Positions 1-64,000 of a stretch of DNA of 64,000 nucleotides are shown here, in pieces. The position numbers and the translations under genes are program-made. Positions within the stretch are counted from its first letter, which is position 1; every line of letters starts with the position of its first letter. The DNA is taken from positions 32,001 through 96,000 of IMG/VR virus record IMGVR_UViG_3300044675_001548; one strand, written 5' to 3'. The DNA is from a virus. Below the pieces are notes generated by a model. That model was given only the letters and a program-made list of their open reading frames with translations. It was not told where the DNA came from and made no database searches.

Positions 1-113
1 TTGGATGCTCTAAGTTTGCCACACATTCTCTAATTCTTTTGTAGTAAAAGTCTATAAAATTTTCAACTAGTATCTGATCTACATCAAGATCTTCAGCTAC
101 ATGTTTATATAAA

Positions 114-497
114 CTAGATGCTTTCTTGGGTATCATTCTGACCAAAGAATTTGTAATCTAATAATATATTCCCATCTGTTTGTATCTTCAGATCTGGGTT
201 TAAACTGATTATCTTTTTATTGTCTTTATCCTTTATTACTAAGCCATTTTTCTCAGCTTTATTAATACAGTTTCTGACAGTCTGTGGTGTTTTAAATATC
301 CACTCCTCCTCAGAAGATGCATCATAGCAAAAGTTAGTTAGCTCAATTGGCTGGTTAAAGCTTAATAGTGTTAAACAGTTTAAATCAGATTCACTCATTG
401 TTACACGGTTAATGTAACAATGAGTTAGTATCTGAAATTTAACAACATCCCATTTGGGCATTTTGACCCGCTTTTGTACTTGGTTTACAAGTGCCAT
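114..497 (-). CDS. hypothetical protein (possible winged-helix-like)
   Basis: 127-aa ORF, co-oriented and tightly packed with neighbours. Confidence 0.6.
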   Translation of the reverse strand: MALVNQVQKRVKMPKWDVVKFQILTHCYINRVTMSESDLNCLTLLSFNQPIELTNFCYDASSEEEWIFKTPQTVRNCINKAEKNGLVIKDKDNKKIISLNPDLKIQTDGNILLDYKFFGQNDTQESI

Positions 498-500
498 GGT

Positions 501-806
501 TTATTGTTTTTTAAGCTTTCTTTCTTTTGGCGTAGGTACTTCATCTTGAACAAGATCTTCTCTCTCATTTTCTTCTTCCTCAAATTCTTCATGGTTCTGA
601 GGATTCATCATCATTGCCATTTGAACTTGGAACTGTGCTCTTCTAAATCTTACTTCATCTATCTCAGCAAGTTTCTTCTCATAATTAAGTTGAGCATCCA
701 GATAGGGAATTGAGTCTTCATAAAACTTAAGCATGTCAGCTTTTTTTGCAGCTAATTCTTCTGCAGATAATTCCATTTCTGGTTCATGTTGGTTCATGTT
801 TTCCAT
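501..806 (-). CDS. hypothetical acidic/coiled-coil protein
   Basis: 101-aa ORF; TATATTTG (-7-like) element upstream at 830-837. Confidence 0.65.
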   Translation of the reverse strand: MENMNQHEPEMELSAEELAAKKADMLKFYEDSIPYLDAQLNYEKKLAEIDEVRFRRAQFQVQMAMMMNPQNHEEFEEEENEREDLVQDEVPTPKERKLKKQ

Positions 807-829
807 TGTATATATTTTATAAGTTTAGA

Positions 830-837
830 CAAATATA
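830..837 (-). promoter_or_regulatory. Bacteroidota sigma -7 element TAnnTTTG (also at 10355-10362, 10459-10466, 11109-11116, 11189-11196 on the minus strand)
   Basis: TATATTTG/TATCTTTG in intergenic gaps just upstream of minus-strand starts. Confidence 0.6.
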
Positions 838-921
838 CAATAAAAGTTTAAACAAGATATATTTAAAACAAAAAATCCAGGCATACAAAGTACCTGGATT
901 AGTATATCTAGTATATCTTAA

Positions 922-1176
922 TCATAGTCCTGGAACTCTTCTTCTTTTTATATACTTCTTCTGTCTAACTTTTCTTTTGCTTCCTCTACAACCCGGAGGA
1001 TCACCTGGTCCACCAGTACATTGACTTTCTGCAGATGCTGCATTAGGAGATTGCAAACCTGTTACTCCGCCAACCTCATAACTTTTCATTGACCTGATCA
1101 TTGGTGCAGGTCCTCCTTTTTGCATTGACTTACAGAATACTGTAGCATCTGTAACTCCTTTTAATCCATGTTTCAT
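922..1176 (-). CDS. hypothetical protein, basic C-terminus
   Basis: 84-aa ORF downstream of the endolysin. Confidence 0.55.
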   Translation of the reverse strand: MKHGLKGVTDATVFCKSMQKGGPAPMIRSMKSYEVGGVTGLQSPNAASAESQCTGGPGDPPGCRGSKRKVRQKKYIKRRRVPGL

Positions 1177-1337
1177 ATTATCTATTTTTAATTGTAAAGT
1201 TTAAAACAGTAAGCAGGTAAAACTCTCTTGATATATCTATCTCTAGTGAGAATATGTCCAAACTAGATAATCTCAATCTTACCATCACTTTATCCCACTG
1301 CTTCTTTGAATTATTCCAGTTGTTTCTCAGTTTCATA

Positions 1338-2216
1338 CTATAAGCTTAATAACATATCAATTAACTCTTGCTGCGGGAACATGTCCACTTTACCTCTTAA
1401 TACATTAGTGTGAGAGTACATTCCAGGTGTAGAATTAGCTTTAGCCAAATCTAACACATCAAATCCATCAGCACCTTTAGCTTTTACATACTCTACTAAA
1501 CCTACTCTAGGATCTATGTTATATTTCTCAGCTACAAATAGTATCCATTGTTTTAATGCAGTTATCTGAGCATCTGAATATCTGTGCCAGAACTGAAATC
1601 CACGGAATGGTTTAGCTAGCTTAACTATTTGATTAGGATCTGCTGGTGTACCAACATATGTTTTACCATTAACTATCTGACCCATACAACATACCTCAAT
1701 AGCTACAGAGTTTCTATGCATAACAGAGTTACCTGTACCTGTGTGCCACCCATATCCTCCTTCTGGAAAACACTGAATTAATTCACCGTCATACTTAGTA
1801 TCTCCATTTCTAACAGACTGTCCTCCTAATACAAATTCAGTGGCTACATTACCTCTGTCATCTCTTCCCCACATGTCAGCTACTTGATAAGGATTCTCCC
1901 ATCCTGCTGTGTGGTGTAAGAATATCCAATTCTTTGGAACAGGGCCAGCAAAATAAGTACCCGGAATCATGTAATGTTTCTTGATCTCTAATGCTTTTTC
2001 TACTTCTAGATTCTCTGCATTATCTGTATTAAGGATACCCATGTGTGCCCAAGTCTTAGTACCTACTATACCATCTGCTACCAGACCATTTTTCTTCTGG
2101 TAAGATTTTACTGCAGATTCTGTTTTAGGACCAAAGATTCCGTCAGCTGTAAGTTTTAAGAATTCTTGAAGAGTAACCACTGATGGTCCCTTGCTTCCTT
2201 TCTTTAAAACAGACAT
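1338..2216 (-). CDS. endolysin: N-terminal peptidoglycan-binding domain plus N-acetylmuramoyl-L-alanine amidase
   Basis: PG_binding-like LKKGSKG..V..LQ..L...ADGIFGPKTE..VK.YQ..NGL..DGIVG..TW; amidase Zn-ligand pattern FLHHTAG ... IEVC ... SHTNV. Confidence 0.9.
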   Translation of the reverse strand: MSVLKKGSKGPSVVTLQEFLKLTADGIFGPKTESAVKSYQKKNGLVADGIVGTKTWAHMGILNTDNAENLEVEKALEIKKHYMIPGTYFAGPVPKNWIFLHHTAGWENPYQVADMWGRDDRGNVATEFVLGGQSVRNGDTKYDGELIQCFPEGGYGWHTGTGNSVMHRNSVAIEVCCMGQIVNGKTYVGTPADPNQIVKLAKPFRGFQFWHRYSDAQITALKQWILFVAEKYNIDPRVGLVEYVKAKGADGFDVLDLAKANSTPGMYSHTNVLRGKVDMFPQQELIDMLLSL

Positions 2217-2218
2217 TG

Positions 2219-2521
2219 TTACTTACGGTTAAATTTTTTACTCATCATGTGAGCAACCCATTTACCAACTCTTTGTAGTACTGGAGTCTCAGCTTCTACT
2301 TTAACTGTAGTGCCTTCATCTGTCTTAGTAACTTCTACATCTAATTTTCTAGAGTCTAGTACAAACTTCTTTTCTTCTTCATTAGCTTTTACTGTAACAT
2401 CTACTTTAGGTGTATCTACTACTACATCTAAGTTCTTGTCTTTTTTCTTAACACTTACTCTGGTTTTCTTTACCTTAACTTCAGCATTAATTTCCACTTG
2501 TGGTTTTACTTTCTTTGCCAT
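2219..2521 (-). CDS. hypothetical V/K-rich protein in lysis cassette
   Basis: 100-aa ORF with repeated beta-strand-like VDV/VEV segments. Confidence 0.6.
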   Translation of the reverse strand: MAKKVKPQVEINAEVKVKKTRVSVKKKDKNLDVVVDTPKVDVTVKANEEEKKFVLDSRKLDVEVTKTDEGTTVKVEAETPVLQRVGKWVAHMMSKKFNRK

Positions 2522-2765
2522 TTTTCTTTTTTTTAGTTATTACTGTTTCTAAATCCTTGTAATCTTCTACTGTTAATTGGGATAAAGTAGCTGCTACTGT
2601 TCCTGCAGTTACTAAATATCCAGCCACTGTTACTACTGTAGCTGGTAATGTTATTGGAGCTGCTATTACTACACCTGCAGCTGCACCTAATGCTATTGCA
2701 ACCTTCTGTACATTCTTCCAAAACTTAGGTGTTTTAGCATTCCATCTTTTTTTTATATCAGTCAT
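2487..2765 (-). CDS. putative holin
   Basis: 92 aa, two hydrophobic segments, charged C-terminus, upstream of the amidase. Confidence 0.6.
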   Translation of the reverse strand: MTDIKKRWNAKTPKFWKNVQKVAIALGAAAGVVIAAPITLPATVVTVAGYLVTAGTVAATLSQLTVEDYKDLETVITKKKKNGKESKTTSGN

Positions 2766-3033
2766 GTCTATTGTTTACTATGAATAATTTTACTGCATCT
2801 GATAATTCACTTACATTCTTTGCTAAGTTTTTAATTTCAAGCTGTGTAAGTTCTTGTAGTGCTTGATATTTTATTTGACTTTCTTGCTGTACCAATTCTA
2901 TTTTACCTTTTAACTTACCTTGTTCTTCTGTATTTTTTCTAACATCAGAGTGTATCATTTTTAAAAAGTATCCAAATATAGCAAAAATTGAACTAGCTAC
3001 AAAAAGGATGAGTGTCATTAACCAAGTTTCCAT
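2758..3033 (-). CDS. putative holin/antiholin-like membrane protein
   Basis: N-terminal TM helix followed by a coiled coil; in the lysis cassette. Confidence 0.55.
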   Translation of the reverse strand: METWLMTLILFVASSIFAIFGYFLKMIHSDVRKNTEEQGKLKGKIELVQQESQIKYQALQELTQLEIKNLAKNVSELSDAVKLFIVNNRHD

Positions 3034-3113
3034 TGTTGTTATGTTATAAATATATATTTATAATATACAAAAAATTATTAAACTGACCAAGCAAAATAAG
3101 TAAAAATACTTAG

Positions 3114-3347
3114 TTAAACTTCATATTGAGGTAACTGTACATTGTTAACCCAGTCAATGATATCTTGATCATTCCAATCTTCAGTATAAGTATAACCAGA
3201 AAAGGTTACACCAAATACAGTAGATGGTGTGGTTAATAATACATCAGTACTACATACTTTATCTATAATGTTATCTAATACAGTTGTTACTGTTACTGTA
3301 GGATCAATTATCTCTACGTTGAATTGAGGGAATTTATAAGTTGCCAT
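3114..3347 (-). CDS. hypothetical tail-associated protein
   Basis: 77-aa ORF in the tail-fibre block. Confidence 0.55.
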   Translation of the reverse strand: MATYKFPQFNVEIIDPTVTVTTVLDNIIDKVCSTDVLLTTPSTVFGVTFSGYTYTEDWNDQDIIDWVNNVQLPQYEV

Positions 3348-3350
3348 AAT

Positions 3351-3959
3351 TTATGATAATGTTGTTCCTGTTACGGTGAAAGTTCTTACTGGAAAATAAG
3401 TAAAAGCTACTGATGTTGTTTTAGCTACTACACTCATTAGACCTATATTATTTAAAACATACGCTTGTGTTGTTGCATTTAATACTGTATTGGAAGTCCA
3501 ATAAACTCTTCCTGATGAAGATAAATTTAAGGGTGAATAGTTTAACAAATTATTTTGGTCATTAGCAAAATTAAGCAAGTTAAAAATCTCTTTTATATTT
3601 GCTAACCTCCATCCGCTTGTGAAAGTTCCAACTGAATAAGAAAGTGAATTATCAACAGCTTGATTCCAAGTATTACCCGTTGCAATTGCAACTCTTGAAA
3701 TACCCAACACAGTTGAACCATCATAAGTACTCCAATCAATTACAATGTCATTTGTATATGTCTGACCTCCAAGCTCATCAGTAAATCTGTTGGTGTTTCC
3801 AAATGGATTGTTACTTGCTAATATTTTAAATGATGTTGCTCTTCCAGCCTCAAGATCTCCATCATCTCCAGTTCTGAATGATGTTGTCTGACCTGTTTTC
3901 ATCAATGTAGCTCCCACAGGAGGGTCAGATACTGGTTTTATTTCTATTCTTGTGCTCAT
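3351..3959 (-). CDS. tail-associated protein with DUF1566/Lcl-like domain
   Basis: GWRLANIKEIFNLL and YWTSNT resemble the DUF1566 WRLPT..EL / YWSST pattern. Confidence 0.55.
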   Translation of the reverse strand: MSTRIEIKPVSDPPVGATLMKTGQTTSFRTGDDGDLEAGRATSFKILASNNPFGNTNRFTDELGGQTYTNDIVIDWSTYDGSTVLGISRVAIATGNTWNQAVDNSLSYSVGTFTSGWRLANIKEIFNLLNFANDQNNLLNYSPLNLSSSGRVYWTSNTVLNATTQAYVLNNIGLMSVVAKTTSVAFTYFPVRTFTVTGTTLS

Positions 3960-3960
3960 A

Positions 3961-5199
3961 TTATCTACTTATTTCTTCCCAGTCCATTGATGCAAATGCA
4001 GTTTCAGTATTTGTACCTGCAGTTAAAATTAGACTAAACTCATAAGCTGTTCCTGTTAGGCCATCTCTTTCTAGTTGGGTTGCAAGTAAAGCTGCTCTTA
4101 ATATATCAACAGATACACTTGTACTTGCTGTAGCTGTAAAATATCCTGATGCTATAGTTCTACCTCCTGCAAACGAAGTGCCTGTTAAGTTATATTCTAC
4201 AGAAGAGTTTGCTCCTGCACTTACCCAAGATCCACCTGTAGTAGTTCCTGCTGCTACAACTTGCCAATTATAATTAGCTGATGTATTTCCTATAATAGAA
4301 ATAGCCGTAGCAACAACTATGCCGTCTAGTCTTGTAGATTTTAGTCTTATGGAAACCATTGGGTAAAGTGTTCCAGCAGTTGCTAATGCTCTAGCACTTG
4401 TTATAGGAGTACCAACTGCTTGTTGTAGACCACGTAACTCATAACCTCCTTCAGAGATAACTGTAGAGCAGACTTGTTTTAAAACAGAAGAACCGCTAGT
4501 ACCAGCTGTGTTAAATATCTCATACCGTATTGGTAGGGAAGCAGTTGTAATATAAGTACTAGTAATTAAGTTAGCATGGTGGAAAGTGTGACAAATAATA
4601 TACTGTCCATTAATTATAAATCCCACACGAACAGAACCTACACCTAGCCATTCAAAGTCAGAAAATAGAATCTGAGCTTTAGTTAAATCTAAAGTAAGTC
4701 CTGAAGCACCAGTACCATCTAGTTTATCTCCATTCCAGTTAGCTTGTAATACAGGAGTATTAATAACAGAACCTGTTACAGAAGACCTTTCTACAAATTG
4801 AACTGTGGTCCCTACTTGTTCTAAGTAGTAACCATTACCAACTCCATAGTACCCAACACGCTGAGTAAGTCCTGCTTTAGCAGAAGACATTACAAATGTA
4901 TTAAGTACTAAAAGAGATTTACCAGGCTGATAAGAAAAAACTTTAATTGTCTCTCTTACTACTGAGGAACCAGAGGCTGCTGTAACAGTTAAATCTACAA
5001 GTCCTTGAGCACTATTAAATACCGCTGTACCACTTGTAGCGGTAGCTGTAGACCAAAGTCCATTATCATCAAATCTGTGGCTGGAGTCAAATAGTGTTAA
5101 AGGTTGAGACACTCTTAATCTACCAAAAGCATCAGCAAGCATTGGCTGATTAGCCAATATTGATTGGTTAGATCCAGAAGTATTTATAACTATACCCAT
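3961..5199 (-). CDS. virion structural/tail protein (beta-rich)
   Basis: 412 aa, T/S/G-rich; DAFGRLRVSQPLTLFDS, SYQPGKS and DFEWLGVGSVR motifs, recalled from aquatic phage virion proteins. Confidence 0.7.
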   Translation of the reverse strand: MGIVINTSGSNQSILANQPMLADAFGRLRVSQPLTLFDSSHRFDDNGLWSTATATSGTAVFNSAQGLVDLTVTAASGSSVVRETIKVFSYQPGKSLLVLNTFVMSSAKAGLTQRVGYYGVGNGYYLEQVGTTVQFVERSSVTGSVINTPVLQANWNGDKLDGTGASGLTLDLTKAQILFSDFEWLGVGSVRVGFIINGQYIICHTFHHANLITSTYITTASLPIRYEIFNTAGTSGSSVLKQVCSTVISEGGYELRGLQQAVGTPITSARALATAGTLYPMVSIRLKSTRLDGIVVATAISIIGNTSANYNWQVVAAGTTTGGSWVSAGANSSVEYNLTGTSFAGGRTIASGYFTATASTSVSVDILRAALLATQLERDGLTGTAYEFSLILTAGTNTETAFASMDWEEISR

Positions 5200-5657
5200 T
5201 ATATATAATTTACAGCAACTAATAAAGAAGAGCCAGCATTAGTAGTAGTATCCCAGGTTATAAGTGCCCCATCATAATAATTCATAACTCCTCCAGCATC
5301 TAAATTTAATGTTTCTCCTGGTTTTAGTATTAAATAAAGAGTTCCTCCATCAAATGATATTCTAGCATCAGCGGTTCCAACACTAGCAAAAGAAATAGAA
5401 AATATGGTATTGCTAAATGAAGTAGCATTGTCATCAGCAGCAGTAAATCTTTTAGCTGCTGTATTAATTAGAACATTTGCTTGTTCATTAGATAATACAG
5501 TAGAAACTGAGTTATCATTATTTTGTTGACCTAATGGAGCTTTAATAGCAACATTAAATGTTGAACTAATTATACTCTGAAGTCCTTGTAGAACTTTCCA
5601 CTGGAATGGTAAGTTATTACCTTGGTTTCCGGTGTCTTTTAAATTTCCTATTGACAT
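5199..5657 (-). CDS. putative virion structural protein
   Basis: 152-aa ORF, beta-rich, in the structural block. Confidence 0.6.
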   Translation of the reverse strand: MSIGNLKDTGNQGNNLPFQWKVLQGLQSIISSTFNVAIKAPLGQQNNDNSVSTVLSNEQANVLINTAAKRFTAADDNATSFSNTIFSISFASVGTADARISFDGGTLYLILKPGETLNLDAGGVMNYYDGALITWDTTTNAGSSLLVAVNYI

Positions 5658-5720
5658 AGTTATAATTTTAATAAATTTTTATTCCTGTATATGATATGAA
5701 GTTTAGTATATCTACAGTAA

Positions 5721-6524
5721 TTAGAAATTATAAAGTTCATAATATAAGTAGAAACGGCCCCCAAATTGATTAGCATAAGTAGTGTTATCCACTGTAATAG
5801 ATAAATCATCTACACCACTAGCACCACCTATGTTTGCACCATCAATAACAAAAGTGTCTCCATTTACATAACCTGTTCCACTATTCACTAGAACAACTGA
5901 ATTAATTACTCCAGCTCCATCACGTGTTACTGTAAATGTAGCATTACCAACTGATACCCCAACATTTGAATAGGTTTGTCCAGCCTCTGCTAAGATTGTT
6001 GTTCCTGTACCTGGTGTAAAAGAAGTTATTGCACCAGTCAAAGTTGGATTTGCATTAAAGATAGCATAATCCGCTCCTGTTGGTGCAAAGCCTGTTGCAA
6101 TAACATAAGGAATAAAAGAATCAGATATTGCAGGACTGTAGTATACAGAAAACTGCATATATACATTATCTGGATTTGTAAAATCCATTTCTGCATTATT
6201 AATACTAAGCGGAACGGCAGTAGCAAATGCTGGTTGTGGATCAACTTCAGGTGTTGCCATAATGATTTCAATAACCCCTCTTGAAGTAGTTACATCTACT
6301 ACAGGTACTAATACCGAGTTTAAATCAATAGTATAGTATCCAGTATTACCTATATTACCCGCCTGCACTGCATCTTTAAGAGGCATAGCATAAGTCTGAT
6401 ACTGATCATCTCTTCTATTAAACCCTACATTAGCACCTAATGCTACTAGGTCTGTGTTAGGATCTACAGCTTTAGTTTTAATCAGACCTGCTGTTTTTAA
6501 ATATAGCCAGTTTAAAATATCCAT
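5721..6524 (-). CDS. putative tail fibre/spike protein
   Basis: 267 aa; N-terminus paralogous to 6549-8174; GTGYVNGDTFVIDGANIGG beta-repeat. Confidence 0.6.
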   Translation of the reverse strand: MDILNWLYLKTAGLIKTKAVDPNTDLVALGANVGFNRRDDQYQTYAMPLKDAVQAGNIGNTGYYTIDLNSVLVPVVDVTTSRGVIEIIMATPEVDPQPAFATAVPLSINNAEMDFTNPDNVYMQFSVYYSPAISDSFIPYVIATGFAPTGADYAIFNANPTLTGAITSFTPGTGTTILAEAGQTYSNVGVSVGNATFTVTRDGAGVINSVVLVNSGTGYVNGDTFVIDGANIGGASGVDDLSITVDNTTYANQFGGRFYLYYELYNF

Positions 6525-6548
6525 GGTATAAATTTAAAATATTATTAA

Positions 6549-8174
6549 TTATATATATGCAGCATGTTCAGTTATACGAACTCTGTCTATAAATGCTTCA
6601 TCAGCAGCATTACTTAATTGAATAGCAAATAAAATGTAAAGCTGACCTAGGTCTACAGTTGAATTTTGTATAGTATTACCTGTATTACTTAAATCACTTG
6701 CAGATTGTGTTAATCCATTAAACATTGTAAATACAGTATCTATTTTTTTAACATCTCTAAAATTTCTTAAATAGGCATTTGCTGCTGCAGGTTGATTTGC
6801 ACCTGTTGCTATTTTTACAAAAGTACCTGAAAAATCTGATGTATCTGATAAATATACTTGAGATTGAACATTTCCTAGTGCAGTAGTTCTATAACAACCC
6901 CAAGATATTTCAAGAATTGAATCTGTTGCTAACATACCACTTATATCCTTAAATACTGAAATAACAGGAACAGTAGTTCCAGTAACTCCAGCTCCAAAAT
7001 CAGGATGGTTAAATATAGTTTTAACATAATCAGGTGGTACAGGACCAGCCGGACCAGGAATTCCTTGAATCCCTTGAGGACCCTGAGGACCAGTAGCACC
7101 CTGTGCAGCAAGTAGTGCCCAATTTGCAGTATCAACAGATGGATCTGTAACAGATGGACCTACACCAGATGGATTATAACAAAAGAATGATTCACCTGCA
7201 AAAGATACAGCATCATTCTCAGCATATGTACCAGCATTAGACCATGCGCCACTCCAGTTTAATCCTGCTGGACCAACTGGTCCCGGAACTCCTTGTGGTC
7301 CTTGTGCACCCTGTGCTCCTGTTGCACCTGTAGCACCATTTGCACCTGCAGGTCCTACGGCACCTTGTGATGCCAATAAAGCCCAATTTAATGGATCAAT
7401 ATCTGGACTAGTAGTTCCTGATGTTGCTGTTATACAAAAGTAAGATGCACCTGCATAACCAACTGCATCATCTACATTATATGAATTTCCAGAAACCCAC
7501 GCACCTTGCCAATTCAATCCAGCAGGTCCTACTGGTCCAGGCACACCTTGTATTCCTTGAGGACCTGTTGGTCCCACTGGTCCAAGAGGCCCTTGAGCAC
7601 CGGTAGCTCCAGTTAAACCAATTGGTCCTTGTATACCTTGAGGTCCAACAGCACCTTGTATACCTTGTGCTCCCTGAATACCTTGAGGACCTTGTGCACC
7701 TTGAGATGCTAACAATGCCCAGTTTGCAGTAGCTAAGTTTGGAGGAGTTGTTCCTGATGTTGGAGCAATACAGTACCATGAAGCACCATTATAACCAACT
7801 GAATCATTTATTGAATAAGATGTACCGGATACCCATGTACCTTCCCATACTAAACCGGCAGGTCCCACAGGTCCTGGATTTCCTTGAATACCTTGTACTC
7901 CAGAAGGTCCTTGTATACCAGCTGGTCCAGTAGCTCCCTGATTTCCTTGAGGTCCGGCAATTCCCTGAGGCCCCTGAGGTCCTTGTGGTCCAGTTGGACC
8001 GGTTGCGCCTGGTGTTATTTGACCTATAAAGTCCTGTACAGTAATTGCTCCTGCCAGATAAGCGTCATCTCTTCTAGGATCTTTAAGTCCTACTGGTAAT
8101 ACTGTTTTAGCAGGATCTACAGATGTTACTTGTCTGCGGCCTCTGATCCAAGAAATAAAATTTAAGATATCCAT
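6549..8174 (-). CDS. collagen-like tail fibre with three repeated carbohydrate-binding-like modules
   Basis: long GxY runs (GPQGPQGIQG) interleaved with three W.G.W.SG.SY..nD.V.Y.GAS(W/Y/F)(Y/F)C modules. Confidence 0.8.
   Translation of the reverse strand: MDILNFISWIRGRRQVTSVDPAKTVLPVGLKDPRRDDAYLAGAITVQDFIGQITPGATGPTGPQGPQGPQGIAGPQGNQGATGPAGIQGPSGVQGIQGNPGPVGPAGLVWEGTWVSGTSYSINDSVGYNGASWYCIAPTSGTTPPNLATANWALLASQGAQGPQGIQGAQGIQGAVGPQGIQGPIGLTGATGAQGPLGPVGPTGPQGIQGVPGPVGPAGLNWQGAWVSGNSYNVDDAVGYAGASYFCITATSGTTSPDIDPLNWALLASQGAVGPAGANGATGATGAQGAQGPQGVPGPVGPAGLNWSGAWSNAGTYAENDAVSFAGESFFCYNPSGVGPSVTDPSVDTANWALLAAQGATGPQGPQGIQGIPGPAGPVPPDYVKTIFNHPDFGAGVTGTTVPVISVFKDISGMLATDSILEISWGCYRTTALGNVQSQVYLSDTSDFSGTFVKIATGANQPAAANAYLRNFRDVKKIDTVFTMFNGLTQSASDLSNTGNTIQNSTVDLGQLYILFAIQLSNAADEAFIDRVRITEHAAYI
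7060..7990 (-). repeat. collagen G-X-Y repeats plus three tandem copies of a globular module
   Basis: GPVGPAGL(V/N)W...NWALLA(S/A)QGA occurs three times in the translation. Confidence 0.85.
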
Positions 8175-8203
8175 GATTTATTTATTTAGTTATTAATTAT
8201 ATA

Positions 8204-8851
8204 TTATACACCAGTGTATGATACGGTACATGTATTATTGATTAAGTATTCAATTTCAAATGAGACATTTACCTCAATAGTTGTTGCAGGTAGAACTGTA
8301 AGTGGACAAGGATCTACCTTCAGTTCAAGTATAACTTCTACATTATTACCCACAACATTATATGTATGTTCAAATGTAATCTGAGCATAGTTTAATCCAC
8401 TTAGGGTACTTAGATCAGTTACAGTATTAAATAATCCAAGAGGTTCTACTTTTTGTTTTAATGATATTCCTGGTACATCTGCATATGCAACACCAGAAGT
8501 TTTCCATGGATAAATTCCAAAGTTTGATAAACCAAATCCATTTTCTACAAGTATTGTTCCTAACGGAACTGCATAACTTCCGGCTGATTGTAAAACCACA
8601 GACCCTCCAACTTTCCATCCTGATAAATTTTCAATAGGTAAATTAGGATCTATGCTATGTAAATCTTCAACCTTCAGACATGTACTGAGCATGCTGGGTT
8701 TAATAACATAAGGTATTTGAGAAGAAGTAACTTCTGTACTATACTTGTTTGAGTCATTACATGCTGGCAAAAGCAAATTCACATTGCTTGCCAATACTTC
8801 AATAGATTGATTATTATATTGCCAGGTATATGGGAATAATGGAGTAGGCAT
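8204..8851 (-). CDS. putative virion structural protein
   Basis: 215-aa beta-rich ORF at the start of the tail block. Confidence 0.6.
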   Translation of the reverse strand: MPTPLFPYTWQYNNQSIEVLASNVNLLLPACNDSNKYSTEVTSSQIPYVIKPSMLSTCLKVEDLHSIDPNLPIENLSGWKVGGSVVLQSAGSYAVPLGTILVENGFGLSNFGIYPWKTSGVAYADVPGISLKQKVEPLGLFNTVTDLSTLSGLNYAQITFEHTYNVVGNNVEVILELKVDPCPLTVLPATTIEVNVSFEIEYLINNTCTVSYTGV

Positions 8852-8953
8852 TGTAATTACATTTATAATATACTATAATATACAAAAAATATTTGATATA
8901 AAAAAATCCTTAGCTAAAAAACTAAGGATCTTTTTGTTTGGAGAGTATATAGG

Positions 8954-9151
8954 TTAAAACATCAAGCCCATAAAGAATGCTATCAGCAGCATTACAATTA
9001 AAGTTATATTAGCATATTTTTTTCCTTCTGGGTCTTCTTCCCAGACATTGTGCATCTTATTATATAAGGGTTTACTCATAGCATTATTTACTAAAAACAA
9101 GAACCCTAATACTATTACACCAAATATAAACATGATTCCTTTTATAATCAT
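8954..9151 (-). CDS. small two-TM membrane protein
   Basis: 65 aa with two hydrophobic helices. Confidence 0.6.
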   Translation of the reverse strand: MIIKGIMFIFGVIVLGFLFLVNNAMSKPLYNKMHNVWEEDPEGKKYANITLIVMLLIAFFMGLMF

Positions 9152-9426
9152 AGTGAGTCAATTCTTTTTTGTAAATATACTAAAGCTTTTTCTAAATCTT
9201 CTTTTTCTGTAGAAATATTTTTCTTACCAGCCCGGGCAACATACTTAATTACATTACCTAGATAGAAGTCTTTGTCTAGTCCCCAAGCTTCTAATACTTG
9301 GAATACCTCATATATATTATCCTTGCCGCCATAATACTCCGGCCGGGGTCCTTTATCTGGTTGTAGATTGAGCACTCTATCTGTAACATCAATAAGAGTA
9401 GCTCTTATTTTATTATCCTGACTCAT
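9148..9426 (-). CDS. DUF3310-like protein
   Basis: YYGGKDNIYEV...DFYLGNVIKYVARAGKK...EDLEKALVYL matches the DUF3310 pattern. Confidence 0.8.
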   Translation of the reverse strand: MSQDNKIRATLIDVTDRVLNLQPDKGPRPEYYGGKDNIYEVFQVLEAWGLDKDFYLGNVIKYVARAGKKNISTEKEDLEKALVYLQKRIDSL

Positions 9427-9429
9427 GAC

Positions 9430-9729
9430 TTACCACACTATAATTACATCACCTTCATTAAGAACAAGCTTTATACTTCCATCTATTTCTATTCTCTCTA
9501 CTTGTTCCATGTTAAGTGCTGAGGTTCTTACATATACTTGATCACCTTCCTTTACTTCTTCTACTTTATCGCCTGTGGCATAAACTGTAAGTTTACTCCA
9601 AAGCTTAGCAGCCTCTTGCATCATTGCCTCTTCATCCTTAGCTGATAATTCTAGTGCTGACTTTTTTCTTTCAGGTACACTTAATAAAATAGTGCGGCCT
9701 CTTAATAACTTAAACGGTTTCATGTTCAT
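9430..9729 (-). CDS. GroES-like co-chaperonin
   Basis: 99 aa; FKLLRGRTILL...VYATGDKVEEVKEGDQVYV...LVLNEGDVI fits the GroES layout. Confidence 0.65.
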   Translation of the reverse strand: MNMKPFKLLRGRTILLSVPERKKSALELSAKDEEAMMQEAAKLWSKLTVYATGDKVEEVKEGDQVYVRTSALNMEQVERIEIDGSIKLVLNEGDVIIVW

Positions 9730-10013
9730 TTATTTTTTAGAGTTAATACTTTTACTACTGACATAGATGCATTTAATATCTCACCTAATGCATGGTCAAA
9801 AAGCAGGCTTTTCAACGGACCTCTTTCATTCTCATAGTCTTTCTTTAAGATCTCAGCCATCTCAGCTGCTAATAACTTTACTTTAGTTACTGTGGTATCA
9901 TCTAAGTTATCTGGATCTAATCCCATTAACTGATGTCCAAATGGGATGATCTTGTGCTCAAGTACTTCTGGAGCTTGATCTGGTATAGCATATACCGGTT
10001 TCTTTTCACTCAT
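9726..10013 (-). CDS. hypothetical protein (possible Acb2/Tad1-like helical hairpin)
   Basis: 95 aa; TKVKLLAAEMAEIL...DHALGEILNASMSVVK; family guess is weak. Confidence 0.45.
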   Translation of the reverse strand: MSEKKPVYAIPDQAPEVLEHKIIPFGHQLMGLDPDNLDDTTVTKVKLLAAEMAEILKKDYENERGPLKSLLFDHALGEILNASMSVVKVLTLKNK

Positions 10014-10031
10014 ATTGTTGGTTTTAAAAAT

Positions 10032-10331
10032 TTACGCATCATACTTTTGGTTAGTGGTAGTAGAAGATGGTACTTTCTCTACCATAGGAGGATCTTCTGA
10101 CAAGAGTGTAAACTTAATCTTCTCTAAGATACCTATGATATGTGGATTGCCATAAGCACCCTCATTAACTCTTACCTCCAAACCTCCTTCTGTTTCTGTG
10201 ATAGAAACAATCACTGTATCTTTTTCCATATCTAATATTTTTAATAGTTCATCATATACCATCCTAGCCTCTAAGTTAGACCCTGTCTTTTCTGCAACAA
10301 GCAACCATAACTTTTTCTGTTCTAGTGTCAT
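10032..10331 (-). CDS. hypothetical protein
   Basis: 99-aa ORF; TATATTTG upstream at 10355-10362. Confidence 0.6.
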   Translation of the reverse strand: MTLEQKKLWLLVAEKTGSNLEARMVYDELLKILDMEKDTVIVSITETEGGLEVRVNEGAYGNPHIIGILEKIKFTLLSEDPPMVEKVPSSTTTNQKYDA

Positions 10332-10471
10332 CTCATATAATAAACTTGATCTGACAAATATATAAATTTTTTTTGTTTAAACTAAAAACCCCGGAAAATT
10401 TCCAGGGCTTCTAGCAAATCAAATCAATTATGTTTATCATTTAGTAAAATGAACAGTACAAATATAATAAA

Positions 10472-11104
10472 TTATTCTGTATCATAAAACATTCTTTCAG
10501 AATCTTCTGTATTCCATTTTTCATAACCCTCACAATTGTAGTAGTCTTTGTTAACCAGATAGTCAGGTCTCTCAGGAAAAGGCTTAGTAACAAAGCTAGG
10601 TTCAGACCACTTAATCCGGTTGTTAGGTTGTAGTGCTATCTGACCATTGTCCAGGAGAATAATATGGTGACTCTTATGTTCTAGTGCATCTTCAGCCAGA
10701 GACAAGTCTGTGTTCATATCATTACTACCCCAGTTAATAGTAGCATAGTAGTTTCCTTTGTGGAACTTTTTATCTTTCATATAAATTTCCACTGGAGTAT
10801 CATAAAGATATGACAGATGTAGTAGAGTGAAGTTATAGGAAAAACAATTCCATATCTGTAAGTAATGAAACGGCAGATCAGGATCAGGTAGCTTTGGTTC
10901 AGTAAGTAATGCATGGGCTGGTAGCTTATCTCTAAGCACTCCATTGTCTAACAGTACCTGGAACAGTGCAGCTTGTCCCGGCATACACCTAACTGAAATG
11001 ATAACCCCCGGGGTAAATTCTCCTAAACCCTTAGTGTGCTGATACATGTACTCATTCCTAACATATACCTTCAGTGGAAAAAAATTGTGTTCTATATATG
11101 CCAT
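10472..11104 (-). CDS. conserved aquatic-phage hypothetical protein
   Basis: Likely start is MAYIEHNFF at 11104 rather than 11179, since TATCTTTG lies just upstream at 11109-11116; LQIWNCFSY and NGQIALQPNNRI motifs. Confidence 0.7.
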   Translation of the reverse strand: MAYIEHNFFPLKVYVRNEYMYQHTKGLGEFTPGVIISVRCMPGQAALFQVLLDNGVLRDKLPAHALLTEPKLPDPDLPFHYLQIWNCFSYNFTLLHLSYLYDTPVEIYMKDKKFHKGNYYATINWGSNDMNTDLSLAEDALEHKSHHIILLDNGQIALQPNNRIKWSEPSFVTKPFPERPDYLVNKDYYNCEGYEKWNTEDSERMFYDTE

Positions 11105-11430
11105 GTAACAAAGATATAAAAAAATCCCGGACTGTAACACCCGGGACTTCTTACCCAGTCCGTTGACCAGGAAACACATATCTGATTACAAAGATACCAG
11201 ATATTTTGGAATTGCAAATGTTTTATATAAGAGAATGAGGTGATATTGTATATAGTAGGTTGTGGTGGCTCCTACATCATGACACCCCGGGCCCACGCTG
11301 GAGCTGGTGTACCCCCGGCAAATCTGTGGAGAATGATTGAAAATCTGACTGTGAAAAAAGATTTTTTTTACACAGGAAAAAGATCTAGTGTTCTACAAAC
11401 AACTTAGTACTTACATTAAAATTAATTACT

Positions 11431-11586
11431 ATGAAATCAATACTTATGTACTTGTTTGCTACCCTAATGCTAGGGAGCTTCTCTGGATTATTAATGAGCT
11501 TTGGTAAAGATATGGTACAGCATATAGGATTTATGTCCTTATTCTGGGGTTGTATGCTTATGCCAATGCTTGGGAGTGCTGATTAG
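11431..11586 (+). CDS. small membrane protein (51 aa, not in ORF track)
   Basis: MKSILMYLFATLMLGSFSGLLMSFGKDMVQHIGFMSLFWGCMLMPMLGSAD; follows the first motif and ends in a terminator hairpin. Confidence 0.6.
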   Translation: MKSILMYLFATLMLGSFSGLLMSFGKDMVQHIGFMSLFWGCMLMPMLGSAD

Positions 11587-11773
11587 CATTCCCTTTTTTT
11601 CTTGTTGTAACAACTTGTTACTTAGTTTAAAAACTAAAATTTGCTAGCCTGTGTAGTGATAGATCAATCACTACCTATTAGAGAAAGAACCCCGCGGTAT
11701 GCTAGAAGGTTTAAGCCCTTGTTTTTTTTCTTCTTAACATCTTTGTACTCATAGTAAATTAAAATTTATTATT

Positions 11774-11842
11774 ATGATTACTTATGTTATAGTAGATGGT
11801 GTGTTAACCATCAAAGAATACTTAAAGAATGCAAATGCATAA
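11774..11842 (+). CDS. 22-aa micropeptide
   Basis: MITYVIVDGVLTIKEYLKNANA; sole ORF between a motif and the next terminator, TATTATG start context. Confidence 0.45.
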   Translation: MITYVIVDGVLTIKEYLKNANA

Positions 11843-11933
11843 TTTTATTTAGAGAGCCAATAGAGCTCTCTTTTTTTTCTTGTTTAAACATCTTTGTACT
11901 TACCATAAATATTAACCTTTAAAAATTTACGTT

Positions 11934-12236
11934 ATGAACAAGAATTTATCTTTTGGCTATTCTCACTTAGGATTCCACACATTAATTAAGTTAAATGCTA
12001 AGATAACTTCAGCTGCTGCTGAGTTACTTACAAAAACTTATGGTGTATGGACCAATGACAATGGCAAGTTTGGTTACAGAATAGAAGGGTGTTTAACCTC
12101 TGATAAAGTATATGCTTTCAGACAATCTTTATCTCTTGCTATCTTGGATTACAAAATAGAACAACTAGTTTCAAAGAAACTAAATATTCTAGGTGTACCA
12201 AGATATGTAGAGGCAGATTTAGAACAAGTATACTAA
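11934..12236 (+). CDS. early hypothetical protein
   Basis: 100-aa ORF within a cassette unit. Confidence 0.7.
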   Translation: MNKNLSFGYSHLGFHTLIKLNAKITSAAAELLTKTYGVWTNDNGKFGYRIEGCLTSDKVYAFRQSLSLAILDYKIEQLVSKKLNILGVPRYVEADLEQVY

Positions 12237-12306
12237 ATCAGAGAGGGGTAACACCCTTTCTTTTTTCCTGTATAACATCTTAATACTTAAATTAAAATTT
12301 AATATT

Positions 12307-12543
12307 ATGAAAAGAGAGAATCTTAAATGGGCTATTGCATCTGTTGCATTAGCCTTTGGTAGTGGATTATTTATAGGCTTTACCTATACATATCAACCAA
12401 GAGTAGAATCTCCAATGGGCAACAAGATAGAGTATTATCTTGAGCTACAAGGAGACAATGCTATTGTTGAGAGTAGATATGGTAGAGTATATAAATGCCA
12501 TCAAGACAGCATTTCAAGTGTATTAAATAAGGACAACCTGTAA
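12307..12543 (+). CDS. early membrane-anchored protein
   Basis: 78 aa with an N-terminal TM helix; cassette unit. Confidence 0.7.
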   Translation: MKRENLKWAIASVALAFGSGLFIGFTYTYQPRVESPMGNKIEYYLELQGDNAIVESRYGRVYKCHQDSISSVLNKDNL

Positions 12544-12737
12544 TGGGTTGTTCTTTTTTTCATCTTGCTCCGCAGCTTAAGCATCTTTATACTTATATGG
12601 ATAATAATTATTATTATTTAAAACAGCTGTTATGGTTTGGCCTCTACATAACATAAGCTGGTACAAAGCCGCCAACTCCTGTGTAAAAGCAGGAGTTATT
12701 ATTTTTCTTGTTAAACATCTTAATACTTATATTAAAT

Positions 12738-12867
12738 TGTTCTTGTCCAAGCAGGTAAACACAATCAGTTATACTGAGCGTGTGGATACTATACCAAGAT
12801 AATGTTATGTGAAGTACAGTAACATATAGAGATTATCAAACTCAAGGATTGCAACCTTGCAAGAACA
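12738..12867 (+). ncRNA. structured RNA motif A (stem-UCCAAGCAGG...CAAGGAUUGCAACCUUG-stem), copy 1
   Basis: TGTTCTTG/CAAGAACA closing stem; same conserved internal motifs as 15152-15274; no good ORF. Confidence 0.6.
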
Positions 12868-13060
12868 CAACAACTAGTGGGGGCAAACTCTGTGATAGAA
12901 CTTTATAAGTTCTTAGGGTGCCAGTTATTACACGTGTGTAATTAGGGCGGGTGAAGCCACAGGGTGACATCTCTACCAAAGTGAGAGAACACCTTAGCGG
13001 GATGCTAGGGTGTTCATTTTTCTTATTAAACATCTTATAACTTAAGTTAAATTAAATACA

Positions 13061-13177
13061 ATGAATACAATATGTTATATCAGAGAGTGCATCAGGAGAA
13101 AAGAGTTTTATCCTGAATGGCTCATAATAAACATAGCAGTAGATGCTATTGTAGTTTATTTAGCATTGAAATATTAG
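13061..13177 (+). CDS. 38-aa small membrane protein (not in ORF track)
   Basis: MNTICYIRECIRRKEFYPEWLIINIAVDAIVVYLALKY after the motif at 13029; ends in a terminator hairpin. Confidence 0.55.
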   Translation: MNTICYIRECIRRKEFYPEWLIINIAVDAIVVYLALKY

Positions 13178-13215
13178 TTCAATGCTTTTTTTTGTAATCT
13201 TTAAATCTATATTAT

Positions 13216-13404
13216 ATGAAAGCTTTTGGATTATTTAACATGTTTGCATGCTATGCATGTACAATCATGAGTGTTACTAGTGTAGTATATCATACTGCAT
13301 TTAGTAGAGATTATGGTACTGCTGCTATACTAGCTTTAGCAGGAGGTGCTATGTTTATCATAGCAAGAACTCTACACAATGAATGGAGACAAGGGAAGCT
13401 TTAA
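13216..13404 (+). CDS. small two-TM membrane protein
   Basis: 62 aa with two hydrophobic helices. Confidence 0.65.
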   Translation: MKAFGLFNMFACYACTIMSVTSVVYHTAFSRDYGTAAILALAGGAMFIIARTLHNEWRQGKL

Positions 13405-13459
13405 GCTTCTCTTTTTTCTTTAACATCTTTTTACTAGTATTAATTTAAAACTATATATT

Positions 13460-13720
13460 ATGGACAAGAAAATATTGTTAGAACTGAGACGTGAGCTATT
13501 AGACAAAGTAAACAGAAATAGCACTAAAGAAGATTTAGTTGCTCTCATAGAAGAAGTTTCAAAGAAGATGCATCAGTTATACATAGCTGAAAAACTAGAT
13601 GAACAAATTGCTACACTAGAAGTAGAAGGTAAAACCTATAGAGACCTATGTGAGCTATCTGATTTAAGAGCTTCTAGAGCACATCTTCAAGAGGCTATGG
13701 AGAGTAGCACAGGGGAGTAA
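13460..13720 (+). CDS. early helical hypothetical protein
   Basis: 86-aa cassette ORF. Confidence 0.7.
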   Translation: MDKKILLELRRELLDKVNRNSTKEDLVALIEEVSKKMHQLYIAEKLDEQIATLEVEGKTYRDLCELSDLRASRAHLQEAMESSTGE

Positions 13721-13815
13721 TCCCCTTTTTTTTCTTTTCTCATTTTGCTACGCAGCTTATGGATACAAACATCTTTTTACTTAAATGGATTATTAACCAT
13801 TTAAACTTTTAATTT

Positions 13816-14136
13816 ATGTTGTTTACAGAAACAAAAAGTATGGCCGATTTCTGTGCTGAAATTGGTAGTGTTAACCAAGATGGGAAGCCTGTATATGTGC
13901 TCCGAACCAACAATGACAAAAACCATAAGAATTATGGTAAACGTCATATTGTGTTCAGAGATGCCACAAATGCCAAGGCTGCCATTGCCTCTAAGCTTTC
14001 AGCAGAAGAGGTGGCTGACCCTACCAAGTTGCAAGTGTCTTGGTTTGAAGACGCTGCATCAGACAGAGAAGGGTACATGGTACACGGCATAGGTGTTGCG
14101 GCATCCTATGACGAAGTTGAGATTGTTATTGGCTAA
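13816..14136 (+). CDS. early hypothetical protein
   Basis: 106-aa cassette ORF with noticeably higher GC3 than its neighbours. Confidence 0.7.
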   Translation: MLFTETKSMADFCAEIGSVNQDGKPVYVLRTNNDKNHKNYGKRHIVFRDATNAKAAIASKLSAEEVADPTKLQVSWFEDAASDREGYMVHGIGVAASYDEVEIVIG

Positions 14137-14645
14137 CAAGCTCAATGGGATAATACAGGTAACGGGAGTGTTGCCTGTATTATTTTTTGTCTTTTCATTT
14201 TGTTATCACAGCTTATGGAAACATCTTTCTACTGAATTGGGTATTTAACCACAATCCAGTAGAAAAAGGCTTTGGCCTTTGGTCATCAGTCTACGGTCAT
14301 ACAGCCTATTCACAGTTAGTGCATACCGGTCATAGGAGGATACCTGAATTATGTGTAGCAAATGTAATTTTGTGGTAAATATTTTTAGGATAAGTGTGCA
14401 TGAAAGTGGGTGTGAGTAATAAACACTCCATCAATATTTGGTCATGACCTTGGTCACAGAATCAGTCAACAGCCTCATACAATATAGTATATATGGCTAT
14501 TACAATAACCATACTACACACACTCTTAGTCTTACACTTATCATTACTACTACTATATATATTAGTATTAGTTAGTGTTAGACAGCAATATCTTCCGGAA
14601 TTAGTTTTCCGCCACTATATATGATTATTAACCTGATTAAAACTT

Positions 14646-14960
14646 ATGATGATGAACTATCAATTAGAACAACTTAAACAATCTCATAGACCAGAGAATA
14701 AAAGGTTTAATGGTAAACTCAATGAAAGAAGTAGCACATATGAAACTAGAAAAAGAACTAGACCATGGGATAACTGTTGGTTTAGTAATAAACCACATAT
14801 TATTAATCTTACTGTAGAAGAAGCAGTAAATAAGTATCCGGATTATATTCTGTGGTGCTATAAAAACTTAAGTATTAAATGGTCTACACATACAGTAAGA
14901 TTAATTGAAAGTAAGGTTAAAAGACCTGTGTACAATACTACTATTGTTACTATGGGTTAA
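14646..14960 (+). CDS. hypothetical protein
   Basis: 104-aa ORF; TVEEAVNKYPDYILWCY segment. Confidence 0.6.
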   Translation: MMMNYQLEQLKQSHRPENKRFNGKLNERSSTYETRKRTRPWDNCWFSNKPHIINLTVEEAVNKYPDYILWCYKNLSIKWSTHTVRLIESKVKRPVYNTTIVTMG

Positions 14961-14967
14961 TTTATAT

Positions 14968-15716
14968 TACCACAAGGTTTCAGGCATAACCTCTCATTCT
15001 GTAAAGCAGAGGTTGACTTGTGGTTTATTTACTCTCATCCAAGCAGGTATTGTGAGGGTACTAAATTGACTATTAGTCCAAAGGATATTATGTTGAAGCA
15101 TAGATTTGCATTAGACAGCTGACTGATTAAACTAATAGTTAATTTATTATTTACTCTCATCCAATTGCAGGAAGGAATCTTTTCCAACCTTAGAGAAAAG
15201 AGATGACAAAACACTTGACAATAATCCTTATGGTGAGAATAGTAGTGTTCAAGGGTTGCAACCTTGTGAGAGTACAAAGAATGCTTCAGCAATTAATATA
15301 TTATTTAATTGGTTATAAATAAAAAAGCATTCTGCAAATGAAAGGCTACTACAGCAATATTTACTTTATAGGAAATAAGTTAATAGTAGCCTGGTTAATG
15401 CACCATTCCTGATTCCCAAGGTCAGGCAGTTGTGATAACACTAATAACCACTCTTGAAACTAGAGATAAAATAGCTTAGACTAAGGGTTATATACACTTT
15501 CAATGTAGTGTAGTAGTATTATTACAACTGAGTGCAGAGGGGCCAAAAATATTGGTGTGAAGAATACTTCAGCACAAAATCTATAAACTACAATCAGAAC
15601 AAGGTTCTCTTATGAGAACTTAACCAGGGAAGGTGTCTGTGTCTAAGTAATTAGGCAGGTTTTTAGATAGTATTCTGTTATGCACCAAGGACCTGCCTTC
15701 CGAAAGGGGGCAGGTA
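14968..15716 (+). ncRNA. cluster of structured non-coding RNA elements upstream of the DUF2828 gene
   Basis: ~750 nt without a credible + strand ORF; at least seven long-range stems, two motif families with compensatory base changes. Confidence 0.7.
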
Positions 15717-15757
15717 CCTTCCCACAATTAATTAGTAACCAATTAAATTTATATATT

Positions 15758-17143
15758 ATGTCTAGATTAGTCAATGCAACAAGACAGTATGATGCTTCAA
15801 CTGCTAATGGAGCTGTCACACATTCAACTAGTTTGAATTACTGTTTGGATTTGTTTTTCTTAGCAGGGGCAAGTAGAAATATGTCAGAGTCTGATATTAT
15901 ACTTGCTTTTGACCGTGCACGTGGTCAGAATAAGAACTTGGCATACAAGATTCTGTTCTGGGCGCGTGATGCAAGAGGTGGTGCAGGTGAGAAGAGATTC
16001 TTCCAAGTGGTTATGGAACATATTAGTAAGATTGATTCTTATGATTATGATCAATTAGCCATACATATACCTGAGTTTGGGTATTGGAAGGATGTATTCA
16101 AGATTGAAAAACCAAATGAGAACAATCTCAATTGGTTGGCTATTCAACTTGAAGAATCACCTAATGCTAACCTCTTAGCTAAATGGTTTCCGAGAAAAGG
16201 TCAGTGGTTTTCAGCCATGCACAAGTATCTTAAACTAACTCCAAAAGAGTTTAGAAAGAAAATTGTGGGTATGACCAAAGTAGTGGAAACTCAAATGTGT
16301 GCCAATGAATGGGATTTGATCAATTATGGTCAAGTGCCTTCAGTTGCTATGAACAAGCATAGACAAGCATTCTTTAACCGTGATGGTAAAAGATATGCAG
16401 AGTATATTGCTGATGTTCAGGCTGGTAAGCAGAAGATCAATGCTTCAGTATTATTTCCTCACCAACTGTATCAAGCAGTTTGCAATGGGGAGTATATTGA
16501 TGCTGTAGAAGCTCAGTGGGATGCTTTGCCTGATTACATGGCTGGTAGCACAGAAAGGATTATTCCTGTATGTGATGTCAGTGGTAGTATGACAGGGCTT
16601 CCTATGGATGTATCTATTTCTTTGGGGATTTATATCTCTGAAAGAAACCAAGGTATATTCAAGGATGCATTCATAACTTTCTCAGAGAGACCTGAGATGA
16701 ATTACTTAAAAGGTAGTTTGTCTGAGAGAATGAGACAGTTGATAAATGCTAGCTGGGGTTATTCTACAGATCTTCAAGCCACATTTGACTTGATTCTTAA
16801 CAGTGCTGTTAGAGAATCATTACCAGAGTCTGAGATGCCTACTAAAATTCTTATCATTAGTGATATGGAATTTAATAGTGCATGTCAAGGTGTTAGCAAC
16901 CTAGATTCTATTAGGGCAAAGTATTCTGATGCAGGATACAAAATGCCTGAAATAGTATTTTGGAATGTTAACGGTAGACTTGGTAATGTTCCTGCATCTA
17001 GTAAAGATTCAGGCATTGGCTTGGTATCAGGCTTCAGTCCTTCAATTTTGAAGGCAGTATTGCAAGGTGAGATTTATTCTCCTGAGCAATTGATGCTTGA
17101 TGCTGTGGACACTGCACGGTATTCCTGTATTGGAGTTGAATAA
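15758..17143 (+). CDS. DUF2828-family protein (TROVE/Ro60-like helical ring plus C-terminal vWA domain)
   Basis: FWARDARGGAGEK, GYWKD, AKWFPRK, VPSVAM, INASVLFPHQ; vWA MIDAS VCDVSGSM and ILIISDMEF; probable start MSRLVN at 15758 (TATTATG). Confidence 0.8.
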   Translation: MSRLVNATRQYDASTANGAVTHSTSLNYCLDLFFLAGASRNMSESDIILAFDRARGQNKNLAYKILFWARDARGGAGEKRFFQVVMEHISKIDSYDYDQLAIHIPEFGYWKDVFKIEKPNENNLNWLAIQLEESPNANLLAKWFPRKGQWFSAMHKYLKLTPKEFRKKIVGMTKVVETQMCANEWDLINYGQVPSVAMNKHRQAFFNRDGKRYAEYIADVQAGKQKINASVLFPHQLYQAVCNGEYIDAVEAQWDALPDYMAGSTERIIPVCDVSGSMTGLPMDVSISLGIYISERNQGIFKDAFITFSERPEMNYLKGSLSERMRQLINASWGYSTDLQATFDLILNSAVRESLPESEMPTKILIISDMEFNSACQGVSNLDSIRAKYSDAGYKMPEIVFWNVNGRLGNVPASSKDSGIGLVSGFSPSILKAVLQGEIYSPEQLMLDAVDTARYSCIGVE

Positions 17144-17219
17144 GATTCGGAGGTTGGTGACACCTTGGCAACAGAAGTCACCATTTTTCTTTATTTAGTA
17201 ACTTATAAAAACAAAAAAT

Positions 17220-17450
17220 ATGAATGCAACTATGATTAACAACAGAGAGTTTGTAGAAACTCAACACTACTTTAGCTCACAAATCAACAGTAAGCTAATT
17301 AGGGCAACAGAGAAGTATTATGGTATTCCATTAAATACTTCTGAAAAACTAGCTTTAACTTCCATGGAGTTAAATGATAAGATATGGTTACTTCAAGAGT
17401 ATGAGAAAGAGGAAACATATCCACCTGCAGATTTGGATAATATTTATTAA
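17220..17450 (+). CDS. hypothetical protein
   Basis: 76-aa ORF. Confidence 0.6.
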   Translation: MNATMINNREFVETQHYFSSQINSKLIRATEKYYGIPLNTSEKLALTSMELNDKIWLLQEYEKEETYPPADLDNIY

Positions 17451-17466
17451 TTAATTAACTTACAGT

Positions 17467-17598
17467 ATGAAAACAATATCAGCAGTAGTTGTATGGTTTG
17501 CAGTAATTACTACAATAGCAGTATTATTTGCTAGTTGTGGTACAAGCGGCCATGCATGTGATGCCTATGGTCAGGTAGACACAGAAGAAAGAATTTAG
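17467..17598 (+). CDS. small lipoprotein (43 aa, not in ORF track)
   Basis: MKTISAVVVWFAVITTIAVLFASCGTSGHACDAYGQVDTEERI; lipobox LFASC. Confidence 0.6.
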   Translation: MKTISAVVVWFAVITTIAVLFASCGTSGHACDAYGQVDTEERI

Positions 17599-17635
17599 TA
17601 TCTAAGGTACTAAGAGTTATAGGAGCCGGGGAAAC

Positions 17636-17923
17636 TTGGCTCCTTTTGTATTATTAAATCTTATGATTATGAGTAGACTAGAAGAACTAGAACAAGAAAG
17701 GGCAAGATGCCAACAAGAATTAGAAGAGCTCCATATTTATGAGCCAAATGAAGAGTGGTACAAAACAAAAAGACATGAGCTAGAATATACTATAGCTTGT
17801 ATTGAGGATTGTATTGAAGATGAGAAAGATTCAATAAGAGAAAACAACAATGTGAGTGCTGCATTTCTTGTGGTACTATACACAATGGTTGTATTAGGTT
17901 TAACAATTTTAATATTTATGTAA
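17636..17923 (+). CDS. coiled-coil protein with C-terminal TM anchor
   Basis: translation; true start probably a few codons downstream. Confidence 0.6.
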   Translation: MAPFVLLNLMIMSRLEELEQERARCQQELEELHIYEPNEEWYKTKRHELEYTIACIEDCIEDEKDSIRENNNVSAAFLVVLYTMVVLGLTILIFM

Positions 17924-17924
17924 G

Positions 17925-18197
17925 ATGAAAAAGTTATTTATGATTGTGGCACTTATGATTGCCGGAGCTGGTTACTCCCAAAACTTACCAAAAAATTTAA
18001 CAAGGTCTGAGAAGAAATTTGTTAAGAATGTAATTGAGCTTACAAATGATGTCTTAGTAGGTGTAACTAAAAGAAATGATGGTATCATAGTAGTAGAGTT
18101 TTGGAACACTATGTACACCCTTAATGATCTAGGTTACATTGATGAGATGTGGATTTTAGAAGATGAGGATTGGATAGCATTAGGTAGAGAGTATTAA
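17925..18197 (+). CDS. secreted hypothetical protein
   Basis: signal peptide MKKLFMIVALMIAGAGYSQ. Confidence 0.65.
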   Translation: MKKLFMIVALMIAGAGYSQNLPKNLTRSEKKFVKNVIELTNDVLVGVTKRNDGIIVVEFWNTMYTLNDLGYIDEMWILEDEDWIALGREY

Positions 18198-18212
18198 TTA
18201 AAATTTGTAATT

Positions 18213-18542
18213 ATGAACTGGTTAGGAAAATTGTTCAAGAAGAAAGAAAAGAGTTACAACACTGATGTTAAGTATAAGCTACTTATCATTGATGATGAAG
18301 CTGAGCTGATTCATAAGAATCTGGGTATCAATGATGTAAGAGCAGAAGTACTATTAACTGCCTGTTTAGAGGCTTTTGAGAGTAGTAAACGTGTGCATGT
18401 TGCAATGGAAAAGGTTGTTGACATATGCACTCATACTAATGAAGTAGTCTTTGCTACTCTCATGATGGCTAAGGTTATTGAGAAGAATGAGTCACATGAA
18501 AGAATTCATAATATGCTCAAAAACATGTTTGGCAATGGATAA
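18213..18542 (+). CDS. hypothetical protein
   Basis: 109-aa ORF. Confidence 0.65.
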   Translation: MNWLGKLFKKKEKSYNTDVKYKLLIIDDEAELIHKNLGINDVRAEVLLTACLEAFESSKRVHVAMEKVVDICTHTNEVVFATLMMAKVIEKNESHERIHNMLKNMFGNG

Positions 18543-18747
18543 GACACTAATTACCTCTGTCTTAGGATTTGATTTTAAGGCAGAGATAGTTGATCTTAAC
18601 GGTGAAGCTATTAGAACAGGTTGTAAAGGATGTATTAATCCAAGAAAGAAATCTAGAATTAAGTCTAGAATACTGGATAAAAAGTTCTTTACAAACTATA
18701 ATGAAGCTCTGTTAGCTAAAATAAGGGATTTAAGGAGTAATATTTAG
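18535..18747 (+). CDS. hypothetical protein
   Basis: start likely MDKTLI at 18535, overlapping the upstream stop. Confidence 0.55.
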   Translation: MDKTLITSVLGFDFKAEIVDLNGEAIRTGCKGCINPRKKSRIKSRILDKKFFTNYNEALLAKIRDLRSNI

Positions 18748-18751
18748 CATT

Positions 18752-19171
18752 ATGAAAATATCTGTAAACTATGATGATACTGATGTAGCAAAAGCACTCA
18801 GTAAGATCATCAAAGATCCAAATTCTGAAGAGTTTGTCAAGTTACTTACTCCTATGTTATGTGGTACTAGTTATGGTACCGATCATTTCTTCAAGCTTAT
18901 GATTGGTAATAAGTTGCCGGACATTATACCCATTGGTACACTATGCAGAATGGATGTGCTTAATGTTGGATATGGTATAGATAAAGAACTTACTAGACAA
19001 AAGTTTGCAGATCAAGATGACAAAATTGTAGTGACTATAAAAGAGTTTAGAGGTTATCATGAATACAGCCCATATATTGTAGAATATACAGGAGTTGTAG
19101 GTACTGGAACCACTAAACTTGATACTGTTTACCTTAGAGAAGATCAACTAGAAATTATAGAAGAGTTTTAA
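18752..19171 (+). CDS. hypothetical protein
   Basis: 139-aa ORF. Confidence 0.65.
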   Translation: MKISVNYDDTDVAKALSKIIKDPNSEEFVKLLTPMLCGTSYGTDHFFKLMIGNKLPDIIPIGTLCRMDVLNVGYGIDKELTRQKFADQDDKIVVTIKEFRGYHEYSPYIVEYTGVVGTGTTKLDTVYLREDQLEIIEEF

Positions 19172-19324
19172 GAAGTGTATTCTGTGAATATGCTTTTCCT
19201 GACCAAAATGACATGGGAGGTAGCAATATCTCCCTTTTCATTGTTTAGCTATATAATGCTAAATTTTATTGGTTTAAACTTTTAACTGTTGGGATAAATA
19301 GATTACATTTACTAGCATAATTTT

Positions 19325-19603
19325 ATGCCGGTAATGCAATATCAGCTCCCAAATGGGAAAGTAGTCAATCTCTCAATAGAGGAATATCTTGATCTTACAG
19401 ATGAAGATGTGCAGTACCTTATGTCTCTAGACTATGGAGAACATATCTTAGATCCATTTACAGGATCAGCAGTAGAGAAAAACAAACAAGAAAAATATTA
19501 TGACTTTGATTATCTAATAGATGATGAAAGTGATGATGATGTGATATCAGATGATGACCCATTTGATGATATCATAGACTTAACGGGCCCACTGGATATA
19601 TAA
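19325..19603 (+). CDS. acidic hypothetical protein
   Basis: 92 aa with a D-rich C-terminus. Confidence 0.65.
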   Translation: MPVMQYQLPNGKVVNLSIEEYLDLTDEDVQYLMSLDYGEHILDPFTGSAVEKNKQEKYYDFDYLIDDESDDDVISDDDPFDDIIDLTGPLDI

Positions 19604-19722
19604 TACCTGAATTGCAATAAGGTATTAACAACTTATCACTTAGCATGAGTAACTAATGATATAGTAAAAATCTACTCAAAACAATCAATTATTTATTTAT
19701 TTATTTTTTAAAACTTAATGTT

Positions 19723-20211
19723 ATGAACACAAGTAAAGTTAAAGTTGTAGCTGATGCTACTACAGGTGCAGTTATTAATTTATCAGCAAATCCTCTTTAT
19801 GGATATGTAAAATTAGAACAAAAAAGATCAATTGTAGATGACAATGGATTCTTGCGTGTGAAACCGGTTAGTACTTTATTACATAGTACTGTTGCTGAGC
19901 TTGAAGCTGCTGGTTTTTACAAAGGACAGGAGTTAACTGGTCAAATTGTGATCCAAGAGCGTCTTACACCATTTAATGAGAAAGCACCACAAAAGGATCT
20001 TAAGATTGCCGGTTCAACAGGTATTGTATGTACCTTAGAAGGACAACCTATTTACCGTAGAACTTTGTATACTGCAGTATCTAATGCAACTGACACATTA
20101 ATCAAACATGATAATGTTGAGCAATTGCGTAATGCTTATGCAGCACAATCTGGAAAATCTAGTGCTATAGAAAATGCACGTCCAGCTGGAGACTTGTCTA
20201 TTGAAGGATAG
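19723..20211 (+). CDS. hypothetical protein (high-expression codon bias)
   Basis: 162 aa followed by a strong terminator at 20231-20260. Confidence 0.7.
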   Translation: MNTSKVKVVADATTGAVINLSANPLYGYVKLEQKRSIVDDNGFLRVKPVSTLLHSTVAELEAAGFYKGQELTGQIVIQERLTPFNEKAPQKDLKIAGSTGIVCTLEGQPIYRRTLYTAVSNATDTLIKHDNVEQLRNAYAAQSGKSSAIENARPAGDLSIEG

Positions 20212-20230
20212 TCTAAGCTATTAGTTAATA

Positions 20231-20260
20231 TGAGAGGGGTAGAAATATCCCTCTCTTTTT
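20231..20260 (+). terminator. intrinsic terminator (similar hairpins at ~19215, 34802, 40521, 43891, 47038)
   Basis: GAGAGGGG-TAGAAATA-TCCCTCTC-T tract. Confidence 0.75.
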
Positions 20261-20274
20261 ATTTATGATTAAAA

Positions 20275-20769
20275 ATGTATAAAATGGAAAAGTTAAAACA
20301 GGAAATTAAAAATTATCAGTTAAATGCAGGCAAAACTTATATGCAGTATGAGACTGACAGATATTCACAGTATCAAAATTATTTGTACAAGAGAGCACTT
20401 TATGGTCTAAATGCTCTTTCTGAACAAGAACTGGCTACAATGTGTAGTAAAAAGAAACAGAGAATTGTTAATGTTTATAAGAGAGCTCAAGTAGTGATCA
20501 ATAAACTTAAACAGGAGTTTACTATAAGATATACTAATTTTATCTTCAAGACTTTGTTTCCAAATAGCCCTCTAACTGACTCATTACTAGCATGTACTGA
20601 GTTTGATGAGAAGTTTAAAAATACTTTAACTTTTAAAGATTTAAACATCTCAAAAGAGGATATTATCAGTATCTTTATCACTGAAGGTATCTTACCTAAA
20701 AACTTTTTAAGTTTAGATAAGAATCCAAATAAATTACCAAGATTAAAGCATGAAGTTAAAAGTATGTGA
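20275..20769 (+). CDS. hypothetical protein
   Basis: 164-aa ORF. Confidence 0.65.
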   Translation: MYKMEKLKQEIKNYQLNAGKTYMQYETDRYSQYQNYLYKRALYGLNALSEQELATMCSKKKQRIVNVYKRAQVVINKLKQEFTIRYTNFIFKTLFPNSPLTDSLLACTEFDEKFKNTLTFKDLNISKEDIISIFITEGILPKNFLSLDKNPNKLPRLKHEVKSM

Positions 20770-21154
20770 TGGGTGTGGAAAAGAAAAACCCATCTGGAAA
20801 AGTAGTGGAACCGGGGGACTAAAATTATGCAAACAATGCTGGAGTTGCCACAAAAGCGGAGAAAATACACAGAAACCAACAAGTTCTGAAATCCCCCGTG
20901 TCTCCGCTAAAAGGGCAAAGAAAGATGCTGAGTATAGCAAACTAAGACAGAGATATCTTACAGAGAATCCTCTATGTATGATCAAAGTTAAAGGCTGTAC
21001 TCACTTTGCTACAGATGTGCACCACACTTTTAATGGAGCTAACAGAGATGCATTTTATTTAGTTCAAAGTACATTTTTAGCTGTGTGTCGTAACTGCCAT
21101 TCTTGGGTGCATTTGAACCCAGAAAAGGCAAGAATACTAGGATATTTAAAATAG
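20750..21154 (+). CDS. HNH-type endonuclease with N-terminal Zn finger
   Basis: CDGC..CKQC; C..C..DVHH ... VCRNCHSWVH. Confidence 0.75.
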   Translation: MKLKVCDGCGKEKPIWKSSGTGGLKLCKQCWSCHKSGENTQKPTSSEIPRVSAKRAKKDAEYSKLRQRYLTENPLCMIKVKGCTHFATDVHHTFNGANRDAFYLVQSTFLAVCRNCHSWVHLNPEKARILGYLK

Positions 21155-21186
21155 TTTGCTATTATGTAATAATTGTCATATATTTG
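21155..21186 (+). promoter_or_regulatory. complete Bacteroidota-type promoter TTTG-N20-TATATTTG
   Basis: TTTG at 21155-21158 and TATATTTG at 21179-21186, 12 nt upstream of the ATG at 21199. Confidence 0.65.
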
Positions 21187-21198
21187 TAAAAAAATGTT

Positions 21199-21957
21199 AT
21201 GAGAAGTTATTATGTATATATCCATGTTAGAACTGATATAAATGAAGTTTTTTATGTTGGAATGTCTTTAATTAGTAAAGAGGGATTAATTTATTCAAGA
21301 GCATATAGATCTGCTTTTGAAAAAAGAAAAACAGCTTGGCATAATTATGCAAGAATATGTCCATATAATGTTAAGATTGTAAAAGATAAACTTACTAAAG
21401 AAGAAGCTTTTAAATTAGAAATGAAGCTTATTAAAAAGTATGGTAGAAAAGATCTTAATACTGGAACTTTAATAAATCAGTGTGATGGAGGTGCAGGATT
21501 AAAGAATCCAGGTCCCCAGTTGAAAAAAAAGATACAACATTCCAAAAAGCATTTATCCCATGTTTATAAACAAGCTCAAAAACCATACAGTATTTCAGTA
21601 ACTGCATATGATAAAGACGGAAACTTTGTTAAAACATATAGTAGTATAAATGATGCATGTAAAGATGTAGATTGTTTACATGCTGATATTACAAGAGCTA
21701 TTAATGGTAGGAGACACTTAATTGCAGGTTTTCAATGGAGAAAATATGAAATTAAAGTTGGTATAGGTAAAGTACCTGAAAAGAAAAAAGCTAATAAACA
21801 AGTAGCTCAATATTCACATGAATCTTCTACTCCGTTGAGAATTTGGGAAAGTGCTTCTGAAGCAGCTAGAGAATTAAATATATCTAGAACAGGTATTAAC
21901 AACTGTTTAAGACAAAAGAGCTATACAAGTGCTGGGTATATTTGGAAATTTATTTAA
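21199..21957 (+). CDS. free-standing GIY-YIG-like homing endonuclease with NUMOD1-like DNA-binding repeats
   Basis: YYVYIH...FYVGM, EAFKLEMKLIKKYGR..L.N..DGG; two YxxxG..(K/R)xxxSxxEA-type HTH repeats. Confidence 0.75.
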   Translation: MRSYYVYIHVRTDINEVFYVGMSLISKEGLIYSRAYRSAFEKRKTAWHNYARICPYNVKIVKDKLTKEEAFKLEMKLIKKYGRKDLNTGTLINQCDGGAGLKNPGPQLKKKIQHSKKHLSHVYKQAQKPYSISVTAYDKDGNFVKTYSSINDACKDVDCLHADITRAINGRRHLIAGFQWRKYEIKVGIGKVPEKKKANKQVAQYSHESSTPLRIWESASEAARELNISRTGINNCLRQKSYTSAGYIWKFI

Positions 21958-21976
21958 CCTTTAACAAATAATAAAA

Positions 21977-22390
21977 ATGACAAAAGAATTTGTACCGTAT
22001 GAATTAGCTTCAAGAATGAAGAAAATTGGATTTGATGAAGAATGTATTGCATATTACCAAAAATCAGCTGTAATTGGAAATGATAATATACTACCTATTA
22101 GTTTTACAAACATGGCATCTGATTTTAATGATTATGAATATTCAAAATTAGGTGTACCATTTTACTCAGCACCAACTTGGCAACAAGCATTTAGATGGTT
22201 TAGAGAGAAGTATAAAATACATCACAGGGTAGATATTCAAGACCTTTCCGAAAATCTTTACGATTATGAAATTCTTGAAGTTTTAGATGGATTTAATGAT
22301 ACCTACACAGGCTCATCATTTAAAAGCTATGAAGAAGCACAAACAGCCTGTCTAGCTAATTTAATTGAAATTGTAGAACAAAAAAAATGA
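21977..22390 (+). CDS. conserved Bacteroidota-phage hypothetical protein
   Basis: FVPYELA..MK.IGFDEEC; SAPTWQQAFRWFREK; SYEEAQ. Confidence 0.7.
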   Translation: MTKEFVPYELASRMKKIGFDEECIAYYQKSAVIGNDNILPISFTNMASDFNDYEYSKLGVPFYSAPTWQQAFRWFREKYKIHHRVDIQDLSENLYDYEILEVLDGFNDTYTGSSFKSYEEAQTACLANLIEIVEQKK

Positions 22391-22484
22391 GAATAGAATG
22401 AGATAAATAGTAGTAAAGTGCTAATCCAGCAGATGCTAGGACCATGGGATGGTTAAAATGATTTTATTAATGATTTAAAAATTT

Positions 22485-23234
22485 ATGATTATGAAAAAAG
22501 GATTTATTCAAATAGCTACAACAACAGATTATACATTGTTTAACTATTTACCAATGAACAGAATTATTGATGCAAAACAAGTAGAAGCATTAGTACAGAG
22601 TCTCCGCAAGATTGGTGTAAGAAGATCAGTAATGTGTATTAAAACAGATCTTATTGATGGTGAGTTAAAAACTTATATTATTGATGGTCAGCATTTGTTA
22701 CATGCATGTCAAAGGGAAGGCGTTCCAGTTAGATATGAATATGTTGAGGTAACTGATCTTGATGATATAGTACATACTATGGCATTTTACAATAACTCTT
22801 CCAAGTCTTGGAAGCTTATGGATTATGTAAATGCTTGGTTATATATTCACCCTGATTACCTTACACTGAAAAAGTTTAAGAACTTGTATAACTTGGAACC
22901 ACTAATGATTGCAGGTATTTGTAATAATTCAGATTCTTACAATGGTGTATCTGCTGCAAGTGATTTAATTAAAACTGGTAACTTTAGAGTTACAAATCCA
23001 AAAGCTCAAGCAATGTGTAAAGACTTTAGTGATTTGTTTATTAAGATTGGTAAAGCTGATAGATGGGTTAAGCATAACTTCTTGAGAGTATTTATACAGG
23101 CTTATAATAGTAAAAATTATGACCATAAAGCTACTCTTCAGAATATTGATGATAACATCAAGACTATTAAAGCTATGACAGATGTATCTGAGGCTAACCA
23201 GTTTATCCAAAAGAATGTATTTAATTTAATTTAA
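22485..23234 (+). CDS. ParB/Srx-like domain protein
   Basis: NRIID..QVEALVQSL ... YIIDGQHLLHA. Confidence 0.65.
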   Translation: MIMKKGFIQIATTTDYTLFNYLPMNRIIDAKQVEALVQSLRKIGVRRSVMCIKTDLIDGELKTYIIDGQHLLHACQREGVPVRYEYVEVTDLDDIVHTMAFYNNSSKSWKLMDYVNAWLYIHPDYLTLKKFKNLYNLEPLMIAGICNNSDSYNGVSAASDLIKTGNFRVTNPKAQAMCKDFSDLFIKIGKADRWVKHNFLRVFIQAYNSKNYDHKATLQNIDDNIKTIKAMTDVSEANQFIQKNVFNLI

Positions 23235-23238
23235 AAAA

Positions 23239-24333
23239 ATGAACAGGCAAGAAGTCCAAGAAGAAGCAATCAAAGCTACAGAGGGTAAACAACGTGTTTC
23301 AGTGGTACTTGGCACAGGGGTCGGCAAGACCCTTGTTGGCCTAACTCATATAGAGCAAAACACTACAGAGTTGATGCGGTGTCTTATTGTAGCACCAAAG
23401 AAGGCAATCTTCCAATCATGGAAAGATGATGCTGTGAAATTTGGTAAACAAAATTTATTAGGTAGAATGACATTCACTACTTACTTAAGTCTGAACAAAC
23501 ACAATCCTAATGATTATGATGCTGTCTATTTGGATGAGATGCATAGTCTACTGGATAGTCACCGGGGATTCCTCCAGTTATACAAAGGTAAAATCCTTGG
23601 TCTAACTGGTACTCCACCTAAGCGTGATTATTCAGAGAAAGGTAAGTTAGTAAATGAGTTCTGTCCTGTAGTATATACATTCAAAGCAGATGATGCTGTA
23701 GAGAATGGAATACTAAATGACTATCAGATTATAGTACACCAGATTCAATTAACTGATCAAAAGGTGTATCCAGTCAAAGTAGGCAATAAACAGTATTTAG
23801 CATCTGAGATAGATAACTATACTTACTGGTCTAGAAGATTAGATGTAGGGTCAGGAAATGTGCATATGCTCAGAGTGATGAGAATGAAGGCTATGATGGA
23901 GTATCCTAGTAAAGAAAGATATACTAAAAAGCTAATGGAAAGCATTAGTACTAAGTGCATTATATTTGCTAATACTCAAGCCCAGGCTGATAGATTATGT
24001 GAATACAGCTATCATAGCGGTAATAAGGAGTCTGAGGATAATCTAGAACTGTTTAAGAAAGGTGAAATTACTAAGTTATCTACGGTACTGCAGTTAAATG
24101 AGGGTGTGAATATACCCAATCTTAAGCAAGGTATCATTATGCATGCGTATGGTAATGAGAGAAAAGCTGCACAGAGAATTGGTAGGTTACTCCGGTTAAA
24201 CCCTGATGACAAAGCTATTGTACACATACTATGTTATATGGATTCAATAGATGAAAAATGGGTAAAAGAAGCCTTGGAGAACTTTGACCAGACTAAAATT
24301 ATTTGGAAAGATTTTAATATTTCATTATATTAA
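23239..24333 (+). CDS. superfamily 2 (DExD/H) helicase
   Basis: GTGVGKT, LDEMH, GLTGTP, LNEGVNIP, QRIGRLLR. Confidence 0.9.
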   Translation: MNRQEVQEEAIKATEGKQRVSVVLGTGVGKTLVGLTHIEQNTTELMRCLIVAPKKAIFQSWKDDAVKFGKQNLLGRMTFTTYLSLNKHNPNDYDAVYLDEMHSLLDSHRGFLQLYKGKILGLTGTPPKRDYSEKGKLVNEFCPVVYTFKADDAVENGILNDYQIIVHQIQLTDQKVYPVKVGNKQYLASEIDNYTYWSRRLDVGSGNVHMLRVMRMKAMMEYPSKERYTKKLMESISTKCIIFANTQAQADRLCEYSYHSGNKESEDNLELFKKGEITKLSTVLQLNEGVNIPNLKQGIIMHAYGNERKAAQRIGRLLRLNPDDKAIVHILCYMDSIDEKWVKEALENFDQTKIIWKDFNISLY

Positions 24334-24337
24334 TAGT

Positions 24338-24592
24338 ATGGAAGAGACTAAAACACACAAGCTGGCAATTTACAATGATGATGTAAATTCCTATGATTAT
24401 GTTACAGCATGTCTTATTAAGTTATGTAAACATAATCCTATACAAGCAGAACAATGTGCTATTACAGCACATAATGTAGGAAAATGTGTAGTAAAATCTG
24501 GTGCTTTCTTGGACATGTTTGAGTTAAAAACTACTTTTGATGATCTAGACATTAAGTCTGAAATTGAGGAATATGCAAGTGATATGTATTAA
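24338..24592 (+). CDS. clpS: ClpS-like N-degron adaptor
   Basis: LAIYNDDVNSYDYVTACLIKLCKH...AEQCAITAHNVGKCVVKSG matches Bacteroidota ClpS; start likely MEETK at 24338. Confidence 0.75.
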   Translation: MEETKTHKLAIYNDDVNSYDYVTACLIKLCKHNPIQAEQCAITAHNVGKCVVKSGAFLDMFELKTTFDDLDIKSEIEEYASDMY

Positions 24593-24848
24593 TGATGAGA
24601 ATAAGCCAAAAAGAATCTCTCCATATGAATGGATTGAGGAAGGTAAAACCTATACTGTTGTAGAAGTATCTAAAATGGGTTTACAAGCCGGTAAATTTGG
24701 ATATAAACTTAAAGAAGTGCAACTATCAGAACAGTCATTTCCATATGAATATTACAATGCAGACAGATTTGTACCAGTAGAGCCATTAAAACAAGCATTA
24801 AAAGAAGAAAGAGTAGAAGAAATCTCTGCAGATCTAGAACTAGTTTAA
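24564..24848 (+). CDS. hypothetical protein (SH3-like)
   Basis: VICIND...WIEEGKTYTV...Y.L.E...YNADRF. Confidence 0.55.
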   Translation: MRNMQVICINDENKPKRISPYEWIEEGKTYTVVEVSKMGLQAGKFGYKLKEVQLSEQSFPYEYYNADRFVPVEPLKQALKEERVEEISADLELV

Positions 24849-24858
24849 CTTAACACAT

Positions 24859-25299
24859 ATGGAAGAGTACACTAAAGAAGATGTAGTGGAAGCTCTTTTA
24901 AAAATCCCTAACAAGTCAAGACATAGAGTATTAGTTGATCAAAGAAGTTACTTAGTGGCTATTTTAGCTTATAGATTTTTATTAACTGAAAACACTATTG
25001 CTAGTCTTACTGGTTTTAAAAGAGACAAAGTAAACTACAATAAAAAACTTGCATTACAGTTACATGCAGATAAGTCTTATCAGCAAAATGTCTATGTGTA
25101 TGCTCAAATGTTTCCATTTGATTTTAGTGTAATTGAACCAAATGAAATTGGTAGCCATAGATCAAAAAGAATTGAACTTGATCTTGATAGAAAGTTTTAT
25201 AACAAGTTAAAAGCAATTGGAAATATAAAAGGTCACTCAGACATAAGAGTTACAATCAAATTTTTTTTAGAAAAAAGTATAAAAATATGGGAAGAATGA
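24859..25299 (+). CDS. putative DNA-binding protein
   Basis: 146 aa with HTH-like and ribbon-helix-helix-like segments. Confidence 0.5.
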   Translation: MEEYTKEDVVEALLKIPNKSRHRVLVDQRSYLVAILAYRFLLTENTIASLTGFKRDKVNYNKKLALQLHADKSYQQNVYVYAQMFPFDFSVIEPNEIGSHRSKRIELDLDRKFYNKLKAIGNIKGHSDIRVTIKFFLEKSIKIWEE

Positions 25300-25547
25300 A
25301 AGAACTTTGTATGGATATTATTGAAGCCAATGGTGGTATACCTGAAGGCATGACTATAGGAGATGTAGTCAAAATGAAAGAGTTAGAAAATTATAATTGG
25401 CATGAGTATGAACGACAACAAGAGAAAAACAGACTACAACAGTATCAACAAGAAAATACAGGAGAGACTGGAAAGGTTGAACAAGTCAGCAAAAAATTCT
25501 CCCAGAGATATGGAGAAGCCAAAGAACAAAAAAACAGTGAACAATGA
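25287..25547 (+). CDS. hypothetical protein
   Basis: MGRMKELCM... Q/E-rich. Confidence 0.6.
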   Translation: MGRMKELCMDIIEANGGIPEGMTIGDVVKMKELENYNWHEYERQQEKNRLQQYQQENTGETGKVEQVSKKFSQRYGEAKEQKNSEQ

Positions 25548-25996
25548 AGAAGGTGATTAATTTATTAGGAGCAATACTAATTACAGGAAGTGTTAGTGCT
25601 CAATGGACTTATGAGAAAATAGATAATGGTTTTGATGACCCTTACAAGGTTGCATACACAGAAACAGATAACAATGCTTTTCTTAAGCTAGAAAGAGTGG
25701 ATACCAATACTATACTTTTTATTAAAGGTGGTTACTATTGTGATGATAAGCCTGAAGTAGATATAGTATTTGTAGTGAATGGTGTAGATAAGAAGTATAG
25801 AAAAGTTTGTGATAAGTCTGAGAAAAATAACATAGTTTTCCTAACCTGGTCATTGGAATTGAGACCTGAGATGCTTGCAGATTTTAAAGCAGCATCTGCA
25901 GTAAAAATTAGGATAAATGAGAGTTATTGTACAACAGAAACTTATAAGTTTAACATGAGTGGTAGCAAAGCTGCTTATGACTTTATGCTAAAATAA
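25544..25996 (+). CDS. secreted/periplasmic protein
   Basis: signal peptide ending SVSAQ; FNMSGSKAA C-terminal motif. Confidence 0.65.
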   Translation: MKKVINLLGAILITGSVSAQWTYEKIDNGFDDPYKVAYTETDNNAFLKLERVDTNTILFIKGGYYCDDKPEVDIVFVVNGVDKKYRKVCDKSEKNNIVFLTWSLELRPEMLADFKAASAVKIRINESYCTTETYKFNMSGSKAAYDFMLK

Positions 25997-26011
25997 TTAA
26001 AACAAGCAAAC

Positions 26012-26257
26012 ATGAAAAAGATAATTAGTGTCTTACTGTTAAGTTTAGTCCTTTTAAGCTGTAAAAAAAAAGAGTGCAAATGTGCTGATGTAAAGGATAA
26101 AGATATTGATCATATGCTTAGCTCATCTGGTAATGTCATAGGAACTTCCTATACTATACTATTTTATGATCCTTGTATTCGTGAGTCTAGATGGGTAAGT
26201 GTTAGTGAGGAGCTGTACAATAGCTTAGGACTTGGTGATACTTATTGTATACCTTAA
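26012..26257 (+). CDS. lipoprotein
   Basis: MKKIISVLLLSLVLLSC lipobox. Confidence 0.65.
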   Translation: MKKIISVLLLSLVLLSCKKKECKCADVKDKDIDHMLSSSGNVIGTSYTILFYDPCIRESRWVSVSEELYNSLGLGDTYCIP

Positions 26258-26448
26258 TGCTTCACTTTATTAAGTACCTAGTGGTATGGATAAGCCAAAA
26301 CTTATCTGTACCATTTTGGATGGTTGGTCATGTACATTTGATGTCCACTATATATGAGGACATTCATGAAATAATAGCATCTTGTGGTATGAATGTACTA
26401 GTTGCTGCTGGATTTATTATTGATTATTTAGAACAAAAAAACAAGTAA
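26245..26448 (+). CDS. small membrane protein
   Basis: 67 aa, hydrophobic. Confidence 0.55.
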   Translation: MYTLMLHFIKYLVVWISQNLSVPFWMVGHVHLMSTIYEDIHEIIASCGMNVLVAAGFIIDYLEQKNK

Positions 26449-26450
26449 AA

Positions 26451-26798
26451 ATGGCAGTTAACAATAAAGTAAAAAATTCAGGAAGGCCTAAGAAGGTTAA
26501 GAATGATGATTTTGTAATGATGAAGAGTGATTTGGAACTTAACTTAGAAAAAGCACAGGCATGGCTTAAAGTTAAGGATGAGGTTATTGCAGACTTAGAA
26601 ACTAAGTTAGATGAGGCTTATAAAGAGCAAGAAGACATGCTTAAAGAAGTAGATAAGTGGGTATTCCAAGTAATACACCATTGTGCTGAAGTAGAATCTA
26701 AAACAGGTAGAATTACACTACATGATGTAGACTACTGTGTAGATTTGATCAAAAGAATTATGAAACATAAATTTGAAAGTAAACCTGAAAACTATTAA
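26451..26798 (+). CDS. hypothetical protein with AT-hook-like GRPKK and coiled coil
   Basis: translation. Confidence 0.55.
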   Translation: MAVNNKVKNSGRPKKVKNDDFVMMKSDLELNLEKAQAWLKVKDEVIADLETKLDEAYKEQEDMLKEVDKWVFQVIHHCAEVESKTGRITLHDVDYCVDLIKRIMKHKFESKPENY

Positions 26799-26800
26799 TT

Positions 26801-27202
26801 ATGAAAGATGTTGTTTTAGCACTTATGATAGGTGCAGCCTTTATGTATGAAATGTGGGTGTTTCTTAAAACAAGAGCATTTGTAAAAGTAATTTACATGT
26901 TGCCAAATGATGATGAAGATAAAAAATCAATAAAACTTGCAACTGGTTGTTTTTCAGCAATTTATTTGATGTGGTTAATTTTAGGAATGGCTATTAGTGG
27001 ACTATGGTATGCTTACTTAGGTATTTTTGTATTATCTCTTTTACAAGCTCCTGTGGCCAAATATTTTAAGAAAAATAAGCACTGGGAAAGTTTGATACTA
27101 TTTAAGAAGATAGATGGTATAATATCTATGGCTATTCTTATATGGTTATTTGTAGCTCATTTTCATCCTGAACTACTTGGATCTTGGAAAATTAACCTTT
27201 AA
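26801..27202 (+). CDS. multi-TM membrane protein
   Basis: four hydrophobic helices. Confidence 0.65.
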   Translation: MKDVVLALMIGAAFMYEMWVFLKTRAFVKVIYMLPNDDEDKKSIKLATGCFSAIYLMWLILGMAISGLWYAYLGIFVLSLLQAPVAKYFKKNKHWESLILFKKIDGIISMAILIWLFVAHFHPELLGSWKINL

Positions 27203-27213
27203 ATCAGAATAGA

Positions 27214-27570
27214 ATGAAAGCAAATGAATTAAGAATAGGAAATTATGTTTATGATACTTTAGGTAAAGTAAATAAAATAGATTTAGAAGCAATTACCTAT
27301 ATTGTAAAAGAACCACATAATCAAGTTAAACCAATACCACTAACTGAAGAATGGTTGTTAAAGTTTGGGTTTGAGAAGTCAAAAGTAAGTAGCCAATTTG
27401 ACAAAGAAAAATTAACAATACAAGTATCAAATGAATTAGAGCGTCATAAAAAAGGTAGAGTTTATTTTAATTCTTGGGCTATTTTAGAGGAATCTATTAA
27501 ATATGTTCACCAACTACAAAACTTATACTTTGCACTGACAGGAGAAGAATTAACCTTTAAATCAGAATAG
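27214..27570 (+). CDS. conserved Bacteroidota-phage hypothetical protein
   Basis: ELRIGN...PIPLTEEWLLKFGF...YVHQLQNLYFALTGEEL. Confidence 0.75.
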   Translation: MKANELRIGNYVYDTLGKVNKIDLEAITYIVKEPHNQVKPIPLTEEWLLKFGFEKSKVSSQFDKEKLTIQVSNELERHKKGRVYFNSWAILEESIKYVHQLQNLYFALTGEELTFKSE

Positions 27571-27571
27571 A

Positions 27572-27745
27572 ATGATAATAGTAAAATGTAATGATAAAAA
27601 TATAGGAGAAATAAAATGTGAATCAATGTATGAAGCTCACACTTGGAAAATATATCTTAATGCAAATGGATATGAATGTGAAGTGCTTAATAATGGAGAA
27701 TCAATAAATCTCTCTAATGAAATTCAACACCCAAATAGTTATTAA
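27572..27745 (+). CDS. 57-aa hypothetical protein between repeats (not in ORF track)
   Basis: MIIVKCNDKNIGEIKCESMYEAHTWKIYLNANGYECEVLNNGESINLSNEIQHPNSY. Confidence 0.55.
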   Translation: MIIVKCNDKNIGEIKCESMYEAHTWKIYLNANGYECEVLNNGESINLSNEIQHPNSY

Positions 27746-27763
27746 CCTTTAAATCAGAATAAG

Positions 27764-28048
27764 ATGGAAGAAAAAATAACAAATGAAACATTAATTCAAG
27801 ATGGTTGGATTAATGAGGGTATTAGTTACTCTAGAGATTGGGCTGGATCAAAATATAGATTGTTTCTATCCCATAATTATGGAGTAGATGGTAATTATTT
27901 TATAAAGCTTCAACAAGATTTGAGTGACTATTCTCCTTCAATAAACATAAACTGTTTAACAATGAGAGATTTGGAATCAGTACAATATTTGTTTCACAGA
28001 GCAACTGCTTTGGATGTAATAAAAGATGTCATGAGAAATTATCTTTAG
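27764..28048 (+). CDS. hypothetical protein
   Basis: 94-aa ORF. Confidence 0.6.
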   Translation: MEEKITNETLIQDGWINEGISYSRDWAGSKYRLFLSHNYGVDGNYFIKLQQDLSDYSPSININCLTMRDLESVQYLFHRATALDVIKDVMRNYL

Positions 28049-28052
28049 ATGT

Positions 28053-28337
28053 ATGACACTCAGAGATACAGAACTAATAGGTAGGAGACTTGTAAAGTAT
28101 GGGTTTTTTAGATCTAATAACAATCATCATAATTATGAGTGCTTGAGAAGACATGCTCGTACTGGTATTGGTATAAAGTTTATCAAATATGGTTCAATAT
28201 GGGTGGCAGATTTTCTTTATCATATTGATCATTGTACAATGGTAAAGTTTAATCACCATGAGGCTGTATTTACTCCAGAATGGGTAATAGAGGAACATGA
28301 TAAATTAATAGCAATGTTTAAATTTTTAAGAGGATGA
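28053..28337 (+). CDS. hypothetical protein
   Basis: 94-aa ORF. Confidence 0.6.
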   Translation: MTLRDTELIGRRLVKYGFFRSNNNHHNYECLRRHARTGIGIKFIKYGSIWVADFLYHIDHCTMVKFNHHEAVFTPEWVIEEHDKLIAMFKFLRG

Positions 28338-28741
28338 TAAAAACATTTAAAGATCCTAAGATTATGAAATTAATCCAGGAAATTTGTACAGAACATCAAC
28401 TGGTTGCAAAACCAAGTGATAGTAATATTGGATATTTATGGTTTATGTATGCAGCAGGTACTAAAGCAGGAACATTTAGACCCTTTATCTTTTTAGCAGA
28501 GTTAAACTTACTAGTTAAAACAGGTTATACTACTGAAGATGAAAAGCAGAACATGCTTGGTATGTTTCTTAGTTCAGATGAGGATAATGCTAATATAATG
28601 GCATATTCTATTCTTACATTAAGAAGCAACAGAATAAAAGATATGGGATTGTGGACTCCTGATAATGATAAATACAGTGAAATTGATTACATTAGAGATA
28701 TTATTAACACTGAAATATTTATGAACCAATGGCACAAATAA
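28334..28741 (+). CDS. hypothetical protein
   Basis: 135-aa ORF. Confidence 0.6.
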   Translation: MIKTFKDPKIMKLIQEICTEHQLVAKPSDSNIGYLWFMYAAGTKAGTFRPFIFLAELNLLVKTGYTTEDEKQNMLGMFLSSDEDNANIMAYSILTLRSNRIKDMGLWTPDNDKYSEIDYIRDIINTEIFMNQWHK

Positions 28742-28953
28742 TTTTAAGGTTTAGAGAAGATGAACTTGAAGATGCTAGAACAGCATTGGATGGTTGGAAA
28801 TGGAAAATGGCTATGTGGGATCTTGATCAACATCTCAGAAGTGAGATAAAGTATAATGAGAAGTTATCTGCAGAAGCAGATGAAGCTTATCAAGCTATCA
28901 GAGATAAGATCCGGGAAATATTACATGACAGTAACTTAAATATAGAATCATGA
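28729..28953 (+). CDS. hypothetical protein
   Basis: 74 aa; ALDGWKWKMAMWDLDQHLRSEIKY. Confidence 0.6.
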   Translation: MAQIILRFREDELEDARTALDGWKWKMAMWDLDQHLRSEIKYNEKLSAEADEAYQAIRDKIREILHDSNLNIES

Positions 28954-29132
28954 CTTGTGTAAAATGTGGAGCTCCTGCAACTAAGAGGTATAGTCCTGAT
29001 CTTGATATCAAGGGTATAGGAATGTGTGCTGAGCATACTGATGAAATTATGATGGATCTTATGGTAGCTCAGTTTGACAAAAGAGGCTGGGAGAAATTTG
29101 AGAAAAAGTATTTACCTAAAAAAGATAAGTGA
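28950..29132 (+). CDS. small Zn-finger protein
   Basis: CVKCG...CAEH. Confidence 0.6.
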   Translation: MTCVKCGAPATKRYSPDLDIKGIGMCAEHTDEIMMDLMVAQFDKRGWEKFEKKYLPKKDK

Positions 29133-29275
29133 TGGAATTTGTGATTATAACAGTAGTAGTATTTGCAGTTGCAGGTTTAATAATTAATAGCTTAAGAAAT
29201 GAAAATTATTATAACTGGGATGATTGATTGTGTATACACAGCTATCATCAGTATTATTTATAAAAATCTGGAATA

Positions 29276-29527
29276 ATGACAGAAAAAGAATTAGTTGAAT
29301 TAGGCTTTGAAAAGGTAAGTATTACTGATGATGAAAGCCAGAATGGATATGATTACTATTACTACCAAAAAGAAATGTGCAGTGGTGTTGTGTTACACAG
29401 CTCTGATAGTATAGATACTAAGGGTGATAACTGGACATTGAAATGTTTTGAGATCCCGGCTATTAGTATCAGCACTAAGGATCATTATGATCAGTTTCTT
29501 GAAGTGATGAACAATATAATTTGTTAA
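29276..29527 (+). CDS. hypothetical protein
   Basis: 83-aa ORF. Confidence 0.6.
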   Translation: MTEKELVELGFEKVSITDDESQNGYDYYYYQKEMCSGVVLHSSDSIDTKGDNWTLKCFEIPAISISTKDHYDQFLEVMNNIIC

Positions 29528-29883
29528 TTATGTTTAGTGGAAGATTAATTAAAAAAGATGGTAAACTTACTTATGCTAGCCCTCAAGATAAATTGGCTTA
29601 TGACATATTCATTAGCAAATTAGAAGAGGGTCAGATAGTAGAAATGTATATTGATCTTGCAAATGCAGATCATAGTAAAGCACAACTTGCAAAAGTACAT
29701 GCTTGTATTAGAGAAATGGCAAAAGAGTCCGGGTACACTTTTGATGAAATGAAAGATGTGGTAAAAGAAGCATCTGGTCTGGGAGGTAAATCCTTTGCAG
29801 ATTGTAGTAAGGATGAACTTATGTTAGCTATAGAAGCTTGTATACAAATAGGAAGAGAACAGTTTAATCTTAATCTTGGGTAG
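29521..29883 (+). CDS. NinB/YbcN-like protein
   Basis: HSKAQLAKVHACIREMAKESGYTFDEMK...SFADCSKDE. Confidence 0.55.
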   Translation: MLIMFSGRLIKKDGKLTYASPQDKLAYDIFISKLEEGQIVEMYIDLANADHSKAQLAKVHACIREMAKESGYTFDEMKDVVKEASGLGGKSFADCSKDELMLAIEACIQIGREQFNLNLG

Positions 29884-30181
29884 GCTCTACATAGCCTTCA
29901 TCTCCTGGTTCTAATATTTCTTTTTCTTCAAACATATTGTTAGCAATAGCTTGTTTTTCAATTTCAGCTAACAAGAGAGTAGTTGTATAAAAGTGTTGTT
30001 GTAGTTCAGTTTCCAGCTCATTGTATTTTTTGGTCATTACAGCTTTAAGATCCTCTTCAATAGTTTCTTTTGGAAGGTTTTTGAAGATATAGTAAGACAA
30101 ACCTTTTACCATGAGATAAAAAGCTTTGTTAACTTTGACATCAACTATAACATCATCCTTTAGTTCTTTAACCTTTACCAT
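29870..30181 (-). CDS. hypothetical protein, lone antisense gene
   Basis: no competing + strand ORF over most of its length; likely start MVKVKE at 30181. Confidence 0.6.
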   Translation of the reverse strand: MVKVKELKDDVIVDVKVNKAFYLMVKGLSYYIFKNLPKETIEEDLKAVMTKKYNELETELQQHFYTTTLLLAEIEKQAIANNMFEEKEILEPGDEGYVEPTQD

Positions 30182-30212
30182 TGTATTAATTTTAAACAAA
30201 AATAGAAAAAAA

Positions 30213-30911
30213 ATGGACTTAGAAGAAATTAAACAAAAAATGTTTACTAAACTTGGACCCAGCGGCTGGGACAGGGTATTTAAATCTTTTATATTTAGCA
30301 GTGACTTTGATGATATACTTACTAAGCTATATACACTGAGTCAGGATGATAAGAGATTTACTCCACCACTAAAACAAGTGTTCAGAGCATTTGAAGAATG
30401 TCCTTATGACAAGCTAAAAGTAGTTATAGTGGGTCAGGATCCATATCCACAGTTAGGAGTTGCAGACGGTATATCATTTAGTTGTGGTAACACAGGTAAA
30501 TTACAACCAAGTCTTAAGTATATCTTAGGAGAAGTAAACAGGACAGTATACAATGGTCATCCAGTAAGTGAAGATGTAGATCTTACCAGATGGTCTAATC
30601 AAGGTATACTTATGCTTAATACAGCTCTTACAACTGAGGTAAGTAAAATAGGTAGTCACTATGATATATGGAAGAAGTTTACCGCATATCTATTAGACTG
30701 GCTTAATAACTACAACCCCGGACTAATTTATGTATACATGGGTAAGAAGGCTGAAGAATGGTCTGAACTTACTACTAATACAGATTATAAGTTTATGGTA
30801 AAGCATCCTGCTAGTGCTGCATATAATGGATCTAAATGGGATTCAGATGATGTTTTTGTTAAGATATCTACAATAGTAACTAACACCACAGGTGAAATAA
30901 TAACTTGGTAA
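30213..30911 (+). CDS. ung: uracil-DNA glycosylase, family 1
   Basis: VVIVGQDPY, GISFS, W..QG.LMLNTALT, HPAS; start MDLEEIK at 30213. Confidence 0.9.
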   Translation: MDLEEIKQKMFTKLGPSGWDRVFKSFIFSSDFDDILTKLYTLSQDDKRFTPPLKQVFRAFEECPYDKLKVVIVGQDPYPQLGVADGISFSCGNTGKLQPSLKYILGEVNRTVYNGHPVSEDVDLTRWSNQGILMLNTALTTEVSKIGSHYDIWKKFTAYLLDWLNNYNPGLIYVYMGKKAEEWSELTTNTDYKFMVKHPASAAYNGSKWDSDDVFVKISTIVTNTTGEIITW

Positions 30912-31498
30912 TGACAGATATATTTACAAGGTTGATCCAAGAAGGATTAACACCCAATACTTACTATGTTTTACATTGTATAAGAGAGAAAATTGTTCCA
31001 CATAAATCTGTCAACAAAGAATTAGAATGCAAAAGACTGCAAACGGATCAATGGTTGACAGAAAGTTTGGAATTAACAAGCAAAAGTCTTATCTTTATGG
31101 AAGAAATTAATGGTTACTTTAAGAGAACCAAGAAGAAAACTTCACAAGATTTAATGGGGCAAGACTTTGTAAGAAATATAGAGAAATATGTAGAAATATT
31201 TCCTAACATAAAACTCCCATCTGGTAAATATGCTAGAGTAAATGCTAAGAATCTTGAAGCACCATTTAGATGGTTCTTTGAGACCTTTAATTACAATTGG
31301 GAGGAGGTAATTAAAGCCACAGAAAGATATGTTGATGAATTCAGTGTAAGAAGATATGATTTTATGAGAAACTCACAATACTTTATCAGGAAACAGGATC
31401 CAGATAAATCTTTTGAATCTGATTTGGCAACATACTGTGAGATAATCAGAAGTGGTGGTAATGAAGAACAAGTATATTTTAGTGAGAGAGTAGTATGA
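30905..31498 (+). CDS. putative replication protein (initiator/helicase loader position)
   Basis: 197 aa just upstream of the DnaB-like helicase. Confidence 0.45.
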   Translation: MVMTDIFTRLIQEGLTPNTYYVLHCIREKIVPHKSVNKELECKRLQTDQWLTESLELTSKSLIFMEEINGYFKRTKKKTSQDLMGQDFVRNIEKYVEIFPNIKLPSGKYARVNAKNLEAPFRWFFETFNYNWEEVIKATERYVDEFSVRRYDFMRNSQYFIRKQDPDKSFESDLATYCEIIRSGGNEEQVYFSERVV

Positions 31499-31671
31499 TA
31501 AATCTAAAACTGACTATGATTGCTGTGGTGGGGTCTTTATTTTGCTTTACTGTTATAGACTACTTTATTGTAAGTATGAGTTTCTGGCAGTATTTGATAA
31601 TTGAAGTAATCATGGCAGTTGTACATAGTTTTTATAACTATGTTAAAAACAAATATTTAACTAACACATAA
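31495..31671 (+). CDS. small two-TM protein (not in ORF track)
   Basis: 58-aa ORF filling the gap. Confidence 0.5.
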   Translation: MINLKLTMIAVVGSLFCFTVIDYFIVSMSFWQYLIIEVIMAVVHSFYNYVKNKYLTNT

Positions 31672-31675
31672 ACAT

Positions 31676-32701
31676 ATGGCAGAATTATTTAATGGTGCAC
31701 AGCCACTACAACCTGTAAGTGAAAGAGATGCTTTATACAAAGCATTAGCAAAAATGGCGGCTAGAAGCCGGGGGGATATAAAATCTTTAAGAAGTGCCTG
31801 GCCCAAATTTAATGATGCCTTTTGTGATGGATTAGAATGGAGAACTATCACCGTAGTTGGTGCTAGACCTGGTACAGGTAAAACTTTATTCATGGAACAA
31901 TTGATTAGTGACATTATTGAGATGAACAGAGATCAAAGATTCCGTGTATTAAAGTTTCAAATGGAAATGGTTGATGAGACCAGTGGTATAAGAAAGTTTA
32001 GTCTGAATACAGGTGCTGATTACAACACCCTGATGAGTAAGGGTAAGAAGATTGATAAAACTCTTTATGCAAAATGCAAGGATTATTATGATAATACAGC
32101 TCACAAGGATATAATAGATGTAATCTATGATGCTTGTACTGTAGATGAAATGTGTGCTACTATTCATTACCAAATGCAAAAGTATTCTAAGTTGACTGTG
32201 GATGCAGATGGTAATCAGAAAAGAGAGTACACTAATATGCTTGTTGCAATAGATCACTCAGCTTTATTTAAAAATGGTAAGGGACAAAGAGATAAATTTG
32301 AAATGTTAGGAGCTTTAGGTGAAGCACTCACCATGTTAAAGAAAAAGTATCCGGTAGCTTTTGTAGTCCTTAGCCAGTTAAATAGAAACATAGATGATCC
32401 AAAGAGAGCAGTGGATGGTGATTATGGTAATTATGTATTGGACTCAGATATTTATGGGTCAGATGCATTATTACAACATGCAGACGTTGTGCTGGGTATA
32501 AACAAACCTTCTCTGAGAAAAATAAGACAGTATGGACCAGACAGATATATCATAAATGATGAGGATATATTAGCTTTTCACTTTTTGAAATCTAGAAATG
32601 GTACCACAAGGATAAGTTTCTTTAAACTTGACAGAGAGGTGATGAGAATAGTAGAGATACCTACTCCAGCATGTGCAACTAAAAAAGTATCAACACAGTA
32701 A
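31676..32701 (+). CDS. DnaB-like replicative helicase (ATPase domain)
   Basis: VVGARPGTGKT, FQMEM, IDH, LSQLNR, DIYGSDALLQHADVV, KSRNG. Confidence 0.88.
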   Translation: MAELFNGAQPLQPVSERDALYKALAKMAARSRGDIKSLRSAWPKFNDAFCDGLEWRTITVVGARPGTGKTLFMEQLISDIIEMNRDQRFRVLKFQMEMVDETSGIRKFSLNTGADYNTLMSKGKKIDKTLYAKCKDYYDNTAHKDIIDVIYDACTVDEMCATIHYQMQKYSKLTVDADGNQKREYTNMLVAIDHSALFKNGKGQRDKFEMLGALGEALTMLKKKYPVAFVVLSQLNRNIDDPKRAVDGDYGNYVLDSDIYGSDALLQHADVVLGINKPSLRKIRQYGPDRYIINDEDILAFHFLKSRNGTTRISFFKLDREVMRIVEIPTPACATKKVSTQ

Positions 32702-32710
32702 ATTTTAAGT

Positions 32711-33367
32711 ATGAATATAAGAAAAGAAAGAGAAAAAGAGTTCTTTGTAGAACACATGGAGACTTTTAAAAAGCTGGGTCTGTCAGATCCGTTTTTTATA
32801 ATTAAAACTGCATTCTTCCAGAAAGGTAAATTTGGTAGACAAGTACAGTTATTTGAGTCTGAAATCAGTAAAGGTGAAGATGTCTATATTGAATTTTATG
32901 ACAATGTAACTGATGATAAAGGTACTGTAACTGATGTAACCCCATTCAATGAGGACAGGCAGTTGTTTAAGTACAAAGCTAATCCATTCTATGCTGAGGA
33001 GTATGAAACAAAAGAGGGTACAAACTTTAAAGGTGAGCCTTATGTTCTTTATACTGTTCCTACATCTGAATTGGTAGCAGTTCTTGAAGATGGTACTGAG
33101 ATAACTTATGCTCTTTATGAAAAGAGAAAGGAAGAGAACAAGAAAGAAGATTCTTTACCTAAGTTACAGAAAAGCTTGTCATTGTTTCCTGATTTTGAAG
33201 ATGAGTTTGGTTCCGCTAAGGAAATAGAATTAAGCAGTCAGCTTGATAAAGATGTACCATTGTCAGAGATTACTATAAGAGATCTTGCAGCTATCATGTT
33301 AATGAAGCCTGTAAGTAATAGACCATGGTTGAATGATCTGATTAAACAAACAAAAAGTGAAATATGA
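32711..33367 (+). CDS. hypothetical replication-module protein
   Basis: 218-aa ORF. Confidence 0.6.
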   Translation: MNIRKEREKEFFVEHMETFKKLGLSDPFFIIKTAFFQKGKFGRQVQLFESEISKGEDVYIEFYDNVTDDKGTVTDVTPFNEDRQLFKYKANPFYAEEYETKEGTNFKGEPYVLYTVPTSELVAVLEDGTEITYALYEKRKEENKKEDSLPKLQKSLSLFPDFEDEFGSAKEIELSSQLDKDVPLSEITIRDLAAIMLMKPVSNRPWLNDLIKQTKSEI

Positions 33368-34086
33368 GTATAGTACTTCCTACTAAAAAGGTTAAGGCTG
33401 AAAGACAGAATCCAAAAAGAATGATTATTTATTCCAAGCCTAAGACTGGTAAGACAACAGCCTATGCTGGTCTTGATGACAATTTAATCCTAGATTTGGA
33501 GAGTGGTTCTGATTATGTTGAAGCTCTGAAGATTAAAGTGAATACTTTGCAAGAGTTGCTAGATGCTGGTAAAGCTATCAAAGCAGCTGGTAATCCTTAT
33601 AAGTATGTTACTGTAGATACTGTAACTGCATTAGAGGATATGATACAACCTCTTGCAATAAAACTTTACCGTCAGACACCAATGGGTAAAAACTATGATG
33701 GAGACAATGTAACTACACTACCAAATGGTGCTGGTTATTTATATATCCGTCAAGCATTCTTCCAAGTTTTAGATTTTATTGATACCTTAGCTCCCCACAT
33801 TATTTTATCTGGTCATATTAAAGACAAGGTAGTTGATGATAAAGGTGAGATGGTTATGTCTGCTAACATAGACTTAACTGGTAAAATAAAGTCTTTGATT
33901 TGTGCTAATGCTGATGCTATTGGGTACATGTACAGAAAAGGAAATAAAACTATTCTGAGCTTTAAGACTAATGAAGAAGTTACTTGTGGTGCAAGACCAG
34001 AACATCTCCGTAATGAAGAGATAGTAGTAACTGAGATGAATGAAAAAGGTGAATTGCAGTTTCACTGGGATAAAATTTATGTATAA
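33364..34086 (+). CDS. AAA-type P-loop ATPase (Sak4/AAA_24-like)
   Basis: IIYSKPKTGKTT, ILDLESG, VTVDTVT. Confidence 0.75.
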   Translation: MSIVLPTKKVKAERQNPKRMIIYSKPKTGKTTAYAGLDDNLILDLESGSDYVEALKIKVNTLQELLDAGKAIKAAGNPYKYVTVDTVTALEDMIQPLAIKLYRQTPMGKNYDGDNVTTLPNGAGYLYIRQAFFQVLDFIDTLAPHIILSGHIKDKVVDDKGEMVMSANIDLTGKIKSLICANADAIGYMYRKGNKTILSFKTNEEVTCGARPEHLRNEEIVVTEMNEKGELQFHWDKIYV

Positions 34087-34109
34087 TAACAAATAAAAAA
34101 TAAAAAACA

Positions 34110-34793
34110 ATGGGATTAAGTACAACTGACTTAGGAACTGGTGGCAGTGGGCTACCTAAAACAATTTCTCCAGGAAATCATGTGTTAAAGATTAACTATG
34201 TGGAGCTAGAAGATTTTAAATTCATTGATAATGCAAAACATTTGCTTTTGCATGTGGAAACACAACCTATTGATGGTTTTGAAGGCTTCATGCTTGACAA
34301 AGATGATGAAAGCAAAGGTAGATATGCTGGTCAGATTGGTAAAGTTAAAGCTAGCCAATATGCATATGCAGATGGTGTAACTAAAACAGGTATTAAGATT
34401 CAGAGAGATAGATCTATCTTGATTTTTCTACAAAGCTTGTGTAAAACTGCAGGAATCAATGAGTGGTTTACTGAACAAGATGGTAAGCATGACACTATTG
34501 AAGACTTTGTAGAAGCATTTAATGCTACTGCACCTATCAAAGATAAGTTTCTTGAGTTCTGTATTGCTGGTAGAGAATATGAAGGTAAGACAGGTTATAC
34601 AAACTATGATATGTGGTTGCCAAAAGGAGAAAATAAAAAGTATGCTTATGGTGAGGTAGAGGAAGGAAAAGTTATTACTTTTGATGAATCCAAACATTTG
34701 AAAAAATTAGAGACAAAAGAAGTAAAAAGCTTTGGAGAGGATGATGACTTCACACCTCCATCTAAAACATCTTCTGACTTCAGCCTAGACTAA
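34110..34793 (+). CDS. putative single-stranded DNA-binding protein
   Basis: follows the AAA recombinase-like gene; beta-rich with acidic tail DDDF...SDFSLD. Confidence 0.5.
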   Translation: MGLSTTDLGTGGSGLPKTISPGNHVLKINYVELEDFKFIDNAKHLLLHVETQPIDGFEGFMLDKDDESKGRYAGQIGKVKASQYAYADGVTKTGIKIQRDRSILIFLQSLCKTAGINEWFTEQDGKHDTIEDFVEAFNATAPIKDKFLEFCIAGREYEGKTGYTNYDMWLPKGENKKYAYGEVEEGKVITFDESKHLKKLETKEVKSFGEDDDFTPPSKTSSDFSLD

Positions 34794-34847
34794 TAAGTTA
34801 TAGGGGGAGTTAGAAATGGCTTCCCCTTAATTTTTAAACTAGGTAGT

Positions 34848-35831
34848 ATGATTTCAACAAAGAATTTAATTACTGATTTAGAACAAGTCCCCAGAGAATG
34901 GGTCTTTGAATATTATCTTAACCTAAAGGAAAAACTAACAGGTCAAGATGTAAAAATGTTATCTGCATTTAATGCCAAGGACAAAGTTCCATCCATGTTT
35001 GTTTATTTTGATGTAGCCTCTGGATTCTATAAATTCAAGGACTTTTCATCTGGTTATCAGGGAGATAGCATTGAGTTGGTAAAGTATTTGTTTAACATGT
35101 CTACAAGAGGACAAGCTACAAACAAAATACTTCTTGAGTATCAACAGTATCTTAAAGATAACACTACATATACTCCTGAGGCTGCTATGTTTCATGATAA
35201 GTATAGAGTAGTAGATTATGAGATGAGACACTGGAATAACTTTGATCAGACTTATTGGATGGGTTTTAAGATTGGGTCTGGAATGCTTGATAGATATAAT
35301 GTAGTTCCTCTGGCTTTCTTTACTATGAGCAAAACTGAACAAGATGGTAGTATAACTTCACATACATTTAGAAAGTCCCATACTTATGGATATTTTAGAA
35401 ATGATGGTAGCTTGTATAAGATATATATGCCAAAGAGTACTCAGAAGAAGTTTATCAAGGTAGAAAACTATATTCAGGGCACAGATCAGTTGAGATATGA
35501 TTGCAAGTATCTTATCATCACATCTTCACTTAAGGATCTTATGGCTTTCAACAAATTAGGTATTAGTAATATTGAGGCTATAGCACCAGACAGTGAGAAT
35601 ACTATGATAGGAGAAAAGGCTATTGGAGAACTAAAACTTAAGTATCATAAAATAGTTGTGTTGTTTGACAATGATGAGCCTGGGATTAAAGCTGCTCAAA
35701 GATATTCTGATATGTATGGATTTAGCTATATACTGCTACCAATGGAGAAAGATCTTTCTGACTCAGTTAAAGTACATGGTATAGATAAAGTAAGAGAAGT
35801 ATTATTTCCATTATTAAAACAAGCATTATGA
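34848..35831 (+). CDS. DNA primase (TOPRIM)
   Basis: FKDFSSG..GDSIELV N-terminus; IVVLFDNDEPGIKAAQ; KDLSD. Confidence 0.8.
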   Translation: MISTKNLITDLEQVPREWVFEYYLNLKEKLTGQDVKMLSAFNAKDKVPSMFVYFDVASGFYKFKDFSSGYQGDSIELVKYLFNMSTRGQATNKILLEYQQYLKDNTTYTPEAAMFHDKYRVVDYEMRHWNNFDQTYWMGFKIGSGMLDRYNVVPLAFFTMSKTEQDGSITSHTFRKSHTYGYFRNDGSLYKIYMPKSTQKKFIKVENYIQGTDQLRYDCKYLIITSSLKDLMAFNKLGISNIEAIAPDSENTMIGEKAIGELKLKYHKIVVLFDNDEPGIKAAQRYSDMYGFSYILLPMEKDLSDSVKVHGIDKVREVLFPLLKQAL

Positions 35832-36253
35832 GTTGGATATATCAAGGTAAAGAGTTTACTAACAGTATGATTCCTGAAGGAGCTGTGGGATTTGTGTATG
35901 AGATGGAAGCCATTATTGATGGTAAGTCTGTAAGGTATGTGGGTAAGAAGAATTTTTACTCTACTACAAAGAAGAAGTTTGGTAAAAGAGCTGTTGCTCA
36001 GATGACTGATAAAAGAAACAAGAAATATGAGACTGTTTCTAAAGCTAGTTACCAGAACTACTATAGTAGTAATGCAGTTCTTAAAGAAGCTCACAAAGCT
36101 GGTATACCAATCAAAAGGTATATGGTCAAGATATGTTTTTCTAAAATGGAACTTACATATTTTGAGACTAAGTATCAATTTTTGAGAGAGGTTCTTGAAA
36201 AAGAAGAGTACTTGAATGGAAACATTCTAGGTAGGTTTTATAAAATCAAATAA
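35828..36253 (+). CDS. GIY-YIG-family nuclease
   Basis: GFVYEM...RYVGKKNF...YYSS...TYFETKYQF...NGNI. Confidence 0.65.
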   Translation: MSWIYQGKEFTNSMIPEGAVGFVYEMEAIIDGKSVRYVGKKNFYSTTKKKFGKRAVAQMTDKRNKKYETVSKASYQNYYSSNAVLKEAHKAGIPIKRYMVKICFSKMELTYFETKYQFLREVLEKEEYLNGNILGRFYKIK

Positions 36254-36254
36254 T

Positions 36255-36446
36255 ATGAGTAATGACAGGCACATCTGGGAAGGTTGGACTGTACAAGATT
36301 TTATCAATGAGTTGGAAATAACATTTCCGTACCAAAAATTTACTACAAAGGAAGAAGTTAAAAACTGGTGTAAGTCTGAACAGCCTTATTATAAGAAACA
36401 CATTCCTGAAGTAGCAAAACATTTTATTCAAAAAGCAGGATTATGA
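36255..36446 (+). CDS. hypothetical protein
   Basis: 63-aa ORF. Confidence 0.6.
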   Translation: MSNDRHIWEGWTVQDFINELEITFPYQKFTTKEEVKNWCKSEQPYYKKHIPEVAKHFIQKAGL

Positions 36447-36850
36447 CAGAATTAGAATTAACAAGCCTCCTATTTAGGTTGGCTGACTATGGTATTACAG
36501 GTGTTAAAGTAAAATATGATGGTGGAGGAGACTCAGGTGCCATAGAATGGATAGGTTATACAAAAAAACCTTGTGAAACTCCAGAAGATGTAAATGATAA
36601 TATAGAAGATTGGGAAAATGATTGGTTATTAGCAAAAATTTCTGCAGATGCCCATAATGCAATTGAAGAATTTGCTCAAGAAAAACTTCTTGATGACATA
36701 GAAGACTGGTGGAATAATGAAGGTGGTTGGGGAGAGTTATGTATTTGTGTTCCTTCAGGTAAGTATATTATTAATAATAATATTAGAATTACTGACCATG
36801 AGACTCATTTTCATGATGGTAGTATTCTAGATAAAGCAGAAGAAGACTAA
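36443..36850 (+). CDS. DUF6878-like protein
   Basis: VKYDGGGDSGAIE ... DWWNNEGGWG. Confidence 0.6.
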   Translation: MTELELTSLLFRLADYGITGVKVKYDGGGDSGAIEWIGYTKKPCETPEDVNDNIEDWENDWLLAKISADAHNAIEEFAQEKLLDDIEDWWNNEGGWGELCICVPSGKYIINNNIRITDHETHFHDGSILDKAEED

Positions 36851-37029
36851 TGGAAGATTTTGAAAGATGGTTAATAGATGAGTTGGAGACTCAAACATTA
36901 ACAGATGAACTAAAAGATGAAATACTTGAAAGGGTAAGAGAATTGTATGATGATGCTCAGAGTGAGGGATATAGTGAAGGTACTAATCAGGTTAGAGATG
37001 AGCTTATTGAGTTATTAAACAAAATGTAA
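36850..37029 (+). CDS. 59-aa acidic protein (not in ORF track)
   Basis: MEDFERWLIDELETQ...; stop/start overlaps on both sides. Confidence 0.6.
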   Translation: MEDFERWLIDELETQTLTDELKDEILERVRELYDDAQSEGYSEGTNQVRDELIELLNKM

Positions 37030-37376
37030 TGGCACATCCTTGGCAACATGCAAAATCATCAGCTAAGAAGTTTGGTGGTTCTCCTGTGGATTACCTAGCA
37101 ATACATAACTGGTTTGATGAAACTAAGGCCTGGGTAGGTCATAGTATGCACAGAATGTTTAGACATCATAGTGAAGGTATATTTGAATGTGAGCAAAGAT
37201 TTGGTATGGTGATTACCAACTCTGATGGCAAAGATGTATATGTAAGATATGTTGGTGAGCAGCATGTCAAGGAAGATTGCAATAATTATATCCCTACTGC
37301 AAAAGAATGGGTGGATATGATTGAATCTGGTAAACCACATATGTGGGCAATAAAAACTTTAAAAATTGAAGACTAA
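37029..37376 (+). CDS. DUF6915-like protein
   Basis: HPWQHAKSSAKKFGG..DY..IHNWFDETK...HR..RHHSEGIF...EQHVKED. Confidence 0.7.
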   Translation: MAHPWQHAKSSAKKFGGSPVDYLAIHNWFDETKAWVGHSMHRMFRHHSEGIFECEQRFGMVITNSDGKDVYVRYVGEQHVKEDCNNYIPTAKEWVDMIESGKPHMWAIKTLKIED

Positions 37377-37705
37377 TGGAAGAAGTAAAGGCAATTAAAC
37401 TAGAAAATGAAAAAATTAAAGTGGTTTTTACAAATGAAGCTGATTCAAATGAATCAGACTTAGTAATGACACTTACTATAACTAGAGATGGAGAAAAGAA
37501 AATAACCTCAGTAAGTATAGATCCTTCTGTACTTAGTAGAGAAGCATCATTTATGGGTGAAATGTATATGAAAACTGTTGATGTTTTGTTTGCTGTGAAA
37601 AAAATATTTGATGCAGGTGAGACATATGAGGGATTACATGTATTAACTAGAGCAGAGTATAAAGAGTATGTAACAAAAGTTTTAGGTTATAAAATTGAAG
37701 ACTGA
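37376..37705 (+). CDS. hypothetical protein flanked by an 18-bp direct repeat
   Basis: 109-aa ORF ending KIED, like the upstream gene. Confidence 0.6.
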   Translation: MEEVKAIKLENEKIKVVFTNEADSNESDLVMTLTITRDGEKKITSVSIDPSVLSREASFMGEMYMKTVDVLFAVKKIFDAGETYEGLHVLTRAEYKEYVTKVLGYKIED

Positions 37706-38121
37706 TGGCAAAGATGATTTTTGACAAAGAAGAAACAAGGAACTTAATGATGATGTTGCAATCTGAGGATGCAGATAATCATCTTATAGCATTTGAATCC
37801 TTGAAGAATGTTGATTATAATAAGTATATAGGAGAATTATTAGTGCTTTATAAGTATGGTGGACACAGTTTAAACAATTGGCAAGTTAACTGTAAAAAAG
37901 TAACTGATAAACTTGATAAGATTTTAGATCAAGCTGTACTAAGCAGTCCTAGAACATTAAGTTTGATTACAAAACACAGAGGTTCTAAAGCTTCGGTTGA
38001 GCTATTTATGGAATTCTTTATTAGGGATATGTCAAGGATGTTAGAGTCTATTGGCTATCCTACTGACAAATTTGAAATAGATATTAAATTTAAAGATGAT
38101 GGACAGACAACAGAGTCTTAG
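37705..38121 (+). CDS. hypothetical protein
   Basis: 138-aa ORF. Confidence 0.6.
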   Translation: MAKMIFDKEETRNLMMMLQSEDADNHLIAFESLKNVDYNKYIGELLVLYKYGGHSLNNWQVNCKKVTDKLDKILDQAVLSSPRTLSLITKHRGSKASVELFMEFFIRDMSRMLESIGYPTDKFEIDIKFKDDGQTTES

Positions 38122-39280
38122 TAAAATTGCAAAAGAGTTAATGCTGAAAGAGCCCTTCTACGGGTTCTTTCTTATTGCTCTAAACAAAGTCTGGGATGCT
38201 AAAAGAGTTCCTACAGCAGGTGTTAGTAAGAATAATATTAATTATCAACTTGCTATTAATCCTGAGTTCTGGGAATCTCTTAGTGATAACCACAGACTTG
38301 GTTTACTTAAACATGAATTGCTACATATTGCATTTGGACATCTTACTACTTTCTTTAAGTTTAGTGATAAGAAACTTGCTAATGTAGCAATGGACATGGA
38401 AATCAATCAGTATATATCTAAAGACTGGCTACCGGAAGGTGGTATTGATATAGATAATTATGCTGACTTAAATCTTGATAGGAAAGCTGGTTGTAGATAT
38501 TACTATGACAAGCTGAAACAACTACAGGATGAGAAAAATCAGAAGGGTACTTGTGGTAATGAACCTATGGACAAGTTACTAGATGCTATGGCAAATGGTG
38601 AACTTGATGAACATGCTACCTGGGAGGAGTTTGAAGACATGACTGAGGCAGAACAGAAGTTAATTGATAAACAATTACAAAAGGTTCTTGGTGATGCTAA
38701 AGAACAAACTCTTAAGAAGAAAGGTAATGTTCCTGGAGAAATTGAAGGAGTAATTATTATTGAAGAAGTTGTAAAGCCTAAGTTTAATTGGAGAGGTTAT
38801 ATCAGAAGATTTACAGGAGTAAGTACTAAGGTATTTACTAAGAAAATCAGGAGGAAAGAGAACCGCAGATTTGATGCTAATCCTGGTCTGAAGGTAAAAA
38901 TGAGACAGCATATGTTGTTAGCTATTGATACTTCAGGTTCAGTAAGTGATTCTGAGTTGCAGGAGTTTATGAGTGAAATCTACCATATTTACAAATGTGG
39001 TGTTGATATTACTGTAGTACAGTGTGATACTGTTATTAGATCTATTGAACCTTACAAAGGTAAGTTTGAAATGGCTGTGCAAGGTAGAGGTGGAACTGAG
39101 TTTGACCCTGTCCTAGAATATTTTAATGCCAACACTAAAAAATATACAAGCCTGGTGTATTTTACTGACGGTGAATGTGGTTATTCTGTAAAACCTAGAG
39201 GTAATACTCTATGGGTTTTGTCAGAAAGGTCTTATATGAATACAGAGTTACCAGGTAAAGTTATTAAATTAGAATTATAA
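38096..39280 (+). CDS. DUF2201-like metallopeptidase-motif plus vWA domain protein
   Basis: HELLH, NVAMDMEINQ; AIDTSGS, GRGGTEF, YFTDGE. Confidence 0.8.
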   Translation: MMDRQQSLSKIAKELMLKEPFYGFFLIALNKVWDAKRVPTAGVSKNNINYQLAINPEFWESLSDNHRLGLLKHELLHIAFGHLTTFFKFSDKKLANVAMDMEINQYISKDWLPEGGIDIDNYADLNLDRKAGCRYYYDKLKQLQDEKNQKGTCGNEPMDKLLDAMANGELDEHATWEEFEDMTEAEQKLIDKQLQKVLGDAKEQTLKKKGNVPGEIEGVIIIEEVVKPKFNWRGYIRRFTGVSTKVFTKKIRRKENRRFDANPGLKVKMRQHMLLAIDTSGSVSDSELQEFMSEIYHIYKCGVDITVVQCDTVIRSIEPYKGKFEMAVQGRGGTEFDPVLEYFNANTKKYTSLVYFTDGECGYSVKPRGNTLWVLSERSYMNTELPGKVIKLEL

Positions 39281-39292
39281 AAATTAAAGATT

Positions 39293-40462
39293 ATGAATCA
39301 AGTGCAATTGAATGTAAATGAGTTAAAGGATTTTATTAAACATATGGTTAAGAATAACCAACATATCCAAGCTGAAGGTAAAGTTCCTGTGGCAGTGAAT
39401 ATTGAGGGTGATGCTGGTTTGGGTAAAACTTCTGCAATCATGCAGTTGGGTAAAGAATTGCAAATGGAAGTTGTAAAGCTGAATTTATCTCAGCTAGAAG
39501 AATTGGGTGACTTGGTTGGTTTTCCTGTAAAAGAATTTCAAATTGCAAATGCTGAAGGTCAGACAAGATGGATTAATGAGTCTCAGATATCTGCAGCAAG
39601 TGCTAAAGGTTATAAAGTTGTAGGTAAGAGAATGTCACATGCTGCTCCTGAATGGATTCAGGGTAAAGGAGAGGGTGGTTTCTTGATTCTTGATGATTAT
39701 ACCAGAGCTGATGCAAGATTCATGCAAGCAACTATGGAGATATTAGACAGACAAGAATATGTATCTTGGAAGCTACCAAAGAACTGGCATGTAATCTTGA
39801 CTACTAATCCAGACAATGGTGATTATAATGTTACTTCTCTTGACGTAGCTCAGAAGACTAGATTTATCTCTGTTGAGTTAAAATATGATTCTGATGTATG
39901 GGCTAAGTGGGCAGAGAAAGCAAACATAGATGGTAGATGTATTAACTTCATGTTGATGCACCCGGAATTGGTAACTCAAAGAGTTAATCCAAGAGCTATT
40001 ACTACTTTCTTTAATGCTATTAGTTCTATTGAGAAGTTTGAAGCAGACCTGCCTCTAATCCAAATGATTGGTGAAGGTTCTGTTGGTGTAGACTTTAGTT
40101 CAATGTTTACTATGTTTATTAATAATAAGCTAGATAGAATTATTTCTCCAGTAGACATCCTGACTAAAGATGAGCAGTATGTAATGAATAGCTTAACCAA
40201 TGCTGTTGGTAAGGATGATGATTTCCGGGCTGACATCTCTAGTGTTATTGCTACCAGGGTGATTAACTATTCTCTTACTTTAGCTGACAAAGGTTCAGTA
40301 GGTAAACCAATCATTGACAGGATAGCTAAACTTACTACTGACTGTGAAGCATTTACTGATGACCTTAGATACTATATGGTCAAAGAGATTGTTAACGGTA
40401 ATAAAGTTAAGTTCTCTCAGCTCATGATGAATCAGGACGTGGTGAAGATGGCTGTCAAGTAA
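39293..40462 (+). CDS. MoxR-like AAA+ ATPase
   Basis: GDAGLGKT, LILDDYTRA, ILTTNP, DVAQKTRF. Confidence 0.8.
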   Translation: MNQVQLNVNELKDFIKHMVKNNQHIQAEGKVPVAVNIEGDAGLGKTSAIMQLGKELQMEVVKLNLSQLEELGDLVGFPVKEFQIANAEGQTRWINESQISAASAKGYKVVGKRMSHAAPEWIQGKGEGGFLILDDYTRADARFMQATMEILDRQEYVSWKLPKNWHVILTTNPDNGDYNVTSLDVAQKTRFISVELKYDSDVWAKWAEKANIDGRCINFMLMHPELVTQRVNPRAITTFFNAISSIEKFEADLPLIQMIGEGSVGVDFSSMFTMFINNKLDRIISPVDILTKDEQYVMNSLTNAVGKDDDFRADISSVIATRVINYSLTLADKGSVGKPIIDRIAKLTTDCEAFTDDLRYYMVKEIVNGNKVKFSQLMMNQDVVKMAVK

Positions 40463-40557
40463 AGCAAACATCAAGCAGTTCCCCACCAAAAGGAACTTAA
40501 AATTTAATTAAAACAAACATAGGGGGAGATAAAACTCCCCTTATTAAACTTAAAAGA

Positions 40558-41928
40558 ATGAAAACATACTTACATATTTATGAAGCAGATGCAATGTCCA
40601 ATGAGCTAATTATAAAGGTAGAACCTTTATATTGTGCTGATAGTAGTACAAACATAATAACTGCAACTGATAAAGATTATACCCCTTCAAAAGGAGATAA
40701 ACTTTATTTTCTACCGGGAGTAAACATCCCAAGAGTAAAACTAAAAGACTTGTCTTTGCAACATGGTATTAAAACTGTCAGAAATATAAATGATGCTACA
40801 CATGTATTTGTTGGTAAGAACACTAAAGATAAGATTACAAGTGGAGCTTGGTATTATTCTATACAAACTTCAGCTGTTAGAGCTATTCTTCTAGACCCTG
40901 AACTAGTTATGGATGACTATTATAAAGAAAATCTTACACAAGCTTTAGAGTTTTATACTGAAGATGTAGTTATTATAGATTATTCTGCAGCTGGTCAACT
41001 TAGAAATTCAGAATTAGCATTTGTAAAAAGATACACTTATAATAGTATTTCTAGACACTCTAGTGTATATTATTCAGTAGACAGTGATCACACAGATTTA
41101 TTTCCAGATATCTTAACCCTAGATATTTATGATGAGAGTAAGTTAATTAAACACATTAATGGTGAAGATGCTGCTACTATAGATGCAACTATGTTCAATC
41201 AGATTTCTGATATGTTTAAGAGCTCAGATGGAGACAATCATGTACTTGCAATGGAGATTATGGCTAATTGTAATTATATAGATAGCTTATTGTATCTAGA
41301 GATGTTATTCAAGGATCATGCTGGCAAAATGTACAACTGTCATACTAAGAACCATGTGAATTTCAAGTCTTTACTTAGTTATCTAGGTAAAAGTAAAAGC
41401 AACATGGATACCAGTGTGGATAATATAATGCAGTCTCTTATTAACAAAGATGTCCTTGATACAGATAAAATAGATGTTCTTATGGAGCATTATTCTGATG
41501 AACTTGGTAGAAGAGGAGACAGTACATTTTTTAAAGTAAAAAGTATAACTGTCAATGAAGAAACTCTGCAGTTGCTAAATACTAACTATGTTTATGAAGA
41601 GCTCCCAGATTTTGTTCCAGAGGATGGTATAGAGATATCTGAATTGCATGGAGACCTTGTAGATCTTAACACTTTGTCTCCAGGGGTGGCGGAGGTTGCT
41701 GATGTATGCAATGAGCCTGCACAGGAGGAAGAACTAGCTGATGAAGACATAGAAGATGCATTTACTAATATTGTTAGAAATGAACTCAAGTCAGAGTTAA
41801 TAGCATTAGAAGAGTCAGATCCTGTTTCCGAATCTGAATTAAATGAAATTTCAGGGACCCCGGCTGAAGAATTAAATACTAATCCAACAGAAGAAAAAAA
41901 TGACACAAATGACTTTGAATGGTTCTGA
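40558..41928 (+). CDS. hypothetical protein with acidic C-terminal tail
   Basis: 456-aa ORF. Confidence 0.65.
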   Translation: MKTYLHIYEADAMSNELIIKVEPLYCADSSTNIITATDKDYTPSKGDKLYFLPGVNIPRVKLKDLSLQHGIKTVRNINDATHVFVGKNTKDKITSGAWYYSIQTSAVRAILLDPELVMDDYYKENLTQALEFYTEDVVIIDYSAAGQLRNSELAFVKRYTYNSISRHSSVYYSVDSDHTDLFPDILTLDIYDESKLIKHINGEDAATIDATMFNQISDMFKSSDGDNHVLAMEIMANCNYIDSLLYLEMLFKDHAGKMYNCHTKNHVNFKSLLSYLGKSKSNMDTSVDNIMQSLINKDVLDTDKIDVLMEHYSDELGRRGDSTFFKVKSITVNEETLQLLNTNYVYEELPDFVPEDGIEISELHGDLVDLNTLSPGVAEVADVCNEPAQEEELADEDIEDAFTNIVRNELKSELIALEESDPVSESELNEISGTPAEELNTNPTEEKNDTNDFEWF

Positions 41929-42919
41929 TGAACTAGAGAGATTTTACAAACAGAAGTTTTACTTTAGCTACAGTGGGTTGAATAAGTTACTTTATTCTCC
42001 TGCATTATTTTACAATCATTATGTGCTCAACCAAAGAGAAGATAGTAAGGATGCTCACCTTGTAGGAGGGAGCGTCCTGCACTGTTTACTCTTTGAGCCA
42101 GAAGCATATGATGATAAGTTTATTAGCATGCCTGGGAAACTGCCCAGTGAAAACCCAAAGAAAATTATTGATAATATTTTTAGGACACATCTTGGATATG
42201 GAAATAATTCATTAACTTTGGAAGACTACTCACAAGATATACTCACACAGCTACTCACAGCAAATCTTTATCAGAATCTTAAAACAGATCAGCAAAGACT
42301 TGACAAAATTCTTACTGATGACCACAAAGAGTATTTTGAATTCCTTAAACAAAGTCTAGACAAATCAATAGTGGATCAACCTACTTTGGATGGCTGCAAA
42401 GCACAGGTAGAGATACTAAAGAGTAATAGTGATGTGAGAACACTATTAGCACTAGATGTTACTAAGGAAGACACACACATTGAGACCTATAATGAGTTGC
42501 ATATTAGGGTTGACCATGACAAATTACCTTTTGGTTTTCACGGAATTCTTGACAATGTTGTTGTTGACAATGAGGCAAAGATGATATTCATCAATGACCT
42601 TAAGACAACTGGCAAGTCAATTCAGGATTTCCCGGAAGCTGTTGAGTACTATAAGTATTGGATGCAAGCTGTTATCTATACTATTCTAGCTTCAGATAAG
42701 TTCTTGAAAGACAGACCAGATGCTAGAGACTGGCAAGTTCAAGTAACCTTTATTGTAATTGACAAATACAATTTAGTTTATCCTTTCCAAGTCTCTACAG
42801 AAACAATGACCAAGTGGAAGGGTGATTTCAAATCTGTTATACAAATAGCCCAGTGGCATTATACACAGAAGAGATATGACTTACCATTTGATCTTGCAGT
42901 TGGTAATATTAAATTGTAG
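41900..42919 (+). CDS. PD-(D/E)xK exonuclease (DUF3799/RecE-like)
   Basis: FSYSGLNKLL..P; HCLLFEP; HGILDNV...INDLKTTG...Y.MQA..Y. Confidence 0.75.
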   Translation: MTQMTLNGSDELERFYKQKFYFSYSGLNKLLYSPALFYNHYVLNQREDSKDAHLVGGSVLHCLLFEPEAYDDKFISMPGKLPSENPKKIIDNIFRTHLGYGNNSLTLEDYSQDILTQLLTANLYQNLKTDQQRLDKILTDDHKEYFEFLKQSLDKSIVDQPTLDGCKAQVEILKSNSDVRTLLALDVTKEDTHIETYNELHIRVDHDKLPFGFHGILDNVVVDNEAKMIFINDLKTTGKSIQDFPEAVEYYKYWMQAVIYTILASDKFLKDRPDARDWQVQVTFIVIDKYNLVYPFQVSTETMTKWKGDFKSVIQIAQWHYTQKRYDLPFDLAVGNIKL

Positions 42920-42924
42920 AACTT

Positions 42925-43497
42925 ATGGTTATTAGCACGCTTTATAAGAAGTACTTTCAAAAGTCCAAGATATTTTTATATCCGCTCTTGGACATTAAAA
43001 GAGGTACAAGTGTTGTTCCAAAAGAGACTTATGTTTCATGGAGTAATACTTGCACAACTGAGGATATGAAATTGATATGTGTTTATCACACCCGCACTGA
43101 TGCTGAGTATATTAACTTTGAAAAGAATGTTTTACTAAAGCATTCTAGACTCTGTGACTATGTGAAGGCTGATGCTGTGACAAGTATATTCACATTTGAT
43201 TTTTCTGATTTAAGTGATGATTGGGACCATTTTATAAATGGTAGGTATAGCAAAATGGATATAAAAATAAAGCGTAGAATTTTAGATTTCTTTGACAGCA
43301 ACAGTGGTAATTACTATTATGTGAATAGTTATTTGTTTCCCATTCCTCATTTTAAACTGTATGCTGAGCTGCTGGATGTGCCGGTTGCTCTTGTAAAATC
43401 AGTAGGTGAGCTATGTGATAAACCCAACTTAGATAAGGAAAATCTAGTATTGGAAGTTGCAAACTTGGAAAATATAGAAAAAACAGTAAATTTGTAA
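42925..43497 (+). CDS. hypothetical protein
   Basis: 190-aa ORF. Confidence 0.65.
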   Translation: MVISTLYKKYFQKSKIFLYPLLDIKRGTSVVPKETYVSWSNTCTTEDMKLICVYHTRTDAEYINFEKNVLLKHSRLCDYVKADAVTSIFTFDFSDLSDDWDHFINGRYSKMDIKIKRRILDFFDSNSGNYYYVNSYLFPIPHFKLYAELLDVPVALVKSVGELCDKPNLDKENLVLEVANLENIEKTVNL

Positions 43498-43516
43498 AAA
43501 ATTAAACCAACAAAAA

Positions 43517-43870
43517 ATGAGTGAAAACACAATGATGCTTGTACAATCCACATGGAATGACAAGCAAACTTTCAGAATGATTCCTATTACTGAGTCTTGT
43601 CCTTATGTAGAGTGTATCATGGACCCGGATACTAAGGTATTTGTAGTGATTTCTAAGATTAGAAAAGTATCATTACATATGTTACCAAAAGTTGATGATT
43701 ATGGGCAGCCTGTTACTGGTACAAAAGGTGTGAAACAAGAGAGACACAAGATTGAAGTGTTTCAGGAGTTTTATATAGAAGATGCTACAGCAATAGATGA
43801 AGTTATCAAACTATTTGCAGTTAATGCTAAGAAGTTTGATTATAAGAAGTTTATGGCTGAGCAAGCTTAA
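43517..43870 (+). CDS. hypothetical protein
   Basis: 117 aa; TAAATTTG at 43487-43494 upstream; terminator downstream. Confidence 0.65.
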   Translation: MSENTMMLVQSTWNDKQTFRMIPITESCPYVECIMDPDTKVFVVISKIRKVSLHMLPKVDDYGQPVTGTKGVKQERHKIEVFQEFYIEDATAIDEVIKLFAVNAKKFDYKKFMAEQA

Positions 43871-43963
43871 ACAATACCAAAAAACCAGAAAGAGGGTGAG
43901 TACCAAACAGCACCCTCTTTTTTTATTTAATTAAACGGGGGAACAGCTTAACTGAACTAAGGT

Positions 43964-45865
43964 ATGAGAACACATTATGTCATGGATTATGAAACATTAT
44001 CCAATTGTTTTATAGCCTGCTTTGAAGATGTAAAGTCTGAACACAGAGAAGTATTTATCTGTCACAAATCACAAAATGATATACTAGAACTAGTAACATT
44101 CCTTGAGAGAAACATAACTCTTGAAGAATGGCATGTTAGCTTTAATGGTCTTGCATTTGACAGTCAGATTACTGAACATATTCTCCGGAATAAAGAACAG
44201 TTACTTGAACAGGACGGTGAGACTATTGCTAGGTTTATATATCAAAAAGCACAAGCTACTATACAAAGAAGTAATGCAGGAGAGTTTGCTGAATTTGGTT
44301 CTAGAGACTTACAGATTAGGCAGATAGATGTATTTAAACTTAATCACTGGGATAACCCAGCTAAGAGATCTAGCCTGAAGTGGATTCAGTATAGCATGGA
44401 TTGGAAGAATATAAAAGATATGCCTATTCCTCACTATACTGAAGTTACAGAAGGTCAAATAGCATCTATAGTAAACTATTGTATTAATGATGTCCGGTCT
44501 ACTAAGCAAATCATGAGTTTGAGTAAGGGTCAGATTGAATTGAGAAGAGCACTTACTGAAGAATATGGTATTGATTTATTCTCAGCCTCTGAACCTAGGA
44601 TAGCTAAAGAATTGTTTTTGCATTTCTTAAGTAAACAAACTGGTATCAAGAAGTATGATCTCCGTCAGATGAGAACCCAAAGAAACCAGATTGTTGTAAA
44701 AGATATCATACTACCTTATATAAGTTTTGAAACAGCTACATTCCAGCATCTTCTAAAAAAGTTCCAGGATGTGGTTATCCACACTGGTGAAACAAAAGGA
44801 GGCTTTAAATATTCTGTACAATATAAGGGAGTTAAAACAGACTATGGTCTTGGTGGTATTCATGGTGCTAGAACAAGTAGGGTATATAATGCAACAGAAG
44901 ACATGGTTATCATGACTTCAGATGTTATAAGTTTTTATCCTAATCTAGCTATTAGAAACAGATGGGCTCCGGCACATTTACCACAAGATGAATTCTGTAC
45001 ACAGTATGAATGGTTTTTTGATGAGAGAAAGGTTATACCTAAAAAGGACCCAAAGAACTATGTATATAAGATTATCTTAAACTCTACTTATGGTCTCAGC
45101 AATGATGAGAATAGTTTCCTGTATGACCCTGAGTTTACTATGAGGATTACTATTAATGGTCAGTTGAGTCTTACTATGTTGTATGAGATGATTTGTGAAG
45201 GTATCCCGGGTGCAATTCCTCTAATGCAAAATACAGATGGTTTGGAAACTATGATACCTAGGGACCAGATGGATAAGTATATGGAAATCTGCAAGATATG
45301 GGAGAAGATGACAAGTCTTCAACTAGAACATGATACATATAGTAAGCTAGTACTGGGTGATGTAAATAACTATATTGCTGTTACTGAAGACGGTAAATCT
45401 AAATGCAAGGGTAGATTTGAGTATGCTGACTTAGCTTTACACAAGAACAAAAGTTTTTTAGTTATACCTAAAGCTTTGCATGCATACTTTGTAGAAGGTA
45501 TCCAGCCTGAAGATTATCTTAAATCCAACAGAAATATCTTTGATTATTGTGGAGGCAAGAAGATTAAGGGTGATTGGAAATATGTAGAGAGATGTATTAA
45601 GAATGGTGAGTATAGAGAAAAAGAACTACAACACACCTTAAGATATTATGTATGTAATACAGGATCTAAGATCATGAAGATCAATAAGTCTGATGGTAGA
45701 GAAATAAACATTGAGGCCGGTAAATGGCTACAGCAAATTTATATCAACCACATAGATGACATGGACTTTGATGAGTATGAGATTAACTACAAATACTATC
45801 TGGAAAATATAAAGAAAGAAATAGAAGGTTTAGAACCAAATGTAAACCAATTAAGTTTATTTTAA
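43964..45865 (+). CDS. DNA polymerase family B
   Basis: exonuclease motifs DYET and FNGLAFD; polymerase motifs DVISFYPN, KIILNSTYG, NTDG. Confidence 0.9.
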   Translation: MRTHYVMDYETLSNCFIACFEDVKSEHREVFICHKSQNDILELVTFLERNITLEEWHVSFNGLAFDSQITEHILRNKEQLLEQDGETIARFIYQKAQATIQRSNAGEFAEFGSRDLQIRQIDVFKLNHWDNPAKRSSLKWIQYSMDWKNIKDMPIPHYTEVTEGQIASIVNYCINDVRSTKQIMSLSKGQIELRRALTEEYGIDLFSASEPRIAKELFLHFLSKQTGIKKYDLRQMRTQRNQIVVKDIILPYISFETATFQHLLKKFQDVVIHTGETKGGFKYSVQYKGVKTDYGLGGIHGARTSRVYNATEDMVIMTSDVISFYPNLAIRNRWAPAHLPQDEFCTQYEWFFDERKVIPKKDPKNYVYKIILNSTYGLSNDENSFLYDPEFTMRITINGQLSLTMLYEMICEGIPGAIPLMQNTDGLETMIPRDQMDKYMEICKIWEKMTSLQLEHDTYSKLVLGDVNNYIAVTEDGKSKCKGRFEYADLALHKNKSFLVIPKALHAYFVEGIQPEDYLKSNRNIFDYCGGKKIKGDWKYVERCIKNGEYREKELQHTLRYYVCNTGSKIMKINKSDGREINIEAGKWLQQIYINHIDDMDFDEYEINYKYYLENIKKEIEGLEPNVNQLSLF

Positions 45866-45866
45866 T

Positions 45867-47003
45867 ATGCCAAAGAAAATACAGAACACAACTAAAGCAA
45901 ACTTAATAAGTGTACCACTGCCAAGTCATGGTGCTACTTATACTGTGATTAGTCACCAGTTTGTTATTGATTATGCTTATCAAGCCCTTGCTGCTGCAGG
46001 GTTTGGTATTGTAGATGAGGAGTACAGATGTACTGCTGACGGACAAATAGCTCAAGGAATTTATAAACTAAATTTTAATAATGACCCTGAGTTGTCAATG
46101 ATGTTTGCATGGACAAACAGTTATAATAAACAAGTAAAGTTTAAATGTGTAGTAGGTGCATATATAAACAATAGTGGATCTGTTATGATGTCTGGAGAAG
46201 TTGGTAGCTGGGTTAGAAAACACACAGGTACGGCAGACACAGAGACAAAAGCCACTATTGATGACTATATCACTAATGCATATATGTATTATAATCAGCT
46301 ATGTGCTGATAAAGCTGCTATGGAAGTAATAAGTTTGAATAAGAGAAAACAGTCTCAGTTATTAGGCGTGTTGTTTGCTGAGTATGAGATACTTACTACA
46401 GAGCAAGCTAGTATGATTAGAGATCAAATGAAGAGACCACAACAAGTATTCAAGAATACTGATAGCTTATGGGCCTTTTATAACTTTGTAACTAATGCAT
46501 TACAGTCCTCACATCCAAGAACATGGATGGAAGACCAAAGAATCTTGCATTACTTTATTGGGACAATTTGTGATTTTAGTGCACCAGCTATTCCTAATGC
46601 ACCACTTGCTGTAATTAGTGAACCTGTTGAAGAAGAAGTAATAGACCCATTGTATGCAGATCCGGGACAGACTAATATTCTAGATCAGATTGCTGAAGCT
46701 GAAGCTGAAGAAAAGACATTTTCACAAATGGTGCAAGAAGACCCTGAAATGTTAGAGATTGTGCACCAGGTAGAAGAAATACTTGGTACTTTAGATGAAG
46801 CTGAGGAAGATGTATTAAGTCTTGAACCAACTGTAGAAGATCATATTCAATTTGAAGCAGAAGGTATAGTTAACTATACTGACACAGCAGGTAATACATT
46901 TGAAGCTCCTATAGTAATAGATGATTTTGCTGAGGAAGATAATTTTGATCTTGACTTTAATGAAACTGAAGAAGAACCGGATAACACACCGGACTTTTTC
47001 TAG
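45867..47003 (+). CDS. DUF932-like protein with long acidic tail
   Basis: YTVISH ... NSYNKQVKF ... RKHTG ... SLWAFYNFVT. Confidence 0.6.
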   Translation: MPKKIQNTTKANLISVPLPSHGATYTVISHQFVIDYAYQALAAAGFGIVDEEYRCTADGQIAQGIYKLNFNNDPELSMMFAWTNSYNKQVKFKCVVGAYINNSGSVMMSGEVGSWVRKHTGTADTETKATIDDYITNAYMYYNQLCADKAAMEVISLNKRKQSQLLGVLFAEYEILTTEQASMIRDQMKRPQQVFKNTDSLWAFYNFVTNALQSSHPRTWMEDQRILHYFIGTICDFSAPAIPNAPLAVISEPVEEEVIDPLYADPGQTNILDQIAEAEAEEKTFSQMVQEDPEMLEIVHQVEEILGTLDEAEEDVLSLEPTVEDHIQFEAEGIVNYTDTAGNTFEAPIVIDDFAEEDNFDLDFNETEEEPDNTPDFF

Positions 47004-47081
47004 GAGCCTGTTGATGTAAACAGGTTAATAATCAATCGGGGATGCAGAAATGTATCCCCTTTTTTTCTTTATCTTTACATT

Positions 47082-47489
47082 ATGGAAAAACAATTAACTA
47101 AAGTAAAAAAGTTTCATGAAGCTTTTGGACAAGAAAATGGAACATGGCCACAAAATTTAGGACCAGATGAAGCAGTACTAAGACATAAACTAATGGCTGA
47201 AGAAAATGATGAATACCTTGATGCATGTGACAAAAACTCATTAGTAGAAATAGCAGATGCTTTGGGAGACCAGTTATATATCTTATGTGGAACTATTCTT
47301 AAACATGGTATGCAGAATATTATAGAGGAAGTATTTGATGAAATACATGCTAGTAATATGAGTAAACTAGGTGAGGATGGAAAACCTATACTTAGAGAGG
47401 ATAATAAGATATTAAAAGGTCCTGGATATTTTAGACCAGATTTAAGTAAGTTTATTAAAGTTGAAATAGATGCATCCAATAACATTTAG
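47082..47489 (+). CDS. MazG-like/PRA-PH nucleotide pyrophosphohydrolase
   Basis: AEENDEY...EIADALGDQLYI...VFDEIHASNMSK...GK. Confidence 0.85.
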   Translation: MEKQLTKVKKFHEAFGQENGTWPQNLGPDEAVLRHKLMAEENDEYLDACDKNSLVEIADALGDQLYILCGTILKHGMQNIIEEVFDEIHASNMSKLGEDGKPILREDNKILKGPGYFRPDLSKFIKVEIDASNNI

Positions 47490-47655
47490 AAAAGCAATGA
47501 TTGAGGCCTATATGGCCGGAGCAGAAGCTATGACCTCAGGAGATATAGATGAACCTAACAAAAAAGATGCTAGGGATTGGTTTGATAATGAGTACGGACA
47601 ACTAGAGTCAGAAGACTGTGACTGTTGTGAAGAGGATGAAGATGGAGACTCTTAA
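47470..47655 (+). CDS. hypothetical protein
   Basis: 61-aa ORF. Confidence 0.5.
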   Translation: MHPITFRKAMIEAYMAGAEAMTSGDIDEPNKKDARDWFDNEYGQLESEDCDCCEEDEDGDS

Positions 47656-47893
47656 ATGTTTTAATTGTGGTGTAGAAAAACCATTAGAAAAATTCAAGAA
47701 TAACAACAGAAAGTATCAAGTAAAAAGTGCAAAGGGTAAGTGTATAGTTTGTAAAGCATGTTCTTTTCACAAAGCATTAAGTACACTATCTGTTGTAAGA
47801 TATAATTTTGAAGAAAATATTTTTAAAGTAATACACTTTAAAGACAAGTATGAAGTCTTAGACTTCTATGAAAATGAAGGGGGAGAGCTGTAA
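47642..47893 (+). CDS. Zn-finger protein
   Basis: CFNC..EKPLEKF...CIVCKAC; start likely METLKC. Confidence 0.55.
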   Translation: METLKCFNCGVEKPLEKFKNNNRKYQVKSAKGKCIVCKACSFHKALSTLSVVRYNFEENIFKVIHFKDKYEVLDFYENEGGEL

Positions 47894-47913
47894 AAGGTTC
47901 TCCCCTTTTTTTT
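47880..47913. terminator. intrinsic terminator between convergent operons
   Basis: GGGGAGAGC-N8-GTTCTCCCC followed by a T run. Confidence 0.8.
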
Positions 47914-48052
47914 ACCGTCCTTGGGAACGGTATGCTTTTTTGTAGTTCTTAGATCTTTTAGATCTAGAAGTCTTTGTCTTTGCATGAACACCAGGTCTAG
48001 AAATTTTAGGCTTGATATATGCTTTTACTGTTGTTGTTGTTGCCTTTGCCAT
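47912..48052 (-). CDS. 46-aa highly basic protein (not in ORF track), possible DNA-condensing core protein
   Basis: MAKATTTTVKAYIKPKISRPGVHAKTKTSRSKRSKNYKKAYRSQGR; starts 6 nt after the stop of the 1943-aa gene. Confidence 0.7.
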   Translation of the reverse strand: MAKATTTTVKAYIKPKISRPGVHAKTKTSRSKRSKNYKKAYRSQGR

Positions 48053-48058
48053 TATTTA

Positions 48059-51000
48059 TTATTTAAGATTTTGGAATTGTTCATCTCTTCTTAATGCCCA
48101 TATAGGAGATAGGTTCTTACCTTTAATACCATAGATGCTTAATATGTGATTCCATAATTTATAGTCCCCTTCTTCTTGCCATGGATATGGTCCAGACTCT
48201 TGACGGTATACAGCCTTCTCACTACCGGTTGCCATGTAACCTAAATCTGCAAGTATCTTTAAGTAAAGACCAATAGTAGGACCAAATGCAATTGAAGTAG
48301 CATCTCCATATTTATACCATTCTTCTAGTCCGCCAACCCATGGTAATGGAATAAAAGATTGGTTCTCTCTTTTGGTTGCAATTAACTGATACAACATATG
48401 ATTACCCATCCATCCAAAGTAACCATAGTCCTCTTCTCTCTTGGCTAGTTTCTGGAATCTATCTTCATCCTGAGGATCCCAACCAAATATAAGAGTTATA
48501 GCCATTGCCATTAATGCAAGTGTCATACCTTCAGTAATCATTTTTCTGAATGCAGCTTTTTCTTCTTTAGTCATTACTGACCAATAAGCACCACCGGTTC
48601 TCAATGTTTTATACATTGCTTGGACACCTGCTATATAATATCCTTTTACAGGTGAACCTGCTTCCCAGTTGTACACATGACCCCAGCGGTTATTCTTAGA
48701 CAAGTCTGTTTGGAATCTGTTTAGGAACATACCAGTAGCAAACTTTTTATAGAAAGTAAATAGCCTATATACAATATACTTCTCTGCTTGTGGAGAATCT
48801 AGTTCATCCATAGCACCATTAAGTCTTTTCTGTACATAATGGATCTTCAACTTGTAGTCATTGAAATTAGTATTTCTAGATACAACAAGTTCTTGTCCTT
48901 CAGTAAGCTTAGCACTAGGTTTGATTTTATTCTTAGCGGCCAGCTCTTCAACAGACATACTATATTTTTTAGCTATAGCCTCTAGAGTTTCATTAGGAGC
49001 TACAGTATGGTCAACATATCTATTACCCCACTCAGGATTAATACCCTGTTTAAGAACTATTTCTTTTTTATCATTAAGTTCCCAAGCATCTATATACTTT
49101 ATTTTCTTTACAGAACCATCTGGTTGGATTTGTTCTATTTCTTTATGATACATCATACCACCCATTACTTGGAAAGCACCTTCAACCTCCATAAGTTTTC
49201 TAGCATCATAAGCCCAGGTAACATCAAACATATCTCTGATAAAACTTCTAGTAGCAGATTTACCATAGTCCTTTTCTACTTTACCTATAACAGGGTCAAA
49301 CATGTCTATCATTTGTAGGTTAAGTGACTTAGCTCCTTTCTTATAGATACCTCCTCCGGTAAAACCTGCAAGCTCAATAGCTGATTGATATGCCCACATT
49401 CTACCAGAAGCAAATGAGATTGGGTTATAGTAAACCCCAGCTGCAGCTTCAATAGAGTTCTGAACTATCATACCAAATCTGTTTTTCACAGCTGATACCA
49501 AGTCAAAAGCAATAAATGATCTACTTGCATTGCTCATTAAGCTATTAGCAAACTTAAGCCACCCTGGATATTCAGATTCCCATGCACTATTTTTCTGGCC
49601 ATAGAATGTCTTTTCTATAAAGTAATCTAGTGCAGCAGCTCTTCTGTTGTCTCCAGCTTTAAGAAAAGATAGTACACCAGTATTCTTAGCTACTTGCTTA
49701 CTAGCTTTATTTAGATCTTTGATAGCATTATCTGGATCATTCATTACAGATCTCAGTGTTTCAGCCTTGGCTTTTTCTTTTATTAGTACTCCCTGTTTGT
49801 TAAGTGAGTAGTTATACATGAACATAGCACTTAATACATCTGTAGAAACTTCATTAAGTTCCATTTTGTATAAACCGTCTACTGGAATTCTGGCTATAGG
49901 TTGTCCCTCTAAGTCAGTTGATACTAATAATGTATTAGGATTATAGTTTATACCAAAGTTTTGGTAGTCATCTTTTCTTTTTGCAAATGTAGATTTAACA
50001 GCTTCCCATGTAGCACTACCTTTTTCTTTAACATCAGACACAGCTTTTCCAGACTTAAGTAATTCTAAGTTACTAGCCTTTCTTCTTCTTGGTAAGTCAA
50101 GATAGAGTTTAGCTGAACCTGGTCTATTCTCCTGCATCTTTAACATGTACTCAGTTACTTTATCCAGTAAGTTTTTCATAGCAGGATTAGTAATAGCTTG
50201 AGCATATTCTTTATCCATGTACTTATCATCATAGGCACTGTTTGGATCACCTGGTTTGTATTCTTTAGGAAGGTAGTTACCATCATTATCTATAATAGTA
50301 CCAATATATTTTTTCTTAGCCTCAGCATCAAACGGTACAGTAAAGTACTCTTCTTTGACTCTTTGGTAAGAATACTTAGGTCCCGGTACTCCATTGATAA
50401 TTAATGGTTGTTTAGTAACAGGATGTACTAGAGTAGTTTTCTTGTAATGATTTTCATCTACAGGTTTTACTGAAGTCCACATTCTAGTTCTAAACCACTT
50501 GTCTTCTTTTTGTTTGGTACTATTGTTCCAGACTTTTTTCTTGTAGTGGTTATTCTCAAACCATTCTGCAAACTCTGGATTAAGTTCCATTGCAGTATAT
50601 AAATCTTCAGAGTTTATCCAGTCATCTGCATTCTCTAAAGTAATATGAGGAACCTCTGTATCACCCAGCATATTATTAAATGCTATATAGTAGTATTCAG
50701 TAGGTGTCTTTTGTGTCAAGCCTCTTAAATCTGCAAACAGTTCTTTTAGCTTTTTGAACTCAGATTCAGACAGACCTAACTCATTTCTTCTTGCTGTAAG
50801 TTCATCATAATCAGTCTGTTCTGTAACTGATAAGTCATAACCTGCTGCAAGTCTTTCTTCATAAGCTTTGAGTTTATCAGCTTCTTCAGCAAGTAAACCA
50901 GACTTGGTATCTATTTTACTTTCTAAATCAGTTATCTTTTCCTCAATGTCCTTCATAAGTTTAAACTGCTCAGGTTTATACTCAAGAGCATTAGTCTGAC

Positions 51001-53890
51001 CGTTTCTATCAGTCACAAGATTAGATAATGCAAATCTCTGACGGTATAGATCAGCTAACTCAGTAGCAATAGCAGACTTCTTACTTTTGCTAGTAAGGGT
51101 CTTTATCTCAGTCATTATAGTATCTCTACTTTCATAGTAGCTTGGAGTATAGGCTACTCTAAAGTTTCTTTCCTCAAACTTTTCAAGAGCTTTTTGAAAC
51201 TCTTCAGGATTAGATTCCATTGTAATTTTTCTAGCAGCTAGGTCCTGAACAAAAGAATCTAAATCTGTTTGTACTTTATCTTCATTAGGAATATACTCAT
51301 AGAACTTACTAGACCTTCTTCTATATTCTAGTCTTACTAAAACTCTTTGGAGCTCTTCTCCAGTTTTAGGTTGACCCTTGCTATCATATATCTGGAATAA
51401 CTCATTGTATCTTTTCTGAGCTTCATCTGCTTCAGTAAAGGTATAGATGTCATCCATAGTAGTAAAGTCCCGGCTTTTGTATACTATCATCTCACCAAGT
51501 GCTTTCTGTCTTTCAAGATAAGACTCAGTAGCTATAGTAGCAGGGATTGTTTCTACTTGTTTTGTAAATGGATTAGTGATTTTATTTTCTTGTTTCCAAA
51601 TATCCTGCACAGCATAATACTCAGGAACTTTTTCCTGATGCATATATTTCTTTTCCCAGTCCCACTTTCTTGCAAGAATTTCTTTCATTGCAGTCTTGTC
51701 TCCTTTTTCTTGAGCCTGTTGGAATTCATATTCAAATCTATCTCTGTCAGCTCTCCATCCGTTACCAAATTTACTTTTGATTTTGTAGACTTCAAACTCT
51801 TCATACTCACCTTTATCATTTGTACTACCTACTTTATCCACAGATAGTAAAGCTTGTCCTGATCTCTCAATGTTTGTAGGATTTAGACCTGCAGCTTGCA
51901 TTAGTGGTATAAGTGTCTCAAGCATATCAGTCTCTTCTCTAAGGCTAACTTGCTCAGCATCAGATAGTTTTGTTTTCATAAATCTTACAAAACTACCTAG
52001 CGGATCATCAATGGACATGTATGGGTTAAGAAGTGATTCCATAATACCTATGTCTTCTGTATTACCTTCTATCCAATTGTTTAATGAATCTCTGGTAAGT
52101 CTTTTTTGATAGTACTCACCTACTTCTCTAACTAATTCTGCAGCACGGGCTGAATTGATTCCAGCACCCATGTCTTTAACAGTAACAGTCTTACCATCAG
52201 GATTAGATATAATCCTTTCTACAAGTTCATCTATCTGAGCCTGTGGTATTTTATCCTGTTTAAGATAAGTATTGATTCTTTCAGTTAATCTTTTTTCAAG
52301 TTCATCTTGCATAAATGCAGTATTGTCTTCCATGAACTGAAGAGCATATTCCTTTTGAAGTTCTTTTACTTTATCTCTGGCAACAGAAACTATATCAGAT
52401 ATATCAGATACTTCTTTTACAAACTCATTGGTTCTTGAGAGACCAATAGTTTTTTTGATAGCCTTTAAGAATTTATCTTGTCTAGATAAGAAGTCATTAA
52501 AGTATAAGATTTTTGATATACCATCTTCAGTTAAGTAACTGTCATTGTTCTCCATCTCATTTAGGATGTTCTCTATCTTAGTAGTAAAGACTTTTACCTG
52601 GGATAAACTTTCAACTAATGCAGTAGCTCTCACTCTGAATTCCTCTTGTTGAGCTTGTAATGCTTCTGCCACATCTTCAACAGGAACATCTTTTACATCA
52701 ACATTTTGGTATCTAGCTAGGAAACCTTTAAGATTACTAAGTATAGCAAGACCACCTTCACCAACAAGTTCTTTCTTAAGTCTACCTGAGTCTTTCAATA
52801 CTTGAATCTGGTACTTAGCCTCAACATATGTTTGGTTGATGGCATTCTGTAGATTTTTAGTGCTCACATTTTGGAGAGCATCTACAAGGTCATCATACTC
52901 ATTCTTCATCTCAGCATAGTCTGTCTGATCAAACTTTAAGTTAGCTATCTTAATGTCCTCAAACAGTAACATGTCTGTAAGTTGATCTATGGTTGTATCT
53001 GACTTAAGATCTTTTACAGAAATTACTTTGGATATTTTTCTGAAGAGTTCTTTTATAGCATATACAAGCATGCTGATAAAGTTATTGAACTCCGGATCCT
53101 GTTGCTGAAGCTTATTGATTTTATTCTCAGCATCTCTCTCAAGAGATCTAACAAGAACTTCTTCCATAAATCTATCAGACTCAAACTGTAGATTAGGATA
53201 TAGAGCCTTCACTTGCTCAATAATACTTTGGCCGGTAGCTGTAAGCTTGGCTTTGTTATACAAGTTATTAAATAACTTATTGTTTTGGATTGATATACCT
53301 TTAATAAAAGGGTGGGCAAACTCATGGATCATTGTACCCATGTTAGCTTTACCTTTAACTAGATATACCATATTACCATAGTAAAACCCTGGTTGATTTT
53401 TATATGGAGTGCTTGTTCCAGATAATGTCTCAATTGCTTCCTCTTCTGTTATGTACTGATATGGTACATCTAAAGTAAGCATCATTTTTTCTGCAAGAGC
53501 ATTAAGAACTTTCTCTGCTCTCTCCTGACTTACATCCTCTTTATTAAACTCAAATGGAACTATGTCTGGCTTAGATCTTTCTGGTAAATAATCTGGTCTA
53601 AGATATGCATTCTCTTTATAGAAGATACCTTTGAAAGCATCTATCTGATGAAACATTTCTTTGTTAGGTAAAGCTCTGGTTCCACCAAACTCTGGAGTAA
53701 ACAACCTACCTTCAATACCATATTTCTCATTAGCATACTTTGACCACTTAGAGTTGTATTCCAGAAATTTTTTGAAGTCCTGGATATTAAGGTACTTATC
53801 TACAATACCTAGTGATCTCATGTTAGCTTTAGTAGAGGCTTCAGAGGACTTAAATCTTAAATTCTTGTTTGTGCATGCAGACCTTGCCAT
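48059..53890 (-). CDS. large virion/ejection protein with zincin-like HExxH motif and LysM domain
   Basis: HEFAH at 53312-53326; LysM HTVAPNETLEAIAKKYSMSVEELAAKNKI...LTEGQELVV at ~48880-49020; sits next to the vRNAP as in crAss-like phages. Confidence 0.8.
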   Translation of the reverse strand: MARSACTNKNLRFKSSEASTKANMRSLGIVDKYLNIQDFKKFLEYNSKWSKYANEKYGIEGRLFTPEFGGTRALPNKEMFHQIDAFKGIFYKENAYLRPDYLPERSKPDIVPFEFNKEDVSQERAEKVLNALAEKMMLTLDVPYQYITEEEAIETLSGTSTPYKNQPGFYYGNMVYLVKGKANMGTMIHEFAHPFIKGISIQNNKLFNNLYNKAKLTATGQSIIEQVKALYPNLQFESDRFMEEVLVRSLERDAENKINKLQQQDPEFNNFISMLVYAIKELFRKISKVISVKDLKSDTTIDQLTDMLLFEDIKIANLKFDQTDYAEMKNEYDDLVDALQNVSTKNLQNAINQTYVEAKYQIQVLKDSGRLKKELVGEGGLAILSNLKGFLARYQNVDVKDVPVEDVAEALQAQQEEFRVRATALVESLSQVKVFTTKIENILNEMENNDSYLTEDGISKILYFNDFLSRQDKFLKAIKKTIGLSRTNEFVKEVSDISDIVSVARDKVKELQKEYALQFMEDNTAFMQDELEKRLTERINTYLKQDKIPQAQIDELVERIISNPDGKTVTVKDMGAGINSARAAELVREVGEYYQKRLTRDSLNNWIEGNTEDIGIMESLLNPYMSIDDPLGSFVRFMKTKLSDAEQVSLREETDMLETLIPLMQAAGLNPTNIERSGQALLSVDKVGSTNDKGEYEEFEVYKIKSKFGNGWRADRDRFEYEFQQAQEKGDKTAMKEILARKWDWEKKYMHQEKVPEYYAVQDIWKQENKITNPFTKQVETIPATIATESYLERQKALGEMIVYKSRDFTTMDDIYTFTEADEAQKRYNELFQIYDSKGQPKTGEELQRVLVRLEYRRRSSKFYEYIPNEDKVQTDLDSFVQDLAARKITMESNPEEFQKALEKFEERNFRVAYTPSYYESRDTIMTEIKTLTSKSKKSAIATELADLYRQRFALSNLVTDRNGQTNALEYKPEQFKLMKDIEEKITDLESKIDTKSGLLAEEADKLKAYEERLAAGYDLSVTEQTDYDELTARRNELGLSESEFKKLKELFADLRGLTQKTPTEYYYIAFNNMLGDTEVPHITLENADDWINSEDLYTAMELNPEFAEWFENNHYKKKVWNNSTKQKEDKWFRTRMWTSVKPVDENHYKKTTLVHPVTKQPLIINGVPGPKYSYQRVKEEYFTVPFDAEAKKKYIGTIIDNDGNYLPKEYKPGDPNSAYDDKYMDKEYAQAITNPAMKNLLDKVTEYMLKMQENRPGSAKLYLDLPRRRKASNLELLKSGKAVSDVKEKGSATWEAVKSTFAKRKDDYQNFGINYNPNTLLVSTDLEGQPIARIPVDGLYKMELNEVSTDVLSAMFMYNYSLNKQGVLIKEKAKAETLRSVMNDPDNAIKDLNKASKQVAKNTGVLSFLKAGDNRRAAALDYFIEKTFYGQKNSAWESEYPGWLKFANSLMSNASRSFIAFDLVSAVKNRFGMIVQNSIEAAAGVYYNPISFASGRMWAYQSAIELAGFTGGGIYKKGAKSLNLQMIDMFDPVIGKVEKDYGKSATRSFIRDMFDVTWAYDARKLMEVEGAFQVMGGMMYHKEIEQIQPDGSVKKIKYIDAWELNDKKEIVLKQGINPEWGNRYVDHTVAPNETLEAIAKKYSMSVEELAAKNKIKPSAKLTEGQELVVSRNTNFNDYKLKIHYVQKRLNGAMDELDSPQAEKYIVYRLFTFYKKFATGMFLNRFQTDLSKNNRWGHVYNWEAGSPVKGYYIAGVQAMYKTLRTGGAYWSVMTKEEKAAFRKMITEGMTLALMAMAITLIFGWDPQDEDRFQKLAKREEDYGYFGWMGNHMLYQLIATKRENQSFIPLPWVGGLEEWYKYGDATSIAFGPTIGLYLKILADLGYMATGSEKAVYRQESGPYPWQEEGDYKLWNHILSIYGIKGKNLSPIWALRRDEQFQNLK

Positions 53891-53899
53891 ATCAATTAA

Positions 53900-56800
53900 T
53901 TATTCTCCTAAAAATGGATTAGTACAGTTATTATCTAGATCATCAGAGTCATCTTCTTCAGTATCTTTTCTCTCAGTAAAGTTAGTTAAATTTCCAGTGT
54001 TGTCAAGTTCTATTCTTGGTATACTACCAGTATGATATATAGTAAACTTAGCACCTATCTCTTGTAAGTAATCTATGAACTGACTGTCTACTCCCGGCAT
54101 ATCTCCTACTACAAACTCACCTCCATTATTAAATGCTATTTCTATTTGATTTTTAGTTTCAGAACTAAGAGGTTTATTTTTTAATTCACCATTTCTTGCT
54201 AGCATTACCACTTTATTACCATCTACTCCAGTTTCTCTATATGCAACAACTGTTGGTGCATTATCAAAATAATCTAATGTATTATTGGTTTTATCCTTTT
54301 CATATATAGATTTGGCTGAAAAATTACTAGATGTTTGTTTATTTCTATCAAGTACTTCACCAATAAATCCATCAGCAATCTGTCTCATTGCTTTATCTTT
54401 ACCATCACCTTGAGGAGTACCTTTACCTACATTTTCAAATCCACCTTTATATCCTTGAAAGCCAGTACTTACAGGAGCTGTAGGTTGAGTAGATACAAAC
54501 TGTTTAAATCCTTCTATATCTTGTTTACCAGTTTGTTCTACATATTGAGAGTATAGTTGTTGAGCTTGCTGTTTTTGTTGTGGAGTTATAGGTGCATACA
54601 CAGTCATAATGTTTATTCCTGCGTTTTTTAAAGAAAAATATCTATGATAACCATCATTTAATATACCATTAGAGTCAACAATTCCAGGTACTTTTTGCCC
54701 TTCTTTTTTTAAACTTTCAGTGTATTTATTATTTTCTTCTTCACTTCTTTGTCCAAAATTACCTAATTTGATTTCAGATAAAGGTAATGTTTTTTTAACC
54801 CACCAAAAACCATTATTAGAATAGTTTTCTATAGTGCTTTCATCTTTGCTACCAAATACTTCATCAACCACATTATCTAATCTAATAAACCCAGCAGCTT
54901 CATATACAGCATTAGCTAATTCAGGATTAGAATCAAATAGTTCTGGTACACCTTCTTTAACTTCTCCTACTGGTTGTACAGTAGGTTGAGTAGGTTCTTC
55001 TCCAAATAAATTTAACTGAGTACCTGGTGTAGGTCCTTCTTCATCTGTTTCACTTTGTTCTTTTACAAGTTCATTGTAAATAAGTATCTGAGCAATAGCA
55101 AAGTTTGCAGTCTTTCTCTCTTTTATTTTAGTTTTTTCATTGTATTGTGGATACTTCTTTAAAAAGTCTTTTAAGAACTCTCTTGCACCATCTGCAGTTT
55201 CTTTTGTACTTTCAATTGGTTCATTAATTTTTGATAATTCATCAAAGAATTCTATTATCTGGTCTTCATCATAAGATGATTGTATAAACCCTGGTGCAAC
55301 CTCATTTGCAAGTTTAAGTGCTTCAGGAGATAATCTTCTGTTACCAGCTTCACTAAGTTTTTCAGCATCAAGCATGTATGACTTGAATGGAGTTTTAACT
55401 TGTGTAAGTCTATCAAATATAATTTGGAAAGCATTGTTATTCATGTAGTTATCTGAGAACACTTTAGAAGCATACTTCATTATGGTGTTATACTTATCTA
55501 CAGGAAGAGCTGAATTAAATCCATATTTAGATTTACCTACACCATGCTGGTATACCATCATTTGTGGGAATAAACCAAAGACATCACTAATAACTTTATT
55601 TGATATTGGGTCTTCTACTTTCTTAATATTAGGATCAGCAAGTTGTTTTATATTCTGTACATATATCTGAGCCTCTGATCCAGAGATAATTTTTCTGTCA
55701 TTAAGAGTTAACATATTATCACCAGTCTTACTTGGTACTCTAGATATTTGTTCTAGTATTGGGAACTGTGCTTTTAGCTGAGGAAAATTCTTAATGATAT
55801 TCATAATTTTATCAGTATATGAATGTTCATTATCCTTCATTATTGCAGTTCTGTTGAATGTATTCATAAGAGCTTTATCTGCAAGATACATCTCTAAAGA
55901 TGCTGCAGGTATTGTATCTTTATAAATATCTCTTAAGTATTCTCTCTCTATGACATACTTTATAAAACTTGTTTTGTCTGGGAATAAAGCATCATCCTCT
56001 TTAAATGTCTTCAGACCTCTCTTAAAGTAAGAGTTATCTACCGCATTATTCTTACCAAGGTATAAGTTGTTATTATAGTCAGATTCAATTAAGTTATAGT
56101 TAACAGATATACCTGTTATTGTTCCTTCTGCATCTTTATTTATAATTACATCTTTCTCCTGGGAGTTATTACTAGTAACTTTATGACCTCTATAATCATC
56201 AGGTCTATTACTTATTTTACCATTGGAATCTATAATATTGGACATATAGTTCTGGTAAATAAAGTTGATCATAGCATTCTTATATTCATCTATGAACCTA
56301 GAAGCACCATCTTTACCTTGACCAAAGTTAGCTTTGATAAGATCAGCATTTAATCTGATCTTAGACAATATAAAATCATTAAGTAATGTATTGTCTCTTA
56401 ACTTAAACAATGGGTTAAGCATAGACATGATGATTTCCTTGTCAAACAATGAACTAAGAACTGAATCAGTCTGTAGTGATGTCATTAAGGTTGGATCTAC
56501 CTTAGAGTTATTAGCTAACAAATCAATGTTTACATCTCTATACAATATCTCTTGTGGGCTCTTAAATGTTTGAGTATCCGGTTTTGCATTTGACTTAGCA
56601 GTAGAAATACCTTTAAGTTGTTTTTCTATTTCCAAGTAATGTAAGAACATAGAGATAGCAAGGTTGGAGTTTTCTTGACCTGGTTCTTTTACTAGTTTTT
56701 CCATGTCAGCCGAACTAAATACTCCATTCTTAAGAACATTTGGTTTGTTCACATAATTACTTACAGACTTAGCATACGTTGTACTTGTTATCTCAGGTTT

Positions 56801-59800
56801 AGTATAAAGTATTTTTGTCTGTGGACTACCTGAGATTTTCTCAAGTCTTTTTATTAAAGATACTTCAAGGTTTCCGTTTCTGACCTCTTCTATAAATACC
56901 TCAACAGACATCCTGTTAACTTTTGGTTTAAAATCAAAAGGTCCTTGAGTAACAACAAACATATCACCTTTGTGCTCCTTAACAACATTTCTAAGCAATT
57001 GAGAAATTACTCCATTGACAACCATCTCAGCTGAGTTATACTTAACAAAGTTTTGATTTTTTGGAGCATCTCCAGTGAACTCACCATAAGCACTCTTTAA
57101 TCTTTTTTGATTATCTACATACTGTCTTACTAAAGGGTTGGAAACAAAGAAGATAGCATCTCTTACCGGAACCCCTGCTTTAAATAAATAGAACAGTGTA
57201 CTAGCTACTTCCATGTTACCTTGAATAAAGAATATCCATGGGTTTTTCTCAACGTCCACAGTACCATTAATAGCCTGTGAAAATAATTCAGCTACACTAT
57301 TAATACCATCAGCATCATAGATTTTTGAAAGGGATATTCTACCATCATCTGTTTTATTATGAGGTAGGAATAATCTCATTGGAACTTTTGGTTTATCTTT
57401 AAGTTCTACATCTCTTCCAAGTTTTTTACTAAACTTAGTTAAGTAATAATCTTTTGGCATTGCCGCACCAATAGAATCAAAGACTGGACTGATAGCATTT
57501 TCATTAGCTGCAATACCAAGTACATCTTTACCTTCCATGTTTACACCATGCTTATGTACATTGTACAGTGGATGAAGTGTAATAGATGGAGTAATCTTTT
57601 TTCCATCTTTATCACCACCTACAAATCTATCATAGTCACTTACTATGTTCTCAAGCTCTTCAGAAATGTCCTGTAAGATATATGTATCATTTGGTCTCAC
57701 AAGGTTTACGTAATTATCTGGTAATTCAAGTACCCCTTTAATTGACTCAAGTATCTCATTCTCTGCAGCTTTCTTCTGTGCTTTAATCTGGCCAGCAAAA
57801 CTTTTATTAGTCTTTTCTCTCTCAGCATTTATCTTATTGATAAAGTCTTTGGTGTTTTCTTTACTAGTAACATATGTACCATCAGAAGCTATGTGTGGAA
57901 AGAATGTAGTTAACTTATCAACGTCAAAGTCACCACCAGACTTAGCAACAAGTTCAGATGGAACAAAGATCATGTTATCAGCACTAGGATCCATGAAATG
58001 ATAAACCTCCATAAACTCCATAGAGTTAAGACCTTGAACTGGAATCCTAACAGCACTTAATGTAATTGACTTTCTGTTATCATCAGTATTAAGCCACTCT
58101 TCATCTTTGATAAGTTCATTAAGTCTTTGGATAGTACCTATCTTTTCACCCTTCCATTCTTTATTAAGTAAGTTATTGAACTCACCTTGGATACCAATGG
58201 AAACTTTCATGGCATTTGTATTACCATCTTTTCCGGGCTCATAGAAAGGAAGTGTATTACTACCTAGTAGTTTTTCTCTCTCAGCTTCAGTACCTTCAGT
58301 AAACTTAACACCACCAGACCACATACCTCTAGTAAGTGTACTTGATACTTGAACCAGTGCTTCACCATAAAGCTTTTGCTTAACAAATCTTTTCTCTACT
58401 ATTGACATTATAGTCTTCTCAATTGTCTGAGCATCAAGATGTATTGACAAGTCATTTTTTAAAGTACCATCTTCATTAAGACCAATAGCCTCAACTAAAT
58501 GTTCTGGCATATCTTTTCTTCTTAGCTCTCTTTGGATTAATCTAAGTAAGTTTTCAATATTACCTTTGTAACTATCACCTTCTTTCTTAAAGTTAATCTC
58601 ATCAAGAAGCTCAAGCTTTAATAGATTAGTGTAGTTATCTACTGCAGCTTTATATCTATTAGCAGCAGACTCATTTTTAGTATTGATAAGTTTACCGCTT
58701 TCATATAGACCATTAAGAAGTAGTTTTCTTAACTGAGTTGCAAATACAACTTTACCTTTAGAATAATCTGGAACACTAGCTGATTCTTTAAGATACTCTA
58801 CATATACAGTATTAGGAGTAAGAGTCAGTTTGTCCTTTATAATCTTTTGCTCTTTGTCAGCAAAAATGTTATCTGGTTTCCCGTCAGCAGTAACACCACC
58901 AACTTTAGATCCACTGGCAAATGTTGCATACTGAATATTGTTTCTCAACATTTCATGATGTAGTGTCTCTAAGTCAGATCCTTTAATTACAGATGGTATT
59001 AAAGGCATAAGAGCAAACTTATGCATTGCTGTTACAGGTAACACTGTACCAGCTAAGTTACCATAGTTCTGCAACTTAAATACAGGGAAGAAATTTACAA
59101 CATCTGCTGCTGTAATCTCTTGACGAGCTACTATTTTTTTATAAAGTGCTTCTTGCTGATCACTCCACTTATTCATACCCTTCTTAAGTGTACGGTATGC
59201 ATCAATTGTAATATAACCTTGACCATCAGCCTCAGTCATGTTCAAGTACTTATCAGCTTCAATCTTAACTCTCTTCTCTACTTCTTCTGCAGCATTAGGT
59301 TTACCAGCATATCTTTTTTCATAATCCTCTCTGATAGCTTTTTCAATAATTGGTTTGTAAATACTATCTCTATCTGCATCCTGCATAATAGCTGTATTAA
59401 CAGTACCATTGTAAGTAAACTTAACATAGTCTGAGCTACCTACAGTTTTAGCATAAGCATTTCTATCCCATGTAAATCCAGTTTCTTTACTGTTGACATC
59501 ATTTATGAAATCTCTAAATGCTTTGTCAGTTCTGATTTTTGGTCCACTGGAAATAGCTCCTGAAGTTCTTTTATGAAACTCCTCTTTCTTATGATTGAAC
59601 TGTGCAATGTCTCCAAAAATAACTTGAGATATTTCAAAGTTATGAATCCAAGCATTATACATATAAGCTTTAGCAAGTATTCTTTCTTTTTCAGAGTTAG
59701 TTAGATTAGGTACATTTAATCTATCCATGACAGTTTTATCTATATACTTAGCTTTTTGTAAGTATTCATAGACTTCTTCTGTACTATCATTAAAGTATTT

Positions 59801-62800
59801 AGTTACTCTTTGTTTTATTCTATCATAAAGCTTAGGATCATTTTTAATATAATCCTTTAACTTCACACCAGGTTTATTAACCACAGCTAGAATATCATCT
59901 TGTAAATCTTTATCAAGTATAGAATCAAAGTACACATATGACTCTCCATACATTTTACCATCCTTAAACTCTCTGTTATAACCAGTATAGTTCTTAGCTA
60001 TAGAAGAGTTTTTAAATCTGTTGATTCTTTCAGTCTCTGCAGATATGTAAGGCAGAATAATATTGTCAAATGCAAATGATTCAGCATTACCCTCTGGTAA
60101 AAACTTATCTAAATCAACATAGTATCTTGGGTCTTTTCTATCACCAATCTCAGACATAATTCCACCTTCTATTCTCAAAGCCATAGCTGTAGACTTAGAT
60201 CCAGCTCTTAGGAACTCCTGTAAACCACCTTTAAAGAATGTGTGGAACTCCTGTAAGAATTTACTGTACTGATCTAATGATGTAGTATTAGTACCAATAG
60301 ACTTGGTAATTTTATTTCCTTCATCATCTTCAACAGTGAACTCAGCAATTTGAGTACCCATGTCAAGTATTAAGTCAAGAGATCTGCTTGTTCTTCTTGC
60401 TTTCTCAGGCTTGCTTAAATCAAATAAGGATTTAGTAATTTGTAAGTCTTCAACAAAAGGATTTACTGCAGGATTGAATGAGCTCATATATTTTAACTCA
60501 TCTTTTTTCCAGAAGTCTTCAAGCTTGGTAGCTTGATTAAAACCATTAATGATCATACTAGCACTACTATGCTCTATATGTTTGTTCACTAAGTTTCTTT
60601 CTGGGTTAAGTGCTGTAAAGTTAGAGGCATCAACACCATACTTAACTTGTAATCCAGCTATCTTCTCAACAAAGTTTTTCTGTTTAGAACCTGCCGTATA
60701 TACAAAGCTAGATGGTGGTCCAATAATTTGAGGTGAGATACCTTTTATTAAGGTAGCTAAAGGATCTTTCTTAAACTCAGAGATAACATCAGCAGCTGCT
60801 TTACTTACAGTCTTAGCATTCTCACTATAGCTTATAGCTTTTATTGTATTGAATATATAATTAACACCATATTTTTTTACACCCTGTATACTATTGAGCT
60901 CATCCTTTATAACTTTGAGGTCATCAAGATAGAAGCCCATTGCATTTAGGAACTTAAATGTTTTATCTGGGTCTAAGTTACCATTAGCATCTGAAAAGTT
61001 TCTTATTAATGCTGTTACATTTAACATAGATTGATTATCTATTCTTTCTATGTATGCATCTCTAGTATCAGCTTTAAATCTGTTACCAAATTCTCTAATA
61101 GTATTTGCTACATCTACGGCAGCATTTGTAAGTTCAGTTATGATACTTCCATCATCTTGTTTGAATCCAGTTAACTGTAGCAATGTAGCTGCAGGTTTCT
61201 GGAATGTTTGCCACATAGAAGTGATAATGTCATTCTCTGCAGGAGTAGTAGGTAGTGATGGATCAGGTATCTTGTTTAACAACTGTTCAAACTCAGGATA
61301 TATTTTTGAAGCCTCAACAATTGCAGTATACATTTGCTTTGGATCAGTAATACCATTCAAAGTTCTTACAGTGTTTTTCCAGTTTTGGTTAAAGTTACCT
61401 AAGTCTTTGAAGCCTAGTTTGTTATTAGTAGTTATAAACTTAGTACCTTTCTTAGTTTGTTTAAATAAACTTTTTAAGATATAAACTATCTCTTGGTCAG
61501 CCATCTCTAATAGAGACATTTCACCGGCTTTCTTTTCAAACTTTTCACTAGCTGTTGCATCACCAGTTGCATCTTTCTCAGCATCTATATCAGTAACTTT
61601 TTGTCTGATAAGATCAAATCTACTATTCTCAATATGATACTTTATAACACCAGTAGTTGGATCACCCCAGTTGTTTAGAGCAGTCTGTAGAATTCTTACA
61701 TTGTCTAATTCTTGACTTTGCTCATATGGTACTTCTGGTAATGTATTTACTACATCTTCATTAATATCTATTGAGGTAAATGTTTTGGCTTTCCCTTTAA
61801 TATAATTATCATACTGGTTCTTAGCCTCTTCAATATCTGTAACTATTAATATATCAGCAGGCTGATCATTAATATTATTAACAGCCTTATGTTTGTAAAA
61901 GTCTGAGATTATCTCTATGGTTTCTTTATATAATTCACCCTTCTGTCTAGTTCCCGCTTTTGTATCTAAATCTAAGTTATTATAATCATCAATCTGAGAT
62001 CTTAAGAACACATATTTATGATTACCATCTTTGTCTCTGATAACAGCTGCAGCATTTTTCTCTAATGCATCAGCATCTTGGAAGCTATTAAAAGGTTTCT
62101 CTGGCATGTATGTGATCTTACCAGGACCTTCTCCTTGTATTTGTCTAAGTCTTTCTTGAAATCTTTGTCTTACAAGTTCATATAACTGAACTTTGTTCTC
62201 AGATTTGGTCAAAAGTTTTAGAGTACCGGACTTACCATAGTTATTAGATGGGTCATTGTTTACCTCATCAACTATTTCTGATATAACAGAATCTATAGAC
62301 TCAGAAACTAGTACAGCATCTTGTTTATTTAATGAATCCTCCTTAGGTTGACTAACATTATTGATACCTCTGTTAAGTATATCAAACATTACATTATCTA
62401 CAAGTGGAGTGTATATGTTCAATAAATTTGGGTTCTCACCAGCCATATACAGTCTGTAAAATAATTCATTAACTGTATCACTCTGTTCTGCTAAATTTGG
62501 AGACATGTCTTGTACTCCAGGTATACCAAATAACTTTTTAATAAAGTTCCAGATCTTTCTGAACAATGTATTTCTTACTGGAGAACCTTTCTTAGTCTTT
62601 TGATTTAGTGCATATTTCCTAAAATCCTCAGCTAAGAGTTCTTCCATTTCACGGAATGAATAATTTTGAACAAGGCCTGTTTCAAACACCTCAGCATATA
62701 AAGCTTTCTTCTCATCTCTGGTTAAATATAACTGAGAGAATCCATGCCATGCTTCATGATATACATCAGTGAATGAACCTGACTTGTATATTTCTATCTT

Positions 62801-64000
62801 AGCAGGTTTACCACCATTAGCAAGAGTATTACCGTCAACTATAAATCTGGCATATGCATCAGAGTTAACTATGTTTGCTAAGTGTGATAACTCAATATAT
62901 TTGTTTAGTGGAGATTTGGTCCACCATTCTTTGGCATCATCTATTTGTTTAGCTGTAACACCTTTTGGTAAGGTAATCTTTCTATCAAGACTAAACAGAC
63001 CACTAATACCAGTACCTTTATCTGAAGGTTGAGAAACATTAGGGTTGTTTATTACCTTATTAACTTGTTCCTCAACTGAGGTTTTTGGCTCTACTTTTTC
63101 TTCAACTATATCTCCTGGTTCTGCAGTGTAATCTCTTTCAGGCTCATCTTTTGCATAGTCAGTCTCAGCAGCCTGTCCAAGTAATACACCCTTCTTATCT
63201 CCTGTATAATCAAATACTTGTACTACATCTGGTATAACTTTATTATCTACAGTTATAGTAGCAACTTCAAGAAGAACTTTCTGTCCATGCTTTGGAAATT
63301 TAAAGTTCTCAGATTCCTGTTTTTGCTCCAAGTATATTTTAACTCCTTGGCCTTCTTTGATTGGATTAGCAATCTTAAAGTTAGCATATGGTTTACCATC
63401 AACAGTGGTTCCTGCAGCAGTTGCTCCAATAGTTGTAGTAGTCATACTCTTTGTAGATGAAGCTTTGATAGCATCAGCAAGATCATCTTTGTTAGTTCTT
63501 ACAACAGATTTCTTTTCAGCATCTTCTTTGGCCTTTTCAGCAGCAGCATCTATCTTTTCACTAAGTTCTGTTGGAACTCTGAATCTCATATATGAGTTAT
63601 AGAAAGGCACAGCCTTAGCACCATTTATAAATATCTGAGCAGGAAGAGTAGTTAAGAAATCTAGGTAGTTAGCAGGAACTAATTTACCATCTTGAAAGTC
63701 AAGATATACTTCTTGATCCAATGCTGTATCATCATATCTGATCTTGGCTGGGAATTTTGCACCACTAGCACTAGACTTACCTGACATAAGTATCTTATAA
63801 ATATCTTCTTCAGCTGTAGGTGACTTTAAATCTATAGCTTGTCTTTTATTAGACTGAGCTTTAGCTTTGTCTGCTTTCATTTCTTGTTCAGTATATGTAT
63901 CATATGTAAACAAGAACTGTCCTTTTTTAAATGCAGCATAGTGTCTTTTAGTACCAAAGAATCCTTTGTCTACAAAGAACTGTGAGTAGTAAGTATTCTT
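53900..64000 (-). CDS. giant virion-type multi-domain RNA polymerase (5' end outside the window)
   Basis: SGGDFDVDKL catalytic motif at 57917-57931; RIPVQGLNSM; EADGQGY; HEAWH zincin at 62744-62758; frame is open from 64000, and the track start at 63913 is an internal TTG. Confidence 0.85.
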   Translation of the reverse strand, partial: KNTYYSQFFVDKGFFGTKRHYAAFKKGQFLFTYDTYTEQEMKADKAKAQSNKRQAIDLKSPTAEEDIYKILMSGKSSASGAKFPAKIRYDDTALDQEVYLDFQDGKLVPANYLDFLTTLPAQIFINGAKAVPFYNSYMRFRVPTELSEKIDAAAEKAKEDAEKKSVVRTNKDDLADAIKASSTKSMTTTTIGATAAGTTVDGKPYANFKIANPIKEGQGVKIYLEQKQESENFKFPKHGQKVLLEVATITVDNKVIPDVVQVFDYTGDKKGVLLGQAAETDYAKDEPERDYTAEPGDIVEEKVEPKTSVEEQVNKVINNPNVSQPSDKGTGISGLFSLDRKITLPKGVTAKQIDDAKEWWTKSPLNKYIELSHLANIVNSDAYARFIVDGNTLANGGKPAKIEIYKSGSFTDVYHEAWHGFSQLYLTRDEKKALYAEVFETGLVQNYSFREMEELLAEDFRKYALNQKTKKGSPVRNTLFRKIWNFIKKLFGIPGVQDMSPNLAEQSDTVNELFYRLYMAGENPNLLNIYTPLVDNVMFDILNRGINNVSQPKEDSLNKQDAVLVSESIDSVISEIVDEVNNDPSNNYGKSGTLKLLTKSENKVQLYELVRQRFQERLRQIQGEGPGKITYMPEKPFNSFQDADALEKNAAAVIRDKDGNHKYVFLRSQIDDYNNLDLDTKAGTRQKGELYKETIEIISDFYKHKAVNNINDQPADILIVTDIEEAKNQYDNYIKGKAKTFTSIDINEDVVNTLPEVPYEQSQELDNVRILQTALNNWGDPTTGVIKYHIENSRFDLIRQKVTDIDAEKDATGDATASEKFEKKAGEMSLLEMADQEIVYILKSLFKQTKKGTKFITTNNKLGFKDLGNFNQNWKNTVRTLNGITDPKQMYTAIVEASKIYPEFEQLLNKIPDPSLPTTPAENDIITSMWQTFQKPAATLLQLTGFKQDDGSIITELTNAAVDVANTIREFGNRFKADTRDAYIERIDNQSMLNVTALIRNFSDANGNLDPDKTFKFLNAMGFYLDDLKVIKDELNSIQGVKKYGVNYIFNTIKAISYSENAKTVSKAAADVISEFKKDPLATLIKGISPQIIGPPSSFVYTAGSKQKNFVEKIAGLQVKYGVDASNFTALNPERNLVNKHIEHSSASMIINGFNQATKLEDFWKKDELKYMSSFNPAVNPFVEDLQITKSLFDLSKPEKARRTSRSLDLILDMGTQIAEFTVEDDEGNKITKSIGTNTTSLDQYSKFLQEFHTFFKGGLQEFLRAGSKSTAMALRIEGGIMSEIGDRKDPRYYVDLDKFLPEGNAESFAFDNIILPYISAETERINRFKNSSIAKNYTGYNREFKDGKMYGESYVYFDSILDKDLQDDILAVVNKPGVKLKDYIKNDPKLYDRIKQRVTKYFNDSTEEVYEYLQKAKYIDKTVMDRLNVPNLTNSEKERILAKAYMYNAWIHNFEISQVIFGDIAQFNHKKEEFHKRTSGAISSGPKIRTDKAFRDFINDVNSKETGFTWDRNAYAKTVGSSDYVKFTYNGTVNTAIMQDADRDSIYKPIIEKAIREDYEKRYAGKPNAAEEVEKRVKIEADKYLNMTEADGQGYITIDAYRTLKKGMNKWSDQQEALYKKIVARQEITAADVVNFFPVFKLQNYGNLAGTVLPVTAMHKFALMPLIPSVIKGSDLETLHHEMLRNNIQYATFASGSKVGGVTADGKPDNIFADKEQKIIKDKLTLTPNTVYVEYLKESASVPDYSKGKVVFATQLRKLLLNGLYESGKLINTKNESAANRYKAAVDNYTNLLKLELLDEINFKKEGDSYKGNIENLLRLIQRELRRKDMPEHLVEAIGLNEDGTLKNDLSIHLDAQTIEKTIMSIVEKRFVKQKLYGEALVQVSSTLTRGMWSGGVKFTEGTEAEREKLLGSNTLPFYEPGKDGNTNAMKVSIGIQGEFNNLLNKEWKGEKIGTIQRLNELIKDEEWLNTDDNRKSITLSAVRIPVQGLNSMEFMEVYHFMDPSADNMIFVPSELVAKSGGDFDVDKLTTFFPHIASDGTYVTSKENTKDFINKINAEREKTNKSFAGQIKAQKKAAENEILESIKGVLELPDNYVNLVRPNDTYILQDISEELENIVSDYDRFVGGDKDGKKITPSITLHPLYNVHKHGVNMEGKDVLGIAANENAISPVFDSIGAAMPKDYYLTKFSKKLGRDVELKDKPKVPMRLFLPHNKTDDGRISLSKIYDADGINSVAELFSQAINGTVDVEKNPWIFFIQGNMEVASTLFYLFKAGVPVRDAIFFVSNPLVRQYVDNQKRLKSAYGEFTGDAPKNQNFVKYNSAEMVVNGVISQLLRNVVKEHKGDMFVVTQGPFDFKPKVNRMSVEVFIEEVRNGNLEVSLIKRLEKISGSPQTKILYTKPEITSTTYAKSVSNYVNKPNVLKNGVFSSADMEKLVKEPGQENSNLAISMFLHYLEIEKQLKGISTAKSNAKPDTQTFKSPQEILYRDVNIDLLANNSKVDPTLMTSLQTDSVLSSLFDKEIIMSMLNPLFKLRDNTLLNDFILSKIRLNADLIKANFGQGKDGASRFIDEYKNAMINFIYQNYMSNIIDSNGKISNRPDDYRGHKVTSNNSQEKDVIINKDAEGTITGISVNYNLIESDYNNNLYLGKNNAVDNSYFKRGLKTFKEDDALFPDKTSFIKYVIEREYLRDIYKDTIPAASLEMYLADKALMNTFNRTAIMKDNEHSYTDKIMNIIKNFPQLKAQFPILEQISRVPSKTGDNMLTLNDRKIISGSEAQIYVQNIKQLADPNIKKVEDPISNKVISDVFGLFPQMMVYQHGVGKSKYGFNSALPVDKYNTIMKYASKVFSDNYMNNNAFQIIFDRLTQVKTPFKSYMLDAEKLSEAGNRRLSPEALKLANEVAPGFIQSSYDEDQIIEFFDELSKINEPIESTKETADGAREFLKDFLKKYPQYNEKTKIKERKTANFAIAQILIYNELVKEQSETDEEGPTPGTQLNLFGEEPTQPTVQPVGEVKEGVPELFDSNPELANAVYEAAGFIRLDNVVDEVFGSKDESTIENYSNNGFWWVKKTLPLSEIKLGNFGQRSEEENNKYTESLKKEGQKVPGIVDSNGILNDGYHRYFSLKNAGINIMTVYAPITPQQKQQAQQLYSQYVEQTGKQDIEGFKQFVSTQPTAPVSTGFQGYKGGFENVGKGTPQGDGKDKAMRQIADGFIGEVLDRNKQTSSNFSAKSIYEKDKTNNTLDYFDNAPTVVAYRETGVDGNKVVMLARNGELKNKPLSSETKNQIEIAFNNGGEFVVGDMPGVDSQFIDYLQEIGAKFTIYHTGSIPRIELDNTGNLTNFTERKDTEEDDSDDLDNNCTNPFLGE

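What the first reader, a model, noticed from the sequence alone, without database searches (positions are those of the whole stretch)
11398..14235. Tandem terminator-promoter-minigene cassette array (11 units)
Eleven same-strand AACAWCTT-nn-TACT-type motifs recur every ~130-450 bp. Ten sit directly after a hairpin plus T-tract, and they precede either one or two small ORFs or an ORF-less stretch. Three units share an extra CAT(C/T)TTG(C/T)T..(C)GCAGCTTA/CACAGCTTA segment (near 12561, 13741 and 14196). The core resembles the host -7 element TATCTTTG with T changed to C, suggesting a phage-specific promoter. Established: crAss-like virion RNAPs (phi14:2 gp66) transcribe early genes. Inference: these are vRNAP promoters driving individually insulated host-takeover genes, and the repeats may also allow cassette gain or loss by recombination.
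Basis: partly seen in the sequence, partly recalled or inferred. Interest (0 to 1): 0.74.

Follow-up and report, generated by a model that had tools for sequence, protein, structure and literature searches.

The report
Early promoter-terminator cassettes, crAss-like phage
An uncultured lake-water crAss-like phage starts its early gene arm with eleven small, separately terminated units that share one 16-base start signal; the signal differs between related phages, and it is a testable candidate for the still-undefined promoter of the RNA polymerase these phages inject.

Summary
Eleven copies of AACA(T/A)CTTnnTACTTA lie on the + strand between 11398 and 14235. A weight matrix scores them 22-29 bits; the next best site in the whole 118-kb genome scores 14. 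Nine follow a strong hairpin plus T-run, one a weak hairpin, and the first an A/T palindrome. Each is followed 32-48 nt later by a small ORF or by an ORF-less RNA payload.

The array opens the rightward arm of a crAss-like phage, just upstream of a TROVE/Ro60-like gene. That gene is an early gene in phage crAss001.

Relatives keep the same architecture in the same register, but the box differs by lineage (AACCTCTC, AACTGTGT, TACAACCC, GCCAACCC, GCTAACCC, CCAACTCA). A second motif before leftward genes (TTTGTATATTATA) is identical in these phages. The array holds no host-type TAnnTTTG.

Homology between strains breaks at the terminator/box junctions. This resembles the PeSL cassettes of T4-type phages.

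My reading: phage-specific promoters (about 0.85), most likely read by the injected giant RNA polymerase (about 0.55). No transcription start is mapped, and I could not test box/polymerase co-variation. The claimed likeness to the host -7 element does not hold.

This scan has already reported similar arrays in at least eight other crAss-like genomes.

The parts
11350..11374 (.). A/T palindrome (TGTGAAAAAAGATTTTTTTTACACA) before the first box, in the divergent intergenic region between the leftward and rightward arms
   Evidence: Read from the sequence. Similar sequence stands before the first box in L009 and L061.
11398..11600 (+). Unit 1: box 11398-11413, ORF 11431-11586 (51 aa, hydrophobic), terminator 11572-11600
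   Evidence: The ORF has homologs in L009, L017, L012 and L037.
11609..11732 (+). Unit 2: box 11609-11624, ORF-less payload of about 100 nt, weak hairpin plus T8
   Evidence: fold z = -1.05. A strain variant lacks exactly this unit: joint 11602>11734.
11736..11878 (+). Unit 3: box 11736-11751, 22-aa ORF 11774-11842, terminator 11851-11878
   Evidence: The ORF is 86% identical in L009.
11887..12266 (+). Unit 4: box 11887-11902, ORF 11934-12236 (100 aa), terminator 12240-12266
   Evidence: Homologs stand at other genome positions in L017, L018, L013 and L021.
12274..12560 (+). Unit 5: box 12274-12289, ORF 12307-12543 (78 aa, N-terminal hydrophobic segment), terminator 12529-12560
   Evidence: L009 carries three other units in place of this payload.
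12561..12706 (+). Unit 6: extra upstream element 12561-12579 (CATCTTGCTCCGCAGCTTA), box 12580-12595 (AGCATCTT...), short payload without a credible ORF, terminator 12674-12706
   Evidence: The listed 56-aa ORF runs through the terminator and the next box. The element plus box is 98% identical in L009.
12714..13022 (+). Unit 7: box 12714-12729, structured RNA payload, terminator 12987-13022
   Evidence: The fold of 12730-13022 has z = -3.1 and there is no ORF. The unit is absent from L009 and from a strain variant: joint 12670>13016.
13029..13418 (+). Unit 8: box 13029-13044, ORF 13061-13177 (38 aa), internal hairpin/T8 13162-13193, degenerate box 13194-13209, ORF 13216-13404 (62 aa, two hydrophobic segments), terminator 13391-13418
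   Evidence: Weak Pfam Phage_holin_2 match, E = 0.026, below the curated cut-off.
13422..13733 (+). Unit 9: box 13422-13437, ORF 13460-13720 (86 aa), terminator 13711-13733
   Evidence: The payload is replaced in L009 and in a strain variant: joint 13464>13727.
13739..14192 (+). Unit 10: extra element 13739-13767 (CTCATTTTGCTACGCAGCTTATGGATACA), box 13768-13783, leader with ATTAACC, ORF 13816-14136 (106 aa), terminator 14147-14192
   Evidence: Metatranscriptome contigs of three studies cover only 13803-14159 within the array. The 100 nt upstream are 85-92% identical to L061/L062, against 75-77% for the CDS.
14196..14264 (+). Unit 11 head: extra element 14196-14219 (CATTTTGTTATCACAGCTTATGGA), box 14220-14235, and a 13-bp hairpin 14227-14264 that includes the TACT half of the box
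   Evidence: The stem shows compensatory changes in L009, L062, L061 and L021.
14236..17143 (+). Probable long transcript from the last box: ORF-less structured region, 104-aa ORF 14646-14960, further RNA region, then the TROVE/Ro60-like gene 15680-17143
   Evidence: No + strand terminator was predicted between 14192 and 15800. PF11443 DUF2828 plus PF25043 DUF7788 and phrog_850. RNA contigs lie at 15520-15650 and inside the gene.
53900..64000 (-). Giant protein (3829 aa in the genome; runs off the window) with DFDVD: the candidate virion RNA polymerase that would read the boxes
   Evidence: DFDVD motif. Its catalytic region hits only Crassvirales genomes at 22-26% identity, best E = 9e-13; one hit is annotated putative RNA polymerase. 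No Pfam, PHROG or PDB match.

Best explanation
Window 11350-14264 is an array of eleven co-oriented, self-contained transcription units at the head of the rightward (early/replication) arm of an uncultured lake-water crAss-like phage. Each unit has four parts. First comes the previous unit's intrinsic terminator (hairpin plus T-run). Then a T-rich tract and the 16-nt box AACA(T/A)CTTnnTACTTA. Then a 15-30-nt A/T-rich leader without Shine-Dalgarno, as is usual for Bacteroidota. Last comes a payload: a small ORFan protein (four of eight are membrane-type) or a small structured RNA. The box is a phage-specific promoter. Its most likely reader is the giant DFDVD RNA polymerase that crAss-like phages pack in the virion and inject, which would make these immediate-early units. 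Three units carry an extra conserved upstream element (GCTaCGCAGCTT). I read this as a promoter-strengthening or regulatory element. One of these three is the only unit recovered as RNA in lake metatranscriptomes, and the last one probably drives the non-coding RNAs and the TROVE/Ro60-like gene. Because all units share about 55 nt of terminator/T-tract/box/leader, recombination at these junctions adds, deletes and swaps units between strains. Shown: the array, its exclusivity, the architecture, the lineage-specific boxes, and the junction breakpoints. Inferred: promoter function. Inferred by analogy with phi14:2 and crAss001: the virion polymerase as reader.
For: The array is real and exclusive, and terminators are enriched 19 against 2.5 expected. 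Box-to-ATG distance is 32-48 nt here and 28-57 nt in most units of six relatives' arrays.

Position: the array occupies the first 3 kb of the rightward block, at the point where the two arms diverge. In phi14:2 the rightward arm is early and is transcribed by the rifampicin-resistant virion polymerase gp66. In crAss001 the TROVE gene belongs to the 0-10 min class.

Lineage-specific boxes stand in one register in relatives whose TROVE protein is 77-96% identical. In each of the complete genomes G001 and G002 the box occurs only in the array, apart from one reverse-strand copy elsewhere in G002. The architecture also occurs in TROVE-less relatives G009 and G011.

Contrast within the same phages: the leftward-gene motif TTTGTATATTATA is letter-identical in G000, G001, G002, L011, L014, L016, L018, L019, L020, L022 and L037, although their array boxes differ.

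No host-type signal: there is no TAnnTTTG in the array, and sigma-70-like sites are not enriched (16 against 23 expected). No Sigma70_r2 or r4_2 domain was found in the genome, and the positive controls for those searches did ring.

The giant polymerase is among the fastest-diverging shared proteins: 41% and 38% identity to G001 and G002, against 84/80% for TROVE and 72/67% for the DNA polymerase.

RNA contigs from three studies are confined to unit 10, between its box and its terminator. Homology breakpoints between W and L009 fall at the terminator/box junctions, as do the strain joints. The regulatory region of unit 10 is more conserved than its coding sequence.
Against: No transcription start is mapped. 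Contigs cannot show RNA ends, and the RNA evidence covers one unit only.

For phi14:2, the one crAss-like phage studied, the authors found no common motif upstream of gp66-made early transcripts. I found no such array in its first 14 kb.

Box type does not track overall polymerase similarity in the three genomes I could compare. G002 has nearly the same box as this phage although its polymerase is only 38-39% identical.

The box is confined to 3 kb, whereas in phi14:2 the whole rightward arm is read by the virion polymerase.

The hairpin that overlaps the last box means either that the start lies inside the box or that something else happens there.

The terminators are canonical bacterial-type ones, which say nothing about which polymerase is used.

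The polymerase assignment rests on the DFDVD motif and on 22-26% identity to Crassvirales proteins. Virion packaging was not tested.
Confidence: 0.55

Rival explanations
1. The boxes are phage-specific promoters, but they are read by the host RNA polymerase core. A phage-encoded or virion-delivered specificity factor (a divergent sigma or a sigma-appropriating activator) redirects the core, as at T4 middle promoters or with the SPO1 sigma factors.
For: Variation by lineage beside an invariant leftward motif fits any phage-encoded reader. The downstream half of the box loosely resembles a -10 hexamer: TATAAT in L012, TACTAT in L017. The terminators are of the bacterial type. crAss001's early class includes a transcriptional regulator.
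Against: No Sigma70_r2 or r4_2 domain was found in six frames of the genome, and the controls rang. The array is the most upstream part of the early arm, so a factor encoded elsewhere would have to be made first or be carried in the virion. There is no second host-type element at a fixed distance.
Confidence: 0.2
2. The box acts in RNA, not DNA. It would be a conserved 5' leader, a processing or stability signal, or a site for a phage RNA-binding protein, on transcripts made from a few upstream promoters. The hairpins would then be processing or stability elements rather than terminators.
For: The 13-bp hairpin in the last unit includes the TACT half of the box and shows compensatory changes in four relatives, so at least there the box may be transcribed. 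The box lies at a constrained distance from the ATG. A Ro60-like RNA-binding protein is encoded next to the array.
Against: GC-rich hairpins followed by 5-8 T are enriched eightfold and look like efficient intrinsic terminators. RNA contigs of three studies cover unit 10 alone and begin after its box, at 13803-13806. The box also precedes RNA payloads, which need no translation signal. Arrays occur in G009 and G011, where the TROVE search found no match.
Confidence: 0.1
3. The boxes are ordinary host promoters, read by the host's primary sigma or an alternative sigma without any phage factor.
For: Early genes of many phages use strong host promoters, as do the PeSL cassettes of T4-type phages. 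The host is unknown, so its alternative sigma specificities are unknown too.
Against: The Bacteroidota -7 element TAnnTTTG is absent from the whole array but present before leftward genes. The box changes between phages whose leftward promoter-like motif stays identical. Sigma-70-like sites are not enriched.
Confidence: 0.07
4. The repeats are protein-binding sites for DNA transactions such as a replication origin, partition or packaging, and have nothing to do with transcription.
For: They are clustered direct repeats near the boundary between the two arms.
Against: Every copy lies in one orientation. Each stands just after a terminator and 32-48 nt before a start codon or RNA payload, and the copies are spread over 2.8 kb with genes between them. 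Iterons are normally packed into a few hundred bases of non-coding DNA (established knowledge).
Confidence: 0.03

Closest known systems
PeSL (promoter-early stem-loop) cassettes of T4-type phages phi1/RB49 (Arbiol et al. 2010, PMC2839356)
   Same: Both are short repeated regulatory cassettes that combine a strong early promoter with a stem-loop terminator. Both are packed into a plastic region upstream of small ORFan genes. In both, recombination between cassettes shuffles, deletes and inserts genes. Here the breakpoints fall at the junctions.
   Different: PeSL promoters match the E. coli sigma-70 consensus and are read by host polymerase. Here the box matches neither the sigma-70 nor the Bacteroidota consensus, and it varies by phage lineage. 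The phage is a crAss-like podovirus. Some payloads are RNAs. PeSL mini-circles were not testable here.
Pre-early promoters and terminators of Thermus phage P23-45, read by the tape-measure-fused virion two-barrel RNA polymerase gp96 (PMC10770324)
   Same: In P23-45 a virion-delivered two-barrel polymerase related to crAss gp66 starts at 14 sites that share one strongly conserved motif. Seven terminators near the left genome end share a motif. The promoter motif is present only in relatives that carry the virion polymerase.
   Different: In P23-45 the starts and polymerase occupancy were measured (ONT-cappable-seq, ChIP-seq); here nothing is measured. The motifs are unrelated in sequence. P23-45 terminators have their own 26-nt motif, whereas here they are ordinary hairpin/T-run terminators.
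Early region of crAss-like phages phi14:2 and crAss001 (bioRxiv 10.1101/2020.03.07.982082; PMC8375218; review PMC10136315)
   Same: The genome plan is the same: a rightward early/replication arm, leftward virion genes, and a giant DFDxD polymerase. In crAss001 the TROVE gene belongs to the earliest class. phi14:2 makes abundant early non-coding RNAs from long intergenic regions.
   Different: For phi14:2 the authors report no common motif upstream of early transcripts, and I found no box array there. The 2023 review does not contain the word 'promoter' at all. This phage is only remotely related: polymerase 22-26% identical to gut Crassvirales.
Coliphage N4 early promoters read by the injected virion RNA polymerase (PMC4496689, as listed; details from established knowledge)
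   Same: The strategy is the same: an injected polymerase reads a small set of special promoters at the leading part of the genome. Here each box lies 8-16 nt after a hairpin, or 24-41 nt in the three units with the extra element.
   Different: The N4 polymerase is a T7-like single-subunit enzyme. N4 has three promoters, each a small DNA hairpin (5-7 bp stem, 3-nt loop). Here the box itself is not an inverted repeat, and the hairpins have 6-18 bp stems with T-runs, i.e. terminators.
T7-group phage promoters (T7, T3, SP6): specificity co-evolving with the phage polymerase (established knowledge)
   Same: There is a short conserved promoter frame with a block of positions that differs between related phages. 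Here these are positions 4-8 of the box: ATCTT, AACTT, CTCTC, TGTGT, AACCC.
   Different: The polymerase family differs, the promoters are confined to 3 kb rather than spread over the genome, and co-variation with the polymerase is not shown here.

Membership tests
PeSL regulatory cassettes (T4-type phages) | Promoter matching the host sigma-70 consensus (-35/-10 with an AT-rich upstream region) | tested here: not met
   Sigma-70-like sites are not enriched (16 against 23.3 expected). There is no TAnnTTTG in the array. The box is AACA(T/A)CTTnnTACTTA.
PeSL regulatory cassettes (T4-type phages) | Stable stem-loop acting as terminator or attenuator within the cassette | tested here: met
   19 terminator-like sites against 2.5 expected. 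Nine of eleven boxes have a perfect GC-containing hairpin plus T-run upstream. Function was not assayed.
PeSL regulatory cassettes (T4-type phages) | Concentrated in a plastic region, mostly upstream of ORFans | tested here: met
   No payload has a significant PHROG or Pfam match. The 106-aa ORF has only four homolog clusters. Payloads are mostly absent from G001 and G002.
PeSL regulatory cassettes (T4-type phages) | Recombination between cassettes produces modular shuffling between related genomes | tested here: met
   Homology blocks between W and L009 begin and end at terminator/box junctions. Strain joints skip exactly unit 2, unit 7 and the unit 9 payload.
PeSL regulatory cassettes (T4-type phages) | Excised mini-circles | not testable with these tools
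   This needs raw reads or PCR across circle junctions; the single read-laying run returned contigs only.
Bacteroidota primary-sigma promoter | -7 element TAnnTTTG with -33 TTTG | tested here: not met
   Zero TAnnTTTG in 11300-14300 on either strand. The element does occur before leftward genes, e.g. TATCTTTG before 10472-11179.
Promoters of a virion-delivered two-barrel RNA polymerase (P23-45 gp96 type; crAss gp66 type) | The phage encodes a giant virion protein with the DFDxD catalytic motif | tested here: met
   DFDVD in the 3829-aa ORF. Remote tblastn matches to Crassvirales only. No Pfam, PHROG or PDB support. Presence in the virion was not tested.
Promoters of a virion-delivered two-barrel RNA polymerase (P23-45 gp96 type; crAss gp66 type) | One conserved motif upstream of a cluster of the earliest transcription units | tested here: inconclusive
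   The motif cluster lies at the head of the arm that is early in phi14:2 and crAss001, but no timing data exist for this phage.
Promoters of a virion-delivered two-barrel RNA polymerase (P23-45 gp96 type; crAss gp66 type) | Mapped transcription starts at the motif, and rifampicin-resistant or polymerase-dependent initiation | not testable with these tools
   Only assembled RNA contigs were available. They are confined to unit 10 (13803-14159), which is a weak hint.
Promoters of a virion-delivered two-barrel RNA polymerase (P23-45 gp96 type; crAss gp66 type) | The motif changes together with the polymerase across relatives | tested here: inconclusive
   Only three genomes hold the array, the TROVE gene and the polymerase together. 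G002 shares the box at 38-39% polymerase identity. Further contigs stop short or are not held.
N4-type virion polymerase promoter | The promoter is itself a small DNA hairpin (5-7 bp stem, 3-nt loop) read by a T7-like polymerase | tested here: not met
   The box has no inverted repeat. The neighbouring hairpins have 6-18 bp stems with T-runs. PF00940 was not found, but its control did not ring, so that search is uninformative.
Intrinsic (rho-independent) terminators | GC-containing hairpin followed directly by a T-run on the coding strand | tested here: met

The most novel reading that the evidence does not exclude
The box family [A/T]AC-N5-NN-TACT would be the promoter of the crAss-type injected two-barrel RNA polymerase. 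No promoter for that enzyme is defined in the papers I could search. Positions 4-8 would be a specificity block that drifts together with the fast-evolving polymerase, as in the T7 group. The start would lie inside the box, as the covarying 5' hairpin of the last unit suggests. The shared terminator/box junctions would also serve as the recombination sites that keep the earliest gene set in constant turnover.
Probability: 0.45. Interest if true: 0.8.

Novelty: new variant of a known kind. Interest (0 to 1): 0.66.

Why it matters
crAss-like phages are among the most abundant phages known. Their injected giant RNA polymerase has a solved structure, but no promoter for it appears in the papers I could search. 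In vitro the phi14:2 enzyme transcribes only single-stranded or denatured DNA, and no common motif was found upstream of its early transcripts.

This finding offers a sharply defined 16-nt box with natural specificity variants in sister phages. It also offers an internal contrast: a different motif before the leftward genes that does not vary. Together these give concrete templates for in vitro initiation and cross-specificity experiments, with no need to culture the host.

The array also shows that the PeSL mode of genome plasticity, in which regulatory cassettes act as recombination joints, operates in a quite different phage order and carries RNA genes as well as protein genes.

Tried and rejected
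- blastn of 11000-15000 against 50,697 phage records gave no match.
- No tRNA was found. No Rfam family reached its gathering score in 11000-15800; the one hit (Dictyostelium Class I RNA, 15279-15334) scored 33.3 bits against a cut-off of 41.5.
- PHROG and Pfam scans of all payload ORFs gave nothing significant.
- The 106-aa ORF has four homolog clusters, none with a function. Its AlphaFold model has mean pLDDT 64, too poor for a fold search. The protein atlas gave no lead, best score 0.76.
- phi14:2 has no comparable box array. Its repeated TAAAACTA is a translation-leader motif directly before start codons.
- Box/polymerase co-variation: 15 contigs found through the polymerase have no TROVE match. 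The one close contig (L064) ends about 5 kb short of the TROVE gene and the array. Metagenome records are not held for whole-record search. Sliding-window identity along the polymerase showed no segment that tracks box type, with too few genomes to judge.
- The 'direct terminal repeats' of G009-G011 are 127-nt assembly overlaps, so the distance from the array to a physical genome end is unknown.
- The polymerase core gave no hit against PDB sequences, alone or as a profile, and none against PHROGs.
- The PF00940 search is uninformative because its control did not ring.
- Array parts without RNA contig cover are not evidence of silence. Run X19 is probably DNA and was used only for strain variants.
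- Rejected as chance: none of 100 shuffles reached the observed motif count.

Full report
WHAT IS THERE

The window is bases 32001-96000 of a 118,228-bp IMG/VR virus record, estimated 99% complete and 34% G+C.

A crude gene map shows two arms. One is a leftward block of about 80 kb, at genome 80059-117546 and continuing at 549-43179. It holds virion genes and seven giant genes. The other is a rightward block of about 36 kb, at genome 43431-79893.

One giant leftward ORF of 3829 aa carries DFDVD, the catalytic motif type of crAss-like virion RNA polymerases. Its catalytic region matches only Crassvirales genomes in the phage collection. Identity is 22-26%, the best E-value is 9e-13, and one hit is annotated 'putative RNA polymerase'. 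Pfam, PHROGs and PDB sequences give nothing.

Eighteen DNA runs from lake or fresh water hold most of the stretch, so this is a freshwater phage.

THE OBSERVATION

AACAWCTTNNTACT with up to one mismatch occurs 15 times in the window. Eleven hits lie at 11398-14233, all on the + strand. Shuffles expect 2.2 hits, and none of 100 shuffles reached 15. The exact form occurs seven times in the whole genome, always in the array.

A weight matrix built from the eleven sites scores them 22.5-28.9 bits. The best other site in 118 kb, on either strand, scores 14.1. The informative columns are AACAtCTT, then two free positions (0.4 and 0.1 bit), then TACTtA. A T-rich tract stands before the box and a TTAAA-type leader after it.

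Terminator-like sites number 19 in 10500-15800, against 2.5 expected. Nine boxes have a perfect hairpin plus T-run ending 8-41 nt upstream. One has a weak hairpin. The first has an A/T palindrome.

Where an ORF follows, the distance from box start to ATG is 32-48 nt.

Payloads are as follows:
- Eight small ORFs of 22-106 aa. Four have hydrophobic, membrane-type segments.
- At least four units without a credible ORF: units 2, 6, 7 and the head of unit 11. Unit 7 folds with z = -3.1.

A twelfth, degenerate box (13194-13209) follows an internal hairpin inside unit 8.

CONTEXT

The array is the first 3 kb of the rightward arm, at the point where the two arms diverge.

After the last box no + strand terminator is predicted before 15800. 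That box therefore probably also drives the structured RNA region, a 104-aa ORF and the 487-aa gene at 15680-17143. That gene matches DUF2828 (TROVE-like), DUF7788 and phrog_850 'RNA-binding protein'.

In crAss001 a TROVE-domain gene belongs to the class switched on within 10 minutes. In phi14:2 the whole rightward arm is early, and its transcription is only moderately affected by rifampicin, which the authors attribute to the injected polymerase gp66. The leftward genes use sigma-70-like promoters read by host polymerase. Two long intergenic RNAs are abundant early.

RELATIVES

I anchored the comparison on the TROVE protein and fetched 35 viral and 79 metagenome loci.

Close relatives (TROVE 77-96% identical) have the same architecture at the same place: hairpin, T-run, a 14-16-nt box, an A/T leader, then a small ORF or RNA. 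The box differs by lineage but keeps one register:

| Box | Loci |
|---|---|
| AACA(T/A/G)CTTnnTACT | W, L009/L112, L062, L061, L124, L021 |
| AACAACTTTATAAT | L012 |
| AACCTCTCAnnACTTG | L016, L121 |
| AACTGTGTnTTACTA | L017 |
| TACAACCCnTnACT | L014 |
| GCCAACCC | L011, L019, L020 |
| GCTAACCC | L018, L022, L037 |
| TGTCAACCC | L127, L130 |
| ATCAACCCC | L147 |

In the complete genome G001 the box (6 copies) occurs only in the array. In G002, 4 copies lie in the array and 1 reverse-strand copy lies elsewhere.

Two more distant complete genomes, in which the TROVE search found no match, also open their rightward arm with such units. G011 has five with CCAACTCAnAACT and G009 has three with CTAGCCCT.

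The extra upstream element (GCT[A/T]CGCA..CTT or CACAGCTT) recurs before the last two or three units of nearly every array, whatever the box type. G011 has it too.

CONTRAST WITH THE OTHER ARM

Intergenic regions before leftward genes carry other signals. These are TTTGTATATTATA, often with TTTAAA about 13 nt upstream, and the Bacteroidota -7 element TAnnTTTG.

TTTGTATATTATA is letter-identical, and on the strand opposite to the array, in G000, G001, G002, L011, L014, L016, L018, L019, L020, L022 and L037. These phages carry at least five different array boxes.

The array itself holds no TAnnTTTG on either strand and no excess of sigma-70-like sites.

So within one set of phages, one promoter-like signal is frozen, as expected for a signal read by conserved host machinery. 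The other drifts, as expected for a signal whose reader is encoded by the phage.

WHO READS THE BOX

The genome shows no sigma-70 region 2 or region 4_2 domain, and the controls for those searches were positive. The only recognisable polymerase is the giant DFDVD protein.

That protein is among the most diverged of the shared proteins. Identity to G001 and G002 is 41% and 38%. The figures are 84/80% for TROVE, 72/67% for the DNA polymerase, and 94% (to G001) for a 538-aa virion protein.

The position at the head of the early arm and the published biology of phi14:2 and crAss001 point the same way. Together this makes the injected polymerase the most likely reader, at about 0.55.

It is not shown. 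G002 has almost the same box as this phage at 38-39% polymerase identity. Only three genomes hold the array, the TROVE gene and the polymerase together. My attempts to enlarge the sample failed.

For phi14:2 the authors found no common early motif, and I found no box array in its first 14 kb. If the reading is right, the sharp box is a property of this freshwater clade and its neighbours, not of all Crassvirales.

RNA EVIDENCE

Only assembled contigs were available. In metatranscriptomes of three different studies, the only part of the array present is 13803-14159:
- X21: a whole 351-nt contig at 13806-14156.
- X24: 329 nt at 13803-14131.
- X22: 274 nt at 13887-14159.

This stretch is unit 10, from shortly after its box (13768-13783) into its terminator stem (14147-14186). 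This is a weak hint that unit 10 is a discrete, abundant transcript. It says nothing firm about ends or about the other units.

Unit 10 is one of the three units with the extra upstream element. Its 100-nt upstream region is more conserved than its coding sequence: 85-92% against 75-77% identity to L061 and L062.

WHERE TRANSCRIPTION MIGHT START

In the last unit a 13-bp hairpin (14227-14264) begins at box position 8 and contains the TACT half of the box. Its stem shows compensatory changes in L009, L062, L061 and L021.

If this is the 5' hairpin of the RNA, transcription starts at or before box position 8. AACATCTT would then lie just upstream of +1, and TACTTA would be initially transcribed sequence, much as in T7-type promoters. 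If not, the hairpin acts in DNA or in read-through RNA. This is unexplained.

CASSETTE TURNOVER

Homology blocks between this phage and L009 (TROVE 96%) begin and end at the terminator/box junctions.
- Units 1-4, 6 (part), 8b, 10 and 11 are shared.
- The unit 5 payload, unit 7 and the unit 9 payload are replaced or absent.
- L009 has 13 units.

Contigs of run X19 (probably DNA) show strain variants that skip exactly unit 2 (11602>11734), unit 7 (12670>13016) and the unit 9 payload (13464>13727).

Junction sequences of different units cross-match at 75-93% over about 55 nt. The 100-aa ORF of unit 4 has homologs that lie downstream of TROVE in other lineages.

COMPARISON WITH WHAT IS KNOWN

The architecture and its evolutionary behaviour match the PeSL cassettes of T4-type phages. 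Those combine a strong early promoter with a stem-loop terminator, sit upstream of ORFans in plastic regions, and recombine to shuffle genes. The defining sigma-70 promoter is not met here.

The closest functional precedent is Thermus phage P23-45. Its virion-borne two-barrel polymerase starts at 14 sites sharing one conserved motif, and seven terminators near the left genome end share a motif of their own. The promoter motif is absent from relatives that lack that polymerase.

N4 early promoters are small DNA hairpins read by a T7-like enzyme. That definition is not met here.

A 2023 review of Crassvirales does not contain the word 'promoter'. Two full-text searches for early promoters of these phages returned no paper defining one.

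This scan has already reported similar arrays, with other box sequences, on at least eight other crAss-like genomes. Those notes gave me the PeSL lead, which I checked in the paper. One of them claims box/polymerase co-variation in its own genome set; I could not reproduce that kind of test here.

VERDICT

- Promoter-terminator cassettes and their turnover: yes.
- The virion polymerase as reader: likely but unproven.
- The likeness to the host -7 element: no.

It is a new variant of a known kind. Its value is that it supplies a precise, naturally varied candidate promoter for an important polymerase whose promoter is not defined in the papers I could search.

Noticed in passing
window 19627-19640 (+): A 13/14 match to the box (AACAACTTATCACT) stands upstream of ORF 19723-20211, inside the replication arm and without a terminator before it. 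It is conserved with its flanks in L062 (10022) and resembles the first unit of L021 (499). It may be an extra, weaker promoter of the same class.
   Followed up: partly
window 806, 3033, 8851, 10331, 11179 and further leftward genes (- strand): Leftward genes carry TTTGTATATTATA (often with TTTAAA about 13 nt upstream) or TAnnTTTG. The first motif is letter-identical in eleven related phages. These are candidate host-polymerase middle/late promoters.
   Followed up: partly
window 19171-19325 (+) and upstream of the leftward gene ending at window -7168: TTTAGCTATATAATGC, with a perfect TATAAT, occurs in both places. This may be a third promoter-like motif.
   Followed up: no
window 14227-14264 (+): A 13-bp hairpin overlaps the TACT half of the last box and shows compensatory changes in four relatives. 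It bears on where transcription starts. It could be a 5' RNA hairpin or a DNA-level element.
   Followed up: partly
window 12730-13022 and 14236-15680 (+): Structured ORF-less payloads lie inside and after the array, next to a TROVE/Ro60-like gene. phi14:2 also makes abundant early RNAs from long intergenic regions. Earlier notes of this scan read these as partner RNAs of the Ro60-like protein.
   Followed up: partly
window 11244-11320: A GC-rich stretch lies in the divergent intergenic region of a 34% G+C genome, between the two arms. Its function is unknown; a packaging or end-related site is one untested possibility.
   Followed up: no
window 11934-12236 (unit 4 ORF); L017 8541-8714, L018 9115-9396, L013 4680-4943: Homologs of the 100-aa unit 4 protein lie downstream of the TROVE gene in other lineages and inside the array in L021. 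The cassette payload moves between genome positions.
   Followed up: partly
L024, L028, L029, L034, L040 (upstream of the TROVE gene): More distant relatives (TROVE 39-55% identical) have arrays of tRNA-like repeats (GTTCGAnTC T-loop words up to 13 times) where this phage has the cassette array.
   Followed up: no
G009, G010, G011 (record ends): The 'direct terminal repeats' assigned by IMG/VR are exactly 127 nt in all three records. This looks like an assembly overlap, so these are circular assemblies and not evidence of physical ends.
   Followed up: yes
window 14646-14960 (+): The 104-aa ORF between the array and the TROVE gene has a weak match to the ExoX-like C-terminal motif (PF20600, E = 2e-4, below the cut-off).
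   Followed up: no

What the first reader, a model, noticed from the sequence alone, without database searches (positions are those of the whole stretch)
15278..15687. RNA motif family B: AGnnTRCT stem + HCAGCAM, three copies with compensatory changes
Copy 1 is AGAATGCT-TCAGCAA...AGCATTCT (15278-15333), copy 2 is AGGCTACT-ACAGCAA...AGTAGCCT (15343-15392) and copy 3 is AGAATACT-TCAGCAC...AGTATTCT (15561-15676). Each has a perfect 8-bp stem; copies 1 and 3 differ by a G-C to A-T compensatory pair. The unpaired CAGCA is invariant, while the enclosed insert varies from ~30 to ~90 nt. Copies 2 and 3 are both followed by (G)GTTA(A)TGCACCA (ATGCACCA at 15398-15405 and 15680-15687), a CCA-like end. 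Conserved pairing with a conserved bulge and variable cargo looks like a protein-binding RNA handle or a processing site.
Basis: seen in the sequence. Interest (0 to 1): 0.78.

Follow-up and report, generated by a model that had tools for sequence, protein, structure and literature searches.

The report
Partner RNAs of phage Ro60-like protein
The three repeats are real small structured RNA elements sharing one conserved "handle"; they sit just upstream of a phage gene for a protein that folds like the RNA-binding ring Ro60, so they are probably its partner RNAs, of a kind I found in no paper or RNA catalogue.

Summary
Observation confirmed. All three copies lie at the stated coordinates. Each has an AG...CU terminal helix of 7-8 bp, then 1-2 unpaired bases, then CAGCA.

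A covariance model built only from this phage's close relatives finds the same element in distant phages. Every hit with E below 0.04 is on the gene strand, and nearly all lie within about 1.1 kb of the same gene (Pfam DUF2828 + DUF7788). Pairing holds in 97% of cells, and 7 of 8 pairs show changes on both sides.

The predicted protein structure matches full-length Ro60 structures and keeps the metal-binding (MIDAS) motif. Best reading: Y-RNA-like partner RNAs, or binding sites, of a Ro60-like protein. Binding itself is inferred, not shown.

The "CCA-like end" is not supported. ATGCACCA is conserved only in the close clade, and beside copy 3 it forms one strand of an outer helix.

Two points are specific to this phage:
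- Copy 3's interior forms a covarying pseudoknot with the gene's leader.
- Copy 1's interior is complementary to the translation start region.

Both suggest feedback on the gene.

The handle also resembles dictyostelid Class I RNAs: AAG start, CAGCAA, CUGU end, Rfam RF01414 at 33 bits, below threshold. Whether they are homologous is unresolved.

This scan has already noted the same system on other DNA in more than 100 genomes.

The parts
14961..15757 (+). ORF-poor, densely structured non-coding array between the upstream 104-aa ORF and the DUF2828 gene
   Evidence: ORF list. No + strand terminator-like site, and none of the early promoter-like motifs, inside it. Conserved blocks and covarying helices in relatives.
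15278..15333 (+). Handle RNA copy 1. Helix AGAATGCT/AGCATTCT, CAGCA at 15287-15291, preceded by AA and followed by GC.
   Evidence: Sequence. R1 gives 66.1 bits, but this copy was a seed of the model. Rfam RF01414 gives 33.3 bits, E 5e-4. Fold z-score -2.46.
15343..15392 (+). Handle RNA copy 2. Helix AGGCTACT/AGTAGCCT, CAGCA at 15352-15356, followed by GG.
   Evidence: Sequence. R1 gives 68.1 bits, but this copy was a seed. Fold z-score -2.38.
15554..15686 (+). Handle RNA copy 3 with outer helix. GGUGUG 15554-59 pairs with UGCACC 15681-86. Handle AGAATACT 15561-68 pairs with AGTATTCT 15669-76. CAGCA at 15570-74. The 93-nt cargo holds hairpins 15603-20 and 15641-56.
   Evidence: Sequence, fold, pair counts on 14 relatives. 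The inner hairpin 15603-20 has 6 of 7 pairs changed on both sides.
15627..15635 (+). GGGAAGGUG inside copy 3's cargo: 5' strand of a pseudoknot with the leader
   Evidence: helix 4: 99.2% of cells paired, 3 pairs with changes on both sides (for example GGGGAGG/CCUCCCC in L014).
15692..15714 (+). Leader hairpin CCUGCCUUC / GGGGGCAGG with loop CGAAA
   Evidence: helix 6: 99.2% paired, with GC to AU exchange in 4 sequences.
15715..15723 (+). UACCUUCCC: 3' strand of the pseudoknot
   Evidence: helix 4; inverted repeat I6.
15303..15323 (+). Copy 1 cargo segment complementary to the translation start region of the DUF2828 gene
   Evidence: Longest inverted repeat of the array (I1, 21 nt, 86%). 12-14 nt of exact complementarity in most close relatives (9 nt, at chance level, in L007), reached by at most 3 of 300 shuffles each. 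Pair counts.
15728..15748 (+). Leader segment (core UAACCAAUUAAAU 15736-48), 10-22 nt before the ATG; partner of copy 1's cargo
   Evidence: The core is invariant in the clade.
15398..15405 (+). ATGCACCA after copy 2
   Evidence: Followed by covarying hairpin 15408-26 and helix 15427-33/15524-30.
15680..15687 (+). ATGCACCA after copy 3; its UGCACC is the 3' strand of the outer helix
15758..17143 (+). Gene for a 461-aa Ro60-like protein (Pfam DUF2828 + DUF7788; phrog_850 'RNA-binding protein')
   Evidence: Pfam and PHROGs. Invariant MIDAS D273-S275-S277. AlphaFold2 model pLDDT 84.7. Its top 12 listed PDB matches are all full-length Ro60/TROVE structures.

Best explanation
The three elements are copies of a small-RNA "handle". 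The handle is a 7-8 bp helix closing the 5' and 3' ends (5'-AAG...CUG-3'), with an unpaired CAGCA(A/C) just after the 5' arm and a freely variable interior.

They are transcribed with, and directly upstream of, a phage gene for a Ro60-like protein: a helical-repeat ring plus a vWA domain with a MIDAS site.

Most likely the protein binds the handle, as Ro60 binds the terminal helix of Y RNAs, and the interior ("cargo") gives each RNA its task.

In this phage two cargoes address the gene's own messenger:
- Copy 3's cargo forms a pseudoknot with the leader.
- Copy 1's cargo is complementary to the translation start region.

The array probably therefore also feeds back on synthesis of the protein.

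Shown: the RNA structure, its conservation, its linkage to the gene, and the protein's predicted fold.
Inferred: binding, processing into separate RNAs, and regulation.
For: 1. Independent detection. Model R1 was built only from 13 copies of the window and its close clade. In 176 kb that includes distant loci it gives 31 hits. All are on the + (gene) strand, and 30 lie in the DUF2828 loci or at this array. E-values reach 5e-8 in loci whose proteins are 55-56% identical.

2. Covariation. 97.4% of cells are paired, against 33-46% when the partner is slid. 7 of 8 pairs change on both sides. The score is 0.544 against 0.185 in shuffles (0 of 500 reach it). A plain script also finds wholly different stems with the same CAGCA in L016-L028.

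3. Linkage. In four whole phage records (630 kb), every hit with E below 0.05 lies within about 1.1 kb of the DUF2828 gene. In this 118-kb genome R1 hits nowhere else.

4. Protein. The top 12 listed PDB matches are full-length Ro60/TROVE structures. They include Thermus phage phiLo Ro60 (9kop, E 1e-8) and Xenopus Ro60 with Y RNA (1yvp). The MIDAS motif is invariant.

5. Precedent. Y RNAs are encoded beside Ro60 genes in bacteria and phages (PMC4201824). phiLo has two Y-like RNAs just upstream of its Ro60 gene, and they bind it (PMC12135203).

6. tRNA-like cargo in a relative. One handle RNA (L022 2862-2978) encloses a tRNA-like part that hits Rfam YrlA at 27.3 bits, below threshold.

7. Links to the messenger. 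The pseudoknot is 99% paired with 3 covarying pairs. The copy 1 cargo / start-region helix is 90% paired against 17-52% when slid, with an A-U / G.U / G-C series at one pair.
Against: - No binding, expression or processing data exist.
- The protein does not match Pfam TROVE at E 0.01 or better.
- The RNAs do not match Rfam Y_RNA or YrlA in this window.
- A4 was aligned to the model's structure, which favours pairing.
- The copy 1 / start-region helix rests on mostly invariant, A/U-rich sequence and one covarying pair.
- A few loci (L023, L024, L029) gave no hit, or only a weak one.
- Gene adjacency alone does not prove a physical partnership.
Confidence: 0.68

Rival explanations
1. Purely cis-acting leader. 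The three handles are never released as separate RNAs. They are folding units of one long, structured 5' leader that controls stability or translation of the DUF2828 messenger, with or without the protein as the sensor.
For: - No promoter-like or terminator-like signal separates the copies from the gene.
- Copy 3 is tied to the leader by a covarying pseudoknot.
- Copy 1's cargo is complementary to the start region.
Against: - In other phages the same handle lies downstream of the gene, or about 1 kb away between tRNA genes (L026/L027, L025, L017). There it cannot act as a leader.
- This reading also overlaps with the best explanation if the protein is the sensor.
Confidence: 0.15
2. Host-enzyme signals. 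The helix plus CAGCA is a processing or stabilising signal read by host RNases or tRNA enzymes. Its linkage to DUF2828 reflects shared operon history, not binding.
For: - In relatives the handles sit within tRNA arrays, and some enclose tRNA-like parts.
- The 7-bp terminal helix is the length of an acceptor stem (my own knowledge).
Against: - This phage has no tRNA genes at all, yet it keeps three handles exactly at the DUF2828 gene.
- Hosts of the related phages are probably diverse (not tested here), while the CAGCA and CUGU ends stay fixed.
- In four whole phage records every hit with E below 0.05 lies beside the DUF2828 gene.
Confidence: 0.1
3. Chance or DNA-level repeats, such as protein-binding inverted repeats or recombination sites, with no RNA function.
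For: The region is A/T-rich. Loose stem-plus-CAGCA patterns occur by chance elsewhere in the window.
Against: - The strict pattern is far above shuffles.
- CAGCA is strand-specific relative to the gene in all significant hits.
- Arm spacing varies from about 25 to 190 nt while the arms covary.
- G.U pairs occur in the arms.
Confidence: 0.02

Closest known systems
Ro60 (Rsr) with Y RNAs: bacterial and phage YrlA/YrlB (Rfam RF02553; Chen et al. 2014, PMC4201824) and Thermus phage phiLo Ro60 with Yrl1/Yrl2 (PMC12135203; PDB 9kop, 9l5y)
   Same: - A ring-plus-vWA protein with a MIDAS site.
- Small RNAs encoded next to the gene on the same strand.
- RNA ends paired into a terminal helix beside a conserved unpaired motif.
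- A variable second module, tRNA-like in some relatives.
   Different: - The protein belongs to Pfam DUF2828/DUF7788, not TROVE, and is only 11-16% identical to solved Ro60s.
- The conserved RNA motif is CAGCA after a 7-8 bp helix, not the bulged Ro60-binding helix. Rfam Y_RNA and YrlA do not match here.
- This genome encodes no RtcB.
- Here the cargo pairs with the gene's own leader.
Class I RNAs of dictyostelid social amoebae (Rfam RF01414; Kjellin et al. 2021, PMC7919456)
   Same: - Length about 50-60 nt.
- Start AAG and end CUGU.
- A short terminal helix in which structure, not sequence, is conserved.
- A conserved unpaired motif ending in CAGCAA right after the 5' arm.
- A variable A/U-rich interior.
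- Copy 1 scores 33.3 bits (E 5e-4). Two copies in L017 score 27-29 bits.
   Different: - Scores are below the gathering threshold of 41.5.
- The phage motif lacks the CCUUA part of the 11-nt motif: 1-3 nt stand in place of 4-5.
- Copies 1 and 2 end in CUGC and CUGG.
- The only named Class I partner is an RRM protein, Rnp1A.
- I could not show a DUF2828 protein in Dictyostelium.
- Class I genes are dispersed and have their own promoter element.

Membership tests
Y RNA / YrlA (Rfam RF00019, RF02553) | Match to the family's covariance model (Ro60-binding bulged helix) | tested here: not met
   No match at gathering score in the window. None at E up to 10 in 14300-15900.
Y RNA / YrlA (Rfam RF00019, RF02553) | Encoded beside a Ro60-type gene, ends paired into a terminal helix | tested here: met
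   Copies lie 82-480 nt upstream of the Ro60-like gene on the same strand. The terminal helix covaries. The protein folds like Ro60.
Y RNA / YrlA (Rfam RF00019, RF02553) | tRNA-like module (YrlA type) | tested here: not met
   No tRNA or YrlA similarity in this window's copies. It is present in a relative's copy: L022 2901-2961, YrlA 27.3 bits, below threshold.
Y RNA / YrlA (Rfam RF00019, RF02553) | Physical binding to the Ro60-type protein | not testable with these tools
   No tool folds protein with RNA, and no expression data were obtainable.
Dictyostelid Class I RNA (Rfam RF01414) | Covariance-model score at or above gathering (41.5 bits) | tested here: not met
   Copy 1 scores 33.3 bits. 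Copies 2 and 3 are not reported at E up to 10. L017 copies score 28.9 and 27.3 bits.
Dictyostelid Class I RNA (Rfam RF01414) | Start AAG, end CUGU, short covarying terminal helix | tested here: met
   AAG precedes or begins all three helices. The ends are CUGC, CUGG and CUGU. In distant clades G-U follows the helix in 14 of 15 copies. Features taken from PMC7919456.
Dictyostelid Class I RNA (Rfam RF01414) | 11-nt motif CCUUACAGCAA after the 5' arm | tested here: inconclusive
   Only the CAGCA(A/C) half is present. 1-3 nt replace CCUUA.
Dictyostelid Class I RNA (Rfam RF01414) | Upstream DUSE promoter element; dictyostelid genome | tested here: not met
   The source is a 118-kb virus record. DUSE itself was not searched for.
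Ro60 / TROVE proteins | Match to Pfam TROVE (PF05731) | tested here: not met
   Only DUF2828 and DUF7788 match at E 0.01 or better. No PDB sequence match.
Ro60 / TROVE proteins | Helical-repeat ring plus vWA domain with MIDAS motif | tested here: met
   The top 12 listed Foldseek matches are full-length Ro60 structures, TM 0.32-0.60, mostly 0.5-0.6. D-x-S-x-S is invariant.

The most novel reading that the evidence does not exclude
The phage handle RNAs and the Class I RNAs of Dictyostelium are one RNA class, related by descent or by using the same kind of Ro60-like partner. Class I RNAs were thought unique to social amoebae and have no known mechanism. On this reading they would be Y-RNA-like partners of a DUF2828-type protein. 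The handle would define an ancient ribonucleoprotein shared by phages, giant viruses, bacteria and eukaryotes. A further step is that the cargo acts as a guide that directs the protein to chosen RNAs, as copy 1's complementarity to its own messenger hints.
Probability: 0.12. Interest if true: 0.9.

Novelty: new variant of a known kind. Interest (0 to 1): 0.7.

Why it matters
Ro60 and its Y RNAs are a classic RNA-surveillance particle and a human autoantigen. Its bacterial and phage versions are only starting to be understood.

A second, sequence-unrelated branch of Ro60-shaped proteins (DUF2828/DUF7788) has more than 6000 members at E 0.001 or better, and also occurs in fungi, plants and algae. 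Finding its own conserved partner-RNA handle would give that whole family a testable function.

This locus is a compact test case:
- three handles and one gene;
- no tRNA genes or RtcB in the genome to confound the picture;
- two cargo-to-messenger pairings that predict feedback control.

The resemblance to Dictyostelium Class I RNAs gives a concrete hypothesis for RNAs whose mechanism has been open since 2004.

Tried and rejected
- CCA-like end: rejected as a general feature.
- Sigma-70 promoter scan, terminator scan and the Bacteroidota -7 motif: at chance level and uninformative.
- PDB sequence search with the protein: nothing found. Only the fold search was informative.
- Dictyostelium DUF2828:
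  - The near-length search returned only close phage relatives.
  - The longer-protein search showed fungal members.
  - A full search with the Pilobolus protein gave 150 representatives. None had dictyostelid-like composition.
  - Ten of these were looked up. The six that carried an organism name were plant, fungal, algal and aphelid.
  - Absence is not shown, so the question stays open.
- Avesson et al. 2011 (pmid 21941123), which lists the other Class I-binding proteins, is not held.
- Papers on DUF2828, PF11443, DUF7788 or Ro60-like proteins: none in the held library deals with RNA partners.
- RNA-repair context: no RtcB in the genome. Neighbouring genes are small unknown ORFs, a homing endonuclease, a ParB-like protein and a helicase.
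- Antisense targets of the cargoes of copies 2 and 3 elsewhere in the genome: only chance-level matches.
- Pairings I5 and I13 are not conserved in relatives, so I dropped them.

Full report
**Setting.** The window is part of a 118,228-bp virus record that CheckV rates 99% complete. The finding lies in an ORF-poor stretch, 14961-15757. Upstream is a 104-aa ORF. Downstream is a 461-aa gene at 15758-17143 on the + strand. That gene matches Pfam DUF2828 (PF11443) and DUF7788 (PF25043), and PHROG 850 "RNA-binding protein".

- All three copies are at the stated coordinates with perfect 8-bp arms. CAGCA follows the 5' arm after one base. The interiors are 33, 27 and 93 nt.
- Each copy folds more stably than its shuffles, with z-scores of -2.4 to -2.6.
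- A strict form of the pattern occurs three times within 400 nt here and once elsewhere in the window. Shuffles give 1.17 per 128 kb.
- Covariance model R1 finds no further copy in the whole genome.

**It is a conserved RNA structure, not a local oddity.** Searching viral contigs with the protein gave 35 loci whose proteins are 32-96% identical to this one.
- A plain script found helix-plus-CAGCA elements beside the gene in distant loci, with entirely different arm sequences. Examples are GCTTCTA, GATTAGT, AATTACT, GATACTT and AGATGAT.
- For a cleaner test I built R1 from 13 short copies of the window and its close clade only.
- Over 176 kb that included the distant loci, R1 gave 31 hits. All were on the gene's strand, and 30 lay in the DUF2828 loci or at this array. 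E-values reached 5e-8.
- On the 51 aligned hits, 97.4% of cells pair, against 33-46% when the partner is slid. Seven of eight pairs change on both sides. No shuffle of 500 reaches the covariation score. That alignment was fitted to the model, which favours pairing, but the script result does not depend on it.
- In four whole phage records (630 kb), every hit with E below 0.05 lies within about 1.1 kb of the DUF2828 gene.
- In distant clades the consensus is 5'-(A/U)AG, 5-7 more paired bases, 1-3 free bases, CAGCA(A/C), cargo, the complementary arm ending in CU, then GU.

**The neighbouring protein is Ro60-shaped.**
- An AlphaFold2 model built on 15 homologues has pLDDT 84.7 and pTM 0.80.
- Its top 12 listed PDB matches are all full-length Ro60/TROVE structures. 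They include Thermus phage phiLo Ro60 (9kop, 9l5y), Xenopus Ro60 with Y RNA (1yvp), human Ro60 and Deinococcus Rsr. vWA-only proteins come after them.
- The D-x-S-x-S MIDAS motif is invariant.
- By sequence the protein is not a TROVE member.

**How it most likely works.** Ro60 proteins bind Y RNAs through the helix formed by the RNA's two ends. Y RNA genes lie beside Ro60 genes in more than 250 bacteria and phages (PMC4201824). In phage phiLo two Y-like RNAs sit just upstream of the gene and bind the protein (PMC12135203). The present arrangement is the same in outline, so I read the helix plus CAGCA as the protein's binding handle and the interior as cargo. Some relatives carry tRNA-like cargo. 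L022 2862-2978 holds T-arm-like and D-arm-like segments and hits Rfam YrlA below threshold. In L017 and L025 the gene lies in large tRNA arrays. This phage has neither tRNA genes nor RtcB. Binding, processing and function are inferences.

**What is particular to this locus.**
- Copy 3 belongs to a larger fold. An outer helix (GGUGUG 15554-59 with UGCACC 15681-86) extends the handle.
- Its cargo holds two hairpins. The first has 6 of 7 pairs changed on both sides.
- GGGAAGGUG (15627-35) pairs with UACCUUCCC (15715-23), just after a leader hairpin (15692-15714). This pseudoknot is 99% paired across 14 relatives, with three pairs changed on both sides.
- Copy 1's cargo (15303-15323) is the longest inverted repeat of the array. 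Its partner is 15728-15748, which lies 10-22 nt before the start codon.
- The 12-14 nt core recurs in most close relatives and is reached by at most 3 of 300 shuffles each. L007 has only 9 nt, at chance level. The core is absent from distant clades.
- Across the genome, the start region is the only target of copy 1's cargo that is not low-complexity.
- One flanking pair of that helix runs A-U, G.U, G-C across relatives. This support is modest, because most of the helix never varies.
- No promoter-like or terminator-like site separates the copies from the gene. Together these points suggest that the array also controls translation of the protein's own messenger.

**The CCA idea.** ATGCACCA follows copies 2 and 3, but only in the close clade. 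Beside copy 3 it is a helix strand. After copy 2 it precedes a hairpin (15408-26) and a long-range helix (15427-33 with 15524-30). Both covary. I therefore do not read it as a tRNA-like 3' end, although processing there cannot be excluded.

**Relation to known families.**
- Rfam 15 has no family for the element at gathering thresholds.
- The only relevant sub-threshold match is RF01414, Dictyostelium Class I RNA: copy 1 at 33.3 bits (E 5e-4) and two copies in L017 at 27-29 bits.
- Kjellin et al. (PMC7919456) describe Class I RNAs as 42-65 nt long. They start with AAG and end with CUGU. They have a 6-bp terminal helix in which structure but not sequence is kept, an 11-nt motif CCUUACAGCAA after the 5' arm, and a variable interior. 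The authors found them only in Dictyostelia.
- The phage handle shares the ends, the helix, the CAGCAA half of the motif and the size.
- I could not establish whether dictyostelids encode a DUF2828 protein. The family occurs in fungi, poppy, a green alga and an aphelid. None of the 150 best representatives looked dictyostelid.
- I therefore keep homology as the novel case, at low probability.

**Earlier notes of this scan.** The same CAGCA handle with a DUF2828 gene has been noted on other DNA in more than 100 genomes. Earlier follow-up agents reached the same reading, including the Class I resemblance. One later check gave the bold reading 6 in 100. I treat these as leads only. Everything stated above was tested here. 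The Rfam match and the covariation came before I consulted them.

**Verdict.**
- The handle interpretation is supported by comparative evidence. The CCA-end interpretation is not.
- Measured against published knowledge in the held library, this is a new variant of the Ro60-Y RNA kind of ribonucleoprotein.

Noticed in passing
window 15399-15536: A further structured domain lies between copies 2 and 3. Hairpin 15408-26 has the conserved loop UUCCCAAGG. Helix CAGUUGU 15427-33 pairs with ACAACUG 15524-30 and encloses a variable insert of about 90 nt. Both covary in relatives. UGCAC 15399-403 could pair with GUGCA 15532-36, but both never vary.
   Followed up: partly
window 15030-15060 and 15150-15274: A second repeated motif (TTTACTCTCATCCAA...GCAGG) has a closing helix ACTCTCA/TGAGAGT that abuts copy 1. 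The 261-nt stretch folds with z-score -2.3.
   Followed up: no
window 11398-14232, + strand: Eleven copies (at most 1 mismatch) of AACAWCTTnnTAC precede small ORFs and look like an early promoter. The last one before the array is at 14220. There is none inside the array.
   Followed up: partly
L014 2116-2184: A Pistol ribozyme match above the gathering score (42.8 bits against 34.5) lies about 800 nt upstream of the DUF2828 gene in a related phage. No such match exists in this window.
   Followed up: no
window 15471-15484 and 20209-20222: A 14-nt exact complementarity links the variable insert of the domain between copies 2 and 3 to the end of ORF 19723-20211. About 0.07 such matches are expected by chance.
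   Followed up: no
L003 2557-2570, L005 2630-2642: In these relatives the cargo of the first handle pairs in another register, covering the start codon itself (CAUAUAUAUAAAUU against AAUUUAUAUAUAUG).
   Followed up: partly
window 48059-63913, - strand: Two giant ORFs of 1943 and 3337 aa lie end to end. They were not examined.
   Followed up: no
window 21199-21957: A NUMOD1 / I-HmuI-like homing endonuclease gene lies among the early and replication genes.
   Followed up: no
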